Shown: positions 1 through 64,000 of the stretch, piece by piece
How positions within the stretch are numbered: position 1 is the first letter of the stretch
How the letters are laid out: each line of letters starts with the position of its first letter
NCBI GenBank assembly: GCA_964431135.1
Contig: CAYSIN010000002.1
Coordinates: forward strand, 1,811-65,810
Direction: 5' to 3'
Origin: an uncultured Bacteroidales bacterium
GTDB taxonomy: Bacteria > Bacteroidota > Bacteroidia > Bacteroidales > GWA2-32-17
Length of the DNA: 64,000 nt
Notes under the pieces: generated by a model
Seen by the model: the letters and a program-made list of their open reading frames with translations, nothing else
The model's database searches: none
Told to the model about the DNA's origin: nothing
Position numbers and translations under genes: made by a program

Positions 1-948
1 ATTTTTCCATTTCATCCCTAACCCAAACAAAAAACCTGTTAATGCAGGCAAGGCTATATTAATTATCCATAGCAAGGTATAAACGGTTACAATAATTTCG
101 TCGGAAATGCCGGTGGTTGAAAAAATCATCAATCCAACATTGCTGCGCACAAACAATTCGCTTAACGCCATGGTGGGGATTACAGTTGTAAGCATAAAAG
201 CAACAGATGCCAACTGAATAAACAGCATTATAGTTATATGTTGATTAAAAAAAACGAAAAGCAAATACAATTGTAATACAAAAACCGTGTATCGCAGGAA
301 AGATAGAACATATAATTTTAATAAACTTATAAATGAATAGTTTTTACAAAATTCAATGTATTGCATCCATCGTTTAGAAATGAAACGCTCTAGGAATAAC
401 ACTATATGTGGCAATAGCAAATAAACCAATAATGACAATACGAGCAATGATATACACCAAAAATAAATTTCCGAAGAAATATTAAACGTATGCTGTAATA
501 AATTACGACAAAAAATGAACGACAGCAATCCGCAAAAAAGTGTTATAAACAATTGCGACAGGCTTGATATCAGCGAAGCAAAAATACCTTTCACTTTATT
601 ATGCTTTCCAAGTACCAGTATTTTTCCTAAAAATTCACCCGTTCTATTGGGGAATACGGTTGATACCGCCACACCCATAAAAACCGATTTAAACGCTGTT
701 ATATACGACAACGATTGAATAGGTTTGGTTACAAACTGCCATTTTACTGCTTCTATGCCCCAGTTGGCAAAAACCAAAACAAAGGCAAGCACACCAAATA
801 ACCATTGAGCAGAACTGAATTCATCTTTTAAATGAGTAAATTCAAATCCCTGTTTCAATACGAAAAAACGACGATACAACAACCACAGTGAAAGTATAAA
901 TATAGTCCACGAAATAATCTTTATTCCATATTTATTAAACCATTTCAT
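1..948 (-). CDS. Partial CDS (C-terminus outside window): polytopic membrane protein, UPF0104 / lysylphosphatidylglycerol-synthase TM-domain-like
   Basis: The minus-strand frame is open from the ATG at 946-948 down to base 1. I checked every triplet and found no stop, which explains its absence from the ORF track. The hand translation MKWFNKYGIKIISWTIFILSLWLLYRRF... is multi-TM. An ATGA overlap links it to the upstream gene. Confidence 0.5.
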   Translation of the reverse strand, partial: MKWFNKYGIKIISWTIFILSLWLLYRRFFVLKQGFEFTHLKDEFSSAQWLFGVLAFVLVFANWGIEAVKWQFVTKPIQSLSYITAFKSVFMGVAVSTVFPNRTGEFLGKILVLGKHNKVKGIFASLISSLSQLFITLFCGLLSFIFCRNLLQHTFNISSEIYFWCISLLVLSLLVYLLLPHIVLFLERFISKRWMQYIEFCKNYSFISLLKLYVLSFLRYTVFVLQLYLLFVFFNQHITIMLFIQLASVAFMLTTVIPTMALSELFVRSNVGLMIFSTTGISDEIIVTVYTLLWIINIALPALTGFLFGLGMKWKN

Positions 949-1715
949 TCATTAACCAAAATCAAATTTCCTGTTCCCTGTTTATCCACGTCCACTTTAT
1001 GTGGGTGTCCATATACATAAATATTTCCCGAACTATACACGTGTGCACCTACTTCGCTGGTGGCATATATACTGCAATCGCCGGTTGATTTATTTGTAAT
1101 ATAATTAAAATCTGTTTTTAATTGCTCTGCATGATAATAGCCTGTACCAAAAGTCCACAAATAAGCTACACCTGCCCAGCCATATAAATACGTATCGCCT
1201 GTACCGGCACTTTGAGCACATGTAAACGTGGGTGTATGCACCGTAAGTTTAATGATGGCTATATCGGCACGGTTATCAATATTTATATTTTCTTCCTGCA
1301 ATGTATCCTGACCGTAAAAATTACTGCTTCCACTTAATTTTAGATAGATAAAACCCGGTAAATAAACATGAATTTGTGTTACTTTATATTTTCGCAACCA
1401 GTTGCATTTATTATCATCGGAAATATACAGACATCCGTTTTCTACTTTTGTTTTTACATAAGGAATACTATTTTTCCCTGCGATAATGTTAACAAAACAG
1501 GTTGAATCTTTATGCCAATAAACATCAAAAATATCGCTAATCTGAATTTGATTGAACGAAGTCAATATCCGTTTTTCCTCTGAACTTTTTCCATTGGAAT
1601 GAACACAAGAACACAACGATGATTTTTTACAGGATGTATATAAACACAAGATTATTATTACTCCACAAATAATAATGACATCCCTTTTGAAGTTTATAAA
1701 AAATCTCATCAGCAT
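945..1715 (-). CDS. Lipoprotein with DUF2807 / head GIN-domain-like beta-rich repeats
   Basis: 256-aa ORF with an N-terminal hydrophobic segment and Cys (LYTSC). Repeated G-x-G beta-strand pattern and C-terminal IYVYGHP..VDV..GTG typical of this family. Confidence 0.5.
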   Translation of the reverse strand: MLMRFFINFKRDVIIICGVIIILCLYTSCKKSSLCSCVHSNGKSSEEKRILTSFNQIQISDIFDVYWHKDSTCFVNIIAGKNSIPYVKTKVENGCLYISDDNKCNWLRKYKVTQIHVYLPGFIYLKLSGSSNFYGQDTLQEENINIDNRADIAIIKLTVHTPTFTCAQSAGTGDTYLYGWAGVAYLWTFGTGYYHAEQLKTDFNYITNKSTGDCSIYATSEVGAHVYSSGNIYVYGHPHKVDVDKQGTGNLILVNE

Positions 1716-1731
1716 TACAATAAATATGCAC

Positions 1732-1739
1732 TAAATTTG
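1732..1739 (+). promoter_or_regulatory. Bacteroidota-type -7 box (TAAATTTG)
   Basis: Matches TAnnTTTG, about 20 nt upstream of the mltG start. Confidence 0.4.
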
Positions 1740-1758
1740 CAACGCTAAAATTACAACG

Positions 1759-2817
1759 GTGAATGCAAAAAGCAAACATAAAAAGAAACTTTTTATCAGA
1801 GTGATTTTCATTTTTCTTTTAATTCTCCTTATTTCTGCTGTATCTATTGGTTATTCCTATTATAAAAAAATTTATTCGGTTAATGTGCGTTTAAACCTGA
1901 ACGATGAATATGTTTGTATTCCTACGGGGTCTTCGTTTGATGATGTTGTCCGCATACTTACTCAAAAAAACATATTGGTCAATTCATCGTCTTTTGAATG
2001 GCTGGCAGAAAAGAAAAATTATGTTACTCATATTAAGCCTGGACGTTACAAAATACACAAGGGCATGAATAACAACGAACTTGTTAATCTTTTGCGCAGT
2101 GGGAAACAGGAACCTGTTACTATAGTTATACGCGGTTTTCGGAATGCCTATGAACTTGCAGGTTCTGTTAGCCATAAACTCGAAGCCGATTCTATAAGCA
2201 TAGTTTCGTTATTTGAAGATGAAATGACGGCACAGAAATATGGTTTTACATTGCCATCTTTTATTTTAATAATCGTTCCCAATACGTATGAATTTTACTG
2301 GAACACCTCTGCTTCTGAATTTATTCACCGTATGGCAAAAGAATATAAGGCATTCTGGAACGATGAGCGAAAGCAAAAAGCAAAACAAATCAATTTATCT
2401 CAATCGGAAGTAGGAATTTTGGCTTCCATTGTTCAACTTGAAACGAATAAAAAAGATGAAATGCCCGACATCGCTGGTGTTTATATTAATCGCTTGCGAA
2501 AAGGCATGCGTTTGCAGGCAGACCCTACCGTTATATATGCCGTAGGTGATTTCTCTATTCGTCGTGTTACACAAGAGCATCTTAATTTTGCTTCACCATA
2601 CAATACCTATTTACACGAAGGGCTTCCACCTGGTCCTGTTTGTATTCCCTATTCTTTTTCTATGGATGCGGTTTTAAATTATAAAGTGCATAATTTTTTG
2701 TACTTTTGTGCCCGCTCTGATTTTTCAGGCTATCATGTTTTTGCCAGAACGCTGAACGAACATGCCAATAATGCCCGTAAATATCAGAACGCATTAAATA
2801 AACGAAAAATATATTAA
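1759..2817 (+). CDS. mltG: Endolytic murein transglycosylase MltG (YceG family)
   Basis: 352 aa with an N-terminal TM. Motifs PGRYKI, ILASIVQLET, YINRL..GMRLQADPTVIY and PYNTY..GLPPGP. Non-ATG (GTG) start in the track. Confidence 0.8.
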   Translation: MNAKSKHKKKLFIRVIFIFLLILLISAVSIGYSYYKKIYSVNVRLNLNDEYVCIPTGSSFDDVVRILTQKNILVNSSSFEWLAEKKNYVTHIKPGRYKIHKGMNNNELVNLLRSGKQEPVTIVIRGFRNAYELAGSVSHKLEADSISIVSLFEDEMTAQKYGFTLPSFILIIVPNTYEFYWNTSASEFIHRMAKEYKAFWNDERKQKAKQINLSQSEVGILASIVQLETNKKDEMPDIAGVYINRLRKGMRLQADPTVIYAVGDFSIRRVTQEHLNFASPYNTYLHEGLPPGPVCIPYSFSMDAVLNYKVHNFLYFCARSDFSGYHVFARTLNEHANNARKYQNALNKRKIY

Positions 2818-2826
2818 TAATAAAAT

Positions 2827-4245
2827 ATGGTTCGTATTAAATTTGGAACAGATGGATGGAGAGCCATTATCGGAAAAGAATTTACCGTAGATAATGTAGC
2901 ACGCATTTCAAGTGCCGTGGCTCGTTGGCTCAAATCAAAAAGTAAACATCCTACCGCAGTAGTAGCGTATGATTTTCGTTTCAACGGTAAACTTTTTTCA
3001 GAAACCGTTGCCAAAGTTTTAGCCCATAACGAAATTAAAGTATTTTACTGTCCTATTCCCACGTCAACACCTGCTTTATCGCTGTCGGTTATTCAAAATA
3101 AAGCGAACTTGGGCGTTATGATTACGGCAAGTCACAATCCTCCCGAATATAATGGATATAAACTGAAAGGTAGCCACGGAGGTCCTTTGCTGGAAGATAA
3201 TTTAAAAGAGATTGAAGCCATTATGCCCGACGAAAACGAATTGGATATTGATTCTATTAAATGGACCGATTTACAAAAAAAGGGATTTGTAATTGAAATC
3301 AATCTGGAAGATGCTTATGTGGAGTATGTAGAACAGCATTTTGACCTTGAAAAAATCAATAATTCAAAGTTCAACTTTGCTTTTGATGCCATGTACGGAA
3401 GTGGGCAAAATGTTATGCGTCGTTTATTTCCCGATATCCCATTGCTCCATTGTGAAAATAACCCTTCGTTTAAGGGAATACCTCCCGAGCCACTTCATAA
3501 AAATCTTCTTGAATTTAGTGAGTTTATTGCCAAAAGTGGAAATATAAGTATTGGATTAGCCGTTGATGGTGATGCCGATAGAATTGCTCTTTACGATTCC
3601 AAAGGCAATTATATCAATTCGCATACGATTATTCTGTTGCTCATCTATTATCTGGCACATTACAAAAAAATGACAGGCAAAGTAGTTACAGGTTTTTCAA
3701 GCACCGTAAAAGTTGAAAAACTGTGCGAAAAATATAATCTTCCGGTTCAACGTGTTCGTATTGGTTTTAAAGATATATGCAAAGTTATGTTGCACGAAGA
3801 TGTTTTGGTTGGAGGTGAAGAATCGGGTGGCATTACTATCAAGGGGCATATTCCTGAACGTGACGGTATTTGGATGGGACTGACCCTTTGGAATGCCATG
3901 GTAGAAACTGGAAAATCCATAGAGCAACTCATCAATGAAGTATATCATATTACGGGTAAATTTTACTATGTGCGATACGACATGAAAGTGGACGAACCCA
4001 CTAAAAAAGTTGCCATTAATGCATGTAAAAATCAATTGTTCAACGCATTTGCTGGCGAAAAAATTGTTCGTACCGATACACTCGACGGGTATAAGTATTT
4101 TATGAATGATGATGAATGGGTAATGATACGTCCTTCGGGCACAGAGCCATTACTAAGAATTTATTCCGAAGCAAAAACTCAGGAACGTGTTGATAAATTT
4201 ATAAAATCGGGTATAGAAAGCGTGCAAAATTTGAAAATTAAATAA
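2827..4245 (+). CDS. Alpha-D-phosphohexomutase family protein (PGM/PMM type)
   Basis: 472 aa. FGTDGWR N-terminus, active-site TASHNPPEYNGYK, metal loop AVDGDADR, GEESGG sugar loop. Confidence 0.8.
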   Translation: MVRIKFGTDGWRAIIGKEFTVDNVARISSAVARWLKSKSKHPTAVVAYDFRFNGKLFSETVAKVLAHNEIKVFYCPIPTSTPALSLSVIQNKANLGVMITASHNPPEYNGYKLKGSHGGPLLEDNLKEIEAIMPDENELDIDSIKWTDLQKKGFVIEINLEDAYVEYVEQHFDLEKINNSKFNFAFDAMYGSGQNVMRRLFPDIPLLHCENNPSFKGIPPEPLHKNLLEFSEFIAKSGNISIGLAVDGDADRIALYDSKGNYINSHTIILLLIYYLAHYKKMTGKVVTGFSSTVKVEKLCEKYNLPVQRVRIGFKDICKVMLHEDVLVGGEESGGITIKGHIPERDGIWMGLTLWNAMVETGKSIEQLINEVYHITGKFYYVRYDMKVDEPTKKVAINACKNQLFNAFAGEKIVRTDTLDGYKYFMNDDEWVMIRPSGTEPLLRIYSEAKTQERVDKFIKSGIESVQNLKIK

Positions 4246-4286
4246 ATAATAGTACTTTTGCACCCGCATTGCCAAAAAAAGATTTT

Positions 4287-4373
4287 GGAGAGATGGCAGA
4301 GTGGTCGAATGCGGCGGTCTTGAAAACCGTTGTGCCCGTGAGGGTACCGGGGGTTCGAATCCCTCTCTCTCCG
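4287..4373 (+). tRNA. tRNA-Ser (anticodon UGA), long variable arm, no encoded CCA
   Basis: Acceptor GGAGAGA/TCTCTCC, anticodon loop cTTGAaa, long extra arm, T-arm GGGGG-TTCGAAT-CCCTC. Folded by hand. Confidence 0.9.
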
Positions 4374-4738
4374 CAAAATTCAACAAAGCGAAGCGTTTTT
4401 TTATTTTAAGCGAATAGCAGACTTGTCTGGCAATGAGCGTAAAAATAAAAAAAGAAAACGAAGTGAGTTGGTTGAATTTTAACGTCTCCCCCAACGGGTT
4501 CAACGAAGTTAATCCCTCTCTCTCCGCAAAATTCAACAAAGCGAAGCGTTTTTTTATTTTAAGCGAATAGCAGACTTGTCTGGCAATGAGCGTAAAAATA
4601 AAAAAAGAAAACGAAGTGAGTTGGTTGAATTTTAACGTCTCCCCCAACGGGTTCAACGAAGTTAATCCCTCTCTCTCCGCAAAATTCAACAAAGCGAAGC
4701 GTTTTTTTTATTTTAAGCGAATAGCAGACTTGTCTGGC
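4361..4738. repeat. 153-bp tandem repeat (2 full units plus about 0.5), first unit starting inside the tRNA-Ser 3' end
   Basis: CCCTCTCTCTCCGCAAAATTCAACAAAGCGAAGCG recurs at 4361, 4514 and 4667. Units are near-identical, and the third diverges after CTTGTCTGGC (4738). Confidence 0.9.
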
Positions 4739-5073
4739 GTTCTTTGCGGTTAATCTTTTTTTACCGCACATGTCTCGGCTATAACGGATGTTTGGAATCA
4801 GGATTTTATAAGTTTTATAAGTAACGACGCTGGATAGAGCGATTTTTTTAATATACCCCATTTTTGTTAATTGGTTGAATATAAGCAAAATAAAGAAAAT
4901 AATTGTCTGCACTAATATTGTTAATAACTTTGTTATTAAATAATTGAATAATTGATTATTATATATAATTAATGTATTATATTTGCATTCACATAATTAA
5001 TTAGATTAAAATATGTACATTGATAAAGAAACATATTATGACAAAAAAGGAAGACCCCATAAGAGAGTTCTTT

Positions 5074-5206
5074 TAATACCGACTTGCTAACAAGTTCATT
5101 AAAACCATTCGCTTCGCTTTTGTTTTAAAACTGTTAGTCTGTCGGCATCTCGTCATTGCTGACGAGACAAAATTCATTTCATTCTTTTGTGAGCGGTTTG
5201 GTATAA
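5074..5206. repeat. Composite intergenic repeat module (R1 + palindrome + R2) upstream of the hdr-flx operon
   Basis: TAATACCGACTTGCTAACAAGTTCATTAAAAC (5074-5105), imperfect palindrome CCGAC-TTG-CTAAC...GTTAG-TCT-GTCGG (5078-5146), 8-bp hairpin TCTCGTCA/TGACGAGA, then CAAAATTCATTTCATTCTTTTGTGAGCGGTTTGGTATAA (5168-5206). It has a partner copy at 11901-11977. Confidence 0.8.
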
Positions 5207-5267
5207 TACATGTTATAAAACATTTTTTTCTGTCATATTTGAATGAATAATTATTTCAAACTCGTTA

Positions 5268-5275
5268 TAAATTTG
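5268..5275 (+). promoter_or_regulatory. Bacteroidota-type -7 box (TAAATTTG) for the hdr-flx operon
   Basis: TAnnTTTG match 20 nt upstream of the hdrC-like ATG. Confidence 0.4.
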
Positions 5276-5294
5276 CCGTAAAAATTTTAAACTT

Positions 5295-5861
5295 ATGGCT
5301 GAGGTTCATTTTTATTCAACGGGTTCATTAGCAAACAGCATAAATGAACATACAGGCATTTCGGTAGCCAGATGTTACCAGTGTGGTAAGTGCTCTGCAG
5401 GCTGTCCTGTGGTGGAATTTATGGATTATCCACCCAGTTTGGTTTTACGCAATCTTCAAACCGAATTGCCGGAAAACGATGATGCCATTCTTCGTTCCAA
5501 ATCAATTTGGTATTGCTTAACGTGTGAAATGTGTATTGCACGTTGTCCTATGGAAGTGGACATCCCTGTGATGATGGATTTTCTTAGAACTGAATCGCTT
5601 CGATTAAAGAAAACCCATAAAGAAGCAAAAAATATTATCCGTTTTCATAAAGCCTTTTTAAATACCATAAAACGCAATGGCAGATTGCACGAAATGGGAT
5701 TGGTACTGGATTATAAGTCACGTTCATTAAACTTAATTCAGGATTTGAATTTGTCGCCGGGTATGTTTAGCAGAGGTAAATTAAAAATCCTGCCCGAAAA
5801 AATTAAAAACCTGAAAAACGTAAAACATATTTTTCACGAGACATTAAATAAAACGAAATAA
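5295..5861 (+). CDS. hdrC: Heterodisulfide reductase subunit C-like 4Fe-4S protein
   Basis: 188 aa. Two cluster motifs, CYQCGKCSAGCP and CLTCEMCIARCP. Sits first in an hdrC-B-A gene order. Confidence 0.75.
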   Translation: MAEVHFYSTGSLANSINEHTGISVARCYQCGKCSAGCPVVEFMDYPPSLVLRNLQTELPENDDAILRSKSIWYCLTCEMCIARCPMEVDIPVMMDFLRTESLRLKKTHKEAKNIIRFHKAFLNTIKRNGRLHEMGLVLDYKSRSLNLIQDLNLSPGMFSRGKLKILPEKIKNLKNVKHIFHETLNKTK

Positions 5862-5883
5862 TAAATCAACAAAATATAAACTC

Positions 5884-6789
5884 ATGAAACTTGGATTTTA
5901 TCCCGGATGTTCACTGGAAGGCTCATCAAGAGAATATAACGAATCGGTGATGGCTATTGCCGAAAAATTCGGTATAGAACTGGTTCAAATTCCAGATTGG
6001 AACTGCTGTGGTGCAACCGCTGCGCATAATTTGAATAAGGAATTATCGTTGTCGTTGCCTGCTCGCATTCTGGCTCTTGCCGAAGAAGCAGGAATGAAAG
6101 AAATTGTTGTTCCTTGTGCAGCCTGTTATAGCCGACTGAGTACCACTCACCATGAATTGACCATAGACGAAGAATTGCGAAATAAAGTCAACGGTATAGT
6201 CGGGAAAAATTACAACGGCACTCTCCGTATTTTAAATGTCATTCAATTCATTCAGGAATACATATTGGATAAACTGGATGAAAAAATTGTGAACGAGTTT
6301 CAAAGCAAGGTAGCCTGTTATTATGGTTGCTTATTGGTTAGGCCCCATAAGATTTTGAATTTTGACCGAACCGAAGACCCTCAAACCATGGATATGGTGA
6401 TGAAAAAATTAGGGGCTGAGCCTATTGATTGGGCATACAAAACCGAATGCTGCGGCGCAGGATTTTCCGTTTCGTTTACCGATGCCGTTTCTACCTTATC
6501 GGGAAAAATTGTGGAAGATGCTGTTCACAGAGGTGCCGAAGCGATTATTGTTGCATGTCCCATGTGTCAGTCCAACCTCGATATGAGACGTCCCGGCATT
6601 GATAAGTATATGGGAACAAAGTCGGGCATTCCTGTTTTGTATATTACTCAGGCTATAGGTTTATCTTTGGGTATGAATATGAAACAACTGGGATTGCAAC
6701 GTCACTTTGTACCCGTTAAACTGGAAAAATTCAAGTTAACTAAAAAACAGACAAAAGTTGAAGAACCACAAAAAATGGAGGAAAAATAA
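5884..6789 (+). CDS. hdrB: Heterodisulfide reductase subunit B-like protein (two CCG domains)
   Basis: 301 aa. CCG motifs DWNCCGA and ECCGAGF, plus PCAACY and CPMCQ cysteines. Confidence 0.8.
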   Translation: MKLGFYPGCSLEGSSREYNESVMAIAEKFGIELVQIPDWNCCGATAAHNLNKELSLSLPARILALAEEAGMKEIVVPCAACYSRLSTTHHELTIDEELRNKVNGIVGKNYNGTLRILNVIQFIQEYILDKLDEKIVNEFQSKVACYYGCLLVRPHKILNFDRTEDPQTMDMVMKKLGAEPIDWAYKTECCGAGFSVSFTDAVSTLSGKIVEDAVHRGAEAIIVACPMCQSNLDMRRPGIDKYMGTKSGIPVLYITQAIGLSLGMNMKQLGLQRHFVPVKLEKFKLTKKQTKVEEPQKMEEK

Positions 6790-8792
6790 TGGCACGCATA
6801 GGAGTTTTTATATGTCATTGTGGCGAAAATATTGGTGCAACGGTCGATTGTGCCAAAGTAGCCGAAGTGGCTGCCACCATTCCCGGTGTAGTTAAAAGTG
6901 TTGATTATAAATATATGTGTTCTGACCCGGGTCAGACCTTAATCAAAGACGCTATAAAGGAAAATAAACTTACCGGTGTTGTAGTGGCAGCATGTTCACC
7001 TCGTATGCACGAACCTACCTTTCGCAGGGCTTGTGCCGAAGCAGGATTAAACCCTTTTCTGTGCGAAATGGCTAATCTTAGAGAGCATTGTTCATGGGTT
7101 CATGAAAAAAGCAACGAAACAACTAACAAGGCTATAGACATTGTTCGTACACTGGTCGAAAAAGTCAAGTTAAACGAACCTCTTTATCCTATAAAGGTTC
7201 CTGTAACCAAAACAGCGCTCGTTGTTGGAGGTGGTGTGGCTGGCATTCAGGCAGCACTCGATATTGCCAATGCCGGGCATAAAGTTATTATGGTTGAAAA
7301 AAATCCTTCCATTGGCGGACACATGTCACAATTGTCCGAAACATTTCCTACGCTCGACTGTTCTCAATGTATATTAACACCGCGAATGGTTGAAGTAGCA
7401 CAACATCCTAATATTACGTTGTATTCCTATGCCGAAGTAGAAAGTCTGGATGGATTTATTGGAAATTTTAAAGTTAAAATACGCAAGAAAGCCAAAAGCA
7501 TTGACGAAAAATTATGTACCGGTTGCGGAATGTGTATAACCAAATGCCCTGTCAAGAAAATACCCAATGAATTTGATGAAAATTTAAGTTTCAGAAAAGC
7601 CATTTACGTTCCTTTTCCACAAGCCGTGCCCAACAAGCCTGTTATTGATAAAGCAAATTGTACCTATTACCTTAAAGGTAAATGCAAAATATGTGAAAAA
7701 TTCTGTCCTACTGGTGCTATTCGCTTTGACCAACAGGATGAAATTATTGAAGTAGAAGCAGGTGCTCTTGTATTAGCCACAGGATTTGATATTAAGAGAA
7801 CCGATTTCTTCCCAGAGTATGGCTATGGCAAGTATAAAGATGTAATAGATGGATTGCAGTTTGAACGTATTGCATCAGCCTCCGGACCTACCTTGGGCGA
7901 AATACGCAGACCGTCTGATGGACAAGTGCCTAAAAAAGTTGTTTTTGTGGCATGTGCTGGTTCCCGTGACCCTGCCAAAGGTATTGAATATTGCTCCAAA
8001 ATATGTTGCATGTACACTGCCAAACATACTATCCTGTATAAACACAAGGTTCATGATGGTACCGCTTATGTATTTTATATGGATATTCGTGCCGCTGGTA
8101 AAAATTACGATGAATTTACACGCCGTGCTATTGAAGAAGATGGTGCTAAATATATACGAGGCAGAGTATCCAAAATATATGAACGTGATGGCAAATTAAT
8201 CGTAGTAGGTGCCGATACCTTGATGAATGCCCGCCCTGTAGAAATAGAAGCCGATATGGTAGTGCTTGCTACCGCTGGTGTTTCCAGCCCCGGTTCTGAA
8301 GAGTTGGCTCAGAAACTTCATGTTTCTTACGACCAGTATAAGTTTTTTGCCGAAGCACATCCTAAACTAAGACCGGTAGAAACCAATACCGCAGGCATAT
8401 TTTTAGCAGGTGCCTGTCAAAGCATAAAAGATATACCCGAATCTGTATCACAGGCATCGGGTGCGGCTGCCAAAGTGTGTGGATTATTCTCACAAAATGA
8501 ACTCACCCGCGACCCGCTGATTGCCGTTGTTAACAGAACGGCACCGCCCTTATATTCTACGTGCGTGGGCTGTTTCTTATGTCAAAGTGTATGTCCCTAT
8601 CAGGCAATTGAAAAAGAAGAAATCAAAGCAAGAGATGGTAGCGTTATTAAAACCGTTGCACGAATTAATCCTGGGTTGTGTCAGGGTTGCGGTACTTGTG
8701 TGGCACTATGCCGTACCAAATCTATCGATATTCTGGGATATACCCATAAACAAATTTATGCAGAAGTAGATGCCGTTTTAAATACATTATAA
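6789..8792 (+). CDS. hdrA: Heterodisulfide reductase subunit A-like FAD/Fe-S flavoprotein
   Basis: 667 aa. FAD fold VVGGGVAGIQAA and several CxxCxxCxxxCP ferredoxin motifs. Start overlaps the hdrB stop (ATAATG). Confidence 0.8.
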   Translation: MARIGVFICHCGENIGATVDCAKVAEVAATIPGVVKSVDYKYMCSDPGQTLIKDAIKENKLTGVVVAACSPRMHEPTFRRACAEAGLNPFLCEMANLREHCSWVHEKSNETTNKAIDIVRTLVEKVKLNEPLYPIKVPVTKTALVVGGGVAGIQAALDIANAGHKVIMVEKNPSIGGHMSQLSETFPTLDCSQCILTPRMVEVAQHPNITLYSYAEVESLDGFIGNFKVKIRKKAKSIDEKLCTGCGMCITKCPVKKIPNEFDENLSFRKAIYVPFPQAVPNKPVIDKANCTYYLKGKCKICEKFCPTGAIRFDQQDEIIEVEAGALVLATGFDIKRTDFFPEYGYGKYKDVIDGLQFERIASASGPTLGEIRRPSDGQVPKKVVFVACAGSRDPAKGIEYCSKICCMYTAKHTILYKHKVHDGTAYVFYMDIRAAGKNYDEFTRRAIEEDGAKYIRGRVSKIYERDGKLIVVGADTLMNARPVEIEADMVVLATAGVSSPGSEELAQKLHVSYDQYKFFAEAHPKLRPVETNTAGIFLAGACQSIKDIPESVSQASGAAAKVCGLFSQNELTRDPLIAVVNRTAPPLYSTCVGCFLCQSVCPYQAIEKEEIKARDGSVIKTVARINPGLCQGCGTCVALCRTKSIDILGYTHKQIYAEVDAVLNTL

Positions 8793-8793
8793 C

Positions 8794-9240
8794 ATGGATG
8801 AATTTGAACCAAAAATTGTAGCCTTTGTATGTAACTGGTGTACGTATGCAGGCGCCGACCTTACCGGTACAAGTAGAATAAAATATGCTACCAATGTAAG
8901 AATTATACGTTTCCCGTGTACGGGCAGAATAGATTTTATGCTTATACTGAAAGCCTTTGCACAAGGTGCCGATGGTGTTATTATTTCTGGATGCCATCCT
9001 AACGATTGCCATTATACGTCAGGCAATTTTCATGCTCGCAGACGCTGGATAGTGTTCAGAGGATTGCTCGATTTTTTGGGTATCGACGTTAGAAGAATTA
9101 CCTTTTCGTGGGTTTCTGCTGCCGAAGGTGCCAAGTGGGCAGACTTGGTTAATAAAACCACTGCCGAAATACGTAAACTCGGACCCTATACCAGTTACCA
9201 TAACATATCAAAACAGGAAGAGGAGGTAACTCATGGATAA
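8794..9240 (+). CDS. mvhD: MvhD/FlxD-like methyl-viologen-reducing hydrogenase delta-subunit domain protein
   Basis: 148 aa. FVCNWCTYAGADL, RFPCTGRID and ISGCHPNDCHY signature. Confidence 0.8.
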   Translation: MDEFEPKIVAFVCNWCTYAGADLTGTSRIKYATNVRIIRFPCTGRIDFMLILKAFAQGADGVIISGCHPNDCHYTSGNFHARRRWIVFRGLLDFLGIDVRRITFSWVSAAEGAKWADLVNKTTAEIRKLGPYTSYHNISKQEEEVTHG

Positions 9241-10033
9241 AATAAAACAAAAAGCAAAAGAACTGCTCGAATCAAATAAAGTTCAAGTAGTCATTGGCTA
9301 TGAAGAAGGTACTGCCGGAAAAACAAGACCGGTTTTTATTACCAATGCCAAAAATACCGATAAACTTATTTTTGATGACCGATGCTACCATAATCTTGCC
9401 GTTTATCTTACCAAAGTTGACGTTAAGAAAATGGGAAGAGTAGCCGTAGTCGCATCGTTGAATACACTGAAAAGTATCGTAAAATTATCATCCGAACATC
9501 AGGTGGCATTTGAAGATATCGATATTTTAGGTGTAGATAGAAGTGGTGAATTGCACGAATTTGCCAGTATGGACGATGTATTGAATTACATCCATCAAAA
9601 CCCAGTAGAATATAGCCCTGAAGAAAAATCATTGCTTCAGAAAATAGAATCTATGACGATGGAAGAACGATGGGAATTCTGGCAAGACCAATTTTCACGC
9701 TGTATTAAATGTTATGCTTGTCGTGCGGCATGCCCCAATTGCTATTGCGACCGCTGTATTGTTGATATCAATCAGCCACAGTGGATTCCTACCACTTCCG
9801 ACAACATAGGAAATCTTGAATGGCATATTGTCAGAGCCATGCACCTTGCTGGTCGTTGTGTCAACTGCGGCGCTTGTGCCGATGCCTGCCCTGTCAATAT
9901 TCCATTAAACCTGCTTACTCTTAAAATGACCGAAGAAATTAATAAAGACTTTGGTGCATCCGACGAATTTACTTTAACCGATTATCCTTTATCTATATAC
10001 AATTCAAACGATAAAGAAAATTTTATTAAATAA
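9233..10033 (+). CDS. 4Fe-4S dicluster protein (FlxC-like position)
   Basis: 266 aa. CIKCYACRAACPNC and CVNCGACADACP motifs. Overlaps the mvhD stop. Confidence 0.55.
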   Translation: MDKIKQKAKELLESNKVQVVIGYEEGTAGKTRPVFITNAKNTDKLIFDDRCYHNLAVYLTKVDVKKMGRVAVVASLNTLKSIVKLSSEHQVAFEDIDILGVDRSGELHEFASMDDVLNYIHQNPVEYSPEEKSLLQKIESMTMEERWEFWQDQFSRCIKCYACRAACPNCYCDRCIVDINQPQWIPTTSDNIGNLEWHIVRAMHLAGRCVNCGACADACPVNIPLNLLTLKMTEEINKDFGASDEFTLTDYPLSIYNSNDKENFIK

Positions 10034-10037
10034 TGCT

Positions 10038-11057
10038 ATGGCTATAGAAAAAAAATTAATAAAAAAAGAATCACTTCCCAGATTCATAGAAGCATTGATT
10101 AAGGCTGGGAAATTGATGTTCGCACCTGTAAGTGTTCGCGATAAAGTTATTTTTAAACCCATCACAAATTTTAACGAAATAGCGCTCGATTATATTCAAA
10201 CCGTACAGTCTTTTAAAAGCGTTGTGTTTCCTAAGATTGAAAAATTGTTTGAATATGAAGCCGACAAACAGCATGTCGCCATTAAGGATGTAGATTTAAA
10301 CACTATTCCCGATACTATTGTTTTTGGTGCTCATCCATGCGATGCGGCTTCGTTTAATGTGTTGAACGCTGTTTTTACATGGGATTACAGAGATGAGTTT
10401 TTTATTACACGAAAAAATAAAACAACTGTTATTGGACTGAGTTGTAAAAATCACGACGATTATTGCTTTTGCACTTCGGTGGATTTGAATCCCGGTTCTA
10501 CCGAAGGCAGCGATATCCTATTGACCAGAATAGAAAACAATCATTATCTTGCCGAAATAATTACAGAAAAAGGTAAAGCCGTTTATGAACTGACCAAAGA
10601 CCTGTTCGAACCAGCACCTCAGGTGGACAAAAATGCTTTTGTAACCAAGGTTCCCAAGCAATTTGAGTTGAATAATCTGAAAGGGAAATTGTCGTTTGAA
10701 GGACCTTCGTGGATGGAGCAATCTATGCGTTGTTTAGGATGTGGCACGTGTGCTTATGTATGCCCCACCTGTTCCTGCTTCGATATTCAAGATATAGGAA
10801 ACCAAACCAAAGGCAAAAGAGTTAGAACATGGGATACCTGTGCTTTGTCTCAATTTACACTGCATACTTCGGGACATAATCCGCGTAGTGCACAAAACGA
10901 ACGCTGGCGTCAGCGTATTCTTCATAAATTTTCGTATGAGCCGGAACGATTGCATGTATATGGCTGCGTAGGCTGTGGACGTTGTTCAAGGGCATGTCCT
11001 GTCAATATCAATATTTTAGAAAACCTGATTGAAATAAGTGGAGGAAATAAACAATGA
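10038..11057 (+). CDS. 4Fe-4S dicluster protein (FlxB / AsrA / HydB-like)
   Basis: 339 aa. CLGCGTCAYVCPTCSC and CVGCGRCSRACP motifs. Confidence 0.55.
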   Translation: MAIEKKLIKKESLPRFIEALIKAGKLMFAPVSVRDKVIFKPITNFNEIALDYIQTVQSFKSVVFPKIEKLFEYEADKQHVAIKDVDLNTIPDTIVFGAHPCDAASFNVLNAVFTWDYRDEFFITRKNKTTVIGLSCKNHDDYCFCTSVDLNPGSTEGSDILLTRIENNHYLAEIITEKGKAVYELTKDLFEPAPQVDKNAFVTKVPKQFELNNLKGKLSFEGPSWMEQSMRCLGCGTCAYVCPTCSCFDIQDIGNQTKGKRVRTWDTCALSQFTLHTSGHNPRSAQNERWRQRILHKFSYEPERLHVYGCVGCGRCSRACPVNINILENLIEISGGNKQ

Positions 11058-11893
11058 GTGATACCAATATTTATAAACCTTATTTGATGAAAATCGAAAA
11101 GGTTATTGAAGAAGCACCCGATGTTAGAACATTTCGGTTGAATTTCTTAAACGAAGAAGAAGGTAAAAATTTCGACTTTAAAGCAGGTCAGTTTGGCGAA
11201 TATTCGGTAATGGGTGAAGGCGAATCAACCTTTTGCATCGCTTCTTCTCCTACACGCAAAGGTTATATAGAATGCACATTTAGAAAAGCAGGAAGAGTTA
11301 CGTCTGCATTGGCAAACAAGGAAGAAGGCGAAATTATTGGCTTTAGAGGTCCTTATGGAAACCGTTTCCCCATAGAAGAATGGAAAGGCAAAAATCTGCT
11401 GTTTATTGCAGGTGGTATAGCGTTGCCTCCTATGAGATGTGTCATCTGGAACTGCCTCGATTTGAGAAATCATTATAAGGACATTACTATTTTATACGGT
11501 GCCAAAACGGTCAACGATTTGGTATATAAATACGAACTTAAGGAATGGGAAGAGCGTCCCGATGTAAATCTTATTACAACTGTCGATCCGGGAGGTGAAA
11601 CACCCGACTGGAAAGGGCAGATAGGATTTGTCCCTACTGTTCTTGAAAAAATGGCACCCAAAGCCGAAAATACTATTGCCATTGTTTGCGGACCACCCGT
11701 AATGATTAAATTTTCTTTTCCCGTATTGGAAAAAGCCGGTTTTAAAGATACGGATATTTATACCACACTCGAAAATCGTATGAAATGTGGCTTCGGCAAA
11801 TGCGGCAGATGCAATGTGGGCGATGTTTATGTTTGTAAAGATGGACCCGTTTTTACGTATGCCCAATTGAAAAAATTACCCCCAGAATATTAA
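11054..11893 (+). CDS. FAD/NAD(P)-binding oxidoreductase with C-terminal 2Fe-2S (FlxA / HydG / AsrB / PyrK-like)
   Basis: 279 aa. FNR-like fold (GQFGEY, IAGGIALPP, CGPPVM) and terminal CGFGKCGRCNVG cluster motif. ATGA overlap with the previous gene. Confidence 0.65.
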   Translation: MSDTNIYKPYLMKIEKVIEEAPDVRTFRLNFLNEEEGKNFDFKAGQFGEYSVMGEGESTFCIASSPTRKGYIECTFRKAGRVTSALANKEEGEIIGFRGPYGNRFPIEEWKGKNLLFIAGGIALPPMRCVIWNCLDLRNHYKDITILYGAKTVNDLVYKYELKEWEERPDVNLITTVDPGGETPDWKGQIGFVPTVLEKMAPKAENTIAIVCGPPVMIKFSFPVLEKAGFKDTDIYTTLENRMKCGFGKCGRCNVGDVYVCKDGPVFTYAQLKKLPPEY

Positions 11894-11900
11894 ACTATTA

Positions 11901-11977
11901 TTAATCGACTTACTAACAAGTTCATTAAAACACGCAAACAAAATTCATTTCATTTTTTTGTGAGCGGTTTGGTATAA
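11901..11977. repeat. Second copy of R1+R2 repeat module, immediately downstream of the hdr-flx operon
   Basis: TTAATCGACTTACTAACAAGTTCATTAAAAC followed by CAAAATTCATTTCATTTTTTTGTGAGCGGTTTGGTATAA. Same order and orientation as 5074-5206 but lacking the roughly 62-nt palindrome block. Confidence 0.8.
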
Positions 11978-11983
11978 AATGAC

Positions 11984-12006
11984 TTTTTAAGGAACGACTC
12001 AATAAA
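11984..12006 (+). repeat. TTTTTAAGGAACGACTCAATAAA motif (copy 1 of a promoter-upstream repeat)
   Basis: Near-identical to 14657-14680 and 25736-25759. Lies 45 nt upstream of the TAnnTTTG box at 12053. Confidence 0.7.
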
Positions 12007-12050
12007 CTTTTTTTATATCATTGCTGCTGAGTAATAACAATTATTTTTTA

Positions 12051-12190
12051 TATACCTTTGTGAGTGTAAAAATTATATACGGAATTTAAAAATGAACTAT
12101 TTAAGACACATATTCAATATGGCTCACAGGAACAGCATTTATCAAAACAAAGCGACTATGGATAATGAAGATATAAACGTAATGGTAAGT
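12051..12190 (+). promoter_or_regulatory. Promoter (-7 box TACCTTTG at 12053-12060) plus conserved ~130-nt leader, copy A
   Basis: Duplicated at 25777-25915. From the shared ATG (12092 / 25820), 75 of 85 positions are identical, counted by hand. Contains a 37-codon uORF (12092-12205, MNYLRHIFNMAHRNSIYQNKATMDNEDINVMVSLYRC). Confidence 0.6.
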
Positions 12191-12251
12191 TTATACAGAT
12201 GTTAGTGGCAAGACTAACAAATGACCACAAACTAAACAGACAAAAGTAGAA

Positions 12252-13499
12252 ATGAGTAATATTGATTTTAGTAAAATAACAACAGGAGTTTTAGCTCAAC
12301 AACAACTTGAGAAGAAGATTTCCGAATATAAAATTTTCTACAAGACACACTTGACGGGCGTAAAAAATAGAAATGAAGCATTAAATAAGATATATCCAAT
12401 TTGTGTAAAGTATCAAAAGACTGACCCTAAAACAGCTTTTTACACGGACAAAGAAAGAATATCATTAGAAGTTGAGACCGAAGAAGTTTTAAAAAAATAT
12501 TTCAGTTCGGACATACTTCAGTTGTTTAACAAAGAAATCCCAACACCCAAACCTAAAAGACAAATTGACTATGACAATTCGTTTTGGCTTACACTATTAG
12601 CAGGTTTTGCAAACACGTTTGAGACGTTAAATGAAAAATACAAACAGGAATTGCATTATAAACGGAATTTTCTGATTTTTCTAAATAACTGTTTGCTCAA
12701 TTTCGGTTTACACCCTGACATTTTAAGGCGAGAGGCTGATACATACAAACGATACAACATTGTTATTGAGCATTTTTTTAAATCAAAAAGCAAAATAACT
12801 GAACATAAAATTTTGCTGAGTCCAGAAACACTTCAACAAGAGTTTTTGACGCCTTACGGAAAGAAACTTCCAATACGTTTAAATGGCAAGCTAATTCCAT
12901 TTAAAAGTATTTATTCAATTCAGATTTCATCTACTCTTTTGCTTGATGACGAAATTGAACTTTATGCAAGAAAAAACAATTTCAATTGGACTTCAACAAA
13001 AAGAGACGAAAAGGATTTTATATCTTATTGTCTTGACGAAACAGATAACTTGCATAAAAATCCCTACTTGGTTTCGGAGAACGAAAAATTTAGAAACCAA
13101 AACATTTATTTCGTTGACGTCATAAGAATTGAAGAATTGAAAGCCATCAAGACAAAACAGTTTGACTTATCAAAACTTATTCGTTTATGTGAAGAACTAA
13201 ACAACAATTCTGCAACAAAGAATAATTTCAGTTCATCACTACTTGTTAGGACAATTATTGACCATATTCCACCGATATTTGGTTTCAAAAATTTTTCTCA
13301 ATTAGCAAATAACTACGCTGACGGGACAAAAAGTTTTAAAAAGTCAATGCTCAATCTTGACAATTCACTACGAAACATCGCAGACAACAATATTCATTCA
13401 CAAATTAGAACAAAGGAGGTTTTGCCAACCAAAACACAAGTTGACTTTACACAAGAGTTAGATTTATTGTTAAGCGAAATAGTAAGAAAACTAAAATGA
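12252..13499 (+). CDS. Hypothetical 415-aa protein; C-terminal ~125-aa helical domain with HEPN-like motifs (candidate effector of the two-gene unit)
   Basis: No TM, cNMP-binding, TIR or nuclease signature that I can recognise in the first ~290 aa. The C-terminus has LLVRTIIDHIPP (R333-x4-H338) and SLRNIADNNIHS (R374-x7-H382, resembling the DUF4145-type RxxGNxxAH). The function is inference only. Confidence 0.45.
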   Translation: MSNIDFSKITTGVLAQQQLEKKISEYKIFYKTHLTGVKNRNEALNKIYPICVKYQKTDPKTAFYTDKERISLEVETEEVLKKYFSSDILQLFNKEIPTPKPKRQIDYDNSFWLTLLAGFANTFETLNEKYKQELHYKRNFLIFLNNCLLNFGLHPDILRREADTYKRYNIVIEHFFKSKSKITEHKILLSPETLQQEFLTPYGKKLPIRLNGKLIPFKSIYSIQISSTLLLDDEIELYARKNNFNWTSTKRDEKDFISYCLDETDNLHKNPYLVSENEKFRNQNIYFVDVIRIEELKAIKTKQFDLSKLIRLCEELNNNSATKNNFSSSLLVRTIIDHIPPIFGFKNFSQLANNYADGTKSFKKSMLNLDNSLRNIADNNIHSQIRTKEVLPTKTQVDFTQELDLLLSEIVRKLK

Positions 13500-13536
13500 T
13501 AAATAACAGCAATACTAATAGAAATCGCATATAGTA

Positions 13537-14364
13537 ATGAAAAGACAACATAAAAACACTAGAAACAGAATGAAATATGAGAAAAGAATAACGGTATTTC
13601 TTGATATACTTGGTTTCAAAGAAATAATTAAAGCTACCGAAGACAATCAAGGAAATGACAACGAAGAAAAAATAAAATTTCTCCACGACACTATTTTGCA
13701 AATCAGAGAGCTTTTAGACATTGACAACGGTCATCAAGCAAAGTCAAAGCAAGTTACACAGTTTTCTGACAGCGTTGTTATATCTTTCAAGGAAAACGAA
13801 GAAAGCGAAGTATTTTTCACATTAAGCGACATTCAGACATTAGTAATCAATTTAGCTTTAAGAGGAATTATTTGTAGAGGCGGTATTTCATACGGAAAAC
13901 TCATTCATTCAGACAAAATGATTTTTGGACCAGCGTTAGTTGAAGCTTACGAAACAGAAAGTAAAGCAGCTTTGTATCCTAGAATTATATTGGACAGGAC
14001 TATTATTGACATTGGGAAAAAACATCACGCATTTCATCACGGAGAAATTGACGAAAAAAAAGCGATTTTGAAAATACTTAATAAGGATACTGACGATATG
14101 TTTTACATTGACTACTTTTCTAAAGCACAATCAGAACTTGACGACCCCGAATACGATATGCCGACATATATTGATAAATTAAAAGAAATCATTGAGGCAG
14201 GAATTAAAGCAGGTAAAAAATCACCAGATATAAAAGTGAAATACAATTGGATGAAAAACAAATTTAATACTATGGTAAAAGCATTCAAAGACTCTAATTT
14301 TATTTCATCACTTAATGACAGTGACCTGAAAGATTACTACAATGAACTTGAACTAATCAAATAA
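13537..14364 (+). CDS. Divergent class III nucleotidyl-cyclase / palm-fold protein (PycC-like layout), 275 aa
   Basis: Ordered motifs ITVFLDILGF (D23), QFSDSVVISF (D78), CRGGISYGKL and FGPALVEAYETES match the metal-Asp / metal-Asp / R-G-G-I-x-x-G / G-x-x-V-x-x-A order of class III cyclases. The canonical N..R pair is not evident. An alternative start is M12 (13570). Confidence 0.55.
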   Translation: MKRQHKNTRNRMKYEKRITVFLDILGFKEIIKATEDNQGNDNEEKIKFLHDTILQIRELLDIDNGHQAKSKQVTQFSDSVVISFKENEESEVFFTLSDIQTLVINLALRGIICRGGISYGKLIHSDKMIFGPALVEAYETESKAALYPRIILDRTIIDIGKKHHAFHHGEIDEKKAILKILNKDTDDMFYIDYFSKAQSELDDPEYDMPTYIDKLKEIIEAGIKAGKKSPDIKVKYNWMKNKFNTMVKAFKDSNFISSLNDSDLKDYYNELELIK

Positions 14365-14371
14365 AGCCCAG

Positions 14372-14505
14372 CCACTAACACATGGTATAGTGCATGCGGG
14401 TTTCAGCGGTTTGCGAGCGTTTGTGGCTCGTAAAAAAGGTCAGTGTAAACTGATAGGAAATCGCCTCGTAATCCCGCACGACACCATACCATCAACCGTT
14501 AGCAA
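14372..14505 (+). repeat. 134-nt imperfect hairpin element H-A (attC-like architecture) ending in GTTAGCAA
   Basis: Starts 8 nt after the stop codon. Stems are CTAAC(14375-79)/GTTAG(14498-502), ATGGTAT(14382-88)/ATACCAT(14486-92) and TGCGGG(14395-400)/CCCGCA(14473-78). The spacers are asymmetric, 2 nt against 5 nt. Confidence 0.6.
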
Positions 14506-14512
14506 CCACTTT

Positions 14513-14537
14513 CTCGTCCTCGTTTGCAACGAGGATG
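14513..14537. repeat. 25-bp hairpin repeat CTCGTCCTCGTTTGCAACGAGGATG
   Basis: 8-bp stem TCCTCGTT/AACGAGGA. An exact reverse-complement copy lies at 25699-25723. Confidence 0.85.
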
Positions 14538-14580
14538 TTAACCTATCCCATCTCATTCGCTAACAAAGACGAAGGAGGGA

Positions 14581-14618
14581 CTGCATGATATTCATTTAAT
14601 CATGCAGGGTTCTTTTTT
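14581..14618 (+). terminator. Rho-independent-type terminator
   Basis: 9-bp stem CTGCATGAT/ATCATGCAG with a 9-nt loop, followed by GGTTCTTTTTT. Confidence 0.5.
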
Positions 14619-14656
14619 GCGAAAAAAAAGAAAAGTACAAGAAAGATTAAAATGAG

Positions 14657-14680
14657 TTTTTAAGGGACGACTAAATAAAA
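14657..14680 (+). repeat. TTTTTAAGGGACGACTAAATAAA motif (copy 2)
   Basis: Same motif as 11984-12006 and 25736-25759. Lies about 105 nt upstream of the nuo -7 box. Confidence 0.7.
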
Positions 14681-14785
14681 CAAAAATAAACCCTGTTTAT
14701 TCATTTTGTCATAATAGAGTTAAAAAAAATTCAGAAAAATATTTTTTACTGAGAAAAATCAATATCTCAAAATAAAAATATAATA

Positions 14786-14793
14786 TACCTTTG
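14786..14793 (+). promoter_or_regulatory. Bacteroidota-type -7 box (TACCTTTG) for the nuo operon
   Basis: TAnnTTTG match 46 nt upstream of the nuoA ATG. The same ATATACCTTTG word occurs at the two leader copies. Confidence 0.45.
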
Positions 14794-14838
14794 CAAAAAT
14801 TTTGAACAGGTAAAAAGTAATAATCTATATTTAATGCT

Positions 14839-15189
14839 ATGAGTACTCAAATTTTAATAACCTTTTTTATAACGGCTGTTTTTTTGGTAGCCGCAGGCAT
14901 TGTATTAGCCGTATGGTTAGCACCGACCTCTTTTAACAAGCAAAAACCGGAGGCGTATGAATGTGGAATACCCACCAAAGGCGTTACGTGGCTACAGTTC
15001 AATGTTGGATATTACACCTTTGCTCTTTTATTTTTAGTCTTTGACGTAGAAACCGTTTTTTTGTTTCCATGGGCAGTGGTGATGAAACAAATAGGGCTTG
15101 TGGGGCTTGTTGAAATTGTTATATTCTTTATTATTTTGGTATTGGGCTTAGCATACGCCTGGAGAAAACACGCATTAGTATGGCAATAA
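14839..15189 (+). CDS. nuoA: NADH-quinone oxidoreductase subunit A
   Basis: 116 aa, 3 TM, YECG motif. First gene of the nuo order. Confidence 0.85.
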
Positions 15190-15767
15190 AATCGATGAAA
15201 GAAACAGACTTCAAGGATACAGAAACCTTGGAGCAGATGATGTTAGAAAAACACGGTATATTTTTTACTACCGTAGATTATATTTTAAACTGGGGTCGTT
15301 CCAATTCTATATGGCCCCTGACCTTTGCCACCAGTTGTTGTGGCATAGAAATGATGGCAACGGCAGCGGCTCGCCACGATTTTGCACGATTTGGCATAGA
15401 AGTTTACAGAGCCTCGCCACGTCAGGCTGATGTGATTGTGGTAGCCGGTACCATTGTTAATAAAATGGCACCCGTTCTTAAACGATTGTACGACCAGATG
15501 GCAGACCCCAAATATGTTATTGCCATGGGTTCTTGTGCTATTTCGGGTGGTCCATTTTTTTACAATTCTTATCATGTTATAAAGGGTGTAGATAATTTGC
15601 TCCCCGTTGATGTATATATACCCGGCTGTCCACCGCGACCCGAAGCCTTTTTATACGGCGTAATGCAATTACAAAGAAAAATTAAAAAGGAAACCATCAA
15701 AAATAAATACGCCAAGAAAAATGTCAAGAACAATTACGACATAGAAAATCCGTTACCTGAAAAATAA
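15180..15767 (+). CDS. nuoB: NADH-quinone oxidoreductase subunit B
   Basis: 195 aa. N2-cluster cysteines [16 protein letters not shown] and IPGCPP. Confidence 0.9.
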
Positions 15768-15773
15768 ATTGCC

Positions 15774-16235
15774 ATGACCAATCAACTATTAAAAGACGTT
15801 ATCGAACATTTTGGCATCGAGGCAAGCATTAGCGAAGCCCAATATTTAACCGTAGAGGTGTCGTACGACAAACTCTATGAAATGGCTAAAAAACTTAAGG
15901 AAAATGAACAAACCAACATGGATTATCTCCTATTGATTACCGGTGTAGATTATAAAGACCATTTGGGTTGTACTTATCTGCTTACTTCTACTACAGCCAA
16001 TCATTATCTGGTACTAAAAACCAAAAATATTGATAGAGCCAATCCACACGTTGATTCGGTTACTTCCTTATGGATAACCGCAGAGTATCATGAGCGTGAA
16101 ATATACGACTTCTTTGGAATTATATTTAATAATCATCCCGATTTGCGAAGAATGTTTTTGGATGAAAACTGGAAAGGCTATCCACTACGCAAGGATTATG
16201 TAGATGAATCAAATATTATAGAAAGAAAATCATAA
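15774..16235 (+). CDS. nuoC: NADH-quinone oxidoreductase subunit C
   Basis: 153 aa. AEYHEREIYDFFGI motif. Confidence 0.85.
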   Translation: MTNQLLKDVIEHFGIEASISEAQYLTVEVSYDKLYEMAKKLKENEQTNMDYLLLITGVDYKDHLGCTYLLTSTTANHYLVLKTKNIDRANPHVDSVTSLWITAEYHEREIYDFFGIIFNNHPDLRRMFLDENWKGYPLRKDYVDESNIIERKS

Positions 16236-16240
16236 ATCAA

Positions 16241-17374
16241 ATGGCAGAAGAAAAAATATATAACGATATGGTAACCGATGCTGCAGAGCAAGAGTTTGAA
16301 ATAAACATGGGTCCACAGCATCCTTCGACGCATGGCGTTATGCGGTTTGTGGTTAAATTGAAAGGTGAAATTATTGAATCCATACAGCCTCATTGTGGTT
16401 ATATTCATCGTGGCATAGAAAAAATGTGCGAATCGATAACCTATCCACAAATTATACATTTAACCGACCGAATGGATTACCTCTCGGCACATATCAATAA
16501 CGAATCTGTATGTCTTTGTGTCGAAAAAGCCTTAAACATGGAAGTGTCTGACCGTATAAAATACATCAGAACGATTATTGCCGAACTTAATCGTATTTCT
16601 TCTCACTTGTTGTGGTGGTCGTCTATGTGTATGGATATGGGTGCCGTAACACCTTATTTTTATGCTTTTCGCGACCGTGAAAAAATTTTGGATATTTTTG
16701 AAGAAACCACAGGCGGCAGATTGCTATACAGTTATAACTGTCCCGGCGGCTTAATGAACGATATTCATCCTAATTTTCAAAAACGGGTAAAAGAATTTAT
16801 TCCTTATTTTAGAGAAAGTTTTAAAGAATATGACGAACTGATTACAGGCAATGTTATTTTTCAGAAAAGAACTATCGGCATTGGCTGTTTAACCAAAGAA
16901 CAAGCCATTGCATACGGCGTTACGGGACCTGCAGGCAGAGGTTCGGGCTATGCCTGCGATGTACGGAAAAGAGTACCTTACAGTGCTTACGATAAAGTTC
17001 AATTTAAGGAAATACTTTACAACGAAGGCGACAGTTTTGCACGATATAAAGTCAGAATGGACGAAATGCTCGAATCGTTAAACATTATTGAACAACTTAT
17101 TGACAATATCCCCGAAGGAAATTATGTCGAAAAAATGAAAGCCATTATTAAACTTCCCGAAGGTGAATATTTTCAACAGGTAGAAACAGCCCGTGGTGAA
17201 CTGGTAGTTCATATTATCAGCGATGGGAATAAAAATCCTTATCGGGTTAAGTTTCGTTCTCCCTGCCTCTCTACACTGCAAGTTATCGACCCCATCACAA
17301 GAAATTTTAAAATAGCAGATTTAATTGCCATAGGAGGTTCATTGGATTTGGTTATACCCGATATAGATAGATAA
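16241..17374 (+). CDS. nuoD: NADH-quinone oxidoreductase subunit D
   Basis: 377 aa. MGPQHPSTHGV and HRGIEK motifs. Confidence 0.9.
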   Translation: MAEEKIYNDMVTDAAEQEFEINMGPQHPSTHGVMRFVVKLKGEIIESIQPHCGYIHRGIEKMCESITYPQIIHLTDRMDYLSAHINNESVCLCVEKALNMEVSDRIKYIRTIIAELNRISSHLLWWSSMCMDMGAVTPYFYAFRDREKILDIFEETTGGRLLYSYNCPGGLMNDIHPNFQKRVKEFIPYFRESFKEYDELITGNVIFQKRTIGIGCLTKEQAIAYGVTGPAGRGSGYACDVRKRVPYSAYDKVQFKEILYNEGDSFARYKVRMDEMLESLNIIEQLIDNIPEGNYVEKMKAIIKLPEGEYFQQVETARGELVVHIISDGNKNPYRVKFRSPCLSTLQVIDPITRNFKIADLIAIGGSLDLVIPDIDR

Positions 17375-17409
17375 ATAATGATTAATTATAAATGATTAGT
17401 GTTTATTAA

Positions 17410-17775
17410 ATGAAAGAAAGTACTATAAAAGATAAAAGTTTAAAATTTGCCGTCAGAATGGTGAAGTTGTATAAATTTCTTGCCGAAGATAAGAACGAGT
17501 TTGTGATGAGCAAGCAACTTTTAAAATGTGGTACAAGCATTGGGGCAAATATCAGAGAAGGAGATTATGCAGAATCGAAATCGGATTTTATTCATAAATA
17601 CTCAATCGCACAAAAAGAATGTAATGAAACGATATATTGGCTTGAATTACTTTATTTGTCAAAATATTTAACTAAAACAGAATTTGAATCAATTAATAAA
17701 GATTGTGTAGAGTTAATGAAATTATTGACTTCCATTATCAAAACGGCAAAAAAATCATTAACCATTAATCATTAA
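17410..17775 (+). CDS. Four-helix-bundle protein (23S rRNA intervening-sequence protein / Avd-like family) inserted between nuoD and nuoH
   Basis: 121 aa. Family signature SKQLLKCGTSIGANIREG ... ESKSDFIHKYSIAQKECNETIYWLELL. Flanked by the 11-bp inverted repeat TAATGATTAAT (17376-17386) / ATTAATCATTA (17764-17774). Confidence 0.75.
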   Translation: MKESTIKDKSLKFAVRMVKLYKFLAEDKNEFVMSKQLLKCGTSIGANIREGDYAESKSDFIHKYSIAQKECNETIYWLELLYLSKYLTKTEFESINKDCVELMKLLTSIIKTAKKSLTINH

Positions 17776-17787
17776 ACATTAAAAATT

Positions 17788-18876
17788 ATGAGTGGATTTT
17801 TATACGATTTTTCAGTAGTAACACAAAGTATAGATACAGCGTTTCGTTCATGGATGCCCGATGTATGGGCTACTGTTCTTGAATATACTATCATTGGTCT
17901 CATTTATCTGATTGTGTATGCCCTTATCGGATTGTTTTTAGTGTATTTGGAAAGAAGGGTATGTGCCTTTATTCAAGTACGCTTGGGTCCAAATCGTGTT
18001 GGTCCAAAAGGATTTTTTCAGACTATTGCCGACTTTATCAAGTTACTGTTAAAAGAAAATATAAGAATAAAAAATGCAGATAAAATACTTTTCAATATTG
18101 CTCCGTTCATTGTAATTGTTGCTTCATTCCTTACTTTTGGGACTATTCCCTTTGCCAAAGGATTGCAGGGTATAGACTTAAATATAGGTGTTTTTTTTAT
18201 TATGGCCGCGTCTTCTATGGGTGTAGTAGGTATTTTACTGGGTGGATGGTCCAGCAATAGCAAATATTCGCTTATTGGTGCCATGCGTAGTGGTGCTCAA
18301 ATTGTGAGTTACGAATTGTCGGTAGGACTAACACTGGTAACAATGGTTATATTAACAGGAACCATGCAATTGTCGCAGATTATAGAATTACAAAGCGACG
18401 GATGGTTTATTTTTAAAGGACATATTCCTGCCTTAATTTCATTAATCGTAATGTTGATTGCTGGTACTGCCGAAATAAACAGAGGTCCTTTTGACTTGGC
18501 AGAAGCCGAATCGGAACTGACAGCCGGTTATCATACCGAATATTCAGGTATCAAATTCGCCTTTTTCTACCTGTCGGAATACATGAATATGTTTGTGTTG
18601 TCGGCATTGGTGGCTACTATCTTTTTTGGTGGATGGATGCCATTACATATAGGTTCATGGCAAGCGTTTAATCATATTATGGATTTTATACCGCCCATCG
18701 TTTGGTTTGTTATAAAAACATTCGCCGTTATGTATCTTATCATGTTATTCAAATGGACATTTCCACGTTTAAGAATAGACCAGTTGCTCAAACTTGAATG
18801 GCAATATTTGCTTCCAATCAATCTGTTTAACGTGTTGCTAATGGCGTTTGTAGTTTTTATGAAGTGGCATTTTTAA
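17788..18876 (+). CDS. nuoH: NADH-quinone oxidoreductase subunit H
   Basis: 362 aa, polytopic. ERRVCAFIQVRLGPNRVGP and PFDLAEAESEL motifs. Confidence 0.9.
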   Translation: MSGFLYDFSVVTQSIDTAFRSWMPDVWATVLEYTIIGLIYLIVYALIGLFLVYLERRVCAFIQVRLGPNRVGPKGFFQTIADFIKLLLKENIRIKNADKILFNIAPFIVIVASFLTFGTIPFAKGLQGIDLNIGVFFIMAASSMGVVGILLGGWSSNSKYSLIGAMRSGAQIVSYELSVGLTLVTMVILTGTMQLSQIIELQSDGWFIFKGHIPALISLIVMLIAGTAEINRGPFDLAEAESELTAGYHTEYSGIKFAFFYLSEYMNMFVLSALVATIFFGGWMPLHIGSWQAFNHIMDFIPPIVWFVIKTFAVMYLIMLFKWTFPRLRIDQLLKLEWQYLLPINLFNVLLMAFVVFMKWHF

Positions 18877-18882
18877 TAACTT

Positions 18883-19365
18883 TTGATTATGGGATTAAAA
18901 ACATATATTTCTGGTATATTTAAAGGATTGAATTCTCTCTTGAAAGGATTGAGAGTAACTAATTATTATTTTTTCCACCCCAATCGAATAGTAACTCAAA
19001 AATATCCCGAAAACAGGAAAAAACTTAAAATGTTTGACCGTTATAAGGGGGAAGTAATTTTAATTCATAACGAAAAAAATGAACATCTTTGTACTGGGTG
19101 TGGCATTTGCGAATTGAATTGCCCCAATGGCTCTATTGAAATTATTTCTAAAATGGAAACAGGCGAGGATGGAAAAAAGAAAAGAGTTATAGACAAGCAT
19201 ATTTATCATTTAGGCATGTGCACTTTTTGCGGTTTATGTATAAAATATTGTCCATCCAAAGCATTGACTTTTGGCAATGAGTTTGAACATGCCGTTTTTA
19301 ATCGTTCTCATTTAAACAAAGTACTAAATAAAGAAGGTTCAACTTTAATGAAAGGAGTGGAATAA
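18883..19365 (+). CDS. nuoI: NADH-quinone oxidoreductase subunit I
   Basis: 160 aa. Two ferredoxin motifs, CTGCGICELNCP and CTFCGLCIKYCP. Confidence 0.85.
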   Translation: MIMGLKTYISGIFKGLNSLLKGLRVTNYYFFHPNRIVTQKYPENRKKLKMFDRYKGEVILIHNEKNEHLCTGCGICELNCPNGSIEIISKMETGEDGKKKRVIDKHIYHLGMCTFCGLCIKYCPSKALTFGNEFEHAVFNRSHLNKVLNKEGSTLMKGVE

Positions 19366-19367
19366 TT

Positions 19368-19922
19368 ATGGAACTAACAGCCCCCAAAATCATATTTTAT
19401 ATTATTGCTGCTGCCATTCTGATTTTTTCGCTGCTCACCGTTACCAGCAAGCGAATTTTGCGTGCAGCCACATTTTTGTTTATTGTACTTATATCTACTG
19501 CCGCCCTGTATTTTTTAGTAAACTATCAGTTTATGGGTGCCGTTCAAATTACTCTGTACGCAGGTGGCATTGTCGTAATGATTATCTTTTCTATTTTGCT
19601 GACAAGCCACGTGGGCGAAAGAATTGAACCCATTAGCAAGATTAAATTTTTTGCTTCACTCATTGCCGTAATGGCAGGTTGGGCTTTATCGCTATGGGTT
19701 ATTTTGAGTTATCCGTTTGTAGCAAACACTAAAGAAGCTGCCGTTGCCGTAAATATGGATTCTATAGGAAAAGCATTGCTCAATTACAATAAAAATGGCT
19801 ATGTATTGCCCTTTGAGGTTGTTTCTATTTTGTTGCTGGCTGCGATTATTGGCTCTATCATTATTTCCAAAAAACAACCCGAAGATAAAGAAATTGAATC
19901 TGAAAATAATAAAAATAATTAA
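19368..19922 (+). CDS. nuoJ: NADH-quinone oxidoreductase subunit J
   Basis: 184 aa, 5 TM. Assigned by position in the operon. Confidence 0.8.
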   Translation: MELTAPKIIFYIIAAAILIFSLLTVTSKRILRAATFLFIVLISTAALYFLVNYQFMGAVQITLYAGGIVVMIIFSILLTSHVGERIEPISKIKFFASLIAVMAGWALSLWVILSYPFVANTKEAAVAVNMDSIGKALLNYNKNGYVLPFEVVSILLLAAIIGSIIISKKQPEDKEIESENNKNN

Positions 19923-19924
19923 TT

Positions 19925-20242
19925 ATGCTGGAAGGTTTAACATTACAGGATTTTTTGATTGTCAGTACATCCATGTTTTTTATAGGAATATTTGGATTTC
20001 TGACACGACGCAATTTAATTACCATATTGATGTCGGTTGAACTGATATTAAATTCGGTGAACATTAATTTTGTTGCATTCAACTATTTTTTGTTTCCGAA
20101 TGCCATGCATGGAATTTTCTTTGCGATTTTTGTAATAGCCATAGCCGCTGTAGAAGCTGCTGTTGCCATTGCTATTATCATCAACATTTATCGCAAATTT
20201 AGGTCCATCAATATTGAAAATGTGAGTCAAATGAAATATTAA
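19925..20242 (+). CDS. nuoK: NADH-quinone oxidoreductase subunit K
   Basis: 105 aa, 3 TM. MSVELILNSVN motif. Confidence 0.85.
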   Translation: MLEGLTLQDFLIVSTSMFFIGIFGFLTRRNLITILMSVELILNSVNINFVAFNYFLFPNAMHGIFFAIFVIAIAAVEAAVAIAIIINIYRKFRSINIENVSQMKY

Positions 20243-20248
20243 TGTATT

Positions 20249-22177
20249 ATGGGAATAAGTTTTCAATACACAATTTTAATACCTGCTATTCCGCTTCTTA
20301 GTTTTCTAATAATCGGATTCTTATATCACAAAATGTCCAATAAACTGGCAGGTATTTGGGGGTCGTTATCTATTTTTACTTCCTTCTTGCTTTCGTTATA
20401 TACGGCATATCAATATTTCTTTGTCGTAGGAAAAGTAAACGGAGCATACCAAAAACTGGTTGGATTTGATTTTGAATGGTTAAAATTTAGCGACACGCTG
20501 TCGGCTCATATAGGAACACTCATAGACCCCATCTCGGTTATGATGCTAATTGTAGTTACAACGGTTTCGCTGATGGTTCACATATACAGTATTGGTTATA
20601 TGAAAGGCGATAGAGGATTTAACCGCTTTTTTGCCTTTTTGTCTTTGTTCAGTTTTTCCATGCTCGGACTGGTGTTATCAACTAATATTTTTGAGATTTA
20701 TATTTTTTGGGAACTGGTAGGCGTTTCATCTTATCTGCTCATCGGTTTTTATTACGAAAAAAATTCTGCGGTGGCAGCCGGCAAAAAGGCGTTTATTGTT
20801 ACACGCTTTGCCGACCTGTTTTTCTTAATCGGAATATTGATTTTGTCGTTCTATACCAAAACATTTGATTTTATTACCCTCACCAACCCAAGCAATGTAG
20901 CCCTCATGCAAACGGGAAGCATCACGTTTTTAGGATTAAGTATAACAACATGGGCTTTGCTGTTAATATTCATTGGTGGTGCAGGTAAATCGGCTATGTT
21001 TCCATTGCACATCTGGTTGCCCGATGCTATGGAAGGTCCATCACCCGTATCTGCCTTAATACATGCAGCCACCATGGTTGTTGCTGGTGTATTTTTAGTT
21101 GCCCGTTTGTTCCCCATTTATGCATTAGGTTCGCATGAAGCATTGCAAGTGGTTGGATATGTGGGTGCCTTTACATCGCTCTTTGCGGCTGTGATTGCCA
21201 TGACACAAATGGATTTTAAACGGGTACTGGCATTTTCTACCATTTCGCAAATTGGCTATATGATGGTAGGTTTAGGCGTTTCGGGTTACGGCGACGAAGC
21301 AGGACTTGGCTATATGGCATCTATGTTTCACTTGTTTACTCACGCCATGTTCAAAGCGTTGCTGTTTCTTTGTGCCGGTGCGGTTATTCATGTTGTTCAT
21401 ACCAATTTTATTAATGAAATGGGCGGTTTACGAAAACACATGAAAATTACTCATATTACTTTCCTTATTGCTACCTTGGCTATTGCAGGTTTTCCCGGAT
21501 TTGCCGGTTTCTTTAGCAAGGACGAAATAATTACCGCTGCTTACGAACATAACAAAATTATTTTCTATACCGAATTGCTTGTTGCCGGTATTACCGCTTT
21601 TTACATGTTTCGCCTTTATTTCAGAGTATTTTGGAACAAGGAAGCCCAATACGAACATAAGCCTCACGAAGTAGAAAAAACGATGACCATCCCGTTGATG
21701 ATTCTTGCCTTTTTGTCTATTGCCGTTGGGTATATTCCTTTTGGAAAATTTGTTTCATCCAATAGCATTCCACTCGACAGCCATATAAATTGGAGTATTG
21801 CTTCAGCATCTATCATTGTCAGTTTCATCGGAATTATTATTGCATGGATATTGTATAAAAATCCCTCCAATGCACCGCAAAAAATTATTGACAATATTAA
21901 AACACTCTATAAATGGGCATATAATAAATTCTACATTGATGAAATTTATTTATTTGTAACTAAAAAAATCATCTTTAATCTGATATCACGTCCCATTGCT
22001 TGGTTTGACCGTCATGTAGTTGATGGAACCATGAACGGCATTGCCTGGACAACGAACAAAGTTTCCGAAAGCATTAAAGGATTACAATCAGGACAATTAC
22101 AAAAATATGCCTTTGCCTTTGTTTCAAGCACTATAGTGCTAAGTGCCCTGTTTATTTATTTATTGTTGAACTTTTAA
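20249..22177 (+). CDS. nuoL: NADH-quinone oxidoreductase subunit L
   Basis: 642 aa antiporter-like subunit with a long C-terminal helix region. Confidence 0.9.
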   Translation: MGISFQYTILIPAIPLLSFLIIGFLYHKMSNKLAGIWGSLSIFTSFLLSLYTAYQYFFVVGKVNGAYQKLVGFDFEWLKFSDTLSAHIGTLIDPISVMMLIVVTTVSLMVHIYSIGYMKGDRGFNRFFAFLSLFSFSMLGLVLSTNIFEIYIFWELVGVSSYLLIGFYYEKNSAVAAGKKAFIVTRFADLFFLIGILILSFYTKTFDFITLTNPSNVALMQTGSITFLGLSITTWALLLIFIGGAGKSAMFPLHIWLPDAMEGPSPVSALIHAATMVVAGVFLVARLFPIYALGSHEALQVVGYVGAFTSLFAAVIAMTQMDFKRVLAFSTISQIGYMMVGLGVSGYGDEAGLGYMASMFHLFTHAMFKALLFLCAGAVIHVVHTNFINEMGGLRKHMKITHITFLIATLAIAGFPGFAGFFSKDEIITAAYEHNKIIFYTELLVAGITAFYMFRLYFRVFWNKEAQYEHKPHEVEKTMTIPLMILAFLSIAVGYIPFGKFVSSNSIPLDSHINWSIASASIIVSFIGIIIAWILYKNPSNAPQKIIDNIKTLYKWAYNKFYIDEIYLFVTKKIIFNLISRPIAWFDRHVVDGTMNGIAWTTNKVSESIKGLQSGQLQKYAFAFVSSTIVLSALFIYLLLNF

Positions 22178-22189
22178 TTTGATGAAGAT

Positions 22190-23689
22190 ATGAACCTGTC
22201 ACTTTTTGTTATAGTTCCTTTAATTACCGTTATCCTGATTCTTTTTTCAAAGGATATAAAGCAAACACGTATTATTGCAGCCATCGGAATGTCCATACAA
22301 CTTATTCTCAGTGCTATTCTGATAGTATTGTATGTAAATTTGCGAAACCATGGCGTTACAGACCAGTTTGTATTTTTAAAACATATAGCATGGTTTAAAA
22401 GTTTGAATTTCAACTTTATCATGGGCGTGGATGGCATTTCGGTTGCATTGATTGCGTTAACTTCTATCGTAATTTTTGCAGGTGTTTTTGCCTCATGGAA
22501 AATGGAAGATTTGCATCGTGAATTTTTCATTTCTCTTATTGTATTGGCAAGCGGTGTATTTGGCTTTTTTATTACTATCGACATGTTTGCTATGTTTGCC
22601 TTTTATGAACTTGCCGTTATTCCGATGTACATATTGATTGGTATTTGGGGTACGGGAAGAAAAGAATACTCCGCTATGAAATTAACCTTAATGTTAATGG
22701 GCGGGTCTGCATTGATTATAGTGGGCATGCTGGGTTTATATTTTAATTCAGGCGTTCAGGGAGGAGCCTTATCCATGAATTTAATGGACCTTTCAAAAGT
22801 TCATTTCCCAAAGGAAGTACAATTATTTTTATTCCCATTTTTATTTATTGGCTTTGGCGTATTGGGTGCTTTATTCCCATTGCATACATGGTCGCCTGAT
22901 GGTCATGCCTCTGCACCTACCGCCGTATCCATGCTTCATGCTGGCGTACTGATGAAACTTGGAAGTTATGGTGTTTTCCGTATTGCCATTTATCTTTTGC
23001 CCGAAGCAGCCAAACAAATGGGTTCCTTTTTTATGATACTGGCAACGATTGGCATTGTTTACGGTGCTTTGGGGGCTATTATGCAAAAAGATTTGAAATA
23101 TATCAATGCGTATTCTTCGGTTAGCCATTGCGGACTTATACTGTTTGGATTGCTTATGTTGAACAAAACGGCTATGGATGGTGCCATTTTGCAAATGATT
23201 TCACACGGTATAATGACAGCCCTTTTCTTTGCCTTGATAGGTATGATTTATGGACGTACCCATACACGTATGATACATGAAATGGGCGGACTGTTAAGAA
23301 TAATTCCATTTTTAGGTGCCTGTTACATTATTGCAGGATTGGCTTCCTTAGGGTTGCCGGGATTTAGCGGATTTGTTGCCGAAATGCTCGTTTTCTTTGG
23401 TTCATTCCAGCACGCCGATACCTTCCATCGTGTGTTAACTATTTTGGCAGCAAGTTCCATTGTAATTACCGCTGTATATATTTTGCGTGTTATCGGCATC
23501 TTTCTCTTGGGACCTGTTAAGAATGAACATCACCTTGCCCTTAAAGACGCTACATGGTGGGAAAAATTGTCTGTTGGAACACTCATTCTGTTTATTACGC
23601 TTATCGGTTTTTATCCCTATTTTCTTACCGACAACCTGATTGGAAAAAGTCTGGAACCGATATTACAAAAAATACTTATGTTTAACTAA
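22190..23689 (+). CDS. nuoM: NADH-quinone oxidoreductase subunit M
   Basis: 499 aa antiporter-like subunit. Confidence 0.9.
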   Translation: MNLSLFVIVPLITVILILFSKDIKQTRIIAAIGMSIQLILSAILIVLYVNLRNHGVTDQFVFLKHIAWFKSLNFNFIMGVDGISVALIALTSIVIFAGVFASWKMEDLHREFFISLIVLASGVFGFFITIDMFAMFAFYELAVIPMYILIGIWGTGRKEYSAMKLTLMLMGGSALIIVGMLGLYFNSGVQGGALSMNLMDLSKVHFPKEVQLFLFPFLFIGFGVLGALFPLHTWSPDGHASAPTAVSMLHAGVLMKLGSYGVFRIAIYLLPEAAKQMGSFFMILATIGIVYGALGAIMQKDLKYINAYSSVSHCGLILFGLLMLNKTAMDGAILQMISHGIMTALFFALIGMIYGRTHTRMIHEMGGLLRIIPFLGACYIIAGLASLGLPGFSGFVAEMLVFFGSFQHADTFHRVLTILAASSIVITAVYILRVIGIFLLGPVKNEHHLALKDATWWEKLSVGTLILFITLIGFYPYFLTDNLIGKSLEPILQKILMFN

Positions 23690-23705
23690 TTGAATTTTTT
23701 ATAGT

Positions 23706-25127
23706 ATGCTACAAAGTTTTTGTTTGATGAGACAGGAGTTATCGCTGATTATTATAGCCTTATTGATATTGTTTTTGGATATTACGCTCAATCAGCGACA
23801 CAAAAAATTTATTATCCCATTAACCTTGATACTTTTTGGTGTTCATACGTTGTTGGGATTTATTCCCTTTGAAGGAGGCAAATTTTTTGGCGGTATGTTT
23901 GTTACAAGCCATGTACATTCCTTTATGAAAAATGTACTTAATATTGGCGTGTTCATCGTTTTATTACAATCGGTAGCATGGTTAAGAAAAGATATAAATT
24001 CTCCTAAAAGCAATGAGTTTTTAGTGCTGCTTTTTTCAACACTTATAGGTATGTATTTTATGATATCTTCGGGCGATTTTCTGATGTTTTATTTGGGATT
24101 GGAAATTGCATCTATTCCTATGGCTATGCTGGCAGCATTTGATACATTTAGAAGTAAATCATCCGAAGCCGGTATCAAATTTCTTTTAAATTCTGCCTTG
24201 TCTTCAGGCATTATGCTGTTTGGTATATCACTCTTTTACGGAATAAGCGGTACTATTTATTTTGACGAGTTACCCCACTATTTTGCCCACGTTACTCCCT
24301 TGTTTGCACTTGCTTTTATTTTCTTTGTTTCGGGTATGGCTTTTAAAATGTCTCTGGTTCCCTTTCATTTATGGACCGCCGATGTATATGAAGGTTCACC
24401 TACCATTATTACTTCCTATTTTTCTGTTATATCCAAAGGTGCTGCTGCCTTTATATTTTCCCTGTTGCTGTTCAAGGTATTTTTCAACGAAATGTTTTTA
24501 TGGAAAAATATTATTTATTTGCTTTCGGTGCTTACCATGACGGTAGGTAACCTATTTGCCATGCGTCAAACCAATATGAAACGATTTCTGGCTTTTTCGT
24601 CTATTTCGCAGGCAGGTTTTATTTTACTGGGTTTAATTAATGTCGATTCGTTAGGTATAACAGTAGTTATTTATTTTATGCTGATTTATATTCTTTCAAA
24701 CCTGTGTGCTTTTGGTGTCGTAATGGCTATATCCAATGTAACAGGCAAGGAAGAAATTAAGGATTATAATGGTTTATACAGAACCAATCCGTTGCTTTCA
24801 CTGACCATGATGCTTGCCATGTTTTCATTGGCAGGAATACCGCCTACCGCAGGCTTTTTTAGTAAATTTTTCTTGTTTACTGCTGCTGCCAAAGGAAGTT
24901 ATTACTGGCTGGTATTCATCGCTGTTTTAAATACCATCATCTCACTTTATTATTATCTTTTAATCGTAAAAGCCATGTTTATCAATCCAAACGAACAACC
25001 CATTGCACGTTTTAAAAGCGATAGTTATACCAAAACGGCGCTGCTTATTACGGTAATCGGCATTTTTGCTGTTGGTATATACAGCCCCATATTTGATTAT
25101 ATTAAAGATTTGCTAGATAAATTTTAG
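23706..25127 (+). CDS. nuoN: NADH-quinone oxidoreductase subunit N
   Basis: 473 aa antiporter-like subunit. Last gene of the operon. Confidence 0.9.
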   Translation: MLQSFCLMRQELSLIIIALLILFLDITLNQRHKKFIIPLTLILFGVHTLLGFIPFEGGKFFGGMFVTSHVHSFMKNVLNIGVFIVLLQSVAWLRKDINSPKSNEFLVLLFSTLIGMYFMISSGDFLMFYLGLEIASIPMAMLAAFDTFRSKSSEAGIKFLLNSALSSGIMLFGISLFYGISGTIYFDELPHYFAHVTPLFALAFIFFVSGMAFKMSLVPFHLWTADVYEGSPTIITSYFSVISKGAAAFIFSLLLFKVFFNEMFLWKNIIYLLSVLTMTVGNLFAMRQTNMKRFLAFSSISQAGFILLGLINVDSLGITVVIYFMLIYILSNLCAFGVVMAISNVTGKEEIKDYNGLYRTNPLLSLTMMLAMFSLAGIPPTAGFFSKFFLFTAAAKGSYYWLVFIAVLNTIISLYYYLLIVKAMFINPNEQPIARFKSDSYTKTALLITVIGIFAVGIYSPIFDYIKDLLDKF

Positions 25128-25158
25128 GATTTTAGTATATTATATTAGACGGTAAGAA

Positions 25159-25317
25159 ATGAGACATTATAATAAATTAAGGGCATTTGAACTTGCTGAT
25201 GAAGTTGCCGTTTTAATAGATAAAGTAACAAATGATTTCCTTAAAGATGAAATTTATGGTTTAACATCGCCAATGAGAAGAGCATCGGTTTCTGTACTTT
25301 CTAAAATTATTAATTAA
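25159..25317 (+). pseudogene. Truncated four-helix-bundle (23S-IVS protein family) gene fragment, 52 codons
   Basis: Hand translation: MRHYNKLRAFELADEVAVLIDKVTNDFLKDEIYGLTSPMRRASVSVLSKIIN*. It matches the N-terminal half of the family (..E.YGLTSQ.RRA.VS..) but stops where full-length members continue with NIAEG. Confidence 0.6.
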
Positions 25318-25328
25318 ATAGATTATTT

Positions 25329-25649
25329 ATGGGAAAATTCAATGCAAAACATATTGTAGAAGAAATTCAAGGTACACGTTGTACTTTAATTGAAACAGGT
25401 ATTACAAAAAACAGAATGGAATTTTTAAAAAATATGTTGGAAACAAACGGATTGACGGTTTGCGTTGAACCATTGCCTAAAAAAGAAAATGAAGAAGAAC
25501 GATATAAAATAGGTGTTACCGATATCACATTCAATCCAGTAATTGCTATTTATGAACGAAGGCTACAAACCCCCGACGGTATTGTTATATCACCTAAATA
25601 TTGGTTTCAAGAAAGCAATATTTCCAAGCCTTATTATTGGGTTCAATAA
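25329..25649 (+). CDS. Hypothetical 106-aa protein, no recognisable motif
   Basis: Clean ORF in the same orientation as its neighbours. I recognise no family for it. Confidence 0.4.
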   Translation: MGKFNAKHIVEEIQGTRCTLIETGITKNRMEFLKNMLETNGLTVCVEPLPKKENEEERYKIGVTDITFNPVIAIYERRLQTPDGIVISPKYWFQESNISKPYYWVQ

Positions 25650-25698
25650 TGACTCCTTTCCATTTGATACCAAATCGCTAACAAAAGAATGAAAATGT

Positions 25699-25723
25699 GC
25701 ATCCTCGTTGCAAACGAGGACGA
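25699..25723. repeat. 25-bp hairpin repeat, inverted copy of 14513-14537
   Basis: CATCCTCGTTGCAAACGAGGACGAG is the exact reverse complement of 14513-14537. Confidence 0.85.
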
Positions 25724-25735
25724 GGTAGAATAGGT

Positions 25736-25759
25736 ACTTTTTAAGGGACGACTAATTTG
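25736..25759 (+). repeat. CTTTTTAAGGGACGACTAATTTGG motif (copy 3)
   Basis: Same motif as 11984-12006 and 14657-14680. Lies about 20 nt upstream of the leader-copy-B promoter. Confidence 0.7.
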
Positions 25760-25776
25760 GTGATATGAAAAAAAAG

Positions 25777-25915
25777 TTATACCTTTGTGTAAATGTAAAT
25801 TTATATACGGAATTACAAAATGAACTATTTGAGACACATATTCAATAGTGCTCACATGAACAGCATTTATCAAAACAACTCCACGGTGGATAATGAAAAT
25901 ATAATATGGTTTACA
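25777..25915 (+). promoter_or_regulatory. Promoter (-7 box TACCTTTG at 25779-25786) plus conserved leader, copy B
   Basis: Paralogous to 12051-12190. Its uORF (25820-26008) ends in a TGA that overlaps the ATG of the downstream gene (ATGA at 26005-26008). Confidence 0.6.
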
Positions 25916-26004
25916 TATAACAAAGAAATTATTTGTACAGGCAACTATTCAAACATCCAATTTGTCTTATTAATGCAAGCCGTAAATTGCATAATATTAA
26001 AACT

Positions 26005-27720
26005 ATGAAAACGTTAAAAAATATTTTACTTTGTTTTGTCCTATTTACAATGTTACTTTCAAATGCAAAATCACAAAATTTAGAATGGGCAAAGGGAATG
26101 GGTAGTACTAATAATGATGGTGGTAATTCCATTGCGGTTGACGCACATGGTAATGTTTACACTTCTGGTTATTTCAATGGAACAGTTGACTTTGACCCAG
26201 GTTTAGGAATTTTTAATTTAACTTCTATGGGTCTTGATGATATATTTATTTCCAAATTTGATGCTTATGGAAATTTTGTCTGGGCAAAATCAATAGGCGG
26301 AACAAATAACGATTGGGGCAACTCTATTGCATTGGACAATTCAGGTAATGTATATTGTACAGGATATTATTGTGGAACAGCAGACTTTGACCCAGGAGTA
26401 GGAACTTATAATTTAACTGCTACCGGTTTAAAGGACATTTTTATCCTAAAATTAGATTCTTCTGGAAATTTTGTCTGGGCAAAATCAATAGGAAATACAG
26501 GTGACGATATTGGCAACTTATTAGTTCTTGATACTTCTGCAAATGTATATATAACGGGATATTTCCAAGGTATAGTTGATTTTAATCCAGAAATAGGTGC
26601 CTTTAATTTAACAGCAGACAGTACAGATATTTTCATTTTAAAATTAGATGTTTTAGGAAATTTTGTTTATGCAAAATCCATGGGAGGAAATGGGGAGGAT
26701 ATTGGTTGTTCTATAGCGCTTGATAGTGATGGCAATGTATATACCACTGGCTCTTTTCAAGGAACTTCAGACTTCGACCCAGGAGCAGGAATTTTTAATA
26801 TGACTGTAAGTCCTGATGTATCTGGAGTATACGGTAATGTTGATATTTTTATTTCTAAATTAAATAATTTAGGAAACTTTGTCTGGGCAAAATCTATGGG
26901 AGGAGATTATTATGATTATGGCTATTCTATTGCCTTAGATGCATCCAGTAATGTGTACACTACCGGAGGATTTAGCACTCCATCAATAGACTTTGACCCT
27001 GGAGTAGGAACATTTTATTTAACCTCAAATGGTAGTTATGATATTTTTATTTCTAAATTAGATTCTTCAGGAAACTTTATTTGGGCAAAATCTATAGGTG
27101 GAAATGGAGAAGATTTTGGATACTCTTTAAAAACGGATGCTTATGGGAATGTATACACAGTTGGCGATTTTACAGATACTGTTGATTTTGATCCGGGCGT
27201 AGGATTATATAATTTATCTAATGGAGGAAATCGTGATTTTTATATTTTAAAATTAAATTCATCTGGAGATTTCGTATTTGCAATAGCATCAGGTGCGTTT
27301 TGGTATGATGAGTGTATGTCTATCATTCTTGATGATTTTGGCAATATTTATTATACCGGATATTTTGGGATGACATTCGATTTTGACCCCGGAACAGGAA
27401 CGTTTAATTTAACTTCGGCAGGAGGTAGTGACGTTTTTGTATGTAAATTAAACCAAACAACTGGACTCAATGAAAACGAATTTATAAACACAATTAAAGT
27501 TTTCCCAAACCCTTCAAATGGAAAAGTTACCATTACTGAATCAGACAATTCTAAATTAATTGAAGTATTTAATCTACTGGGAGAGAAAATTTACTCCACT
27601 ATTACTAACAATAATCAAACAACAACTGAAATTGACCTCACAAACGTTCCCAAAGGAATTTACTTCGTAAAAGTTGACAATGGAAAGCAAGTGCATATTG
27701 AAAAAATTGTTCTAAATTGA
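26005..27720 (+). CDS. Secreted SBBP-repeat (beta-propeller) protein with T9SS type-A C-terminal sorting domain
   Basis: Signal peptide MKTLKNILLCFVLFTMLLSNAKSQ. About 10 repeats of G..D.G.SIA.D..GNVY.TG.F.GT.DFDPG...N......DIFI.KLD..GNF.WAKS.GG. C-terminal VFPNPSNGKVTI...GIYFVKV. The start was moved from the track value of 25933. Confidence 0.8.
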   Translation: MKTLKNILLCFVLFTMLLSNAKSQNLEWAKGMGSTNNDGGNSIAVDAHGNVYTSGYFNGTVDFDPGLGIFNLTSMGLDDIFISKFDAYGNFVWAKSIGGTNNDWGNSIALDNSGNVYCTGYYCGTADFDPGVGTYNLTATGLKDIFILKLDSSGNFVWAKSIGNTGDDIGNLLVLDTSANVYITGYFQGIVDFNPEIGAFNLTADSTDIFILKLDVLGNFVYAKSMGGNGEDIGCSIALDSDGNVYTTGSFQGTSDFDPGAGIFNMTVSPDVSGVYGNVDIFISKLNNLGNFVWAKSMGGDYYDYGYSIALDASSNVYTTGGFSTPSIDFDPGVGTFYLTSNGSYDIFISKLDSSGNFIWAKSIGGNGEDFGYSLKTDAYGNVYTVGDFTDTVDFDPGVGLYNLSNGGNRDFYILKLNSSGDFVFAIASGAFWYDECMSIILDDFGNIYYTGYFGMTFDFDPGTGTFNLTSAGGSDVFVCKLNQTTGLNENEFINTIKVFPNPSNGKVTITESDNSKLIEVFNLLGEKIYSTITNNNQTTTEIDLTNVPKGIYFVKVDNGKQVHIEKIVLN

Positions 27721-27732
27721 CAATGACAATAA

Positions 27733-27869
27733 TTACGGTGGGTAAACCGTTCAAAATTTAGATGGCAGGGAACATGATGACACTATGTGCAAATAATATA
27801 ATTCGCAGGGGTTTGACAGGATGCTGCATGAAACAATGCCAGCCAAATTCTGTATGCAACCGTTAGCAA
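27733..27869 (+). repeat. 137-nt imperfect hairpin element H-B ending in GTTAGCAA
   Basis: Starts 12 nt after the stop codon. Stems are TTACGGT(27733-39)/ACCGTTA(27859-65, 1 mismatch), AATTT(27755-59)/AAATT(27845-49) and TGGCA(27763-67)/TGCCA(27837-41), the last two separated by a 3x3 bubble. Confidence 0.55.
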
Positions 27870-27879
27870 GTCGGTATTA
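27861..27879 (+). repeat. 19-bp repeat CGTTAGCAAGTCGGTATTA (copy 1)
   Basis: Exact direct copy at 29128-29146. An 18-nt inverted copy (TAATACCGACTTGCTAAC) lies at 5074-5091. Confidence 0.9.
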
Positions 27880-28098
27880 GATGGCATTGAGAAGGGAATT
27901 AATGACAATGCCCGAAAACGAGCAATAGTAATGAATGGTGCAGATTATGTAAGTCAAGAATTTATCGAAAAATATGGAAGACTTGGGAGAAGTTGGGGAT
28001 GCCCAGCATTACCTTTAGATTTAGCAAAAGTGAACATTGATAGTATTGCAAATGGGAGTTGCATATTTGTTTATGGAGAAAACAATTTTGCGAATTAA
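27877..28098 (+). pseudogene. 3' fragment of an L,D-transpeptidase catalytic-domain (YkuD_2-like) gene
   Basis: Hand translation: LDGIEKGINDNARKRAIVMNGADYVSQEFIEKYGRLGRSWGCPALPLDLAKVNIDSIANGSCIFVYGENNFAN*. There is no N-terminal part or start codon. The similarity begins exactly at the 19-bp repeat. Confidence 0.5.
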
Positions 28099-28136
28099 AA
28101 AAAGTTGTATTTTTGCATTTGATTAAAGTTTTTAAT

Positions 28137-29000
28137 ATGATAGAATTTAAAGAGAAATATATTAATCCATTTACCGACTATGGCTTTAAGAGACTTTTTG
28201 GAGAAGAGCCAAACAAGGATTTACTATTGGACTTTTTGAATGAACTTCTAAAAGAAAAAGAAGGGATTATTAAAGATCTGTCATATCTACCTAACGAAAA
28301 ACTGCCAATATCGGTTGGAGACAGGCGAGCAATTTTTGACATTTATTGTACCAATGAAAAAGGCGAGCAGTTTATTGTGGAAATGCAAAAAGCCGAGCAG
28401 AAATTTTTTAAAGACAGAACAATTTATTATTCCACCTTTCCAATTCAGGAACAGGCAAGAAACAAAGACAGGTTTTGGGATTTTGAATTAAAAGCTGTTT
28501 ATACCATAGGCATTTTAGACTTCGTGTTTGAAGAAAGTGAACCGGATAAATATCGACACGATGTTAAATTGACTGAACTAGAAACTCATAAGGTATTTTA
28601 CGATAAATTAAATTATATTTATCTTGAAATGCCGAAGTTTGAGAAAACTGAAAAAGAATTAGAGTCACATTTTGACAAGTGGATGTACGTTCTGAAAAAT
28701 CTCCCAAAACTTGATAGAGTTCCATATAAGTTAAAAGAAAAAATCTTCTTAAAACTATTTGAAACCGCAGAAATTGCAAAATTAAATTCAGACGAATATA
28801 AACAGTATGAAGCAAGTGTGAATGCTTATCGGGATATATTCAATATACAGAACACAGCTTTTGAAAAAGGAGAAATAGAAGGACTTAAAAAAGGAAAGAT
28901 TGAAATTGCAAAGGAAATGATAAAGGATAACGAACCTGTTGAGAAAATAATGAAATACACAGGATTAACTGAAAATGAAATTAACGAATTAAAACAATAA
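28137..29000 (+). CDS. Rpn-family / PD-(D/E)XK nuclease family 'transposase' (intact, 287 aa)
   Basis: N-terminal YINPFTDYGFKRLFGEE, FDIYC...GEQFIVEMQ nuclease core, C-terminal E-G-x-x-K-G repeat tail. The start was moved from 28059 to the ATG at 28137. A TATTTTTG box lies at 28108-28115. Confidence 0.8.
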   Translation: MIEFKEKYINPFTDYGFKRLFGEEPNKDLLLDFLNELLKEKEGIIKDLSYLPNEKLPISVGDRRAIFDIYCTNEKGEQFIVEMQKAEQKFFKDRTIYYSTFPIQEQARNKDRFWDFELKAVYTIGILDFVFEESEPDKYRHDVKLTELETHKVFYDKLNYIYLEMPKFEKTEKELESHFDKWMYVLKNLPKLDRVPYKLKEKIFLKLFETAEIAKLNSDEYKQYEASVNAYRDIFNIQNTAFEKGEIEGLKKGKIEIAKEMIKDNEPVEKIMKYTGLTENEINELKQ

Positions 29001-29004
29001 CAAA

Positions 29005-29136
29005 TGGTAACAAAGGCTAAAATCAAGCGGGCAAAAAGTGCTAATATGAAGGGTATTGCAACTAATAAACTTCATCGTAAATTGACAGTTTTGTGCTTCG
29101 AAATGCCCGCCATCTTTTAGCCTCGTTCGTTAGCAA
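29005..29136 (+). repeat. 132-nt imperfect hairpin element H-C ending in GTTAGCAA
   Basis: Starts 4 nt after the stop codon. Stems are GGCTAAAA(29015-22)/TTTTAGCC(29115-22) and GCGGGCA(29027-33)/TGCCCGC(29104-10) with a 4x4 bubble. The outer pair TGGTAAC(29005-11)/GTTAGCA(29129-35) is 6/7 complementary. Spacers are 3 nt against 6 nt. Confidence 0.6.
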
Positions 29137-29146
29137 GTCGGTATTA
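29128..29146 (+). repeat. 19-bp repeat CGTTAGCAAGTCGGTATTA (copy 2)
   Basis: Identical to 27861-27879. Confidence 0.9.
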
Positions 29147-29287
29147 AACGAAGTTAGTTTTTTTTGGCGAGGCGAATAATATCAAATTTTTTTTATGGAG
29201 TGACTTAATAATGCAGGATGAATTTCTGTTTATTTTTTTTGGAAAATTTTTGCAAAATATTTACTTTTGAAACAAATTCATGCAGGC

Positions 29288-30111
29288 ATGACCTTCAACG
29301 AAAAATACGTTAATCCGTTTACCGATTACGGTTTCAAACGTTTGTTTAGCGAAGAACCAAGTAAGGAACTGTTGCTCGATTTTTTGAACGAACTGCTGAA
29401 AAATGAACAAGCCAGAATAAAAAGCATCCATTATATCAGGTCTGACAAACTGGGTTCTACCGAATTAGATAGAAAGGCAATATTTGACCTGTATTGTGAA
29501 AACGAACGGGGCGAAAAATTTATAGTAGAACTGCAAAAGACCAAACAAAAGTTTTTTAAAGACCGAACGCTGTATTATGCTACCTTTCCCATTTGTGAAC
29601 AAGCGATTGTTGGTGAATGGGACTTTGAACTGAAAGACATTTACACCATTGCCATTCTTGATTTTGTTTTTAATGAAGACAAAAAACAGGTAAACAAGTA
29701 TCGCTACGATATAAAATTGACCTACATTAAAACACAAAAAATATTTTACGACAAGTTAATGTTCATTCATCTCGGAATGCCGATGTTGCAAAATTCACTC
29801 CCGACTAGTTGAACGAATATAAAAACAGTATGAAATATTATCGTGATATAAAAAACTCCATTGATATAGCAAGAGACGAAGGAATGGAAAAAGGAATACA
29901 GGAAAGACGCAAGGAAGGGTTAAAGGAAGGACATGAAAAAGGATTGAAAGAAGGTCATGAAAAGGGCATAAAAAAAGGACGTGAAGATGAAAAAATTCAA
30001 CCTGTGATGAACGGTTTGAATAAGGGACAGCATATTGAAACGATTGCTGAATGTACGGATTTGTCCATAACAAAAAGTAAAGAAATTAGTAAAAAGTTGA
30101 AAAAAGAATAA
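29288..30111 (+). pseudogene. Degraded second Rpn-family PD-(D/E)XK gene (internal deletion plus frame break)
   Basis: The N-terminal part (to 29812) parallels the intact copy up to F.HL.MP. About 45 aa of the middle region is then missing and the C-terminal E-G-x-K-G repeat tail continues in another frame (29809-30111). Confidence 0.7.
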
Positions 30112-30162
30112 TTATATTTGTTCGTTGAGTAAAAATATTTGATGAAGTTATTGTAGAATTTT

Positions 30163-31338
30163 ATGATGAAATATTTGGTAATTATCAGTGCATTATTTAT
30201 TTCGCTGAATGCAGGGGCACAGGGAATAAATTTTTTTGAAGGAAGTATGGACGCATTAAAAGCCGAAGCAGCCAAAAATAATAAAATCATTTTTATTGAT
30301 TGCTATACATCTTGGTGTGGACCTTGCAAATGGTTGGCAAAAAACGTCTTTACCAATACTCAGGTAGGTAAATATTACAACAGTCACTTTATAAATTATA
30401 GTCTTGATATGGAAAAAGGTGAAGGCAAAAATATTCAAAAACAATATAATATTCTTGCATATCCTACCTTGCTTTTTATTGATGCCAAGGGTGAAATGCA
30501 ACATCGCTATGTAGGAGCATGCGATACATCTACGTTCATTGCTGTGGGAAAGCAAGCATTAGACACAACCAATAATTTTGGAAGTTTATTAAAAAGATAT
30601 CATCGTGGAGAACGAAATCCTGACTTCTTAGCCAAATATGCCCTTAACTGTATTTCTGTATATTATCCTTACGATATACAGGAATACTTTGCTACACAAG
30701 CAGACAGCCAATTAATTTCACCTGTTAATTTTGAAATAATGAAACGTTACCGTATCAATGTAACGTCAAGAGAATATCAATATGTAATATCTCATATTGA
30801 TACATTTATTAAAAAATATAATTTTATGAATCTATATGAATTTGTTACTTCAACAATGACGCGTACACTTTATTCTCAAAGCAGTGCCAAAGATTTTAAT
30901 TTAGAAAAACAAATAGATACCTATTTACAGCCTGTTCAATCGAAAGAAAAAGAATTTTGGAAAAATGCCTTTATTATGGATTATTATTCTTTTTATAAAA
31001 TACGAAAGGAGCAAGCATTTTTGGAACAGGCATCCATATTGCTTAACCTTGCCAAAGAACAATTTCATCCCTATTTGGAATATGTAATAACCATTGTTAC
31101 CAACTTTGCCAGTGAAATAAGCGATACTCTTTTACTTAAAAAATTTGTTGATATAATAAATCCCTATACTATTTTACTGTCGGCTGAAAGTCAATTAAAA
31201 ATGGCAAATATTTATATTAATTTGCAAAATAAAACGGCAGCCGAAGAGATGCTGAATAAAGCCAAAATACATATTAAAAATGAAGATATGCAAAAAGAGT
31301 ATGATAAACTCGTTTCAACATGCAAATTACTAAAGTAA
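30163..31338 (+). CDS. Secreted thioredoxin-fold protein (WCGPC active site) with helical C-terminal domain
   Basis: 391 aa. Signal peptide, FIDCYTSWCGPCKWLAK. Confidence 0.7.
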   Translation: MMKYLVIISALFISLNAGAQGINFFEGSMDALKAEAAKNNKIIFIDCYTSWCGPCKWLAKNVFTNTQVGKYYNSHFINYSLDMEKGEGKNIQKQYNILAYPTLLFIDAKGEMQHRYVGACDTSTFIAVGKQALDTTNNFGSLLKRYHRGERNPDFLAKYALNCISVYYPYDIQEYFATQADSQLISPVNFEIMKRYRINVTSREYQYVISHIDTFIKKYNFMNLYEFVTSTMTRTLYSQSSAKDFNLEKQIDTYLQPVQSKEKEFWKNAFIMDYYSFYKIRKEQAFLEQASILLNLAKEQFHPYLEYVITIVTNFASEISDTLLLKKFVDIINPYTILLSAESQLKMANIYINLQNKTAAEEMLNKAKIHIKNEDMQKEYDKLVSTCKLLK

Positions 31339-32793
31339 TGGACTGAATACTCGTGCAATACCCTGAGCCAAATGATTTATAAATGGCTTTGCCAAATAAT
31401 CTTCCATTTTAACCTTAACACATGATTCCAAATCGTTAAGAAAAATTTGCTTTAATTGCAAGGCTATCGTAGAATCATACACCAAAGCATTTATTTCGAA
31501 GTTTTGGTCAAAACTGCGAAGGTCCATATTGGCAGTACCTACAGACGATACAATATCATCCACAATAAGCATTTTACTATGTGTAAATCCTTTTTGATAA
31601 CTGTAAATAGAAACATTGGCTTCTAAAAGTTCAGGTATATATGAAAGCGAACCATAATATGTTAATTTTGAATCGGACCTGCTTGGTAAAATAATTCTGA
31701 CATCAACACCACTCATAGAAACCGTTTTTATAGCGGTCAAAATACTTTCGTTGGGAATAAAATATGGTGTAGAAATATAAATATATTTTTTGGCAGTACT
31801 GATAAGGTAAAAATATGCCTGCATAATGCTACTCCAGTCAGAATCGGGACCACTGGATACCATTTGAATCATGCAACGATTTTTAACTTTGTAATTGGGA
31901 AAATATTTGTTGTCAGATATTAGATTGTTGGTAGCAAAATGCCAATCAGTTAAAAAAATCAATTGTAGTGAACTAACAGCGGTACCTGTAATTTGAAGAT
32001 GTGTATCGCGCCAAACGCCGATGTCGGGTTTGCCATATAAATAGCGGTCGGCAATATTCAAGCCACCGATGAATCCTGTTTTGCCGTCCACAACTACTAT
32101 TTTACGATGGTTGCGGTAATTTAAACGCTGCGCAAGACGTGGAAACCGTATAGGCATAAAAGCAACTATTTCTATACCGGCTTTTTTCAGCGATGAAATA
32201 TATTTTTTACTTAACCCCCATGAACCCACACCATCATATAAAATTCTTACTTCAACACCTTCTTTAACTTTCTGTATTAAAATTTCTCTTAACTCATTTC
32301 CAACCTTTCCTTCTTCAATGATATAAAATTCGATATGAATATGATGTTTGGCATTTTTCATTGCTTCAAACATGGCTGGAAATGTTTTATCCCCATCAAG
32401 CAAAATATCAACATTGTTGTACATGGTAAGTATCGCTTTGCTGTTGTTGAAAAGCAACTGTACAGCACCTATTTTACTGTAAAGAGATTCGTCTTTTTGA
32501 AAAACTGTATGATACAAGTGTTTTGACTGCCACGATACATACTTTTCTATATGCCTGAAATCGGAAAGTTCTTTTCGAAAAAATATTTTTCTACGGCGGT
32601 AAGTCCTGCCAAAAAAGAAAAAAAGAATAATACCAGCAATAGGAATTAAAACGATAACCGCAATCCATGCAATAGTTTTAACTGGGTCTCGCCGCTGATA
32701 AACTAAAACAATGGCGATAACAATAATTAAAACGATGATAAGTATTTTCCAACTGGACAATAATATAGGCCAAACATTATTCATTGCTTGCAT
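31330..32793 (-). CDS. cls: Cardiolipin synthase
   Basis: 487 aa. Two N-terminal TM helices and two HKD motifs (HRKIVVVDG, HSKMLIVDD). Confidence 0.85.
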   Translation of the reverse strand: MQAMNNVWPILLSSWKILIIVLIIVIAIVLVYQRRDPVKTIAWIAVIVLIPIAGIILFFFFGRTYRRRKIFFRKELSDFRHIEKYVSWQSKHLYHTVFQKDESLYSKIGAVQLLFNNSKAILTMYNNVDILLDGDKTFPAMFEAMKNAKHHIHIEFYIIEEGKVGNELREILIQKVKEGVEVRILYDGVGSWGLSKKYISSLKKAGIEIVAFMPIRFPRLAQRLNYRNHRKIVVVDGKTGFIGGLNIADRYLYGKPDIGVWRDTHLQITGTAVSSLQLIFLTDWHFATNNLISDNKYFPNYKVKNRCMIQMVSSGPDSDWSSIMQAYFYLISTAKKYIYISTPYFIPNESILTAIKTVSMSGVDVRIILPSRSDSKLTYYGSLSYIPELLEANVSIYSYQKGFTHSKMLIVDDIVSSVGTANMDLRSFDQNFEINALVYDSTIALQLKQIFLNDLESCVKVKMEDYLAKPFINHLAQGIARVFSPLL

Positions 32794-34045
32794 TTAAGGT
32801 TACACAAACCATTTCAGGAGTCATACCCAATCTTCCTAAAAATCCAATAGTACCCACTCCTCTGCTAACATATAGAAAATTATTTTTTTCAGCATAAAGT
32901 CCCCACCAATGCTTATATCTTAATGCTGCCGGGCTCCATTTGCATTTTCCAGCATGAAACCCCATTTGAAAAGCATGTGTATGTCCTGAAAATGTTAATG
33001 AATAGTGTAATTTTTTCTTTATTTGTTCTTCCCAGTGCGAAGGGTCATGACTTAATATAACAGCAAAACAATTGCTATCGATTCCCTGAATAGATTTGTG
33101 CAAATCACCGTATTGTTTAAAAGGTTTTAATCCCCAATTGTCAACCCCTACAACGACTAACGAATCATTTCCTTTGTGTACATATACATGTTCATTCCTA
33201 AGCACTTTAAAACCCATATTGTTTAACTGTGAAATTATATCGGACAGATTTTGTTGCTTGTCTTTGGGCGATTTCCAAACAGAATAATCGCCAAAATCGT
33301 GATTGCCCAGAACAGCAAATTTACCTAATGACGCATGCATGCGGTTTAGCACTGTATCAAGATGGTCTATTTCATCCGCATACTGATTAACAATATCCCC
33401 AGTAAAAACAATGATATCGGGTTTTAAGGCATTGCAAGAATCGACTAACTTTTGAAGAAATACGGGATTCCCACCATAACTGCCAATATGTAAATCGGAG
33501 AATTGAATTATTTTAATCTTAGAAAAAACAGCAGGTAATTTTTTTACGGGGATATCATATTGATTAACCGTTAGCATGTATCTTCCCCAGAATACACTCC
33601 ATACAAACAAGACTAACATAATCAACGATACAAGCACTGGTGTCCATCGCCATCGTGATAACGACAATGAATGCTTTTGAAATAAGAATATACACTTCAA
33701 TATCAACCAAACAATAATAAAAAATACTTTCGGAATAAAAAGGATAAAATAAAAAGTAAACACATAAAACATATAGGAGTATGAAAGATAATGGGGAATA
33801 GGGGCAATAAATATTTGAATACAGACCATAGAAAGAACGGACAACCACAAAGGGATGGATGTCAGTAAACATAATTTATAAAATTTTGTCTTTTGAAGTG
33901 AAGCAAAGGTATGTTTAAGCGTCCATGCAAAAAGAAATTCAATTACCAGAAACAGCCCTAATAAAATAAACATCATACATTCAAATTTGGAGATTAAACA
34001 TAAGGTTATTACTTTTGCACAAAAGTATAAAATTATGGCAAGCAT
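32777..34045 (-). CDS. Membrane-anchored metallophosphoesterase
   Basis: N-terminal TM region followed by the SDLHIG, GDIVN, GNHD and GHTH motifs. The true start may be internal (M24 at 33976). Confidence 0.75.
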   Translation of the reverse strand: MLAIILYFCAKVITLCLISKFECMMFILLGLFLVIEFLFAWTLKHTFASLQKTKFYKLCLLTSIPLWLSVLSMVCIQIFIAPIPHYLSYSYMFYVFTFYFILFIPKVFFIIVWLILKCIFLFQKHSLSLSRWRWTPVLVSLIMLVLFVWSVFWGRYMLTVNQYDIPVKKLPAVFSKIKIIQFSDLHIGSYGGNPVFLQKLVDSCNALKPDIIVFTGDIVNQYADEIDHLDTVLNRMHASLGKFAVLGNHDFGDYSVWKSPKDKQQNLSDIISQLNNMGFKVLRNEHVYVHKGNDSLVVVGVDNWGLKPFKQYGDLHKSIQGIDSNCFAVILSHDPSHWEEQIKKKLHYSLTFSGHTHAFQMGFHAGKCKWSPAALRYKHWWGLYAEKNNFLYVSRGVGTIGFLGRLGMTPEMVCVTLNASNE

Positions 34046-34331
34046 TCGTAATTTAAAAAAAGATATTGATTATTTAACCAGCGATATCATCAGCGATTCA
34101 TTTTTAGCCATTGGGCTTCATGGTGAAAAAGTTCAGGACAGGGTAAACAATGTATTGGAAAAAATTGTTGACTTGCACAACAATCTTTACGAACGTATAA
34201 ATCAATCTCCCACAGGGAAAAAATCAAAAGAGAAAAAAACGTATTTCAACTCCATACGCAACGATATTGATAAAAAATACAGAGATTTGTATGAAGAACT
34301 GAGTAAGATAATCACGGAAGGCGAAAAATAA
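34035..34331 (+). CDS. Hypothetical small helical protein (98 aa from the ATG)
   Basis: The ORF track gives a TTG start at 33987. The ATG at 34035 avoids most of the overlap with the divergent gene. No recognisable motif. Confidence 0.4.
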   Translation: MASIRNLKKDIDYLTSDIISDSFLAIGLHGEKVQDRVNNVLEKIVDLHNNLYERINQSPTGKKSKEKKTYFNSIRNDIDKKYRDLYEELSKIITEGEK

Positions 34332-34374
34332 TACTCCGCGCTTATTTTTATATATACAACTCCTTTTCACTAAA

Positions 34375-35460
34375 TTATTCAAAGGGGTTTGTAACACGAT
34401 AGGTGTGTGACAGTTTAATTAAATCCTGTTGAACTTCTTTTTTTATGCTTATTCCGTTCTTTGTATGCTCTATTGTTTTCTCAAACTCAGGTTCACCGGG
34501 AATAATTACTTTTTCGTGTTCCTTATCGGGTGTAGCCTTTTTAAAGGCAGTAATCCATTCGTCCATACTTTTAAGAAAATCGTTAGCAGGACGAAAAGCA
34601 TCTATTCGAAAAGCAGCAAAAAAATGACCAAGTCCTTTTCCCACTTGTTGTTTTGGCATAGGGAGGTAGCCTACCTGTGGTGGAACAAAAGGTCCAAAAT
34701 TTGCACCACCCAATACGGATGAAAAAATATCAACGATAGCCGACATACAGTAGCCCTTATGGCTTCCGTGTTCATAATCGCCACCCAACGTAACAATAGC
34801 GCCACCTTCTTTCAATATATCAGGACGATGAGAAGGGTTCCCGTTTTTATCCTGAACAAAACCGTAATCAATGCTTTTGTTTTCTTTTTCAAGCAATGCC
34901 AATTTACCTCGTGCAATGGGGCTGGTAGCAAAATCGGCAACAAACGGAGGATACGATTTGGCAGGAATAGCCACAGCAAGTGGGTTGGTACCTAACATTC
35001 GCGACAGACTCCACGTAGGTGCAACTAATGGGTTGGCATTGGTACCCGAAATGCCAATCATTTTCTTTTGAGCAGCCATGAGCGAATAAAATCCTGCTAT
35101 TCCATAATGATTAGAATTGATAACGGTTGTCCATGCAGTTCCAGTAGTTGTCGCCTTTCGCATTACCATGTTCATGGCTTTTTTACCAGCAATCATACCA
35201 AAACCATTATCCGCATCCATAGTAAATGTGGAGGGTGTTTCATGAACAATATGAACCTGCGGTTGAAGATTTATTCTTCCTGCTTCCCAAAGGCTGATAT
35301 AATCACTTACACGCACCAAGCCATGCGATGGAATCCCTCTAAGTTCAGCAGCCATTAAAACCTCAGCCACCGTGGCTGCATCCTTTTTTCTACAACCAAT
35401 AGCAGAAAACAAATTTACGGTAAAAGCATATAATTCCTGATAACTATATTTTTTTTTCAT
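34375..35460 (-). CDS. Ldh_2 family (malate/L-lactate/ureidoglycolate-type) dehydrogenase
   Basis: 361 aa. AELRGIPSHG and NHYGIAG motifs. Confidence 0.7.
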   Translation of the reverse strand: MKKKYSYQELYAFTVNLFSAIGCRKKDAATVAEVLMAAELRGIPSHGLVRVSDYISLWEAGRINLQPQVHIVHETPSTFTMDADNGFGMIAGKKAMNMVMRKATTTGTAWTTVINSNHYGIAGFYSLMAAQKKMIGISGTNANPLVAPTWSLSRMLGTNPLAVAIPAKSYPPFVADFATSPIARGKLALLEKENKSIDYGFVQDKNGNPSHRPDILKEGGAIVTLGGDYEHGSHKGYCMSAIVDIFSSVLGGANFGPFVPPQVGYLPMPKQQVGKGLGHFFAAFRIDAFRPANDFLKSMDEWITAFKKATPDKEHEKVIIPGEPEFEKTIEHTKNGISIKKEVQQDLIKLSHTYRVTNPFE

Positions 35461-35466
35461 GTTGTA

Positions 35467-36219
35467 TTATTTTCGATTTACAATGGTAGCATTTGCTTGC
35501 GCAGTGGGCATAATAATCAACTCGTTAATATTAACATGTTGTGGCAACGAAAGAATGTAACGAATAACATCTGCTATATCTTCGCTTTGTAAAGGTGTAA
35601 ATCCTTCATACACTTTTTTAGCACGCTGTGTATCGCCATTAAAACGAACATTGGAAAATTCTGTTTCTACCATACCCGGATGAACAGCAGTAACCTTAAA
35701 ACCCTGTTCAAGCAAGTCCAGACGCATGGCTTTGGTAAGTGCATCTACGGCAGCCTTAGTAGCACAATATATATTTCCGTTAATATAAACCTCTTTTCCT
35801 GCAATAGAACCAATGTTTATGATTTGCTTTATAGGACTTTTATACATAAGCGGTATAACGGCTTTGCTCACATACAGCAATCCTTTAACATTCGTATCTA
35901 TCATGGTCTCCCAATCTTCTATAAAGCCCTTATCAATTGGGTTTAGTCCAAGGGCAAGCCCTGCATTATTAATGAGTACATCAATATTGCTCCATTCTTT
36001 GGGAAGTGAATGGATGACATGTTCCATTTGTTTGTTATCTGTTACATCAAGACTTAACGGCAAAACTTTCGTTTTTGTACGAAGAGTTTTTTCCAATTCA
36101 CTTAACAGATGAGTTCTTCGTCCAGTAATTATAATATGATATCCTTCATCTGCCAATAAGGTGGCTGTTGCTTTTCCGATGCCGGAAGTGGCTCCGGTAA
36201 TCAATACGATTTTTTCCAT
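35467..36219 (-). CDS. SDR family NAD(P)-dependent oxidoreductase
   Basis: 250 aa. TGATSGIGKA, NNAG and YCATKAA motifs. Confidence 0.85.
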   Translation of the reverse strand: MEKIVLITGATSGIGKATATLLADEGYHIIITGRRTHLLSELEKTLRTKTKVLPLSLDVTDNKQMEHVIHSLPKEWSNIDVLINNAGLALGLNPIDKGFIEDWETMIDTNVKGLLYVSKAVIPLMYKSPIKQIINIGSIAGKEVYINGNIYCATKAAVDALTKAMRLDLLEQGFKVTAVHPGMVETEFSNVRFNGDTQRAKKVYEGFTPLQSEDIADVIRYILSLPQHVNINELIIMPTAQANATIVNRK

Positions 36220-37514
36220 TTTCTAAACAGTTTATTTGTTAATTTATTTACATCCATATAATTAAAAAGTAAAAACATCAGAAAGGGCAACGCAGGTATT
36301 TTATATCGTACCAAAGCACCCAAAACGGGTGTAGTAAGTCCGATTAATGTAAAAAGTAAAACAGTGAACGAAAACGAAAACCATAACCAGTAATTATTTT
36401 GAACCACAGGTTTTTTATGAAAAAAAATCAACAGAATAAAAATCAACACTATTCCTGCATTTTCTATGGCAGCCATGAGCGAAACCAAATTATGTGCTTC
36501 AAAAAGAGTGGGACGAAACAAAGAATTAATAAGTGCATTGGGAGAATTAATTAAAAAACTTGTAACGGAAGGTTCAAGAATTGGTATTGAAATTTTGCTC
36601 CCTACCTGCGGAAAGGAATTGACCATAGCAATAAAATTGTGTTGCTTGGCTACCACTATTTGGGTAAAATTATACGGTGAGAACAAGGTTGAATGAAAAA
36701 ACATGAATAGGATAACAACATGAATGAGGGTAAAGAGAATCGGTTTATTCATTTTTCTAAATAGGTTGAATAAGATAAGTGTCAGCATTGCGGGAATGAG
36801 TATGATAAGAATATATATTTTGCTGATAGATAAAAGTACAGCAAAGAGAAAAGTAAGAAAAATATTTTTAGCGTTAATGTCATTTTGTAAAAGTTTGTTC
36901 AAATACCAAAGCATTAATCCCATATTAAAAAAAACCAAACTTTCTTTTAAAATGGCTGATGACCAGAAAACCGTGGAGGGCATAAGAAAAATCAATATGG
37001 CTAATAAATAGTTGCTATGAACAAAACAGGGAGCCAGCAACTTGAACAATGCAAAAAGTCCGATAAAAGATAAAAAGATGAAAACGAGTACATGTACAAA
37101 ATATATATTCATCGAGAACAGGCAAATAAAGGCATTCAGCCGGATAAGTGTTTTGTTTTCATTCAATATTTCATAATTATAGGGTTTTACCCAGAAGTTC
37201 ATTTTATGATAATATTCGTTTAATTGAGGCTCATCATCCGAAATGCCTGTCAGCATTTTAATGTAGTCAGCAGGGTTTTTATGAAAGGCTTCGTACATTA
37301 TTTTTCCATCGTCGTAATATTTAAAAATGTCGTTATTTTGCCTGTCGGTATAAAATTGAGTATAGATAATAAACAGGATAAACGATACCAGTACTTTTAT
37401 TAAAAACAAGGCGTATGTAAAGCGATAGGAAATATATTCCTGCTTAAAGAGAGGTATTTTTCTGATAAGAAAAAGAATTATAAAAAGGTATGCTATGCAG
37501 AGCAATATTTTCAC
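36201..37514 (-). CDS. Polytopic membrane protein of unknown function
   Basis: 437 aa with more than 10 predicted TM helices by eye. No catalytic motif recognised. Confidence 0.4.
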   Translation of the reverse strand: MKILLCIAYLFIILFLIRKIPLFKQEYISYRFTYALFLIKVLVSFILFIIYTQFYTDRQNNDIFKYYDDGKIMYEAFHKNPADYIKMLTGISDDEPQLNEYYHKMNFWVKPYNYEILNENKTLIRLNAFICLFSMNIYFVHVLVFIFLSFIGLFALFKLLAPCFVHSNYLLAILIFLMPSTVFWSSAILKESLVFFNMGLMLWYLNKLLQNDINAKNIFLTFLFAVLLSISKIYILIILIPAMLTLILFNLFRKMNKPILFTLIHVVILFMFFHSTLFSPYNFTQIVVAKQHNFIAMVNSFPQVGSKISIPILEPSVTSFLINSPNALINSLFRPTLFEAHNLVSLMAAIENAGIVLIFILLIFFHKKPVVQNNYWLWFSFSFTVLLFTLIGLTTPVLGALVRYKIPALPFLMFLLFNYMDVNKLTNKLFRKWKKSY

Positions 37515-37942
37515 AGTGATACGTTTATAGTTTCGTCGTTAAAAATAAAAACAATCACTTTTTTTATATCAGGATGAAGAGACAATGCTACTGGGCATGT
37601 ATCAATAATATGAATCAGAATGTCTTTTTGTTTTTTGGTAAAACCAAAATTGGGAAAATAAAACGAAGCCTTTATTTCGGCAATACGTCTTGGATTGGTT
37701 CCCATAATTTTTGTAACTTCTACTCTGGTTCCATCCATATTATATTTATATGTTTCGGAACCAATACCCATTATAGTGAGTATGCACGATGCAAATGCTG
37801 TTGCTGCAAGGTCGGTAGGAGAAAAATATTCACCTTTACCATGATTATCAATAGGAGCATCGGTTATGATTTCTGTTCCTGATGCTACATGTTTTGCCTT
37901 TGTTCTAAGGTTTCCAATATAAGTAACTTCTGATGTCAACAT
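37511..37942 (-). CDS. OsmC family protein
   Basis: The OsmC-like core (HGKGEYFSPTDLAATAFASC...) starts at M39 of the track ORF. The start was moved to 37942, directly after the rodA stop. Confidence 0.65.
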   Translation of the reverse strand: MLTSEVTYIGNLRTKAKHVASGTEIITDAPIDNHGKGEYFSPTDLAATAFASCILTIMGIGSETYKYNMDGTRVEVTKIMGTNPRRIAEIKASFYFPNFGFTKKQKDILIHIIDTCPVALSLHPDIKKVIVFIFNDETINVSL

Positions 37943-37943
37943 A

Positions 37944-39368
37944 TTATGATAGGTATTTAAATCTGTCAGCGTCCAATTTAAGAAAAATAAATAACAAAAT
38001 AGTAAACGACCAAAGTGAACTGCCACCATAACTGAAAAATGGCAGCGGAATGCCAATTACCGGTATAATTCCAATAGTCATGCCTATATTAATGGTGAAA
38101 TGAAAAAAGATGATAGCCACAACGCCATATCCATAAATACGGCTAAAGGCAGTACGTTGTCTTTCTGCCACAAAGACTAATCGAATTAAAAATCCAACGT
38201 ACAGCAAAAGCACCAAAATGCTACCAACAAAGCCATGTTCCTCGCCAATAGTGCAAAAAATAAAATCGGTACTCTGTTCGGGGACAAAGTTGTATTTTGT
38301 TTGTGTGCCCTGTAAAAATCCCTTTCCCAATAAACCTCCCGAACCAATAGCAATTTTCGACTGATTAACATTATAACCCACGCCTTTTTTATCGTTTGTT
38401 TTTCCGAGCAATTCATTAATACGAGCCTGCTGGTGCGTTTCAAGTACATTATTAAATACATAATCTACGGTAAAGGTAAACGCAATACTACCTATTAAAA
38501 ATAAACCGATTAACTGGGCGTACTTTATTTTTTTAACCTTACCAAGTCCTAACATGATTAATGAAAAAAGAAGCGTTACGCCTATCATTATTTTACTCCA
38601 CTCCAAGTTTAAATGGAAAAAATAAAAACTGCCTAACGCAAGTAAAAACAGTACAGCAAATATGCCGAGTGCTGTAAAAAAATAACGTAACTGCCCATTT
38701 AAAATTAAAAATGCAAGAAATGCAACTGCAATAAGAATATAAATAATTGTTATCGGATTAATAAGCAATGCCATAATGAACAGTATAACGGAAATCAACG
38801 CAAAGAAAAGCACATAGGGAGTTAAGCCTTCACGATAAAGGACAAAAATAAACGACGTAAAAACAATGGCAGTTCCTGTATCGTTTTGTAGCAAAACAAT
38901 GCCTATAGGAATAAGTATTAATAAGGAAATGAGGATTAAATTTTTTAATTGATGAATTTTAAAATTATAGGTAGATAAAAATTTAGCCAGACTGAGATTG
39001 ACGGCAAATTTCAAAAATTCGGAGGGCTGAATGCGTATCCAACTAATTTCAAACCATGCCCTTTGACCATTGATTTCTTTACCAAAAAATAAAACGGCTA
39101 TGGTAAGAGCCAAAATAATACCAAAAAAAAGATACGCAAATAAAGAGTAAAAACGACTATCGGTTAAAAGAATAATAATACCAATAATGAGCGAAGTAAT
39201 AATCCATATCAGTTGCTTGCCATACAATTGCGAAAAATCAGTTATTTTACTGTGTTCTTCATTATAAACGGAAGCAAAAATATTGGTCCAGCCAATAAAT
39301 ACCAGCATCAGATATAGTATAATGGTTATCCAGTCTATATTTTTGGCGATATTTGTTTCTCGTTTCAA
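37944..39368 (-). CDS. rodA: Rod shape-determining protein RodA (SEDS family)
   Basis: 474 aa, polytopic. QPSEF and PEQSTDFIF...GLPLPFFSYGGSS motifs. Lies downstream of mrdA. Confidence 0.85.
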   Translation of the reverse strand: MKRETNIAKNIDWITIILYLMLVFIGWTNIFASVYNEEHSKITDFSQLYGKQLIWIITSLIIGIIILLTDSRFYSLFAYLFFGIILALTIAVLFFGKEINGQRAWFEISWIRIQPSEFLKFAVNLSLAKFLSTYNFKIHQLKNLILISLLILIPIGIVLLQNDTGTAIVFTSFIFVLYREGLTPYVLFFALISVILFIMALLINPITIIYILIAVAFLAFLILNGQLRYFFTALGIFAVLFLLALGSFYFFHLNLEWSKIMIGVTLLFSLIMLGLGKVKKIKYAQLIGLFLIGSIAFTFTVDYVFNNVLETHQQARINELLGKTNDKKGVGYNVNQSKIAIGSGGLLGKGFLQGTQTKYNFVPEQSTDFIFCTIGEEHGFVGSILVLLLYVGFLIRLVFVAERQRTAFSRIYGYGVVAIIFFHFTINIGMTIGIIPVIGIPLPFFSYGGSSLWSFTILLFIFLKLDADRFKYLS

Positions 39369-39371
39369 AAC

Positions 39372-41183
39372 TCAATGTATTAAATCCGTTTCTATAATTC
39401 GTTTTTCAAGGTCGGTACGTTTTACTTTGCGAGTCAAATATTTTTCTATCATTAAACTGGCAATAGGTGCAGCGTATGTTGCTCCAAAACCGGCATTTTC
39501 AACAATAACGGAGATGGCTATTCTGGCACTTTCTTTAGGAGCAAAGGCAATAAAAATAGAATGGTCCTTGCCATGCGGATTTTGTGCTGTCCCCGTTTTA
39601 CCGCAAATACGTATGCTGTCCATCTTGGCAATACGTGCTGTCCCTGCTAATACAGCATTTTCCATTCCTTCGATTACAGGTTCAAAATATTTGGTGTCTA
39701 TTTTGGTGTAATGTTTGAGAGTGTATATTGAAAAATCTACTGTGGTATCCTGTATGGATTTTATTACATGAGGTATGTAATAATAACCTTTGTTAGCAAG
39801 AATACAGGTATAGTTTGCCAATTGCAGGGGTGTAATTCCAATTTCTCCTTGACCAATAGATAAGGAGATAATGGTTAATGGACTCCATCGATGTTTTCCA
39901 AAATATTTATTATAATAATTGTTGGTGGGAATATTCCCTTTTAATTCATAAGATAAATCGGAGCCTAACGGTGTACCAAAGCCAAATGATGTAACATAAT
40001 CACGCCATGCTAAAAAGGCTTCTTCGGTATTTTTATATTTCTTATTATTTAAAATTTTTAGAAAGACATTACAGTAATAGGCATTACAAGAATTTTGAAT
40101 GGATTGAGTTAGGTTTAACGGACTGGCATGTTCGTGGCAGCCGACATGAATATTCCCCATAGTAAAACCTCTATGACAGGAAAAAGTGGTTGAAGGAAAA
40201 ATAACACCTTCTTGTTGTCCAATAAGTGCTCCCACCATTTTAAACGTACTTCCCGGTGGATACTTAGCCATAAGTGCACGATTAAATAAGGGTTTTAAAG
40301 TGTCTTTAAGAAGCATGGCATAATGTTGAGTGCGTTTTCTTCCTACCAATAACGAAGGGTCATACGTAGGGCTTGAGATAAGTGCCAGTATTTCTCCCGA
40401 TTGCGGGTCTATGGCAACAATGCTACCTTTTTTATTTTGCATCAGTTGTTCGCCATATTCTTGAAGTTCCATATCTATACCTGTGGTTATATTTTTCCCG
40501 GGAATAGCGGTTGTATCGTATATGCCTCCTGCAAAATTTCCCACAATTCTGTTATGTACATCTACCAGATATATACTAACTCCTTTTATTCCTTTCAGAT
40601 AAGGCTCATACGTACGTTCTATTCCACTAATGCCAATGTAATCGCCCATTTTGTAATACTTATTCTCCTTGATAATGGTATTATCTACTTCACCGACATA
40701 ACCCAACAAATGAGAAGCAATGGGCTTGGGATATTTACGCAACGTTCTTGATTGCAGAAAAAAACCGGGGAACTTAAAAAACTTTTCCTTTAATTCGGAA
40801 GTCGTTTCCAGCGATAATTGAGGAATAACCACAGATGGCTTGTACTTGGAATAAATTCGCGCTTTGTTAATAATTTCGCGTAATGTAGAGGGTTCTATTT
40901 CAAGTATATTACTTAAATCAACCGTATCAAATGCAGACGTTTGTTGAGGTATTACCATTAAGTCAAAAGCAGGTTCATTATAGACCAGAATTTTTCCATA
41001 ACGGTCAAAAATGACCCCGCGTGCAGGGTATTTTGTAATTCGTCGTTGTGAATTGTTTTGGGCAGAATATTTATATGAGTCATCCATTAATTGCATGTAA
41101 AATAAACGTACTGCAAAAACAGTAAAGACAAAAAGGATAATAACGAGGATAATTATTTTTCGCTGACCGAAAGGATTAATCAT
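39372..41183 (-). CDS. mrdA: Penicillin-binding protein 2
   Basis: 603 aa. STFK, SCN and KTGTA motifs. Confidence 0.9.
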   Translation of the reverse strand: MINPFGQRKIIILVIILFVFTVFAVRLFYMQLMDDSYKYSAQNNSQRRITKYPARGVIFDRYGKILVYNEPAFDLMVIPQQTSAFDTVDLSNILEIEPSTLREIINKARIYSKYKPSVVIPQLSLETTSELKEKFFKFPGFFLQSRTLRKYPKPIASHLLGYVGEVDNTIIKENKYYKMGDYIGISGIERTYEPYLKGIKGVSIYLVDVHNRIVGNFAGGIYDTTAIPGKNITTGIDMELQEYGEQLMQNKKGSIVAIDPQSGEILALISSPTYDPSLLVGRKRTQHYAMLLKDTLKPLFNRALMAKYPPGSTFKMVGALIGQQEGVIFPSTTFSCHRGFTMGNIHVGCHEHASPLNLTQSIQNSCNAYYCNVFLKILNNKKYKNTEEAFLAWRDYVTSFGFGTPLGSDLSYELKGNIPTNNYYNKYFGKHRWSPLTIISLSIGQGEIGITPLQLANYTCILANKGYYYIPHVIKSIQDTTVDFSIYTLKHYTKIDTKYFEPVIEGMENAVLAGTARIAKMDSIRICGKTGTAQNPHGKDHSIFIAFAPKESARIAISVIVENAGFGATYAAPIASLMIEKYLTRKVKRTDLEKRIIETDLIH

Positions 41184-41697
41184 GAGTTTTAGCTGTTTTA
41201 TGAAAAAATAACTGACACAATAGCATGATAATAAAACTTAAAACACTGCTTAATACAACTTTTATAAGAGTATAGAAAAAATTGTTCAGGCTAAAAATTT
41301 CTAAATAAAACAACAGAAAATGATGAATGAATACCATTAAGAGCGAATATTTTATCCACCATGAAATATCATAATAGGCTATGGTAGGTTCGGTGGTAGT
41401 ATCATAACCATCATGCGGTGAAAAAAATGTAAGTATATAGGGTCTAAGAAAAGCAATAAAGGTAGTAGCAAAGGCATGAATGGCCATGGTTCCAGAAAAT
41501 AAATCGATACACAGCCCCATTAGAAAACCTAATATAATAATCAAAACTTTGGGAATATTGAAAGGTAGAAGTAATATAAAATAAATATAGATATAGGGAT
41601 TGACGAGTTGGAAAAATAAAATATTGTTTAGGATAAAGACCTGAATCAGTATCAACAGAATAAAGCGTAGTATATGAGTAGATATTTTATTTAGCAT
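41176..41697 (-). CDS. mreD: Rod shape-determining protein MreD
   Basis: 173 aa, 5 TM. Assigned by its position between mreC and mrdA. Confidence 0.65.
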   Translation of the reverse strand: MLNKISTHILRFILLILIQVFILNNILFFQLVNPYIYIYFILLLPFNIPKVLIIILGFLMGLCIDLFSGTMAIHAFATTFIAFLRPYILTFFSPHDGYDTTTEPTIAYYDISWWIKYSLLMVFIHHFLLFYLEIFSLNNFFYTLIKVVLSSVLSFIIMLLCQLFFHKTAKTHD

Positions 41698-42508
41698 TAT
41701 TTATCGTCTTTTGAATTTGTTGAAATTCCAGTTGAAGTTTGTTTTTTACTATATATACAAAGTCAAGTTGTCCAAATTGTTGAAACAATTTAACTTCAAT
41801 ATTATAAAAATCACTGCCCTGATTATAATCAAAATGGGTAATGGTTCCAATCTTTATACCTTTAGGAAAAACAGTAGAAAAACCACTGGTAATGACGGTA
41901 TCACCCGTTGTTAATTTTACATGATAAGGTATCTCCGACAGGTTAACATACGAAGGGTTAACGCCATTCCAAGTTGTAGTGCCGAAAAACTGATTTGATT
42001 TTATGCGTGCACTGATATGCGCATTAGTATTTATAATCGGAATAATCGTAGCAAAATGAGCAGATGTTGTTTTTACAATGCCGACAACACCCGAAGAACT
42101 AATAACACCCATATCGGGTTTTACTCCATCCATGGAACCTTTGTTAATAATTAAATAGTTGTTGGCACGATAAATACTGCCATAAACAATATTGGCAACC
42201 ACAAGTTCATAGTTTCCAGAATCAGTAGAAAGTTTCTTTATAGAGGTGTCGTGTGAAAGATTGAAAATCTGTTTACGCAGTTCGGCATTTTCGCTGGCAA
42301 GTTTTTTATTTTCATTGACCGTAGAAAGATAACGCAATACAGAATAATAACTATTATGTACATTTCCAGATATTTCGTCAAATAAATGTATGCTGACAGC
42401 CCTGTGATAATCGTTGTTTCGTATGGTCAAAGCAAGGCAAAGTGCTTCAATAATAATAAAAAGAATAATATAATGTTGTCGAATAAGGAAACGTAATATG
42501 GCTCTCAT
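41687..42508 (-). CDS. mreC: Rod shape-determining protein MreC
   Basis: 273 aa. N-terminal TM, a coiled coil, then a beta-rich domain. Lies downstream of mreB. Confidence 0.8.
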   Translation of the reverse strand: MRAILRFLIRQHYIILFIIIEALCLALTIRNNDYHRAVSIHLFDEISGNVHNSYYSVLRYLSTVNENKKLASENAELRKQIFNLSHDTSIKKLSTDSGNYELVVANIVYGSIYRANNYLIINKGSMDGVKPDMGVISSSGVVGIVKTTSAHFATIIPIINTNAHISARIKSNQFFGTTTWNGVNPSYVNLSEIPYHVKLTTGDTVITSGFSTVFPKGIKIGTITHFDYNQGSDFYNIEVKLFQQFGQLDFVYIVKNKLQLEFQQIQKTINNAK

Positions 42509-42528
42509 ACGTCGTAATGAAATTCATT

Positions 42529-43554
42529 TTAACGCATGACAATGGATGAAAAGCGGTGCAGGTTTTTCAAGACAATACTGGTTCCTCTGGCAACTGCATG
42601 TAATGGGCCTTCGGTAACTTTGAACTGTAAATTGAATTTTTCGGTAAGTCGTTTATCCAGTCCTTTTATTAATGAACCGCCACCGGTAAGATAAATACAA
42701 CTGTTGGTAATATCTTTGTATAATTCGGGAGGTGTTTCTTCCAATACCTGAAAAATAGCACTTTCTATTCTTGAAAGACTTTTATCAATACAGTGTGCAA
42801 TTTCCTGATACGAAACAGGTATTTCAAGAGGCAATGAACCCGTCAAACTGGGACCTCTAACAATATAATCGGGTGGACCATCGTCCAAATCACGCATAGC
42901 CGCACCCACATTTAATTTAATTTCTTCGGCAGTACGTTCGCCAACTTTCATATTGTGCTGTTCACGCATATATTCCATAATATCGGAGGTGAACACATCG
43001 CCGGCAACGCGAATAGATTTATTACAAACAATGCCTGCCAGCGAAATAACAGCTATTTCAGTTGTTCCACCACCAATATCCACAACGACGTTTCCTTCGG
43101 GTGCTTCTACATCTAAACCAATACCAATGGCTGCTGCCATAGGCTCATATATCATATACACTTCACGTGCACCAGCATGTTCAGACGAGTCTCGTACTGC
43201 ACGTATTTCAACTTCTGTGCTTCCCGAAGGTATAGCAATGACGAGTTTTAAGGAAGGCGTTATAAAATGACGACGTGGGTTTATTTTTCGTATAAGTTCA
43301 CGCAGCATGAGTTCTGCTGCATAAAAGTCGGCAATTACACCGTCTTTTAACGGACGCACCGTTTTTATGTTGGCATGGGTTTTACCATGCATTTGTCGTG
43401 CTTCGTGTCCAACAGCAATAACCTTTTTGGTTTCATTGTCTATGGCAATAATGGAGGGTTCGTCCACTACAATTTTATCGTTGAGTGTTATTATAGTATT
43501 GGCTGTTCCAAGGTCAATAGCAAGTTCCTGATTAAAAAATGAAAAAAGTCCCAT
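42529..43554 (-). CDS. mreB: Rod shape-determining protein MreB
   Basis: 341 aa actin-like ATPase. DLGTANT and DIGGGTTE motifs. Confidence 0.95.
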   Translation of the reverse strand: MGLFSFFNQELAIDLGTANTIITLNDKIVVDEPSIIAIDNETKKVIAVGHEARQMHGKTHANIKTVRPLKDGVIADFYAAELMLRELIRKINPRRHFITPSLKLVIAIPSGSTEVEIRAVRDSSEHAGAREVYMIYEPMAAAIGIGLDVEAPEGNVVVDIGGGTTEIAVISLAGIVCNKSIRVAGDVFTSDIMEYMREQHNMKVGERTAEEIKLNVGAAMRDLDDGPPDYIVRGPSLTGSLPLEIPVSYQEIAHCIDKSLSRIESAIFQVLEETPPELYKDITNSCIYLTGGGSLIKGLDKRLTEKFNLQFKVTEGPLHAVARGTSIVLKNLHRFSSIVMR

Positions 43555-43595
43555 ATTAAAATATTTAGTGCAAAGTTAATATTTCAAAATTAAAT

Positions 43596-45113
43596 TTAAT
43601 GCTTAAAATGTCTATATCCTGTAAAAATCATGGATAGTTTATGGGCATTGCAAAAATCAATGGAGTCTTTATCACGAATACTGCCACCCGGTTGAATAAA
43701 GGTATGAATACCTGCCTTGCATGCTAATTCGACGCAGTCAGCAAAGGGAAAAAAGGCATCGCTTGCCAAAACCGCTCCCTTTACATCAAAACCAAAAGTA
43801 GTTGCCTTTTCGATGGCCTGTTTTACCGAATCTACACGCGAGGTTTGCCCCATGCCACTTCCTATAAGTTGTTTGTTTTTTACAATTACAATGGCATTGC
43901 TTTTGGTATGCTTCACAATTTTATTGGCATAAATAAGGTCTTCTATTTCCTTTTCGTTGGGTTGTATTTCGGTAACACACTTAAAGTCGTCTTTATATTC
44001 TGTATGCAAGTCCCGTTCTTCCATCAACAATCCATTGATAGCAGCACGAACATTATACAGGGTAGGGTTCCAGTTTTTTAGTTTTAATAAGATGCGTTTT
44101 TGTTTTTTACTGAAAAGTTCAAGTGCGTCTTTATCAAAACTTGTAGCAATAAGTATTTCAAAAAACAGAGCATTAATTTCCTCAGCCATGACACGGTTTA
44201 TACTAAAATTGCAAACAATAATACCGCCAAACGCACTTACGGGGTCACCGGCAAGTGCTTTTTTCCATGCTTGAATTATATCATGGTCCGAAGCAAGTCC
44301 ACACGTATTATTGTGTTTTAGAATGGCAATGGTTGGCTCAGTATATTCTTTAAGCAAATGAATACCTGCATCCACATCAAGCAAATTGTTGTAAGAAATT
44401 TCCTGCCCCTGAATTTTTTCAAAAACATCGTCCAACTTTCCAACAAACCATCCTTTTTGATGGGGGTTTTCACCATAGCGTAAGGCAGTAACGGGAGATA
44501 ACGGTGTATTAATAAATGGCTCGTTGGCAAAATAACTGAATATCATACGGTCATAGTAAGCAGATATTTCAAAAGCTTTTTGTGCCATTGTTTTGCGTTG
44601 CTCTAAGCAAGTTGTACCGTGTTGTTCTGTTAACAGGTTAAGTAAAAATGAGTATTCGTTTTGCGATGGAATAACCAGTACATCATTAAAATTTTTGGCT
44701 GCGGCACGAATAAGACTGATACCGCCAATGTCAATTTTCTCAATAATTTCGCTTTCGTCGTTTGTTTGCTGCAAGGTTTGTTCAAAAGGATACAAATCTA
44801 CAATGACCAAATCAACAGGCAAAATATGGTATTGATTAATTTCTTCCAAATCTTGCCGATGATTACGTCTATAAAGAATACCTCCCATAACGGCAGGATG
44901 TAATGTTTTTACACGTCCCCCCAACATAGATGGAAAAGAAGTAAGTTCTTCCACAGCCGTAACGCTATAGCCTAGTTTTTCTATATATTCCTTAGTCCCA
45001 CCTGTAGAAACAAGTTTTATGTTCAACGCATTCAGTTTTTGAAGAACGGGTTCAATCTTTTCTTTATGAAAAATTGAAATCAACGCCGTTTTAATAGTTA
45101 CTTCCTCTGTCAT
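43596..45113 (-). CDS. purH: Bifunctional AICAR transformylase / IMP cyclohydrolase
   Basis: About 505 aa. STGGT, GRVKTLHP and ALRYGENPHQ motifs. The start was set to M5 to remove the overlap with yjbQ. Confidence 0.9.
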   Translation of the reverse strand: MTEEVTIKTALISIFHKEKIEPVLQKLNALNIKLVSTGGTKEYIEKLGYSVTAVEELTSFPSMLGGRVKTLHPAVMGGILYRRNHRQDLEEINQYHILPVDLVIVDLYPFEQTLQQTNDESEIIEKIDIGGISLIRAAAKNFNDVLVIPSQNEYSFLLNLLTEQHGTTCLEQRKTMAQKAFEISAYYDRMIFSYFANEPFINTPLSPVTALRYGENPHQKGWFVGKLDDVFEKIQGQEISYNNLLDVDAGIHLLKEYTEPTIAILKHNNTCGLASDHDIIQAWKKALAGDPVSAFGGIIVCNFSINRVMAEEINALFFEILIATSFDKDALELFSKKQKRILLKLKNWNPTLYNVRAAINGLLMEERDLHTEYKDDFKCVTEIQPNEKEIEDLIYANKIVKHTKSNAIVIVKNKQLIGSGMGQTSRVDSVKQAIEKATTFGFDVKGAVLASDAFFPFADCVELACKAGIHTFIQPGGSIRDKDSIDFCNAHKLSMIFTGYRHFKH

Positions 45114-45114
45114 T

Positions 45115-45534
45115 TTATTCACCAATTATTTTAACCAATACCCGTTTACGTCTCTTACCATCAAATTCACCGTAAAATATTTGTTCCCATGGACCAAAAT
45201 CAAGTTTTCCGTTGGAAACAGCAACAACCACTTCACGTCCCATGAGGGTTCTTTTAATATGAGCATCGGCATTGTCTTCAAAGCCGTTGTGCTGATATTG
45301 ATTATATGGTTTTTCGGGTGCCAGTTTTTCCAGCCATACTTCAAAGTCATGGTGCAAGCCCGATTCGTCGTCGTTAATAAAAACGCTTGCTGTAATGTGC
45401 ATGGCATTTACCAAGCATAAGCCTTCTTTGATGCCACTTTCCAAAACACATTGCTCTACTTGTGGTGTAATATTTATAAAATCGCGGCGATGTGGCGTTT
45501 CAAACCACAATTCTTTACGATAATGTTTCATCAT
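45115..45534 (-). CDS. yjbQ: YjbQ / UPF0047 family (secondary thiamine-phosphate synthase) protein
   Basis: 139 aa. HITASV..NE and NADAHIK motifs. Confidence 0.8.
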
Positions 45535-47261
45535 TGTATTCCTAAATCTTTTTTTATTTGTTCCATTTTTTGCTGAAGTTTGGCATTGGTCGTTTCATAC
45601 GTATTTTCCCATGCCGATTTGGTACCTATATAAAATTTAATTTTTGGCTCCGTACCACTGGGACGCACCGATACAATGGTTTCGTCTTTGGTAATGAATT
45701 GCAAGACATCCGAAACCGGCAATGTTATCGGTTTTATTTGGTGTGATGAAATATTTTTTTCCTGCTGCAAAAAATAATCTTTAATAATTATAACATCAGA
45801 ACCTGCCAATTTTTGTGGTGGTTTGGAACGAAATGTTTTCATCATGTTTTTTATTTCTTCCTGACCATTCATCCCTTTTTTAGTAATAGAGACAAGGCTT
45901 TCCTTGTAAAAGCCGAACTTTTTGTATATTTCTAAAAGCATTTCCCATAATGTTTGTCCGTTGCTTTTAGCATACGTTGCTACTTCGGCAATCATGGTGC
46001 ATGCCGATACAGCATCTTTATCACGAACATAATCGCCTGTTAAAAAACCATAACTTTCTTCACCCCCACAGATATATTTTTTCTTTCCTTCATTTTCACG
46101 GATTATTTGAGCAATGTATTTAAAACCCGTTAGCACGTCAAAAATTTCTACATGATAATAGGCAGCAATGTTAGCAAGCAATTCAGTAGTAACAATCGTT
46201 TTAACAATGTATTCGTTCCCTTTGATTTTATTTTGTTGTTTCCATTGTGTCAGTATGTAATAGGTAAGAATGGACGCTGTTTGATTTCCATTCAACAGGA
46301 CAAATTCATTTTGTGCATTTTTTACGGCAATACCCACTCTGTCTGCATCGGGGTCAGTAGCCAATACCACATCGGCATTAATTTGTTTGGCTTTACCTAT
46401 AGCCATTTCAAGTGCAGAATGTTCTTCCGGATTAGGACTTTTTACGGTTGGAAAGTTGCCATCGGGTACAGCCTGTTCTTCTACAATCTGAATATTATTC
46501 AATCCGAGCCGTTTTAACACTTCGGGTACAAGTTTAATACCGGTACCATGCAACGGTGTATAAACAAATGCCATGTCCGAATATTTCTTTATTGTTTCCG
46601 GTTGCAAGGCAAGTGCCAACACTTCATGAAAGTAAAGTTCATCAAAACTTTTATCGAGGTAATGAATATTTTCCTTATGTTGATTTTTTTTAATTTCCTG
46701 AAACGAATGTATGGCACTTACTTCATTAACAATATTGACATCGTGAGGTGAAATGAACTGACCTCCATCGCTTCCATAAGCCTTGTAACCATTGTATTCC
46801 TTAGGATTGTGCGATGCAGTAATCATAACACCACTAACGCAGTTCAATTTTCTAACGGCAAACGATAATTCAGGAACAGGGCGAATATCATCAAACAGAT
46901 AAACTTCAAATCCGTTGGCAGCAAATACATTGGCGGTAGTTTGAGCAAAAGATTTACTGTTATTACGGCTATCATAAGAAACGGCAACTTTTTTTTCATC
47001 CGTTGGGAATGATTTTAGCAAGTAATTACATAACCCTTGCGTTGCCATTTGTACCACATATACATTCATCCTATTGGTACCAATGCCCATTATGCCACGT
47101 AATCCACCCGTACCAAATTCAAGATTTTCATAAAACGCATCGGTCAATTCATCAGGACTGGAAAGCATTTGCTCAATTTGATGTCTTGATTCAACATCTA
47201 TATCGCTACTTATCCATTGTTGTGCTTTTTTAAGTGCTAATTGATATCGTTCATTGTCCAT
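45531..47261 (-). CDS. Phospho-sugar mutase (phosphoglucomutase-like)
   Basis: About 576 aa. [19 protein letters not shown] and GEESYG motifs. The start was set to M10 to avoid overlap with rfbD. Confidence 0.85.
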
Positions 47262-47266
47262 AATAA

Positions 47267-48133
47267 TTATTTTAATAAGGTTAAACACTCATCTAAACTT
47301 ATACGCCAATAAGGAATAGATTGCTCAAAGGTTTGTTTAAATTTAGAAGTGTCGAAAACACTGTATGCTGGGCGTTTGGCAACAGTGGGATAGTCTTTGG
47401 TCAGAATAGGAATTATTTTACAGGGCAATTCAAAGCGCTGAACAATTTCATAAGCCATGTCAAACCACGAGCATACACCTTCGTTGGCATAATGATAAAT
47501 GCCACGTTTAAAAAGATGATGATGATGAACATTTTCGTTGATAAGGGTTAAAATGGCTCTTGCCAAATCGGCTGCATACGTAGGCGAACCAATCTGGTCA
47601 TATACTACATTTAAGGCTTCTCTTTCTTTGGCATATTTTAAAATGGTTTTTACAAAATTAGTTCCATAAGAAGAATATAGCCACGATGTCCGTATTACAA
47701 CCGTATCGGTATGTCTTAATGCTTCTATTTCACCCTGTAATTTTGTTTTTCCATATACACCTAACGGATTTACTGTGTCATCTTCGTTATAAGGGACGTT
47801 GTTTTTTCCGTCAAACACATAATCAGTAGAAATATGAAACAAATGCATTTTATAATTAGTAGCCAAACGTGCCAGATTGGAAACTCCCTGTACGTTTATC
47901 AATGCTGCTTTTTTCTGTTCGCTTTCGGCTTTGTCAACAGCAGTATAGGCAGCAGCATTAATGATATAGGTATATTTTTGGTTATCAAAAAATAATTTCA
48001 ATGAAGACATATTGGTAATATCCAATTCTTCAATATCGGTAAAGGTCATGCTTAAATCGGGGAACTCGGTACTTAATTTGTTTAACTCACTTCCTAATTG
48101 TCCTTTGGAGCCTGTAACTAAAATGGTATTCAT
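47267..48133 (-). CDS. rfbD: dTDP-4-dehydrorhamnose reductase
   Basis: 288 aa. ILVTGSKGQLG N-terminus and Y..TK catalytic pair. Confidence 0.85.
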   Translation of the reverse strand: MNTILVTGSKGQLGSELNKLSTEFPDLSMTFTDIEELDITNMSSLKLFFDNQKYTYIINAAAYTAVDKAESEQKKAALINVQGVSNLARLATNYKMHLFHISTDYVFDGKNNVPYNEDDTVNPLGVYGKTKLQGEIEALRHTDTVVIRTSWLYSSYGTNFVKTILKYAKEREALNVVYDQIGSPTYAADLARAILTLINENVHHHHLFKRGIYHYANEGVCSWFDMAYEIVQRFELPCKIIPILTKDYPTVAKRPAYSVFDTSKFKQTFEQSIPYWRISLDECLTLLK

Positions 48134-48141
48134 ATATATTA

Positions 48142-48690
48142 TTATTTAAAATGTACGGATTTTTCAAAGGGAGGTAAAATTTTATCTTTTTCAGATACAA
48201 CGGCTTTTTCGAGAGGAATTTTCCAATCAATATTTAAAAAGGTATCGGCATAATATACGCCATGTTCACTTTCCTTATGATAATAATTATCGCATTTATA
48301 AGAAAAAATGGCTGTCTCGGACATTACACTGAAACCATGAGCAAACCCGCGTGGAATATAAAACATGCGTTTAGATATTTCGTCTAATTCTATACCAAAC
48401 CATTTTCCAAAGGTAGGGCTACTTTCTCTAACATCGACGGCTACATCAAAAACCTTTCCCTTAATAACACGTACCAGTTTTGCCTGAGCATAAGGTTCGG
48501 CTTGAAAATGTAATCCACGTATCACACCATAACTCGACATCGATTCATTGTCCTGCACAAAATGATTATGAATACCCAATTTTGAAAATTTTTCTATATT
48601 GTATGATTCTACAAAGTACCCACGTACATCGGTAAATACATCTTGTTCTATAATAAGTAACCCATTAACAGGTGTTTCTATCAATTTCAT
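48142..48690 (-). CDS. rfbC: dTDP-4-dehydrorhamnose 3,5-epimerase
   Basis: 182 aa cupin. RGLHFQ, KLVRV and PRGFAHGF motifs. Confidence 0.9.
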   Translation of the reverse strand: MKLIETPVNGLLIIEQDVFTDVRGYFVESYNIEKFSKLGIHNHFVQDNESMSSYGVIRGLHFQAEPYAQAKLVRVIKGKVFDVAVDVRESSPTFGKWFGIELDEISKRMFYIPRGFAHGFSVMSETAIFSYKCDNYYHKESEHGVYYADTFLNIDWKIPLEKAVVSEKDKILPPFEKSVHFK

Positions 48691-48702
48691 TGGTCAATAA
48701 AA

Positions 48703-49578
48703 TTAAATATATTTATCGTTAATAATGTCAAGCAAATAATCGCCATACTGATTTTTTTTGTATAAGGATGCCAGTAAGGTCAATTGTTCTTTGTTGATAA
48801 ACCCCTCGCGGTAAGCAATTTCTTCTATACAGGCAACTTTGAGTCCTTGTCGCTGTTCGATGGTAGCAATAAAATTGGATGCCGCCAAAAGCGATTCATG
48901 CGTACCAGTATCAAGCCAAGCCATGCCACGACTCAATAATTTAACATTTAACTGCTGTTCCTGTAAATAAATTTTATTGAGGTCTGTAATTTCCAATTCG
49001 CCTCGTGCCGAAGGTTTTAGTGTTTTTGCTTTTTGAGATACGGTATGGTCATAAAAGTATAGCCCTGTAATAGCAAAATTTGACTTGGGCTGTTTAGGTT
49101 TTTCTTCCAGACTGATAACCTTTCCATGACTGTCAAACTCGGCAACACCATATCGTTCGGGGTCTTTAACATAATAACCAAAAACAGTTGCTCCATGAAT
49201 ATGGCTTGCAGTATCTTTTAGCAGTTGACGAAAGCCGTATCCATAAAAAATATTATCGCCCAATATCATGCAAACATTATCGTTTTTAATAAATTCTTCA
49301 CCAATAATAAATGCTTGAGCCAGACCATCCGGTGAAGGCTGCACCGCATACGACATATTTAATCCCAATGAAGAACCCTCGTTAAATAAATCTTGATACA
49401 GCGAAATATCTTTTGGCGTTGAAATAATTAAAATATCTCTTATACCTGCCATCATGAGTACCGACAGTGGATAATAAATCATCGGTTTATCATAAATAGG
49501 TACTATTTGTTTAGATATGCTAATTGTAATAGGAAACAATCGTGTTCCTGAGCCACCGGCTAATATAATTCCTTTCAT
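48703..49578 (-). CDS. rfbA: Glucose-1-phosphate thymidylyltransferase
   Basis: 291 aa. [12 protein letters not shown] and AWLDTGT motifs. Confidence 0.9.
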
Positions 49579-49611
49579 ATTTTAATTTTTTTCAGGTTCT
49601 TCCATTAAACA

Positions 49612-50562
49612 TTAATAATTAAAAAGTTCTTTTTTAAAGTAATCGATGGTATAAATTAATCCTTCTTCGAGTGGAATTTTGGGCTCCCACTGATTCAATA
49701 TTTTTTTTGCATTAGAAATATCGGGTTGCCGCTGTGTTGGGTCATCTTCGGGCAATGGTTTAAATACAATCTTTGACTTGGATTTGGTAAGTGAAATTAC
49801 TTTTTGGGCTAATTCGAGAATGGTAAATTCACCGGGATTTCCAATATTAACGGGTCCAATAATATCATCCGCCGTATTCATTAGTCGTGTCAATCCTTCT
49901 ATCAAATCCGATACATATTGAAAACTTCTTGTTTGGCTGCCATCGCCATAAACGGTAATATCTTCGTTTTTCAATGCCTGTACAATAAAATTGGAAACCA
50001 CTCTGCCATCGTGAGGATGCATGCGAGGTCCATACGTATTGAAAATGCGTGCTATTTTAATGCGTACGTGATTTTGTTTATGATAATTGATAAAAAGTGA
50101 TTCGGTGCAACGCTTACCTTCATCATAACAGGAGCGTGAACCAATAGGATTAACATTTCCCCAATACGTTTCAGGTTGCGGGTGTGTAATAGGGTCTCCA
50201 TAAACTTCGCTGGTAGAAGCCTGCAATATTTTTGCCTGTAATCGTTTTGCCATTCCCAGCATATTTATGGCACCCATAACACTGGTCTTTATAGTTTTTA
50301 TAGGGTTGTACTGATAATGAATAGGTGAAGCCGGACAAGCAAGATTATAAATTTCGTCCACTTCTAGAAAAATAGGATTAATTACATCGTGCCGGATAAT
50401 CTCAAAGTATGGATTTTTTAATAGATGGCTGATGTTTTGTTTGGAGCCGGTAAAAAAATTATCAATACAAATAACTTCGTTGTTTTCGTTTAACAACCGT
50501 TCACAAAGATGAGAACCAATAAAACCGGCTCCGCCAGTAATCAATATTCGTTTACGTATCAT
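49612..50562 (-). CDS. UDP-glucuronate decarboxylase (UDP-xylose synthase-like SDR)
   Basis: 316 aa. [16 protein letters not shown] and PTQRQPDIS motifs. Confidence 0.8.
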
Positions 50563-51884
50563 AAAAGTTGTTTTCTGCCTATGCTAAAATATTCAAAACC
50601 GTTTTCTTTCATCTCTGAAGGTTCATAGATATTCCTACCATCAAAAACCACATACTTTTTCATGAGGGATTTCATTTTAGCATAATCGGGTATTCTAAAT
50701 TCATTCCATTCTGTTACCAATAACATGGCATCCGCATTTTGCAATGCATCATATTCGCTGGAACAATAACGAACCACGTTGCCAATTCTGCGTTTACATT
50801 CATCCATCGCTACTGGGTCATATACCTGAACCGTTGCACCCTTTTCGAGTAACAACTTAATGATAGTAAGGGCAGGCGATTCACGCATATCATCCGTATT
50901 GGGCTTAAACGATAATCCCCAAATGGCAATGATTTTATTTGATAAATCATGATGGAAATATTGAATGACTTTGTTTGCCAAATATTGTTTTTGTTCATCA
51001 TTCACTTTATCCACGGCGTTAAGAACTTTAAAGTCGTATTGATATTGCTGAGACGTATGAATGAGTGCTTTTACATCCTTAGGAAAACAGGAGCCGCCAT
51101 ACCCTACACCTGCATATAAAAACTTATTTCCAATACGCGGGTCGCTTCCAATTCCTTTGCGTACCATGGTAACATCTGCTCCAACGCGTTCGCATACAAG
51201 GGCTATTTCGTTCATGAAACTAATTCGGGTAGCAAGCATGGCATTAGCAGCATATTTAGTTAATTCTGCCGAAGCAATATCCATGAAAATAATAGGATGA
51301 TTGTTTAAAATAAACGGTTGATAAAGTTTTTTCATGACTTTTTCGGAAGCCTCACTTTCTACACCTATAACAATACGGTCGGGACGCAAGAAATCTTCAA
51401 TAGCATTGCCTTCTTTCAAGAATTCAGGATTTGAAACCACATCAAACGGGATATTGACTTTTCGTTGAGTAAGTTTTTCCTGAATAACTGCCTTTACTTT
51501 TTGAGCAGTTCCAACGGGAACCGTACTCTTATTTACGACCACTAGGTAATGGTCTAAATGTTCCCCTATTTCTGAAGCCACATCCAACACATATTTCAAA
51601 TCGGCTGAGCCATCTTCGTCGGGTGGTGTTCCAACGGCAATAAATACAACTTCGGCATCCTTTATACTTTGGGCAATACTGGTAGTAAAAAACAAGTTTC
51701 CTTTTTGCTGATTACGAACAACCATGGATTCCAAGCCCGGTTCAAAAATAGGAATGCTCCCTTTCTTTAAAAGATTGATTTTATTTTCGTCAATATCTAC
51801 ACACGTAACCGTTATACCTGTTTCTGCAAAACAGGTTCCTGTTACTAAACCAACATACCCTGTTCCTACGATAGAAATTTTCAT
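50559..51884 (-). CDS. ugd: UDP-glucose 6-dehydrogenase
   Basis: 441 aa. GTGYVGL and GGSCFPKD motifs. ATGA overlap with the downstream gene. Confidence 0.9.
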
Positions 51885-52071
51885 CTAACTTCCCTTTTTA
51901 ATTAATTATTTTAATGAGTAAAAAAACAAATATTTTAATGCTGACAAAAGTAATAAGCATTAATGTTTTTACCAACAAAAAATAGAATATAAAAAAATGG
52001 TGCTTCTTATAAAAGATGTTAACAGTCCAAAAAAAATATTATATTTTTTTTGGAAATATATTTTTTTGTAT

Positions 52072-52079
52072 TATCTTTG
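52072..52079 (+). promoter_or_regulatory. Bacteroidota-type -7 box (TATCTTTG) upstream of rpoD
   Basis: TAnnTTTG match about 144 nt upstream of the rpoD ATG. Confidence 0.35.
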
Positions 52080-52222
52080 CAGTTCGGAGAAAATAAAATG
52101 ATATTATTTTATACATCTTATAATCAAGTTATTATAAATCATATTAAAATTAGTTTTAATCGTTTGTTTTATTTTCTTGACAATATTCACAGCAAAAACA
52201 ACGTTAATGATTAAATAAATTT

Positions 52223-53083
52223 ATGAGACAATTAAAAATTACTAAATCTATTACTAATCGTGAAAGTGCGTCGTTAGACAAGTACCTTCAGGAAATTGGT
52301 AAAGAAGAATTGATTACTGTCGAAGAAGAAGTAGAATTGGCTCAACGTATTCGAAAAGGTGATAGAGAAGCCTTGGAAAAACTTACCAAAGCCAATTTGC
52401 GATTTGTGGTTTCGGTTGCAAAGCAATACCAAAATCAGGGATTAAGTTTGCCCGACCTTATCAATGAAGGTAATTTGGGGTTGATACGTGCAGCCGAAAA
52501 ATTCGATGAAACACGTGGCTTTAAGTTTATTTCGTATGCTGTATGGTGGATACGTCAATCTATATTGCAAGCATTAGCCGAGCAGTCTCGTATTGTTCGT
52601 TTGCCACTCAATCAGGTAGGTGCATTGAACAAAATCAACAAAGCATTATCTAAATTTGAACAGGAATATGAACGTACACCTACTCCCGAAGAATTAGCCG
52701 TTGTGCTTGATGTCCCAAAGGAAAAAGTAATGGATACATTACGTGTTTCAGGTCGTCATATCTCTATGGATGCACCTTTTGTTGAAGGTGAAGATAACAG
52801 TTTGGTGGACGTTATTGAAAATCCAGATTCGCCCATTGCTGATGGCAAACTGATTAAAGAATCACTAAAAAAGGAAATTGAACGTTCTTTGGCTACATTA
52901 ACAGAACGTGAACGCGATATTGTCCGTTATTTTTTTGGTATTTCCTGTCAGGAAAAAACATTGGAAGAAATTGGTGAAGAGTTTGACTTAACGCGTGAAC
53001 GTGTACGGCAGATTAAGGAAAAAGCTATTCGCCGCTTGCGTCATACTAGCCGTAGCAAATTGTTGAAACAATACCTCGGGTAA
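52223..53083 (+). CDS. rpoD: RNA polymerase primary sigma factor (short Bacteroidota-type sigma-70)
   Basis: 286 aa. Region 2 ([30 protein letters not shown]) and region 4 ([20 protein letters not shown]). Confidence 0.9.
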
Positions 53084-53196
53084 AAGGTATTAACTATAAG
53101 TATTTTTATTTCAATTTTAAATTTAATAAACTCGGAATGAAATACTATATAATTAAATAGCAATATGTTATAAAAGGTTAGTGGTATTAAGTGCCA

Positions 53197-54696
53197 CTAT
53201 TTATAATGCAAATATTGCGTTACCAATTCGCTTAAGGCAAGAGTATCGTTTTGAATTTTTTCGCGTAAATCTTTATCCTTGTATTTTTGTAACTGGGCAA
53301 TGATAGCATCAATCGTTCCGGCGGGGAAAATATTTTCTGTTTCGAATAAAGAACGTTTTTGCAGCAGGCAATTTGCCGATTCAACACAGGAGGTGGGTAA
53401 ATGCCCTAGTTCTTCTACCCGTTTGTTATTTTGTTCCTTATGGATATCAATATTGACATACATCTTTTCGGCAAGTTCAAGAGCATGGGGCATGATAAAT
53501 CCAGAAGCAGCCGACAATGCTATACCGGCTAAAAGCAAATAAACATCGGCTGTTCCATCGGGAGAACGCAATTCGGAAGTTTGTTTTTCGGGTTTTGATA
53601 TGGAGTTATTTTTCATAACAGGATTAGCCACTGCAATCATATTGGCGTTGGTAGTCCAACCGAGTGGTACACGAACAAGCACGGAACGGTTGCGGTCACC
53701 CCAGCAAATACTGGTCGGTGCTTCCTGATGCGGTACTAAACGTAAATAGGACAACGGCGTTGTATTACCAAATGCCGTCAGGGCATCCGCATTGTTTAAA
53801 ATACCGGCAATCATTTTTTTAGCGACATCGCTAAGTTTACTATTTTCTAACATCATATTATGCCCATCTTTTTCGGCAAGAAAATGGATATGCATACCGC
53901 TACCTGCTTTCCCAACAGTTATTTTTGGAGCAAAACTAACATTAATGCCATATTGATAAGCCAAATTTCGTATAACCCATTTGGCAATTAAAATCTGGTC
54001 GGCTGTTTCTTCAACAGGAACAGGCAAAAATTCTATTTCGTGCTGCTCGTAAGTATAATTTTCGTCTGAGAATGCACCTACTTCCGAATGCCCGTATTTG
54101 ACTTTGCCTCCACATTGCGATATCATTTGAATGGCATGGTTTCTAAAAGCGTTTTGTTTGATAAAAGGTTCCGATTCGTGATATCCTTTTTGATTGGTAG
54201 GTTCAAACTCGGTTTCTTTTGGAGCAATGGTATAAAATTCTAGTTCACCCATGGCTTTGAATGTCATGCCGGTTGTTTTTTGAAAGTAGCGATGTGCTTT
54301 TTGGAGAATATATTCAGGTGCACTTTCAAGCGGTTTCCCTTCGTTGGTAAAAAAAGAGCAAAGTATATCTACCGTTGGTATTTCGGTAAAGGGATTAACA
54401 AAGGCTGTTTTATAGCGCGGTATAACGTACAGGTCGCTAGAACCGGCTTCAACAAACGAAAACAAACTAGACCCATCTACGCGTTCGCCATGCGTTAGAA
54501 TAAGTTCCAAGTATTCGCGACTGTGAATATAAAAACAAAGTGTTTTTAAACGTCCGTCTTGAGCGGCATACCTGAAGTTTAACATTTCAATATGATGGTC
54601 GGTGATATATTTAATAATATCTTCACGTGTAAATTCAGAAGCATTTTTTTTAAGTTCTTTCTCTATCAAATTGGCATGCAAATCAAACTGTTCCAT
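53197..54696 (-). CDS. Glutamine synthetase family protein
   Basis: 499 aa. GSGMHIHF and the surrounding GS catalytic-domain pattern. Subtype not determined. Confidence 0.7.
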   Translation of the reverse strand: MEQFDLHANLIEKELKKNASEFTREDIIKYITDHHIEMLNFRYAAQDGRLKTLCFYIHSREYLELILTHGERVDGSSLFSFVEAGSSDLYVIPRYKTAFVNPFTEIPTVDILCSFFTNEGKPLESAPEYILQKAHRYFQKTTGMTFKAMGELEFYTIAPKETEFEPTNQKGYHESEPFIKQNAFRNHAIQMISQCGGKVKYGHSEVGAFSDENYTYEQHEIEFLPVPVEETADQILIAKWVIRNLAYQYGINVSFAPKITVGKAGSGMHIHFLAEKDGHNMMLENSKLSDVAKKMIAGILNNADALTAFGNTTPLSYLRLVPHQEAPTSICWGDRNRSVLVRVPLGWTTNANMIAVANPVMKNNSISKPEKQTSELRSPDGTADVYLLLAGIALSAASGFIMPHALELAEKMYVNIDIHKEQNNKRVEELGHLPTSCVESANCLLQKRSLFETENIFPAGTIDAIIAQLQKYKDKDLREKIQNDTLALSELVTQYLHYK

Positions 54697-54729
54697 ATTA
54701 TTATAAATTTTATATGATATACAAAAATA

Positions 54730-55185
54730 TTATTTACTTGGTTCGTAATTTCGAATAATGAGCACTTGATAATCGCCCAATTCTTTAAATCCGTGTTTTA
54801 AATAAAGTTTTCTGGCTTTAACATTATCTCTATGTACTTCCAATTTTAATTGCAGTTTTAATTCTTTTCCTATTTGAATACATTTTTGACATAACAAGTT
54901 AGATAATCCCAATCCCTGAAATTCTGGTAAAATGCCAAAATGATGAAGATATAATCTACGGAAGTCGTTCGTAAGCCATGCTGTTCCTGCTACTTTTTTT
55001 TGTGGCAAGTATTCAAGAATTAAAAATTTTCCACCGTGTGCAAGTGTCTGTTCAATAACCTGAAGCGTATCACCACGAACCGCACCTCCCATTCCTGTTT
55101 GCTCCCATAATGCAGAAACGGAATCGTAATCGGTAATATTAAAATCGCGGATAATATAATAGTCAACATTTTGTTTTTCTGCCAT
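54730..55185 (-). CDS. GNAT family N-acetyltransferase
   Basis: 151 aa. Acetyl-CoA motif FQGLGLSNLL and C-terminal LY.K.GF. Confidence 0.8.
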   Translation of the reverse strand: MAEKQNVDYYIIRDFNITDYDSVSALWEQTGMGGAVRGDTLQVIEQTLAHGGKFLILEYLPQKKVAGTAWLTNDFRRLYLHHFGILPEFQGLGLSNLLCQKCIQIGKELKLQLKLEVHRDNVKARKLYLKHGFKELGDYQVLIIRNYEPSK

Positions 55186-55244
55186 ACATATATATTATGA
55201 ACAATTTTAAAAATCCATCTTCACCATACCAAAAAAGAAAAAAA

Positions 55245-56885
55245 TTATTCCTTATTTAACAGGAAATGTTTTGTCAACGTGGGTGTTTCTAATTCGGTAT
55301 TTTTAGGTATTTTGAATTTTAATGTAAACGGCTTGTATCCGTTGGCTTTGGTTGATACTTCATATCGTTTATCGGAAGGAAGTGTAATAAAGTATTCGCC
55401 GTTTTCGTTCGATTCGGTAACATACGTTTCGTTGCTCATCACATCTTTAAATGTCAACGTTGCCTTAATAGGTGAACTATTGTCGGCATCGCTAACCTTT
55501 CCTTTCATAATAGATAACGTAGAACCAGTAATTGCTTGCGACACATTGGTAGGAATATTTTCTTGTGTTTTGAAATAATTGGACATATCAATGCTATAAA
55601 TATCAAATTCGCCATAGCCGCCATCGCGATTGCTCGAAATATAAGCCGTCTTTTTATCGGTAGAAAGTACAAAGTGAATTTCATCGTGGGTAGTATTGAT
55701 AGGATACCCTAAATTGATAGGCTCTGCCCATTTGCCATTGTCAAAATATGACATGAAAATATCGTAACCTCCCATGGTTTTATGTCCGTTGGAACTGAAA
55801 AACAATGTTTTTCCATCGGGATGAATGTAAACACCAATTTCATCATACGGAGAATTAATAGTGGGTCCAAGATTGACAGGTGTTCCCCATGAGTTTCCTT
55901 CTCTTTTTGTCATATAAATATCGCCATGACCATAACCGCCTTTTTCGCGTTCACTGACGAAAAACATAGTATTCCCGTCGGAGGTAATACAGGCCGAACT
56001 TTCAAAATAAGTAGTATTGATTTCCTTATTAAGAATAGGTTTTGGTTCGCTCCATTCGCCGGTAGGTGATTTGGTAGAAAAATAAATATCGCCACTTCCC
56101 GTAATATTTGGTATATTTTTATAAATGAAGATAGTGTTTCCATCGGGAGATATGCTCATGTTGGCATCGTGGTAATTAGTATTTATGGGTGTCCCAATAT
56201 TCACAGAATGAGCCCAATTATGTTTTTTATCATCCCAGGTGGAAATATAAATATCATCGTAATAACATTCAGAGTCAAAATCATATCTTCCTCCCACATT
56301 TTGAAGACGACGACTGGTATAAATCAATGTTTTTCCATCGGCAGTGAGTGAGGGTGCTGCATCTACGTATATTGAATTGATATTGGTATCCAAATCCAAT
56401 ATTTTTACATCCACCGGTTTTGATATAAGGTCTTTTGCAGTGAGACATTGTTGAATAACTACATTGGCATAACTCTGCTCGGCTTGCTTGGGCGATAATT
56501 TACTTTTATATTTATAATAGCAATCGAGGGCTATATCAACTTCGCCTTTATATTGATAAGATTCGCCCAATAATAAATAGGCTTCATTTTTAATAGCGGT
56601 ATCCACTTTAATGGCTGTTTGTAAATGAATCAATGCACTGTCCGGCATTTTCAGTTCAAAATAACACTGTCCCATTCTGTAATTAAGCATGGCATGTTCA
56701 GGATTAATTTTATACAACTCTCTGTATATTTTTAATGCACCGCGAAAATTTTCATTATTGAAAGACATCCATGCTTCAGCATACTTTAATTTAAAATTTT
56801 CACTTTCCTTTTGTGCAAAAATAATTGAGGGGAATAATGCTAAAACCATTACAAATACTGCAATATAAGTTTTTATAACTTTCAT
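55245..56885 (-). CDS. Secreted TPR + PD40 (TolB-like beta-propeller) repeat protein with C-terminal carboxypeptidase-regulatory-like domain
   Basis: Signal peptide at M42 of the track ORF (MKVIKTYIAVFVMVLALFPSIIFAQ), TPR-like N-terminus and repeated S.DG.T..F.S.R.GG.G..DIY blocks. No OmpA C-terminal domain is seen. Confidence 0.65.
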   Translation of the reverse strand: MKVIKTYIAVFVMVLALFPSIIFAQKESENFKLKYAEAWMSFNNENFRGALKIYRELYKINPEHAMLNYRMGQCYFELKMPDSALIHLQTAIKVDTAIKNEAYLLLGESYQYKGEVDIALDCYYKYKSKLSPKQAEQSYANVVIQQCLTAKDLISKPVDVKILDLDTNINSIYVDAAPSLTADGKTLIYTSRRLQNVGGRYDFDSECYYDDIYISTWDDKKHNWAHSVNIGTPINTNYHDANMSISPDGNTIFIYKNIPNITGSGDIYFSTKSPTGEWSEPKPILNKEINTTYFESSACITSDGNTMFFVSEREKGGYGHGDIYMTKREGNSWGTPVNLGPTINSPYDEIGVYIHPDGKTLFFSSNGHKTMGGYDIFMSYFDNGKWAEPINLGYPINTTHDEIHFVLSTDKKTAYISSNRDGGYGEFDIYSIDMSNYFKTQENIPTNVSQAITGSTLSIMKGKVSDADNSSPIKATLTFKDVMSNETYVTESNENGEYFITLPSDKRYEVSTKANGYKPFTLKFKIPKNTELETPTLTKHFLLNKE

Positions 56886-57064
56886 CTCACTTGCTGTTAA
56901 ATATTTTGGAGTAAAATTATACAAAGAAAGTGAAATAAAGAAATATTTTATTAAAAATTTTTTTTCTTCCAATTTTTTATTGGAGAATATTTTCATAAAA
57001 AACACCAATAGAACCTTTCAACAATTCAGTAAAATAACGTTACTTTTGCCATGATAAAAAATAG

Positions 57065-58006
57065 ATGAAAGCATTAATTGTAAATGCAGCGAAGAGTGCA
57101 TTGAAAGTATCGTGGTTACTGATAAAAGTTTATATTCCATTATCTATTTTATCTGCCTTTTTAAGACAATGGGGCTTTTTTGAATGGCTCAGTCCCTACC
57201 TGTCACCCTTTATGAATTTTTTAGGACTTCCTGGTAAATCGTCTGTTTCGTTAATTGCAGCCTTTTTGGGAAATGTCTATGCAGGTGTTGCTACTATTCC
57301 ATCTCTTAATCTAACTGCACGTGAAGTAACTATTTTGGGCATCATTATTGGATTTTCTCATAACTTGCTGGTAGAAACCGGCATTTTAATGAATTTGCGT
57401 TTTGCCAATATTCGTATTGTTCTATTTAGATTAGTATTGGGCTTGTTTGCTGGCTTTTTAGCCAATGTTATTCTTCCGGAACAATTTTCTGCCACGGTAC
57501 TAAATCCCTATTTTAAAACTTCCGAAACGGTTGATTGGTACAATGTAATTATGGGCATGTTTACTACCATTCTGCAAATCATAGCCTTGGTTTTTTTAAT
57601 TCAACTTTTGTACGAACTCTTGAAGCGATGGACGTTTATGCACAAAATAAAATCGTATTTTCATCGCTTCGGTATGTTTTTCGGAATATCGAGCGGCGGT
57701 GTTGTTCCATGGCTTACGGGTTTCTTTTTTGGCATTGTTTACGGTGCCGGTATTATGATGCAGTTTGTTCAAAACGGTGTAGTAAAACAAAAAGATGCGG
57801 CACTGATTACTGTATTCCTTATTCTGGCTCATTCCATTATTGAAGATTCACTTATTTTTGCCTTTGTCGGTGGAAGTTTCTGGTTTATCTTTATTACTCG
57901 TGTAACCATTGCCTTTATTACACTTAAACTGCTTTCTTATGGGAATATCTATAAAAAACTTTATCTTATCGGGTCGGGAATAAAAGAAGATTTTACGAAA
58001 ATCTGA
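57065..58006 (+). CDS. Polytopic membrane protein, nucleoside-recognition (Gate) domain-like
   Basis: 313 aa, multi-TM. The resemblance is judged by eye only. A TACTTTTG box lies at 57041-57048. Confidence 0.4.
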   Translation: MKALIVNAAKSALKVSWLLIKVYIPLSILSAFLRQWGFFEWLSPYLSPFMNFLGLPGKSSVSLIAAFLGNVYAGVATIPSLNLTAREVTILGIIIGFSHNLLVETGILMNLRFANIRIVLFRLVLGLFAGFLANVILPEQFSATVLNPYFKTSETVDWYNVIMGMFTTILQIIALVFLIQLLYELLKRWTFMHKIKSYFHRFGMFFGISSGGVVPWLTGFFFGIVYGAGIMMQFVQNGVVKQKDAALITVFLILAHSIIEDSLIFAFVGGSFWFIFITRVTIAFITLKLLSYGNIYKKLYLIGSGIKEDFTKI

Positions 58007-58094
58007 ATTCATTGCGCAAAAACAAACATAAAAAATGTTTTATTGTTCCTTTGCAGAAATGTGTTAAAGTAAATTTTCCAAATACGATATACTA

Positions 58095-58748
58095 TCAAAT
58101 AATATATCCATTGGAAATATACATACAAAAAAATGAAATAATCATTCCTGTCAAAAATCCGGAAAAAACTTCCCGTGTATCATGTGCTTTTAATAAAAGT
58201 CTTGCCGAAATAATAATGCCTGAAGCAAAAATGGCTGATAAAAGAATATAAGCAGGCGAAACCATAATCGTAATAAAACGATAAAATACTAAAACGCCGA
58301 GTAGCGAACCAATAGCATACGTATGAATACTTATTTTTGGAATAAGAAATTGCATCAGTAACAATGCAAATGAAATCATGGGCATAGCAATAATAAAGAT
58401 AAAAATATAGGAAGGTATGAATGTACCTCTTAATAAATAGAATGTAAAAAAGTAAAAAACAGTAATGGTAGCAGAAATGATAATCCGTTCTTCTTTAAGT
58501 GGCAAATAAAAAGAAGAGATTAGATGAAAATAATACATAAAAGCCATTACAATAAGTGGAATAACGGCTGTCATAAGAAAGAAAACCGTGAGGAGCATTT
58601 TAACGGCTAATGGATTAAAGAAAATATAGTGTGAGTACAGCAGTAAAATGGAAGCAATTGTATATGATGGCATTAACAAGGGATGAAAAAGAATGGTAAA
58701 AAAATTGAAAAATATTTTTTCAACTTTGGTTAAAGTAAAATCGTTCAT
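58095..58748 (-). CDS. Polytopic membrane protein, possibly PAP2-like phosphatase
   Basis: 217 aa. The C-terminal SARLLLKAHDTREV loosely fits the PAP2 SRx5Hx3D motif. The earlier motifs are weak. Confidence 0.3.
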   Translation of the reverse strand: MNDFTLTKVEKIFFNFFTILFHPLLMPSYTIASILLLYSHYIFFNPLAVKMLLTVFFLMTAVIPLIVMAFMYYFHLISSFYLPLKEERIIISATITVFYFFTFYLLRGTFIPSYIFIFIIAMPMISFALLLMQFLIPKISIHTYAIGSLLGVLVFYRFITIMVSPAYILLSAIFASGIIISARLLLKAHDTREVFSGFLTGMIISFFCMYISNGYII

Positions 58749-58749
58749 T

Positions 58750-60279
58750 TCAAAGTCCTTTTCTTAAACGTGCAACGGGTATTTTCAATTGTTCGCGATA
58801 TTTAGCAACGGTACGACGCGCAACATTAAGTCCTTCTTTTTTCAGAATGGCTGCTAGTTCTTCATCGGTAATAGGATTTTTTTTATCTTCTTGAACAATT
58901 AAATGATGAATACGTTCTTTAACTTTATAGGTAGAAATTACTTCATCATCATCTGTAGTAAGCGATTCACTAAAAAACGATTTCAACGAATAAACGCCAT
59001 GAGGAGTTAACACATATTTATTGCTGACTACTCTGGAAACCGTGCTAATATCAAAGCCGGTGAGGTCTGCCACGTCTTTTAATATCATAGGTTTTAACAA
59101 CGAACGTTCTCCTTCCATAAAAAAGGATTTTTGAATGGCTGCAATGGCTTGCATGGTAGTTAAAAGTGTATTTTGCCGTTGTTGTATGGCATCGATAAAC
59201 CATTTTGCCGATTCAATTTTTTGCTTGGCAAACTGCATGGCTTCCTTGCTACGCGATTTAATTTCTTTTGCGGATGATTTAGATTTTTTCTCGAGTTCAT
59301 GAAGCATGTCCTGAAACGTTTTACTCACATGCAAATCGGGAGCATATTTTGAATTCAGCGAAACCGTTAATTCGTTATCTTCTATGTCAATAATAAAATC
59401 GGGTATTAACTGATTTTTGGCTGTTTCGTACCTGTCTGAATAAGTGTATCCGGGGTTAAAACTTAGATGTTGAATTTCGTTCATAGCATCTTTGAGTTGC
59501 TGTGGTGTCAGATTTAATTTTCGCTGAATTTGCGGATAGTGTTTTTTCATCAGTTCATTAAAACACGTGTTAATGATTTTTATAGCATTGTCTATGCTTT
59601 CGGATTTATCTTTTCTGGATAATTGAATTTGCAAGCATTCCTGAATATTTCGTGCAGCAACACCCGGCGGGTCAAGTGCTTGAATTTTGAGAAGCACGTT
59701 TTCTATTTCCTGTGCATTGGCTTCCATGTTATAAGAAAAGGCTATATCGTTTGCCATTGATTCGATGTCGCGTTGCAAAAAACCTTTTTCATCGAGGTTA
59801 CCAATAATATATTCGGCAATCATTTTTTCCTTTTCGGTTACATCAAGAAGACTTAATTGTTGAATTAAATTTTCTATAAACGAATCCTGACTGGAAAAAA
59901 TAAACTCCTTATGTTCATCATCAGCAGAAATGTTGTTGGTTTGTAAGTTGTAATAAGGTGTTTCATCGGTGTCTTCTTCGCTCATATAATCTTCGTATGA
60001 AAAATCATCTTCTTCCGATTTGGTATCTGTTTCTGTATTGACATCTGTGTCTTCATTTTCTTCGGAATCCACTTTTTCTATTTCATCAATAGTATCATTG
60101 TCGTTTGTTTCAGGAATAATGTCTTCTTCATCGCCTTCTTCAAGGGCAGGGTTTTCTTCCAATTCTTTTTTTATTCGCTGTTCCAATTCCATCATGGGTA
60201 TTTCGAGCATTTTAATAAGTTGAATCTGCTGTGGAGAAAGTTTTTGTAGAAGTTTTTGCTGTAATTTTTGTTCTAACAT
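58750..60279 (-). CDS. rpoN: RNA polymerase sigma-54 factor
   Basis: 509 aa. N-terminal Q/L-rich region, acidic linker and RpoN box ARRTVAKYRE. Confidence 0.9.
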   Translation of the reverse strand: MLEQKLQQKLLQKLSPQQIQLIKMLEIPMMELEQRIKKELEENPALEEGDEEDIIPETNDNDTIDEIEKVDSEENEDTDVNTETDTKSEEDDFSYEDYMSEEDTDETPYYNLQTNNISADDEHKEFIFSSQDSFIENLIQQLSLLDVTEKEKMIAEYIIGNLDEKGFLQRDIESMANDIAFSYNMEANAQEIENVLLKIQALDPPGVAARNIQECLQIQLSRKDKSESIDNAIKIINTCFNELMKKHYPQIQRKLNLTPQQLKDAMNEIQHLSFNPGYTYSDRYETAKNQLIPDFIIDIEDNELTVSLNSKYAPDLHVSKTFQDMLHELEKKSKSSAKEIKSRSKEAMQFAKQKIESAKWFIDAIQQRQNTLLTTMQAIAAIQKSFFMEGERSLLKPMILKDVADLTGFDISTVSRVVSNKYVLTPHGVYSLKSFFSESLTTDDDEVISTYKVKERIHHLIVQEDKKNPITDEELAAILKKEGLNVARRTVAKYREQLKIPVARLRKGL

Positions 60280-60360
60280 AATTTTTTTTCTATAAAAACG
60301 TGATTATGCAAAAAATGTTTCAACAATAAGACCTTATTTATTCACTTTATGTAAGGAGAA

Positions 60361-61746
60361 TTAAAATTCTGCATTTTTGGGTGTTCTTGGAAAAGGAATG
60401 ACATCGCGAATGTTTGCCATACCGGTTATAAATAATATTAATCGTTCAAAACCAAGTCCAAAGCCACTATGAGGTGCTGTACCGAACTTGCGAGTATCGA
60501 GATACCACCAAACATCTTTTTCGGAGAGTTTTAATTCGGTGATACGGTTTTTTAATTTTTCATAATTTTCTTCACGTTGTGAACCGCCAATAATTTCACC
60601 TATTTTGGGGAACAAAACGTCCATAGCACGAACCGTTTTACCGTCGTCGTTTTGCTTCATATAAAAAGCCTTTATTTCTTTGGGATAATCGGTAAGGATA
60701 ACGGGACGTTTAAAATGTTTTTCTACCAGATAGCGTTCATGTTCCGATTGGAGGTCACATCCCCAGAAAACGGGAAATTCAAATTTTTCGCCCGATGCTG
60801 TTAAAATGTCAATGGCTTTGGTGTATGTCAATCGTTCAAACGAATGGTCAAGTACAAATTGCAGTCGTGGCAAAAGTTCCTTATCGTACATGTCGTTTAG
60901 GAATTGCAAATCGTCATCGCAATGCTCCAACGCATAACGAACAAGAAATTTAATAAAATCCTCTGCCAAATCCATGTTATCATTAATATCATAAAAAGCC
61001 ATTTCGGGTTCAATCATCCAAAACTCTGCCAGATGTCGGGGGGTGTTGGAATTTTCTGCTCTAAAGGTAGGTCCAAAGGTATATACATCCGACAATGCCA
61101 GTGCAGCCAACTCGGCTTCTAATTGTCCAGACACGGTAAGATTTGTTTGCTTACCAAAAAAATCCTGAGAATAATCAATGTTTCCTTTGTCGTCGCGGGG
61201 TGGGTTGTTCATATCAAGCGTTGTAACCTGAAACATTTGCCCGGCACCTTCGGCATCGCTTCCTGTAATAACCGGTGAATTTAGATATACAAATCCTTTG
61301 GCGTTAAAATAATAATGAATGGCATACGCCATGTGATGACGTATTCTTAATACTGCGCCAAAAGTGTTGGTACGTGGACGTAAATGTGCAATGCCGCGTA
61401 AGAATTCAAGACTGTGTCCTTTTTTTTGAAGTGGATATATTTCGGAATCACACGTGCCGTATAGTTCTATTTCTTTAACATGAAGTTCAACTTGCTGCCC
61501 CTGACCCTGTGATGGTACCAGAGTTCCCATGGCTTTGATGCAGGAACCAGTAGTAATGGATTTTAAAAATTCTTCGCTAAATGACTGTGTATCAACAACC
61601 AATTGAATATTATGAATGATGGAGCCGTCGTTCAAGGCAATAAAATGAACATTCTTGTTTCCACGATGCGTACGTACCCAACCTTTTACTACATATTCCT
61701 TATTTATTTCTGCTTTCAGCAAATCGACAATTTTTATTCTATCCAT
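60361..61746 (-). CDS. asnS: Asparagine--tRNA ligase
   Basis: 461 aa class IIb aaRS. FRAE, GSQRE and GFGLGFERL motifs. Confidence 0.9.
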
Positions 61747-61758
61747 ACAGTGGTAAGT

Positions 61759-63309
61759 TTAAAGTTCAATTTCGTTTTTATGAATGTTATATACATGATA
61801 TTCCAGAAATGGCAATTGGCTTTGAGCCTTTATTTTTATAATACGTTTGTATTTAAAACACCATTTTAAACGGATGGAAAAGAAACCGCGTTTTAAATAG
61901 GCAGCCACATAAGGGTTTGCTTTAATATAGAAATATTTATAGGGTGTTTTTTCTGTTAAATATTCCAAATAACTTTCTATTTGATTATTAACAAGCAAAG
62001 TGCTTTCCATTTTTCCTGTACCGTTGCAGTTTGGACATTTTTCTACGGTTACAATATTTACTTCGGGTCGTACGCGTTGACGTGTTATTTGCATAAGGCC
62101 AAATTTGCTTACCGGTAAAATATTGTGTCGTACTCTGTCTTTTTCCATAAGTGTTTTCATGTACTTGTAAAGTGTAACTTTATTTTGCGGTTTGTACATG
62201 TCAATAAAATCAATAACAATAATTCCGCCGATGTCTCTAAGTCTTAGTTGACGTGCAATTTCTTCGGCTGCGAGCATATTTACTTCGAGTGCGTATTGTT
62301 CCTGGTCGTTTGCATTAGCCTGACGGTGTCCACTGTTGACGTCAATTACATGTAATGCTTCGGCATGTTCTATAATTAAATATATCCCCGATTTCAACGT
62401 AACCGTTTTTCCAAATAATGATTTTATTTGTTTATTTATGCCAAACTGTTCAAATAGGGGAGTATTGCCATGATAGTATTTGATAATTTTTTCCTTTTCG
62501 GGTTCAATGGTTTGAATAAAAGAACGCACTGTATCTGTCAACGTTTTATCGTTTATATAAATATTGGTAAACGATTCGTTGAGCATATCGCGCAGTATGG
62601 CAGCCGTGCGGTCTATTTCGCCAAGGATAAGATAGGGTGGCTTTGTCTGATAAAGTTTTTTAAATGCCTGTTCCCATTTCTGAATAAGTTCTCTCAGTTC
62701 GGCATCAAGTTCCTGAATATGTTTACCTTCGGCGGCTGTACGAACAATAACCCCATAATTATCGGGCAAAATGCTTTCTATAAGATGTTTGAGCCGTTCG
62801 TGTTCTTCTACGGATTTTATTTTTTGAGAAACGGAAATCTTTTTAGAAAAAGGTACCAGTACCATATTTCTTCCTGCAATGGAAATCTCGGACGTTAATC
62901 GTGGCCCTTTTGTCGAAATAGGTTCTTTAGCAATTTGCACCACAATAGACTGCCCTACTTTAAGTACTTGATTTATTTTTCCGTTTTTGCTAATATCTTC
63001 TCTTGTATGAAATATGTTTAGTGAGGTGTTGTTGTTGAGTTGATGAATGGATTGTGTAGCATATTCCTGCAAGGATTGAAATTGCGGACCTAAATCGAGA
63101 TAATGTAAAAAAGCATCTTTTTTATAACCTACGTCAATAAAGGCTGCGTTCTGCCCCGGCATAATCTTCTTAACTCTACCTAAATAGATATCACCAACGC
63201 TAAATTGAAGATTGTTTTTTTCTTTGCTAAATTCAACAAGAGTTTTATCTTCGAGAAGAGCAATGTTTATTTCATCGGCATTGGCTTCAATAAATAATTC
63301 TCGTACCAC
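61759..63309 (-). CDS. rng: Rne/Rng family ribonuclease (RNase G/E-like)
   Basis: 516 aa. S1 domain (GDIYLGRVKKI), DVNSG and IIVIDFIDM motifs. Confidence 0.85.
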   Translation of the reverse strand: MVRELFIEANADEINIALLEDKTLVEFSKEKNNLQFSVGDIYLGRVKKIMPGQNAAFIDVGYKKDAFLHYLDLGPQFQSLQEYATQSIHQLNNNTSLNIFHTREDISKNGKINQVLKVGQSIVVQIAKEPISTKGPRLTSEISIAGRNMVLVPFSKKISVSQKIKSVEEHERLKHLIESILPDNYGVIVRTAAEGKHIQELDAELRELIQKWEQAFKKLYQTKPPYLILGEIDRTAAILRDMLNESFTNIYINDKTLTDTVRSFIQTIEPEKEKIIKYYHGNTPLFEQFGINKQIKSLFGKTVTLKSGIYLIIEHAEALHVIDVNSGHRQANANDQEQYALEVNMLAAEEIARQLRLRDIGGIIVIDFIDMYKPQNKVTLYKYMKTLMEKDRVRHNILPVSKFGLMQITRQRVRPEVNIVTVEKCPNCNGTGKMESTLLVNNQIESYLEYLTEKTPYKYFYIKANPYVAAYLKRGFFSIRLKWCFKYKRIIKIKAQSQLPFLEYHVYNIHKNEIEL

Positions 63310-63378
63310 AGTATCGATTTTATGAAACAGAAAAAAACCTATAGCACCCTATAGGTTTTTCATTAAAATTAAAAACCT

Positions 63379-63474
63379 CTAACGGATTTTTTTCTTATGA
63401 CGATTTTTACGTAAACCCTTTTTACGTTTATGAACCGCCATCTTATGTCTTTTATGTTTTTTTCCACACGGCAT
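63379..63474 (-). CDS. 31-aa highly basic peptide, bS22 / AURKAIP1-COX24-like small ribosomal protein candidate
   Basis: Hand translation: MPCGKKHKRHKMAVHKRKKGLRKNRHKKKIR*. It is below the 60-aa cut-off of the ORF track and lies between hup and rng on the same strand. Confidence 0.55.
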   Translation of the reverse strand: MPCGKKHKRHKMAVHKRKKGLRKNRHKKKIR

Positions 63475-63485
63475 AATCAAACGTT

Positions 63486-63773
63486 TTATTTTTTTACATT
63501 AGTTTTAACTTCCTGTACAAATGATTTGGCAGGTTTAAACGAAGGTATAAAATGTTCAGGAATAATAATGGTAGTATTCTTGGAAATATTGCGTGCTGTT
63601 TTTTTAGCACGTTTTTTCAATACAAAACTACCAAAACCACGAAGATAAACATTGTTCCCATGAATCATAGAATCTTTCATGATTTCCATAAATGTTTCAA
63701 CAGATTTTTGAATTAAAACCTTTTCAATTCCCGTTTTCTTGGAAATTTCATTTACAATATCTGCTTTTGTCAT
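63486..63773 (-). CDS. hup: HU family DNA-binding protein
   Basis: 95 aa. MTKADIVNEISKKTG..., GFGSF and RNISKNTTIIIP arm. A TATATTTG box lies on the minus strand at 63818-63825. Confidence 0.9.
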   Translation of the reverse strand: MTKADIVNEISKKTGIEKVLIQKSVETFMEIMKDSMIHGNNVYLRGFGSFVLKKRAKKTARNISKNTTIIIPEHFIPSFKPAKSFVQEVKTNVKK

Positions 63774-63895
63774 AACGTATAAATTTAATTAGTTGATTTA
63801 TATATTTTTTTAGCCTGCAAATATAGATATTATTTTTATACAAAAAATTAATTCCTTTATTTTTATAAAAAAAAAGTGCATTTTTGTGCCAAATT

Positions 63896-64000
63896 ATGGA
63901 TTCTGTAAAGAAAATTTATAACTGGTATTTAAAAAATAAACGCGAATTGCCTTTTCGTAATACGCAGAATCCTTATTATATATGGGTATCGGAAATAATA
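63896..64000 (+). CDS. mutY: Partial CDS (N-terminus): A/G-specific adenine glycosylase MutY-like
   Basis: The hand translation [35 protein letters not shown] matches the MutY N-terminal W..R.LP.R....PY.IWVSEI pattern. It runs off the window. Confidence 0.55.

Follow-up and report, generated by a model that had tools for sequence, protein, structure and literature searches.

The toxin PanT of the Burkholderia prophage phi52237 is a validated toxin that has been described as a "putative nucleotide cyclase" (Kurata et al., 2022, PMC8832971). It is toxic in E. coli on its own, arresting growth by blocking mainly transcription and then translation while ATP is not depleted (PMC8832971), so that no cognate effector is needed for its action. 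The gene of this toxin (YP_293707.1) adjoins that of a Panacea antitoxin (YP_863932.1), encoded immediately upstream; more generally, the antitoxin-first order and the promiscuous swapping of partners are documented in toxin-antitoxin (TA) systems (PMC10440598). Toxin genes also belong to the cargo of integrons, in which TA cassettes stabilise the arrays (bioRxiv 10.1101/2024.07.02.601686), and isolated cassettes (SALINs), whose expression depends on a promoter, have been documented as well (bioRxiv 10.1101/2022.09.11.507474). Bacteroidota have been reported to be nearly devoid of integrons (integron literature including bioRxiv 10.1101/2024.07.02.601686).

Here, we analyse a two-gene locus of a member of Bacteroidota, contained in a 64-kb stretch of DNA (the window), in which one gene encodes a relative of PanT. 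The original prediction for this locus, made from the sequence, was of an orphan pair in which a cyclase-fold enzyme (ORF2) generates a nucleotide signal for an RNase-type effector (ORF1), with an abortive-infection logic. The evidence presented below points to a different organization, namely two independent genes probably carried by one fused, integron-type cassette.

Organization of the Locus

The features of the locus are collected in Table 1. The coordinates agree with the arrangement originally described, two co-oriented ORFs of 415 and 275 aa separated by a 37-nt gap, and their position between hdrCBA-flxDCBA and nuoA is upheld by the Pfam matches on both sides, which are HdrC/B/A-type and FlpD/Fer4/Fer4_22/NAD-binding (Flx-type) proteins upstream and NuoA and NuoB downstream. 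The A/T-richness of the pair, noticed by eye, is reflected in a G+C content of 0.30-0.33 in comparison with 0.37-0.43 in the flanking operons. The label of orphan genes had to be abandoned: the profile of the ORF2 family reaches about 11,500 clusters, while about 80 full-length relatives of ORF1 were found and hundreds more proteins have its C-terminal module (C-module). A scan of 11800-14900 with Rfam gave a chance miRNA match only.

Table 1. Features of the two-gene locus and of its resident flanks (window coordinates).
Feature	Position	Strand	Remarks
32-nt direct repeat, left copy	11975-12006	+	Resident intergenic repeat set bracketing the insertion
Promoter-like motif TACCTTTG and leader repeat	12053-12200 (motif 12053-12060)	+	Outside the mobile block; homology to L087 begins only at 12201
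Cassette 5' boundary GTTAGTGGC	12201-12209	+	R'-like half-site; exact reverse complement of 14372-14380
ORF1	12252-13499	+	415 aa; helical N-terminus, beta-rich middle, portable C-terminal module
ORF1 C-terminal module	aa 284-415, nt 13101-13496	+	Found on many different N-termini
ORF1/ORF2 gap, putative fusion junction	13500-13536	+	37 nt; from the alignment with L170; L170/L171 homology from 13509
ORF2	13537-14364	+	275 aa; predicted cyclase-fold domain (about aa 12-155) and conserved helical C-terminal domain; PanT (Burkholderia phage) toxin family by alignment
attC-like site	14372-14502	+	Imperfect palindrome, GCCACTAAC to ...CAACCGTTAG; from folding and covariance model
Native intergenic repeat modules	14503-14647	+	Outside the cassette; absent from the L087/L170 homology
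Hairpin in the native repeat modules	14510-14537	+	Outside the cassette
Stem-loop with T-run	14581-14618	+	Outside the cassette
32-nt direct repeat, right copy	14648-14679	+	Resident intergenic repeat set bracketing the insertion

The pair had been credited with a promoter and a leader of its own. The promoter-like motif is indeed present, but both the motif and the leader precede the start of the mobile block. The leader repeat (12069-12176) matches 25797-25904 at 88%, and this second copy is found upstream of an unrelated SBBP/T9SS beta-propeller gene; it is probably this resident promoter/leader repeat that drives the transcription of the cassette. On the other side, the stem-loop with a T-run can be seen by eye, as reported, but it does not belong to the mobile block and was not called by the terminator scanner, because its loop is of 9 nt. 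Similarly, the repeat modules noticed on both flanks are real but are members of a genome-wide intergenic family. The 32-nt direct repeat was considered as an att-type duplication, which is less likely than a resident repeat module since its core recurs at 25738.

ORF2 and the PanT Toxin Family

The predicted fold of ORF2 is that of a class III nucleotidyl cyclase, as first proposed from its motifs: when the AlphaFold model (pLDDT 94.9) was compared with the PDB by Foldseek, ranks 1-43 were all class III cyclase domains, with E down to 6e-5. The motifs originally quoted are all found in the sequence and, across 88 homologs, D23 (in F.DILGF), D78 (in FSD), R114, G115, G131, P132, A137 and E141 are invariant, the two Asp residues being also kept in PanT by alignment. 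The alignment of the homologs likewise bears out the absence of the canonical Asn/Arg pair; the slots of these transition-state residues presumably correspond to V135 and E139 in FGPALVEAYETES. The Guanylate_cyc profile PF00211 of Pfam did not match ORF2 even at E<=1, and PADLOC-DB gave no match at E<=1, PycC included, nor any Pycsar or CBASS match. More generally, nothing meaningful emerged for ORF1 and ORF2 from scans with Pfam, PADLOC and NCBIfam, and nothing from PDB sequence searches with single sequences and profiles. The reach of the ORF2 family profile is itself too small to take in the canonical cyclases.

By sequence and profile alignment, ORF2 is homologous to PanT over the full length: tblastn against YP_293707.1 gave E 3e-9 over aa 12-156, and hhalign a probability of 99.5% (E 2e-22) over 232 columns. 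No Pfam match to SocA_Panacea was found in ORF1, and the families that recur next to the ORF2 homologs do not include Panacea. In fact, the members of this large family are nearly always encoded by stand-alone genes, and across lineages the solo homologs show no conserved small upstream ORF that could be a hidden antitoxin. For the Enterobacter homolog, no blastn match was found in complete E. coli genomes. Since the prophage homolog requires an antitoxin, which the solo members lack, the toxicity of ORF2 may be weak or under a different control, or there may be no toxicity at all.

ORF1 and Its C-Terminal Module

The C-terminus of ORF1 had been likened to HEPN RNases on the basis of two motifs, Rx4H and R-x7-H. 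These are conserved among the ORF1 homologs, with R333 and H382 invariant, a conservation of at least 90% at H338 and R374, and D378 and R386 conserved as well, but the HEPN-like character has no match among Pfam, PADLOC and NCBIfam profiles nor among PDB and viral folds. In particular, Foldseek with the full-length model (pLDDT 82.7) gave no PDB or BFVD match to HEPN proteins, the profile of the C-module did not match any PDB sequence, and no HEPN family of Pfam was detected in 40 proteins having the module. Furthermore, the canonical layout of HEPN proteins is a single motif, and in ORF1 the conserved R/H residues form two clusters, which lie on different helices. The HEPN assignment has the motif in its favour but no backing from profiles or folds.

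The C-module sits on many different N-termini, often 0-7 nt downstream of restriction-modification (R-M) genes, and is a portable helical domain typical of R-M-linked abortive-infection genes; HEPN-type modules associated with R-M systems, for example those of the DUF4145 type, offer a comparison. A nuclease role of ORF1 is plausible but unproven. Beyond this locus, the module is of interest as an undescribed portable domain tied to R-M genes.

Linkage of the Two Genes

The original prediction had itself indicated the genomic linkage of homologs as the test of a signal generator working with a dedicated RNase effector. When this was run here, ORF1 was found at none of the 85 other ORF2 loci and ORF2 at none of the 79 other ORF1 or C-module loci. 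A 96%-identical ORF2 is present without ORF1 or any conserved neighbour, ORF1 homologs of 74-77% identity occur without ORF2, and among the immediate neighbours of the ORF2 family no family exceeds 5/147. The proposed reading fails for want of genomic linkage between the homologs; besides, the PanT homolog is toxic alone and HEPN has no profile or fold support in ORF1. The suggested check with PADLOC gave no defence-system match for either protein. Of the proposed abortive-infection or anti-phage logic, what stands is that both genes are found in defence-type or mobile contexts, while the pairing of cyclase and effector does not pass the linkage test. The ORF1-ORF2 block is seen in two contexts, which indicates that the genes moved together at least once, and a local functional tie between them is possible.

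Boundaries of the Probable Cassette and the attC-Like Site

The block extends over 12201-14502, starting at G|TTAGTGGC and ending with an attC-like palindrome of about 128 nt, whose first box GCCACTAAC complements the 5' end GTTAGTGGC of the cassette. Only two copies of the GTTAGTGGC box occur in the window, in inverted orientation, and the same box also precedes cassettes in locus L170. The long hairpin ("134-nt") formerly noticed 3' of ORF2 is real, at 14372-14503, and is this attC-like site: the RNA fold of 14365-14640 has z = -5.8, and 14372-14502 folds with CTAAC paired to GTTAG, which fits a palindrome of 57-141 nt with paired ...AAC/GTT... boxes.

The boundaries are visible in the comparison with other loci. 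Homology between L087 and the window covers 12201-14380 only, at 92.7% and in a different context, while L170 and L171 are homologous to 13509-14380 only, at 92.9% and with the same GTTAGTGGC/GCCACTAAC ends. L087 and L170 have the same left boundary, and G|TT marks the break in homology between one context and another. A covariance model (R1), built from other loci with the window left out, matches 14375-14502 at full length (41 bits, E 1.2e-6), one of the two full-length sites that it recognises in the window. In the site family 83% of cells pair, in comparison with 68% in shuffles, none of 500 shuffles reaching 83%, and compensatory changes are seen in 12 of 20 pairs. A transposon or MITE with GTTAGTGGC/GCCACTAAC as terminal inverted repeats was rejected, there being no target-site duplication and the same boxes being found in array sites elsewhere. 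An attC detector combining regular expressions and folding missed known sites and gave 205 matches on the reversed control against 73 on the real sequence; its counts were discarded. In the window, L087 and L170 the cargo does not bring its attC body along: their homology ends immediately beyond GCCACTAAC, and each of the three has a different site body. One ORF2 cargo with three different site bodies speaks against classical cassette mobility.

Arrays in Other Loci

Sites recognised by the R1 model number at least 12 in L052, at least 12 in L091, 8 in L011 and 5 in L179, always on the strand of the genes. ORF2 homologs are found as single cassettes in co-oriented arrays in L052, L011, L012 and L170, and ORF1 homologs in L091, L089 and L097. 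A Vibrio homolog of ORF2 is flanked by repeats of about 120 nt within an array of the kind that we take to be a Vibrio chromosomal integron; the R1 model has no match to these Vibrio repeats. Searches by phmmer with two integrases revealed no integrase, tyrosine recombinase or other recombinase among the ORFs of the window or of the arrays. A divergent ORF in L060, considered as a candidate integrase, was identified as LacI by a PDB search.

Interpretation and Alternative Readings

Considered as a whole, 12201-14502 is probably one isolated integron-type cassette in which two single-gene cassettes have fused, carrying two independent accessory genes rather than a matched signalling pair, with ORF2 as a self-contained toxic effector. 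Such a fusion would explain the presence of two unrelated genes in one cassette: the two formerly separate cassettes would have merged with the loss of ORF1's own recombination site, and the leader of the ORF2 cassette, with a decayed, degenerate R'-like box, would survive in the 37-nt gap. The cassette would then have landed in the interval that separates the hdr-flx operon from nuo, with the resident promoter/leader repeat just upstream of it. As the PanT homolog arrests growth by itself, we infer that ORF2 would act on an NTP substrate as a toxic effector on its own, not as a signal generator for ORF1, and it would probably be kept inactive until a trigger, for example infection; ORF1 would be an independent accessory protein. 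No defence phenotype is known for either family.

Other explanations have to be weighed against this one. The two genes might form a lineage-specific TA-like pair, in which the upstream ORF1 is an antitoxin or sensor gating the toxin ORF2 and the combination of partners has newly arisen by the swapping typical of type II TA systems. The validated homolog of ORF2 needs an antitoxin encoded immediately upstream, and ORF1 is co-oriented and 37 nt upstream, forms one block with ORF2 in two contexts and, with its conserved C-module and variable N-termini, resembles the PanA architecture; both the antitoxin-first order and promiscuous partner swapping are on record (PMC10440598). Nevertheless, we consider this explanation unlikely: the 96%-identical ORF2 does without ORF1 or a conserved neighbour, ORF1 is missing from all 85 other ORF2 loci, neither a neighbour family above 5/147 nor a conserved small upstream ORF was found, the relatives of ORF1 are alone or beside R-M genes, and the junction looks like an accidental fusion of cassettes.

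Alternatively, one or both genes could be functionless, decaying passengers, or could only stabilise the cassette by addiction, with no role in defence. This would suit families whose phenotype in the native host is not known and a cassette that is isolated and a product of fusion, and TA cassettes do stabilise integron arrays (bioRxiv 10.1101/2024.07.02.601686). It seems improbable, though, for ORFs that are both intact, keep in the window copies all the residues invariant in their families, and belong to a block that is 92-93% identical and undisrupted in three contexts and lies behind a promoter-like module. The least probable reading, to which we give very little credit, is that of the original prediction, a Pycsar/CBASS-like system in which ORF2 produces a cyclic or linear nucleotide on infection that activates ORF1 as a HEPN-type RNase, a new effector. 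The cyclase fold with its conserved, putatively metal-binding Asp residues, the Rx4H and the second R...H motif conserved in ORF1, the operon-like layout and the R-M-linked context of the C-module, which suits abortive-infection nucleases, would all agree with it, but it is contradicted by the linkage test, the genes being unlinked outside one lineage; moreover, no domain for nucleotide sensing is recognisable in ORF1 and the searches gave it no HEPN match by profile or fold, PADLOC has no Pycsar or CBASS matches, and the PanT homolog is toxic without such an effector.

An appealing but unsupported new cyclic-nucleotide defence system thus gives way to the more ordinary picture of a fused mobile cassette with two independently working genes. 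The validated PanT toxin family proves to be very large and almost always without an antitoxin, which raises the questions of its restraint and of its product, while the attC-like site family points to integron-like, defence-stocked arrays in a phylum where integrons are thought to be rare, and a site body not moving with the cargo bears on how cassettes are made. A broader reading, offered as a whole and only tentatively, is that a widespread cassette-array system in Bacteroidota, with distinct attC-like sites of 126-128 nt and served by a recombinase, shuffles defence modules, both single-gene and multi-gene, such as solo PanT-type toxins of cyclase fold, proteins of the ORF1 type, ATPases of the OLD family and even a complete Wadjet operon. 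As the cargo moves, the bodies of the sites would become uniform with those of the host array; proteins of the ORF2 type would serve in abortive infection as effectors that act alone, without an antitoxin, and make or consume a nucleotide, and the C-module of ORF1 would represent a novel R-M-linked effector domain of nuclease type.

Comparison With Known Systems

In comparison with class III cyclases (Ma1120, 4WPA; Rv1900c, 1YBT; sGC) and PycC, ORF2 has the same predicted fold (TM-score to target <=0.68), the same motif order, two invariant Asp and a conserved Arg-Gly, but it differs in the lack of PF00211 and PADLOC PycC matches and in an additional C-terminal domain of 120 aa. Unlike in Pycsar, no effector bearing a cNMP-binding, TM or TIR domain accompanies ORF2; the absence of such domains from ORF1, already remarked upon, is confirmed by the Pfam, PADLOC and NCBIfam scans. 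ORF1, for its part, recalls the HEPN abortive-infection modules linked to R-M in its all-helical C-module of about 130 aa, frequently coupled to R-M, and in the conserved Rx4H and R-x7-H, although no HEPN profile or structural match was obtained at any threshold tried.

PanAT of phi52237 is a further comparison for ORF2. The identity with PanT is only about 25-31%, the Panacea (DUF4065) partner is missing and the upstream ORF1 is unrelated, but PanT and ORF2 have in common the motifs YE.R..F.DILGFK, FSD, RGGI..G.L.H, FGPA.V.AY..ES and PR.IL and the C-terminal domain, together with the same predicted cyclase-like fold and a mobile-element context.

With respect to integrons, no IntI was found in the window or in the array ORFs, the site body does not move with the cargo, and the sequence of the site family differs from that of the Vibrio repeats. 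The likeness to isolated cassettes (SALINs), CALIN arrays and the defence cassettes of chromosomal integrons (bioRxiv 10.1101/2022.09.11.507474; PMC9024848; bioRxiv 10.1101/2024.07.02.601686) is in the following: here too an imperfect palindrome of about 128 nt with ...TAAC/GTTA... ends comes after the ORF, the 5' end of the cassette is complementary to the box with which the site of the same cassette opens, each cassette of the co-oriented related arrays has a single site, and the cargo consists of defence or toxin genes, whose expression appears to rely on a nearby resident promoter.

Two Probably Independent Genes Between Respiratory Operons

The two genes lie exactly where the original prediction had placed them, on a shared strand and with the same gap, every sequence motif quoted from them was found present, and the observation was largely right. 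Pfam agrees that core respiratory operons stand on both flanks, with HdrC/B/A-type proteins followed by FlpD, Fer4, Fer4_22 and NAD-binding Flx-type proteins on the 5′ side and NuoA and NuoB on the 3′ side, and the A/T-richness judged by eye is measurable, the G+C content being 0.30–0.33 in the pair and 0.37–0.43 in the adjoining operons. Neither protein matches any Pfam or NCBIfam model, any PDB sequence or any PADLOC model, the last being a proposed check for defence functions. Upstream of the hdr operon a 153-nt unit is repeated three times in tandem (4358–4738), with 100% identity between the first two full units and 96–100% in the compared segments of the third.

Coordinates of the genes and of the attC-like sites in the window
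Feature	Position	Strand	Details
ORF1	12252-13499	same as ORF2	415 aa
ORF2	13537-14364		275 aa; 37-nt gap after ORF1
attC-like site	14375-14502	+	R1 41 bits, E 1.2e-6
attC-like site	29007-29133	+	R1 71.5 bits, E 3e-13

The original prediction had made its reading of the pair depend on co-occurrence of the homologs. Among 80 loci of species-representative genomes and 6 others, with flanks up to 10 kb, tblastn searches for either part of ORF1, the N-terminal part or the C-module (its last ~130 residues), gave no match in any ORF2 locus, not even beside ORF2 homologs of 83 and 67% identity. On the ORF1 side, ORF2 occurs in one of 80 metagenomic loci (L087), which belongs to the same lineage as the window, since the two are 95%/93% identical. 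A 96%-identical ORF2 (P0001) is flanked by an OLD/AAA_21 ATPase on one side and a Wadjet system on the other, with no ORF1, and ORF1 homologs of 77 and 74% identity stand without ORF2, one adjoining a C5-methylase/HinP1I pair and the other CoiA-, Schlafen- and nSTAND3-type genes. No family occurs more than five times among 147 immediate neighbours of ORF2 homologs (the commonest being HsdS 5, integrase 4, kinases 3, ORF6N 3 and SNIPE-type 3), and no small upstream ORF is conserved across lineages. ORF2 relatives are also carried by 89 plasmids. Each of the two is an accessory gene in its own right, of a kind typical of defence islands and mobile elements.

In Enterobacter (L004–L006) and Citrobacter (L031) a SNIPE/T5orf172 nuclease gene adjoins a solo ORF2 homolog. 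The Enterobacter loci have a GIY-YIG gene and an integrase remnant nearby, a CI-like fragment in two of the three, and about 700 nt of uncalled DNA upstream of the homolog (length measured there), while L031 has a full-length integrase gene upstream; the uncalled DNA of these four loci holds no ORF conserved across genera. A solo 75%-identical ORF1 homolog (L088), with ThiF and DUF6527 genes upstream, lies between copies of a ~65-nt direct repeat (4492–4560 and 6066–6130), and the 12 nt that follow its stop codon, GTAATGAAAAGA, are similar to the start of ORF2.

ORF2 and the Toxin PanT

ORF2 homologs form 481 clusters at 90% identity. None of these is annotated, and they come from Bacteroidota, Chlorobi, many Proteobacteria and other phyla. 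Searched against 1.84 billion representatives, the family profile reaches 11,478 clusters at E ≤ 1e-3 (7,285 at ≤ 1e-10) but no canonical cyclases; nearly all members have 240–290 aa and the architecture is therefore fixed and stand-alone. Invariant residues in an 88-sequence alignment include D23, D78, R114, G115, G131, P132, A137, E141, P148, R149, D184, D186, K235 and W238. The call of a class III cyclase fold proved correct, because the AlphaFold2 model is confident (pLDDT 94.9, pTM 0.91) and Foldseek ranks 1–43 against the PDB are all class III adenylyl/guanylyl cyclase catalytic domains (Ma1120, Rv1900c, Rv1264, CyaC, sGC, sAC), aligned over roughly the first 155 residues. The Asn/Arg pair is indeed missing, as had been remarked.

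Against phage genomes, tblastn with ORF2 matches six P2-like Burkholderia prophages. The CHARACTERISED relative is gp8 (YP_293707.1) of phi52237, a full-length family member (profile-to-sequence probability 99.5%, E 2e-22, 232 columns, all signature motifs), which begins 3 nt after gp9 (SocA/Panacea antitoxin-domain protein, E 8e-18) and belongs to the accessory region that separates the integrase from the portal gene Q. This pair is PanAT(Bur. phage) (Kurata et al., 2022; PMC8832971). PanT(Bur. phage) is a toxin in E. coli, and PanA neutralises it by binding it in a complex. Its inhibition is strongest on transcription, weaker on translation and weakest on replication; it leaves ATP unchanged, slightly lowers GTP, and raises ppGpp in a RelA-dependent manner that is not the cause of toxicity, and it is cyclase-like by HHpred (PMC8832971). 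Our literature search found no follow-up on this toxin after that study. The ORF2 family therefore has one validated toxic member, which does not need a dedicated effector.

ORF1 and Its C-Terminal Module

ORF1 has about 80 full-length homologs, whereas the C-module alone, which is not represented in Pfam, occurs at 50–63% identity in hundreds of proteins of 230–530 aa, with varied, mostly unannotated fusion partners. Short C-module proteins are often encoded 0–7 nt downstream of restriction-modification genes (Type ISP, HsdR, MTase-Mrr fusion, TdeIII), and others follow DUF5343 or AAA_13 ATPase genes. Residues conserved in ORF1 homologs are R292, D305, E315, N317, R333, (D337, H338), P340, S361, (R374), D378, H382, R386, E389, D404 and E409. 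The Rx4H motif, one of the two on which a HEPN-like C-terminus had been proposed, is thus real and conserved, since R333 and H338 are among them. However, fold searches with the full-length model (pLDDT 82.7) matched nothing in the PDB or among viral proteins, and the C-module profile has no PDB match; HEPN is a suggestion at motif level only.

A Mobile Block With an attC-Like Site

The window and L087 have only 12201–14380 in common (92.7%), the flanks of L087 being unrelated, and the window shares only 13509–14380 with L170 and L171. In each of these comparisons homology starts at GTTAGTGGC and ends at GCCACTAAC, exact reverse complements of each other, and after GCCACTAAC comes a ~128-nt imperfect palindrome with the terminus ...AACCGTTAG. 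The gap between the genes keeps the cassette leader that belongs to ORF2, in which the boundary box has decayed, and the ORF1 stop codon lies a few bases upstream of this leader. ORF1 itself lacks a site, so that the pair is two single-gene cassettes fused into one. Because homology ends right after the first box, GCCACTAAC, one ORF2 cargo (about 93% nucleotide identity) is found with three different site bodies (window 14381–14502, L087 4834–4956, L170 6868–6989). Sites inside one array resemble each other, and the differing bodies suggest either that sites are homogenised to the array of their host or that exchange takes place at the first box.

Elements built in the same way stand between the co-oriented genes of L091, L170 and L087. 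Each is 126–128 nt long in total: YTAAC and a 3-nt spacer are followed by a stem whose bulges have fixed positions, a centre that varies (often with GTGCTTCGAAAT), the mirror arm, a 5–6-nt spacer and GTTAG/C/T. The covariance model R1 was trained on ten elements from outside the window, whose 20-pair structure is 83% paired vs 68% in shuffles (0/500 reach 83%) and 27–45% when slid out of register, with compensatory changes in 12 of the 20 pairs. Run over the 64-kb window with filters off, R1 yields two full-length sites and no others. The second directly follows a 313-aa PDDEXK_2 "nuclease family transposase" ORF, so that 28059–29133 is one more isolated, cassette-like unit; beyond it, at 29267–29812, lies a second PDDEXK_2 copy, which is truncated.

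In other loci R1 detects arrays with all sites on the gene strand: Flavobacterium psychraquaticum (at least 12 sites, an ORF2 homolog between 9865–9991 and 10809–10935), Ancylomarina salipaludis (8 sites), Chitinophagales, Solitalea, L089, L097, and L091 (12 sites, an ORF1 homolog between 6644–6770 and 8125–8252). Searches of the window and of the 10 kb next to each array found no recombinase. In Vibrio jasicida (L022, 108–4504) the ORF2 homolog (1972–2877) is one cassette between two of seven ~120-nt TAACAAAC...GCGTTAG repeats, which we take to be of the Vibrio chromosomal-integron type. The attC-like family is defined here by R1, built in this analysis, and R1 does not match these Vibrio repeats.

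The L091 array is dense (about 12 sites in 12.7 kb, 1–12740), with co-oriented cargo including an AAA_15/21 ATPase, an nSTAND NTPase, the ORF1 homolog and a nucleoside deoxyribosyltransferase-like protein; its sites 1–120 and 6649–6768 are 100% identical. In L179 (L170 extended; array 4276–17974, co-oriented, no recombinase within 10 kb) sites follow a PAD_porph gene, a VWA/NOV_C gene, an OLD-TOPRIM/AAA_21 ATPase and the ORF2 homolog, and a four-gene Wadjet operon (JetABCD, 11147–17715) lies whole between sites 10863–10989 and 17847–17974 and therefore has the look of a single ~7-kb cassette. In L007 the 83%-identical ORF2 homolog is followed by about three tandem ~100-nt units (4330–4640), each with CCGTTATGTTTTTAC and not called by R1, which may be empty or degenerate sites.

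Of the promoter and leader assigned to the pair, the TACCTTTG promoter-like motif is present, but motif and leader lie outside the mobile block, and the leader repeat (12069–12176) recurs over 108 nt with 88% identity at 25797–25904, before an unrelated SBBP/T9SS beta-propeller gene, with the motif at both copies. A resident motif and leader upstream of the cassette fit promoter capture. A small ORF of 37 codons may begin within the repeat, with ATG at 12092, and end on a stop codon, TAG at 12203–12205, that comes from the cassette's first bases. Intergenic repeat modules or short hairpins also occur at 5086–5145, 5167–5206, 11938–11977, 14510–14537, 25667–25694 (inverted) and 25700–25724, several with CTAAC or GTTAG-like half-sites such as AGCGGTTTGG, also the first arm of L170 sites. 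R1 gives only a weak match among them (5028–5137, E 0.68); they may be cassette sites that have decayed, or else a REP-like family unrelated to such sites.

Interpretation and Comparison With Integrons

We consider it probable that the locus is an isolated, fused integron-type cassette with two independent genes, ORF2 being a self-contained cyclase-fold toxin-type effector and ORF1 a separate protein with a restriction-modification-associated, effector-like module. Two single-gene cassettes would have fused into one, which would have come to lie downstream of the resident promoter and leader repeat and captured that promoter, and ORF2 would act on its own. A local toxin-antitoxin-like relationship, in which ORF1 gates ORF2, is conceivable, given that PanT depends on an antitoxin encoded upstream and that ORF1 and ORF2 moved as one block, and we hold it to be unlikely. 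Cargo that is functionless or purely addictive seems more doubtful still. The signal generator with a HEPN effector originally proposed is very improbable, the homologs being unlinked and PanT being toxic without a dedicated effector.

With the fused cassette as the preferred reading, ORF2 joins the known PanT-type cyclase toxin family and the locus joins the known isolated cassettes of integron type; the points of interest are an antitoxin-free toxin family, an undescribed C-module and possible integron-like arrays in Bacteroidota, where complete integrons are reported to be rare (Bacteroidetes; PMC9024848). Shared with integron cassettes, which are known for their wealth of defence and toxin-antitoxin genes (bioRxiv 10.1101/2024.07.02.601686), are terminal ...AAC and GTT... 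boxes that pair, a 5′ end complementing the first box of the cassette's own site, a single site per cassette and co-oriented arrays; unlike in classical cassette mobility, one ORF2 cargo comes with several site bodies. Cassettes can insert outside att sites and are expressed when beside a resident promoter, and a lone cassette without integrase nearby is termed a SALIN by Loot and colleagues (bioRxiv 10.1101/2022.09.11.507474); the ORF1-ORF2 cassette resembles a SALIN in being isolated, with no integrase nearby.

Follow-up and report, generated by a model that had tools for sequence, protein, structure and literature searches.

Three hairpins of an uncultured Bacteroidales bacterium as candidate attC-type sites in integron-like mobile cassettes

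The window analysed here is a 64,000-nucleotide stretch of contig CAYSIN010000002.1 from an uncultured Bacteroidales bacterium. It contains three long imperfect hairpins, H-A, H-B and H-C, each located on the plus strand behind an accessory gene and starting 3–18 nt past a co-oriented stop codon (at 14364, 27720 and 29000). The original prediction, made from the sequence, had placed three such elements just behind stop codons; they were found there, and the boundaries given by covariance models (14372–14504, 27739–27868 and 29004–29135) shift the predicted ones by 0–6 nt. The same region contains two other kinds of repeated sequence, a promoter-bearing segment, referred to below as the landing module, and a MITE-like repeat, X. 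The features are listed with the scores of two covariance models of the hairpins, R1 and R2.

5073–5206, minus strand: full copy of the X repeat (about 135 nt), with its 18-mer inverted at 5073–5091
11906–11977, minus strand: X copy with an internal deletion, directly upstream of landing module 1
12051–12203, plus strand: landing module 1 (Pc-plus-attI-like), with the −7 box TAccTTTG and a conserved leader of about 150 nt that runs to TTTATACAGAT and the adjoining GTT; junction G at 12201
12202–14498, plus strand: candidate cassette A, 2297 nt, intact, behind landing module 1, with ORFs 12252–13499 and 13537–14364 (no assigned function) and H-A
14372–14504, plus strand: H-A, attC-like site at the 3′ end of cassette A (R1, 106 bits; R2, 91.1 bits, E = 7e-19)
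25665–25757, plus strand: 5′ part of X2, a variant of the X repeat, immediately upstream of landing module 2 (the related locus L040 carries an intact X2)
25735–25905, plus strand: landing module 2, with the promoter TTTG-N19-TAccTTTG and the leader present and about 35 nt before the junction missing
25933–27720, plus strand: gene of a T9SS-secreted SBBP beta-propeller protein (Pfam SBBP and Por_Secre_tail), cargo of the decayed unit B
27739–27868, plus strand: H-B, degraded attC-like site behind the T9SS SBBP gene (R1, 68 bits; R2, 35.3 bits, E = 2.5e-5)
27862–27879, plus strand: 3′ end of X, the 18-mer, joined to H-B at G↓TT
28059–29000, plus strand: Rpn/PDDEXK_2 nuclease gene, cargo of unit C, preceded by a truncated L,D-transpeptidase-like ORF (27880–28095)
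29004–29135, plus strand: H-C, intact attC-like site behind the Rpn gene (R1, 128 bits; R2, 109.8 bits, E = 2e-23)
29129–29146, plus strand: 3′ end of X, the 18-mer, joined to H-C at G↓TT

The 5′ box of H-A is GCCACTAAC (14371–14379); stems 1 and 2 surround a loop of about 75 nt, and the 3′ spacer CAACC leads to the junction GTT at 14498–14500. H-B has its junction GTT at 27862–27864 and an aberrant 5′ box, GGGTAAAC; the junction GTT of H-C is located at 29129–29131. Folding as single-stranded DNA, proposed earlier as a check for both strands, gave better structures than shuffled sequences for H-A (z = −2.4 for the top strand and −2.0 for the bottom strand) and H-C (z = −4.5 and −2.4), but not for H-B (z = +0.3 and −0.7). 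A filter-free model scan found no fourth copy of the family in the window, the next best match scoring 12.6 bits.

The comparison set consists of five genome loci and 68 metagenome loci obtained by an 18-mer scan of public collections, with about 55 of them coming from metagenome Ga0302253; the copy numbers given below are biased, since the loci were gathered via an 18-mer of the X repeat. Datasets of the population are JGI 3300028622, ENA ERZ27257500 and run SRR8476420. In one ENA sample, one contig matches 19.8 kb of the window with 100% identity and another matches a Ga0302253 contig with 99.5% identity over 14.9 kb, which indicates that the comparison loci and the window belong to the same population. 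Model R1 finds 27 copies of the hairpin in 743 kb, each 130–134 nt long, so the elements do recur elsewhere in this population, a point on which the original prediction depended. R2, an independent covariance model derived via alignment A4 from 24 copies, all outside the window, also finds H-A, H-B and H-C and gives no spurious matches in 630 kb. A MAFFT alignment without the window copies (A2) was dropped because three sequences were out of register; an alignment with explicit structure (A1) was used. A BLAST search of the intergenic regions of the window against the related loci revealed H-C homologues with 80–86% identity in L020, L016 and L008, as well as variants that have the same loop but wholly different arms.

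Fourteen copies align to a single plan with a constant length of 130–134 nt. In the 5′ to 3′ direction, it comprises nnnYAAC, a 2-nt spacer, stem 1 (7–9 bp), stem 2 (6 bp), a loop of about 75 nt with the conserved motifs CAGTGG, TGACAG and AAT, the complementary strands of stem 2 and stem 1, CnnCC and GTTR. RNAalifold predicts 13 inner pairs, with compensatory double changes at 13 of 13. Across the 27 copies, 84.7% of cells are paired, compared with 30–38% in controls with slid partners, and the covariation score is 0.533, compared with 0.06–0.11. The AAC and GTT triplets are invariant or nearly so (26 copies). The conserved part of the boxes is limited to YAAC/GTTR, in contrast to the canonical RYYYAAC/GTTRRRY, and the three outermost positions of the R stem form base pairs in only roughly half the copies; the published attC box consensus is itself loose. 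The spacer asymmetry, 2 nt on the 5′ side versus 5–6 nt (CnnCC) on the 3′ side, is conserved; extrahelical bases had been proposed as something to look for, and no conserved single bulged bases were found in the stems of the aligned copies. In two pairs of close relatives, the copies are distinguished by blocks within the hairpin (inside the loop for L076 and L077) and not at G↓TT, suggesting extra exchange or conversion among copies.

All three window hairpins terminate in the octamer GTTAGCAA, as had been noticed at the outset. This octamer occurs six times in the window, with 2.7 copies expected, and six copies were reached in five of 100 shuffles, which is not significant. Its heptamer GTTAGCA, which deviates from GTTRRRY at two positions and not, as first stated, at one, is present in seven of 25 family copies; the constant part is GTT(A/G) only. 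The octamer, proposed earlier as the mark of the family, cannot serve as its signature, and neither can the 18-mer GTTAGCAAGTCGGTATTA. The octamers of H-B and H-C are the first part of this 18-mer, which forms the 3′ end of X in nearly all loci scanned and thus belongs to X and not to the hairpins. The X repeat is about 135 nt long, modular and MITE-like; its terminal inverted repeats are imperfect and its central part varies. It is highly dispersed, with more than 50 intergenic copies in the same genome, and its copies score with neither hairpin model. The possibility that X is a structured RNA was set aside, despite compensatory changes between MAGs, because of its MITE-like appearance and the lack of a fixed orientation to genes. 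H-B and H-C are each fused at G↓TT to a 17-nt X end. Since the terminal hairpin of X (CTAAC...GTTAGCAAG) looks like a miniature site, recombination between hairpin and X is a plausible origin of these fusions.

The exchange point of integrons is G↓TT, so the 3′ box adjacent to an attC site is part of the cassette that follows; the match of the 5′ box is with the first bases of its own cassette. Nineteen hairpins have an upstream junction in the same locus, and 11 of them carry a 5′ box with 8–10 nt of perfect complementarity to the sequence following that GTT. The 5′ box matches its own adjacent 3′ box over at least 8 nt in none of 18 cases; unrelated junction pairs, taken as controls, reach 8 nt in 2% (binomial P about 1e-14). 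Such complementarity is the hallmark of integron cassettes that can circularise. The start of cassette A, GTTAGTGGC (12201–12209), is an exact complement (9/9) of the H-A 5′ box. When the ends of cassette A are joined in silico, the outer stem grows from 5 to 9 bp and the energy becomes 7 kcal/mol lower on either strand.

A search for complementary 5′ junctions of H-B and H-C found none. Landing module 2 lacks its last 35 nt or so, and H-B scores low and carries an aberrant 5′ box; the SBBP unit is therefore a fossil cassette. The segment of unit C before the Rpn gene opens with the X end, followed by the truncated L,D-transpeptidase-like ORF. This truncated gene downstream of H-B, raised originally as an objection to an integron, is real and marks a decayed unit. 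Units B and C are both decayed, with the hairpin of unit C intact and its 5′ side rearranged.

Most hairpins of the family have their start within −17 to +18 nt of the stop codon of a co-oriented ORF. Co-oriented arrays with one or two ORFs between hairpins are found in L024/L076 (four copies), L011, L020, L051 and L009. Some array ORFs begin 12–63 nt after one hairpin and finish 3–9 nt before the next; in L011, these distances are 27 and 4 nt. The cargo across loci includes several T9SS-secreted proteins, PD-(D/E)XK nucleases (among them a PADLOC candidate defence family), a DUF4411/PIN toxin, McrBC, HsdR and an SDH-type protease. Rpn genes are present in three of about 25 cassettes, being cargo in L049 and L051 as well. 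Such a set is typical of chromosomal cassettes. The gene of the SDH-type protease has homologues in other genomes without hairpins, which implies that it also moves by other routes.

The 108-nt repeat located upstream of both accessory units of the window is part of the landing module. The module is about 205 nt long, extends from GAAAACTTTTTAAAAAAATTTGGTGAAATGAAAAAAAAAGTTATACCTTTGTG to GTAAGTTTACACAGATGTT and was found in at least 12 copies with 84–92% identity; its conservation ends abruptly right after GTT. The TTTG-N19-TAccTTTG element matches the established Bacteroides promoter consensus and is the putative promoter of the module. As conservation stops precisely at the GTT at which the first cassette opens, the module seems to behave like a Pc promoter with an attI site. 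A conserved small leader ORF (MNYLRHIFN...) was considered and rejected, since the indels between copies are not multiples of three. Fusion to fragments of X is a regular feature of the landing modules. A plasmid collection contains one weak partial match to the module (48 bits, 21% of the query) and no match to H-C, and viral contigs have no match to the landing-module motif. Two further objections to a classical integron can be reconsidered here. The units do have promoters, as had been pointed out, but these are part of the repeated landing module and not of the cassettes. Large core operons do lie between the sites, which follows from the landing modules being scattered and not forming one array.

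Comparison of genomes shows that the flanked units vary in presence, as had been anticipated for cassettes. In the relative L080, with about 80% nucleotide identity, the last gene of an hdr-like operon is followed by nuoA after 215 nt, and the site contains no X, landing module or cassette. The segment 11893–14839 of the window, including the cassette A unit, is hence an insertion with respect to this relative. Two assemblies from the same population have identical sequences as far as the final hairpin of one array; beyond it they diverge, with one running into a type I R-M system.

The preferred reading, given a probability of about 0.78, is that H-A, H-B and H-C are attC-type sites that belong to integron-like mobile gene cassettes. 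The data show that the hairpins form one family with a common structure, that they lie in arrays, that their 5′ boxes can be complementary to upstream junctions and that a unit present in one genome may be absent from another. Excision and integration, folding of a single strand and the action in trans of an IntI-like tyrosine recombinase are inferred from these. The proposed cassette layout is TT-nnnnnnn, one or two ORFs, n′n′n′n′n′n′n′YAAC, the 2-nt spacer, stem 1, stem 2, the loop of about 75 nt, stem 2′, stem 1′ and CnnCC-G. Recombination inside the conserved GTT of two successive junctions would excise the unit as a circle, in which the 5′ box would pair perfectly with the first 8–12 nt of the cassette itself and so complete the hairpin. 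For cassette A, the predicted circle junction is CCATACCATCAACCG↓TTAGTGGCAAGACTAAC. The circle could then re-insert at the GTT that closes the 205-nt landing module, and the predicted empty landing site is GTAAGTTTATACAGATG↓TTAGCAACCACTTTCTCG; neither kind of junction was seen directly. The landing module is proposed to supply a Bacteroidetes-type promoter (TTTG-N19-TAnnTTTG) and a leader, so that captured ORFs would be transcribed.

The recombinase was sought in 954 kb, comprising the window and the comparison loci, by tblastn with IntI1 and XerD queries and by a regular expression for the catalytic motif. The window encodes no tyrosine recombinase, in agreement with the statement that intI is missing there. 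No integron integrase was found in the 954 kb, and the sole tyrosine recombinase is a housekeeping XerD (144 bits on TIGR02249, with a cutoff of 265). Nor was a recombinase gene found in the sampled flanks of 12 landing modules or on a further 6.4-kb contig. The system is classed here as integron-like in operation; full integron membership is unproven, as no integrase was found in the DNA available.

These results leave some room for a different enzyme acting on the same cassette architecture. It might be the host Xer, working on the folded hairpin in the manner of CTX-type IMEX, or another protein, for example, the Rpn or PD-(D/E)XK nucleases of the cargo; the system would then be analogous, not homologous, to integrons. 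Besides the failure to find IntI in the 954 kb, with XerD the only tyrosine recombinase there, this explanation is favoured by landing modules that are multi-copy and never beside a recombinase gene, by the recurrence of Rpn-family genes among the cassettes and by a spacer geometry and conserved loop motifs unlike those of canonical attC; the mosaic arms and loops also suggest other exchange points. However, the invariant AAC...GTT that marks the exchange point is the signature of integrons, and the inner arms of dif, ATAA/TTAT, are not seen. Rpn proteins are not known to have site-specific activity, which counts against Rpn as the recombinase. Furthermore, the sample covers only roughly one fifth to one quarter of a genome of typical size, making an intI gene elsewhere quite possible, and genomes with CALINs often encode IntI elsewhere (PMC4889954). 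A non-IntI recombinase is, on balance, rather unlikely.

The original prediction had left a choice between CALIN-like cassettes and a recombination or terminator element family. Covariation, arrays and 5′ box pairing argue for cassettes, and the terminator side of this choice is poorly compatible with the data. In its broader form, the hairpins would be 3′ UTR RNA elements (terminators, stabilisers or processing sites) that have spread along with the 3′ ends of accessory genes. Their constant position just past stop codons on the sense strand agrees with such a role, as do the strong promoter upstream of the units and the lower fold energy of the top strand of H-C (−23.6 versus −17.7 kcal/mol for the bottom strand). 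Yet an intrinsic terminator would have a G+C-rich stem with a T-run and tolerate G-U pairs on the sense strand only: no terminator-like site or T-run follows the 3′ ends of the hairpins, and G-T cells (11) are about as rare across the family stems as A-C cells (9), which argues for selection on DNA pairing and not on sense-strand RNA. Gathering and permissive scans of Rfam, which has no attC family, gave no match. An RNA function would also leave unexplained why the 5′ box matches the sequence after a GTT 0.7–2.2 kb upstream and not the adjacent 3′ box, and why conservation of the promoter module ends exactly at GTT; it is considered very unlikely. Least probable of all is the idea that the hairpins represent selfish palindromes (MITE-, REP- or BIME-like repeats) inserting preferentially behind genes: the many modular intergenic X copies with terminal inverted repeats in the same genome, the fusion of H-B and H-C to X ends and the dispersal of the hairpins over many contigs speak for it, but the near-identical copies, terminal inverted repeats and orientation-independent insertion that define MITE/REP elements do not describe the hairpins. 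From one subfamily to another, their arms have entirely different sequences that still pair, there is no sign of target-site duplications, and the hairpin models do not pick up X copies; strict co-orientation with the upstream ORF, regular ORF–hairpin arrays and long-range complementarity are not properties of MITEs.

Integrons are a textbook system of gene capture and expression, and long, homogeneous attC families are characteristic of sedentary chromosomal integrons, for example, the VCRs of Vibrio. The hairpin family shares several features with integron attC sites: an imperfect inverted repeat with AAC/GTT boxes, a conserved structure with covariation, a length within 57–141 nt, and a location immediately downstream of co-oriented ORFs, most of them without a promoter. 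As in integrons, each 3′ box is shared with the cassette that follows, the 5′ box can pair with the start of its own cassette, and the cargo is similarly rich in toxins, nucleases, defence genes and genes with no known function. Unlike typical attC sites, the hairpins have spacers of 2 nt (5′) and 5–6 nt (CnnCC, 3′) instead of roughly 5 and 5, YAAC/GTTR-only boxes, no conserved extrahelical bases and conserved motifs in the loop, which is usually variable; the reconstituted outer stem is 9–13 bp rather than 7. The Bacteroidales host is another difference. Surveys based on the standard attC model have found hardly any integrons in Bacteroidota: IntegronFinder 2.0 recorded for Bacteroidetes only cassette-less integrases and one complete integron, in Salinibacter (PMC9024848).

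A CALIN is a cluster of attC sites lacking an integron integrase (Cury et al. 2016, PMC4889954). H-B and H-C, if accepted as attC, correspond to the formal definition (at least two attC within 4 kb and no integrase nearby), being co-oriented, 1.27 kb apart and without an integrase in the vicinity; related contigs contain integrase-free arrays of two to four sites. The arrays described here differ in that they open with a conserved promoter-plus-junction module, present in multiple copies scattered between core operons, whereas the CALIN definition needs none. The landing module resembles the integron platform (Pc and attI) in its strong outward promoter, its conservation up to G↓TT and the start of the first cassette exactly there. 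It differs from the platform in being present in at least 12 copies per genome sample instead of one, with no divergent intI beside it, and in having a conserved leader of about 150 nt between the promoter and the junction and fused pieces of a MITE-like repeat. As with IMEX and CTX-phi, where XerCD act on a folded single-stranded hairpin, the hairpin would be the substrate of a tyrosine recombinase encoded elsewhere; here, however, there are no dif-like arms, the core is an integron-like AAC/GTT, and gene cassettes in arrays take the place of phage genomes at dif. The X repeat is similar to E. coli BIME/REP, Neisseria Correia and pneumococcal BOX elements, being modular and intergenic, with terminal inverted repeats and tens of copies. 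The hairpin family is unlike these elements in its covariation, ORF-tied orientation and cassette junction logic. Above all, the main departure from described integrons appears to be the multi-copy landing platform, apparently unlinked to an integrase and scattered between core operons such as nuo.

A more specific form of the cassette reading is put forward tentatively, as possible rather than probable. It supposes a distributed, previously undescribed form of integron in Bacteroidales, in which a dozen or more promoter-plus-attI-like pads would be scattered between core operons, each holding one to four cassettes via unusually long attC sites of constant length. The pads would have spread, apparently, with a MITE-like repeat, the terminal hairpin of which could act as a secondary site, and a single trans-acting recombinase, which might not be a canonical IntI, would serve them all.

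If the interpretation is correct, it would reveal a Bacteroidales lineage with many cassettes of secreted T9SS proteins, nucleases, toxins and restriction components, and would help to explain the cassette-less integrases reported in the phylum (PMC9024848). It would also provide a taxon-specific attC model for metagenome mining. Moreover, it would mean that landing platforms can exist in many copies and apart from the integrase, which would change the way in which cassette arrays should be sought.

The H hairpins, the attC-like elements of 130-134 nt that close the gene cassettes, show mosaic combinations of arms and loops throughout the family. In the region 14716-14875, compared between two assemblies of one population (L076 and L077), the last hairpin has both arms in common and loops only about half identical; its 3′ spacer differs, and so does the DNA downstream, with a type I R-M system in one assembly and core genes in the other. 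The motif GTAAsTTkACAG is common to H loops (e.g. window 29077-29090) and to the end (window 12181-12200) of the landing module, a promoter-plus-leader repeat, where it lies immediately 5′ of the GTT at the landing site. Hairpin and module may thereby have a protein-binding site in common.

Three independent cassettes carry Rpn cargo (in the window, L049 and L051). H-C, a hairpin copy in the window, is immediately followed by a second Rpn/PDDEXK_2 gene (29267-30111), which a frameshift divides into two ORFs (181 and 100 aa). The two-gene SDH-protease module is a cassette in L076; in other Bacteroidia genomes (L083-L090), it is present as an insertion without the hairpin, between unrelated core genes.

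A conserved module of about 205 nt, beginning CAAGTGTAAAAAGACAGACGACAGG, was found at the following positions:
L008 10151-10355, conserved module
L076 11523-11718, conserved module
L076 14850-15045, conserved module
This module follows the last hairpin in three arrays and continues into the 5′ end of the repeat X; many cassette 5′ ends carry motifs resembling those of the module (CAAGyG, AAAAAGACAG).

X is a modular, MITE-like repeat of about 135 nt; its terminal inverted repeats (18 nt) are imperfect, and the hairpins in its middle are interchangeable. The 68 loci L008-L075 contain more than 50 copies, and homologues from three other Bacteroidales MAGs contain compensatory changes. Copies in the window include the following:
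5073-5206 (-), X repeat
11906-11977 (-), X repeat
25665-25757 (+), X repeat
Landing modules often have X directly upstream, and array ends are also a frequent position.

At window 4287-4738, three tandem units of 153 nt follow tRNA-Ser(tga), and each of them opens with a copy of the final ~17 nt of the tRNA; the units resemble a stack of attachment sites left behind by integrative elements.

The nuo operon contains, between nuoD and nuoH, an inserted ORF of the 23S-rRNA-intervening-sequence (four-helix-bundle) type (window 17410-17775), with a truncated paralogue just 3′ of nuoN (window 25159-25317). The entire operon is flanked by a perfect inverted pair of the 25-nt sequence CTCGTCCTCGTTTGCAACGAGGATG, at window 14513-14537 and 25700-25724. 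This sequence is one of the middle modules of X, and inversion between its two copies would flip nuo.
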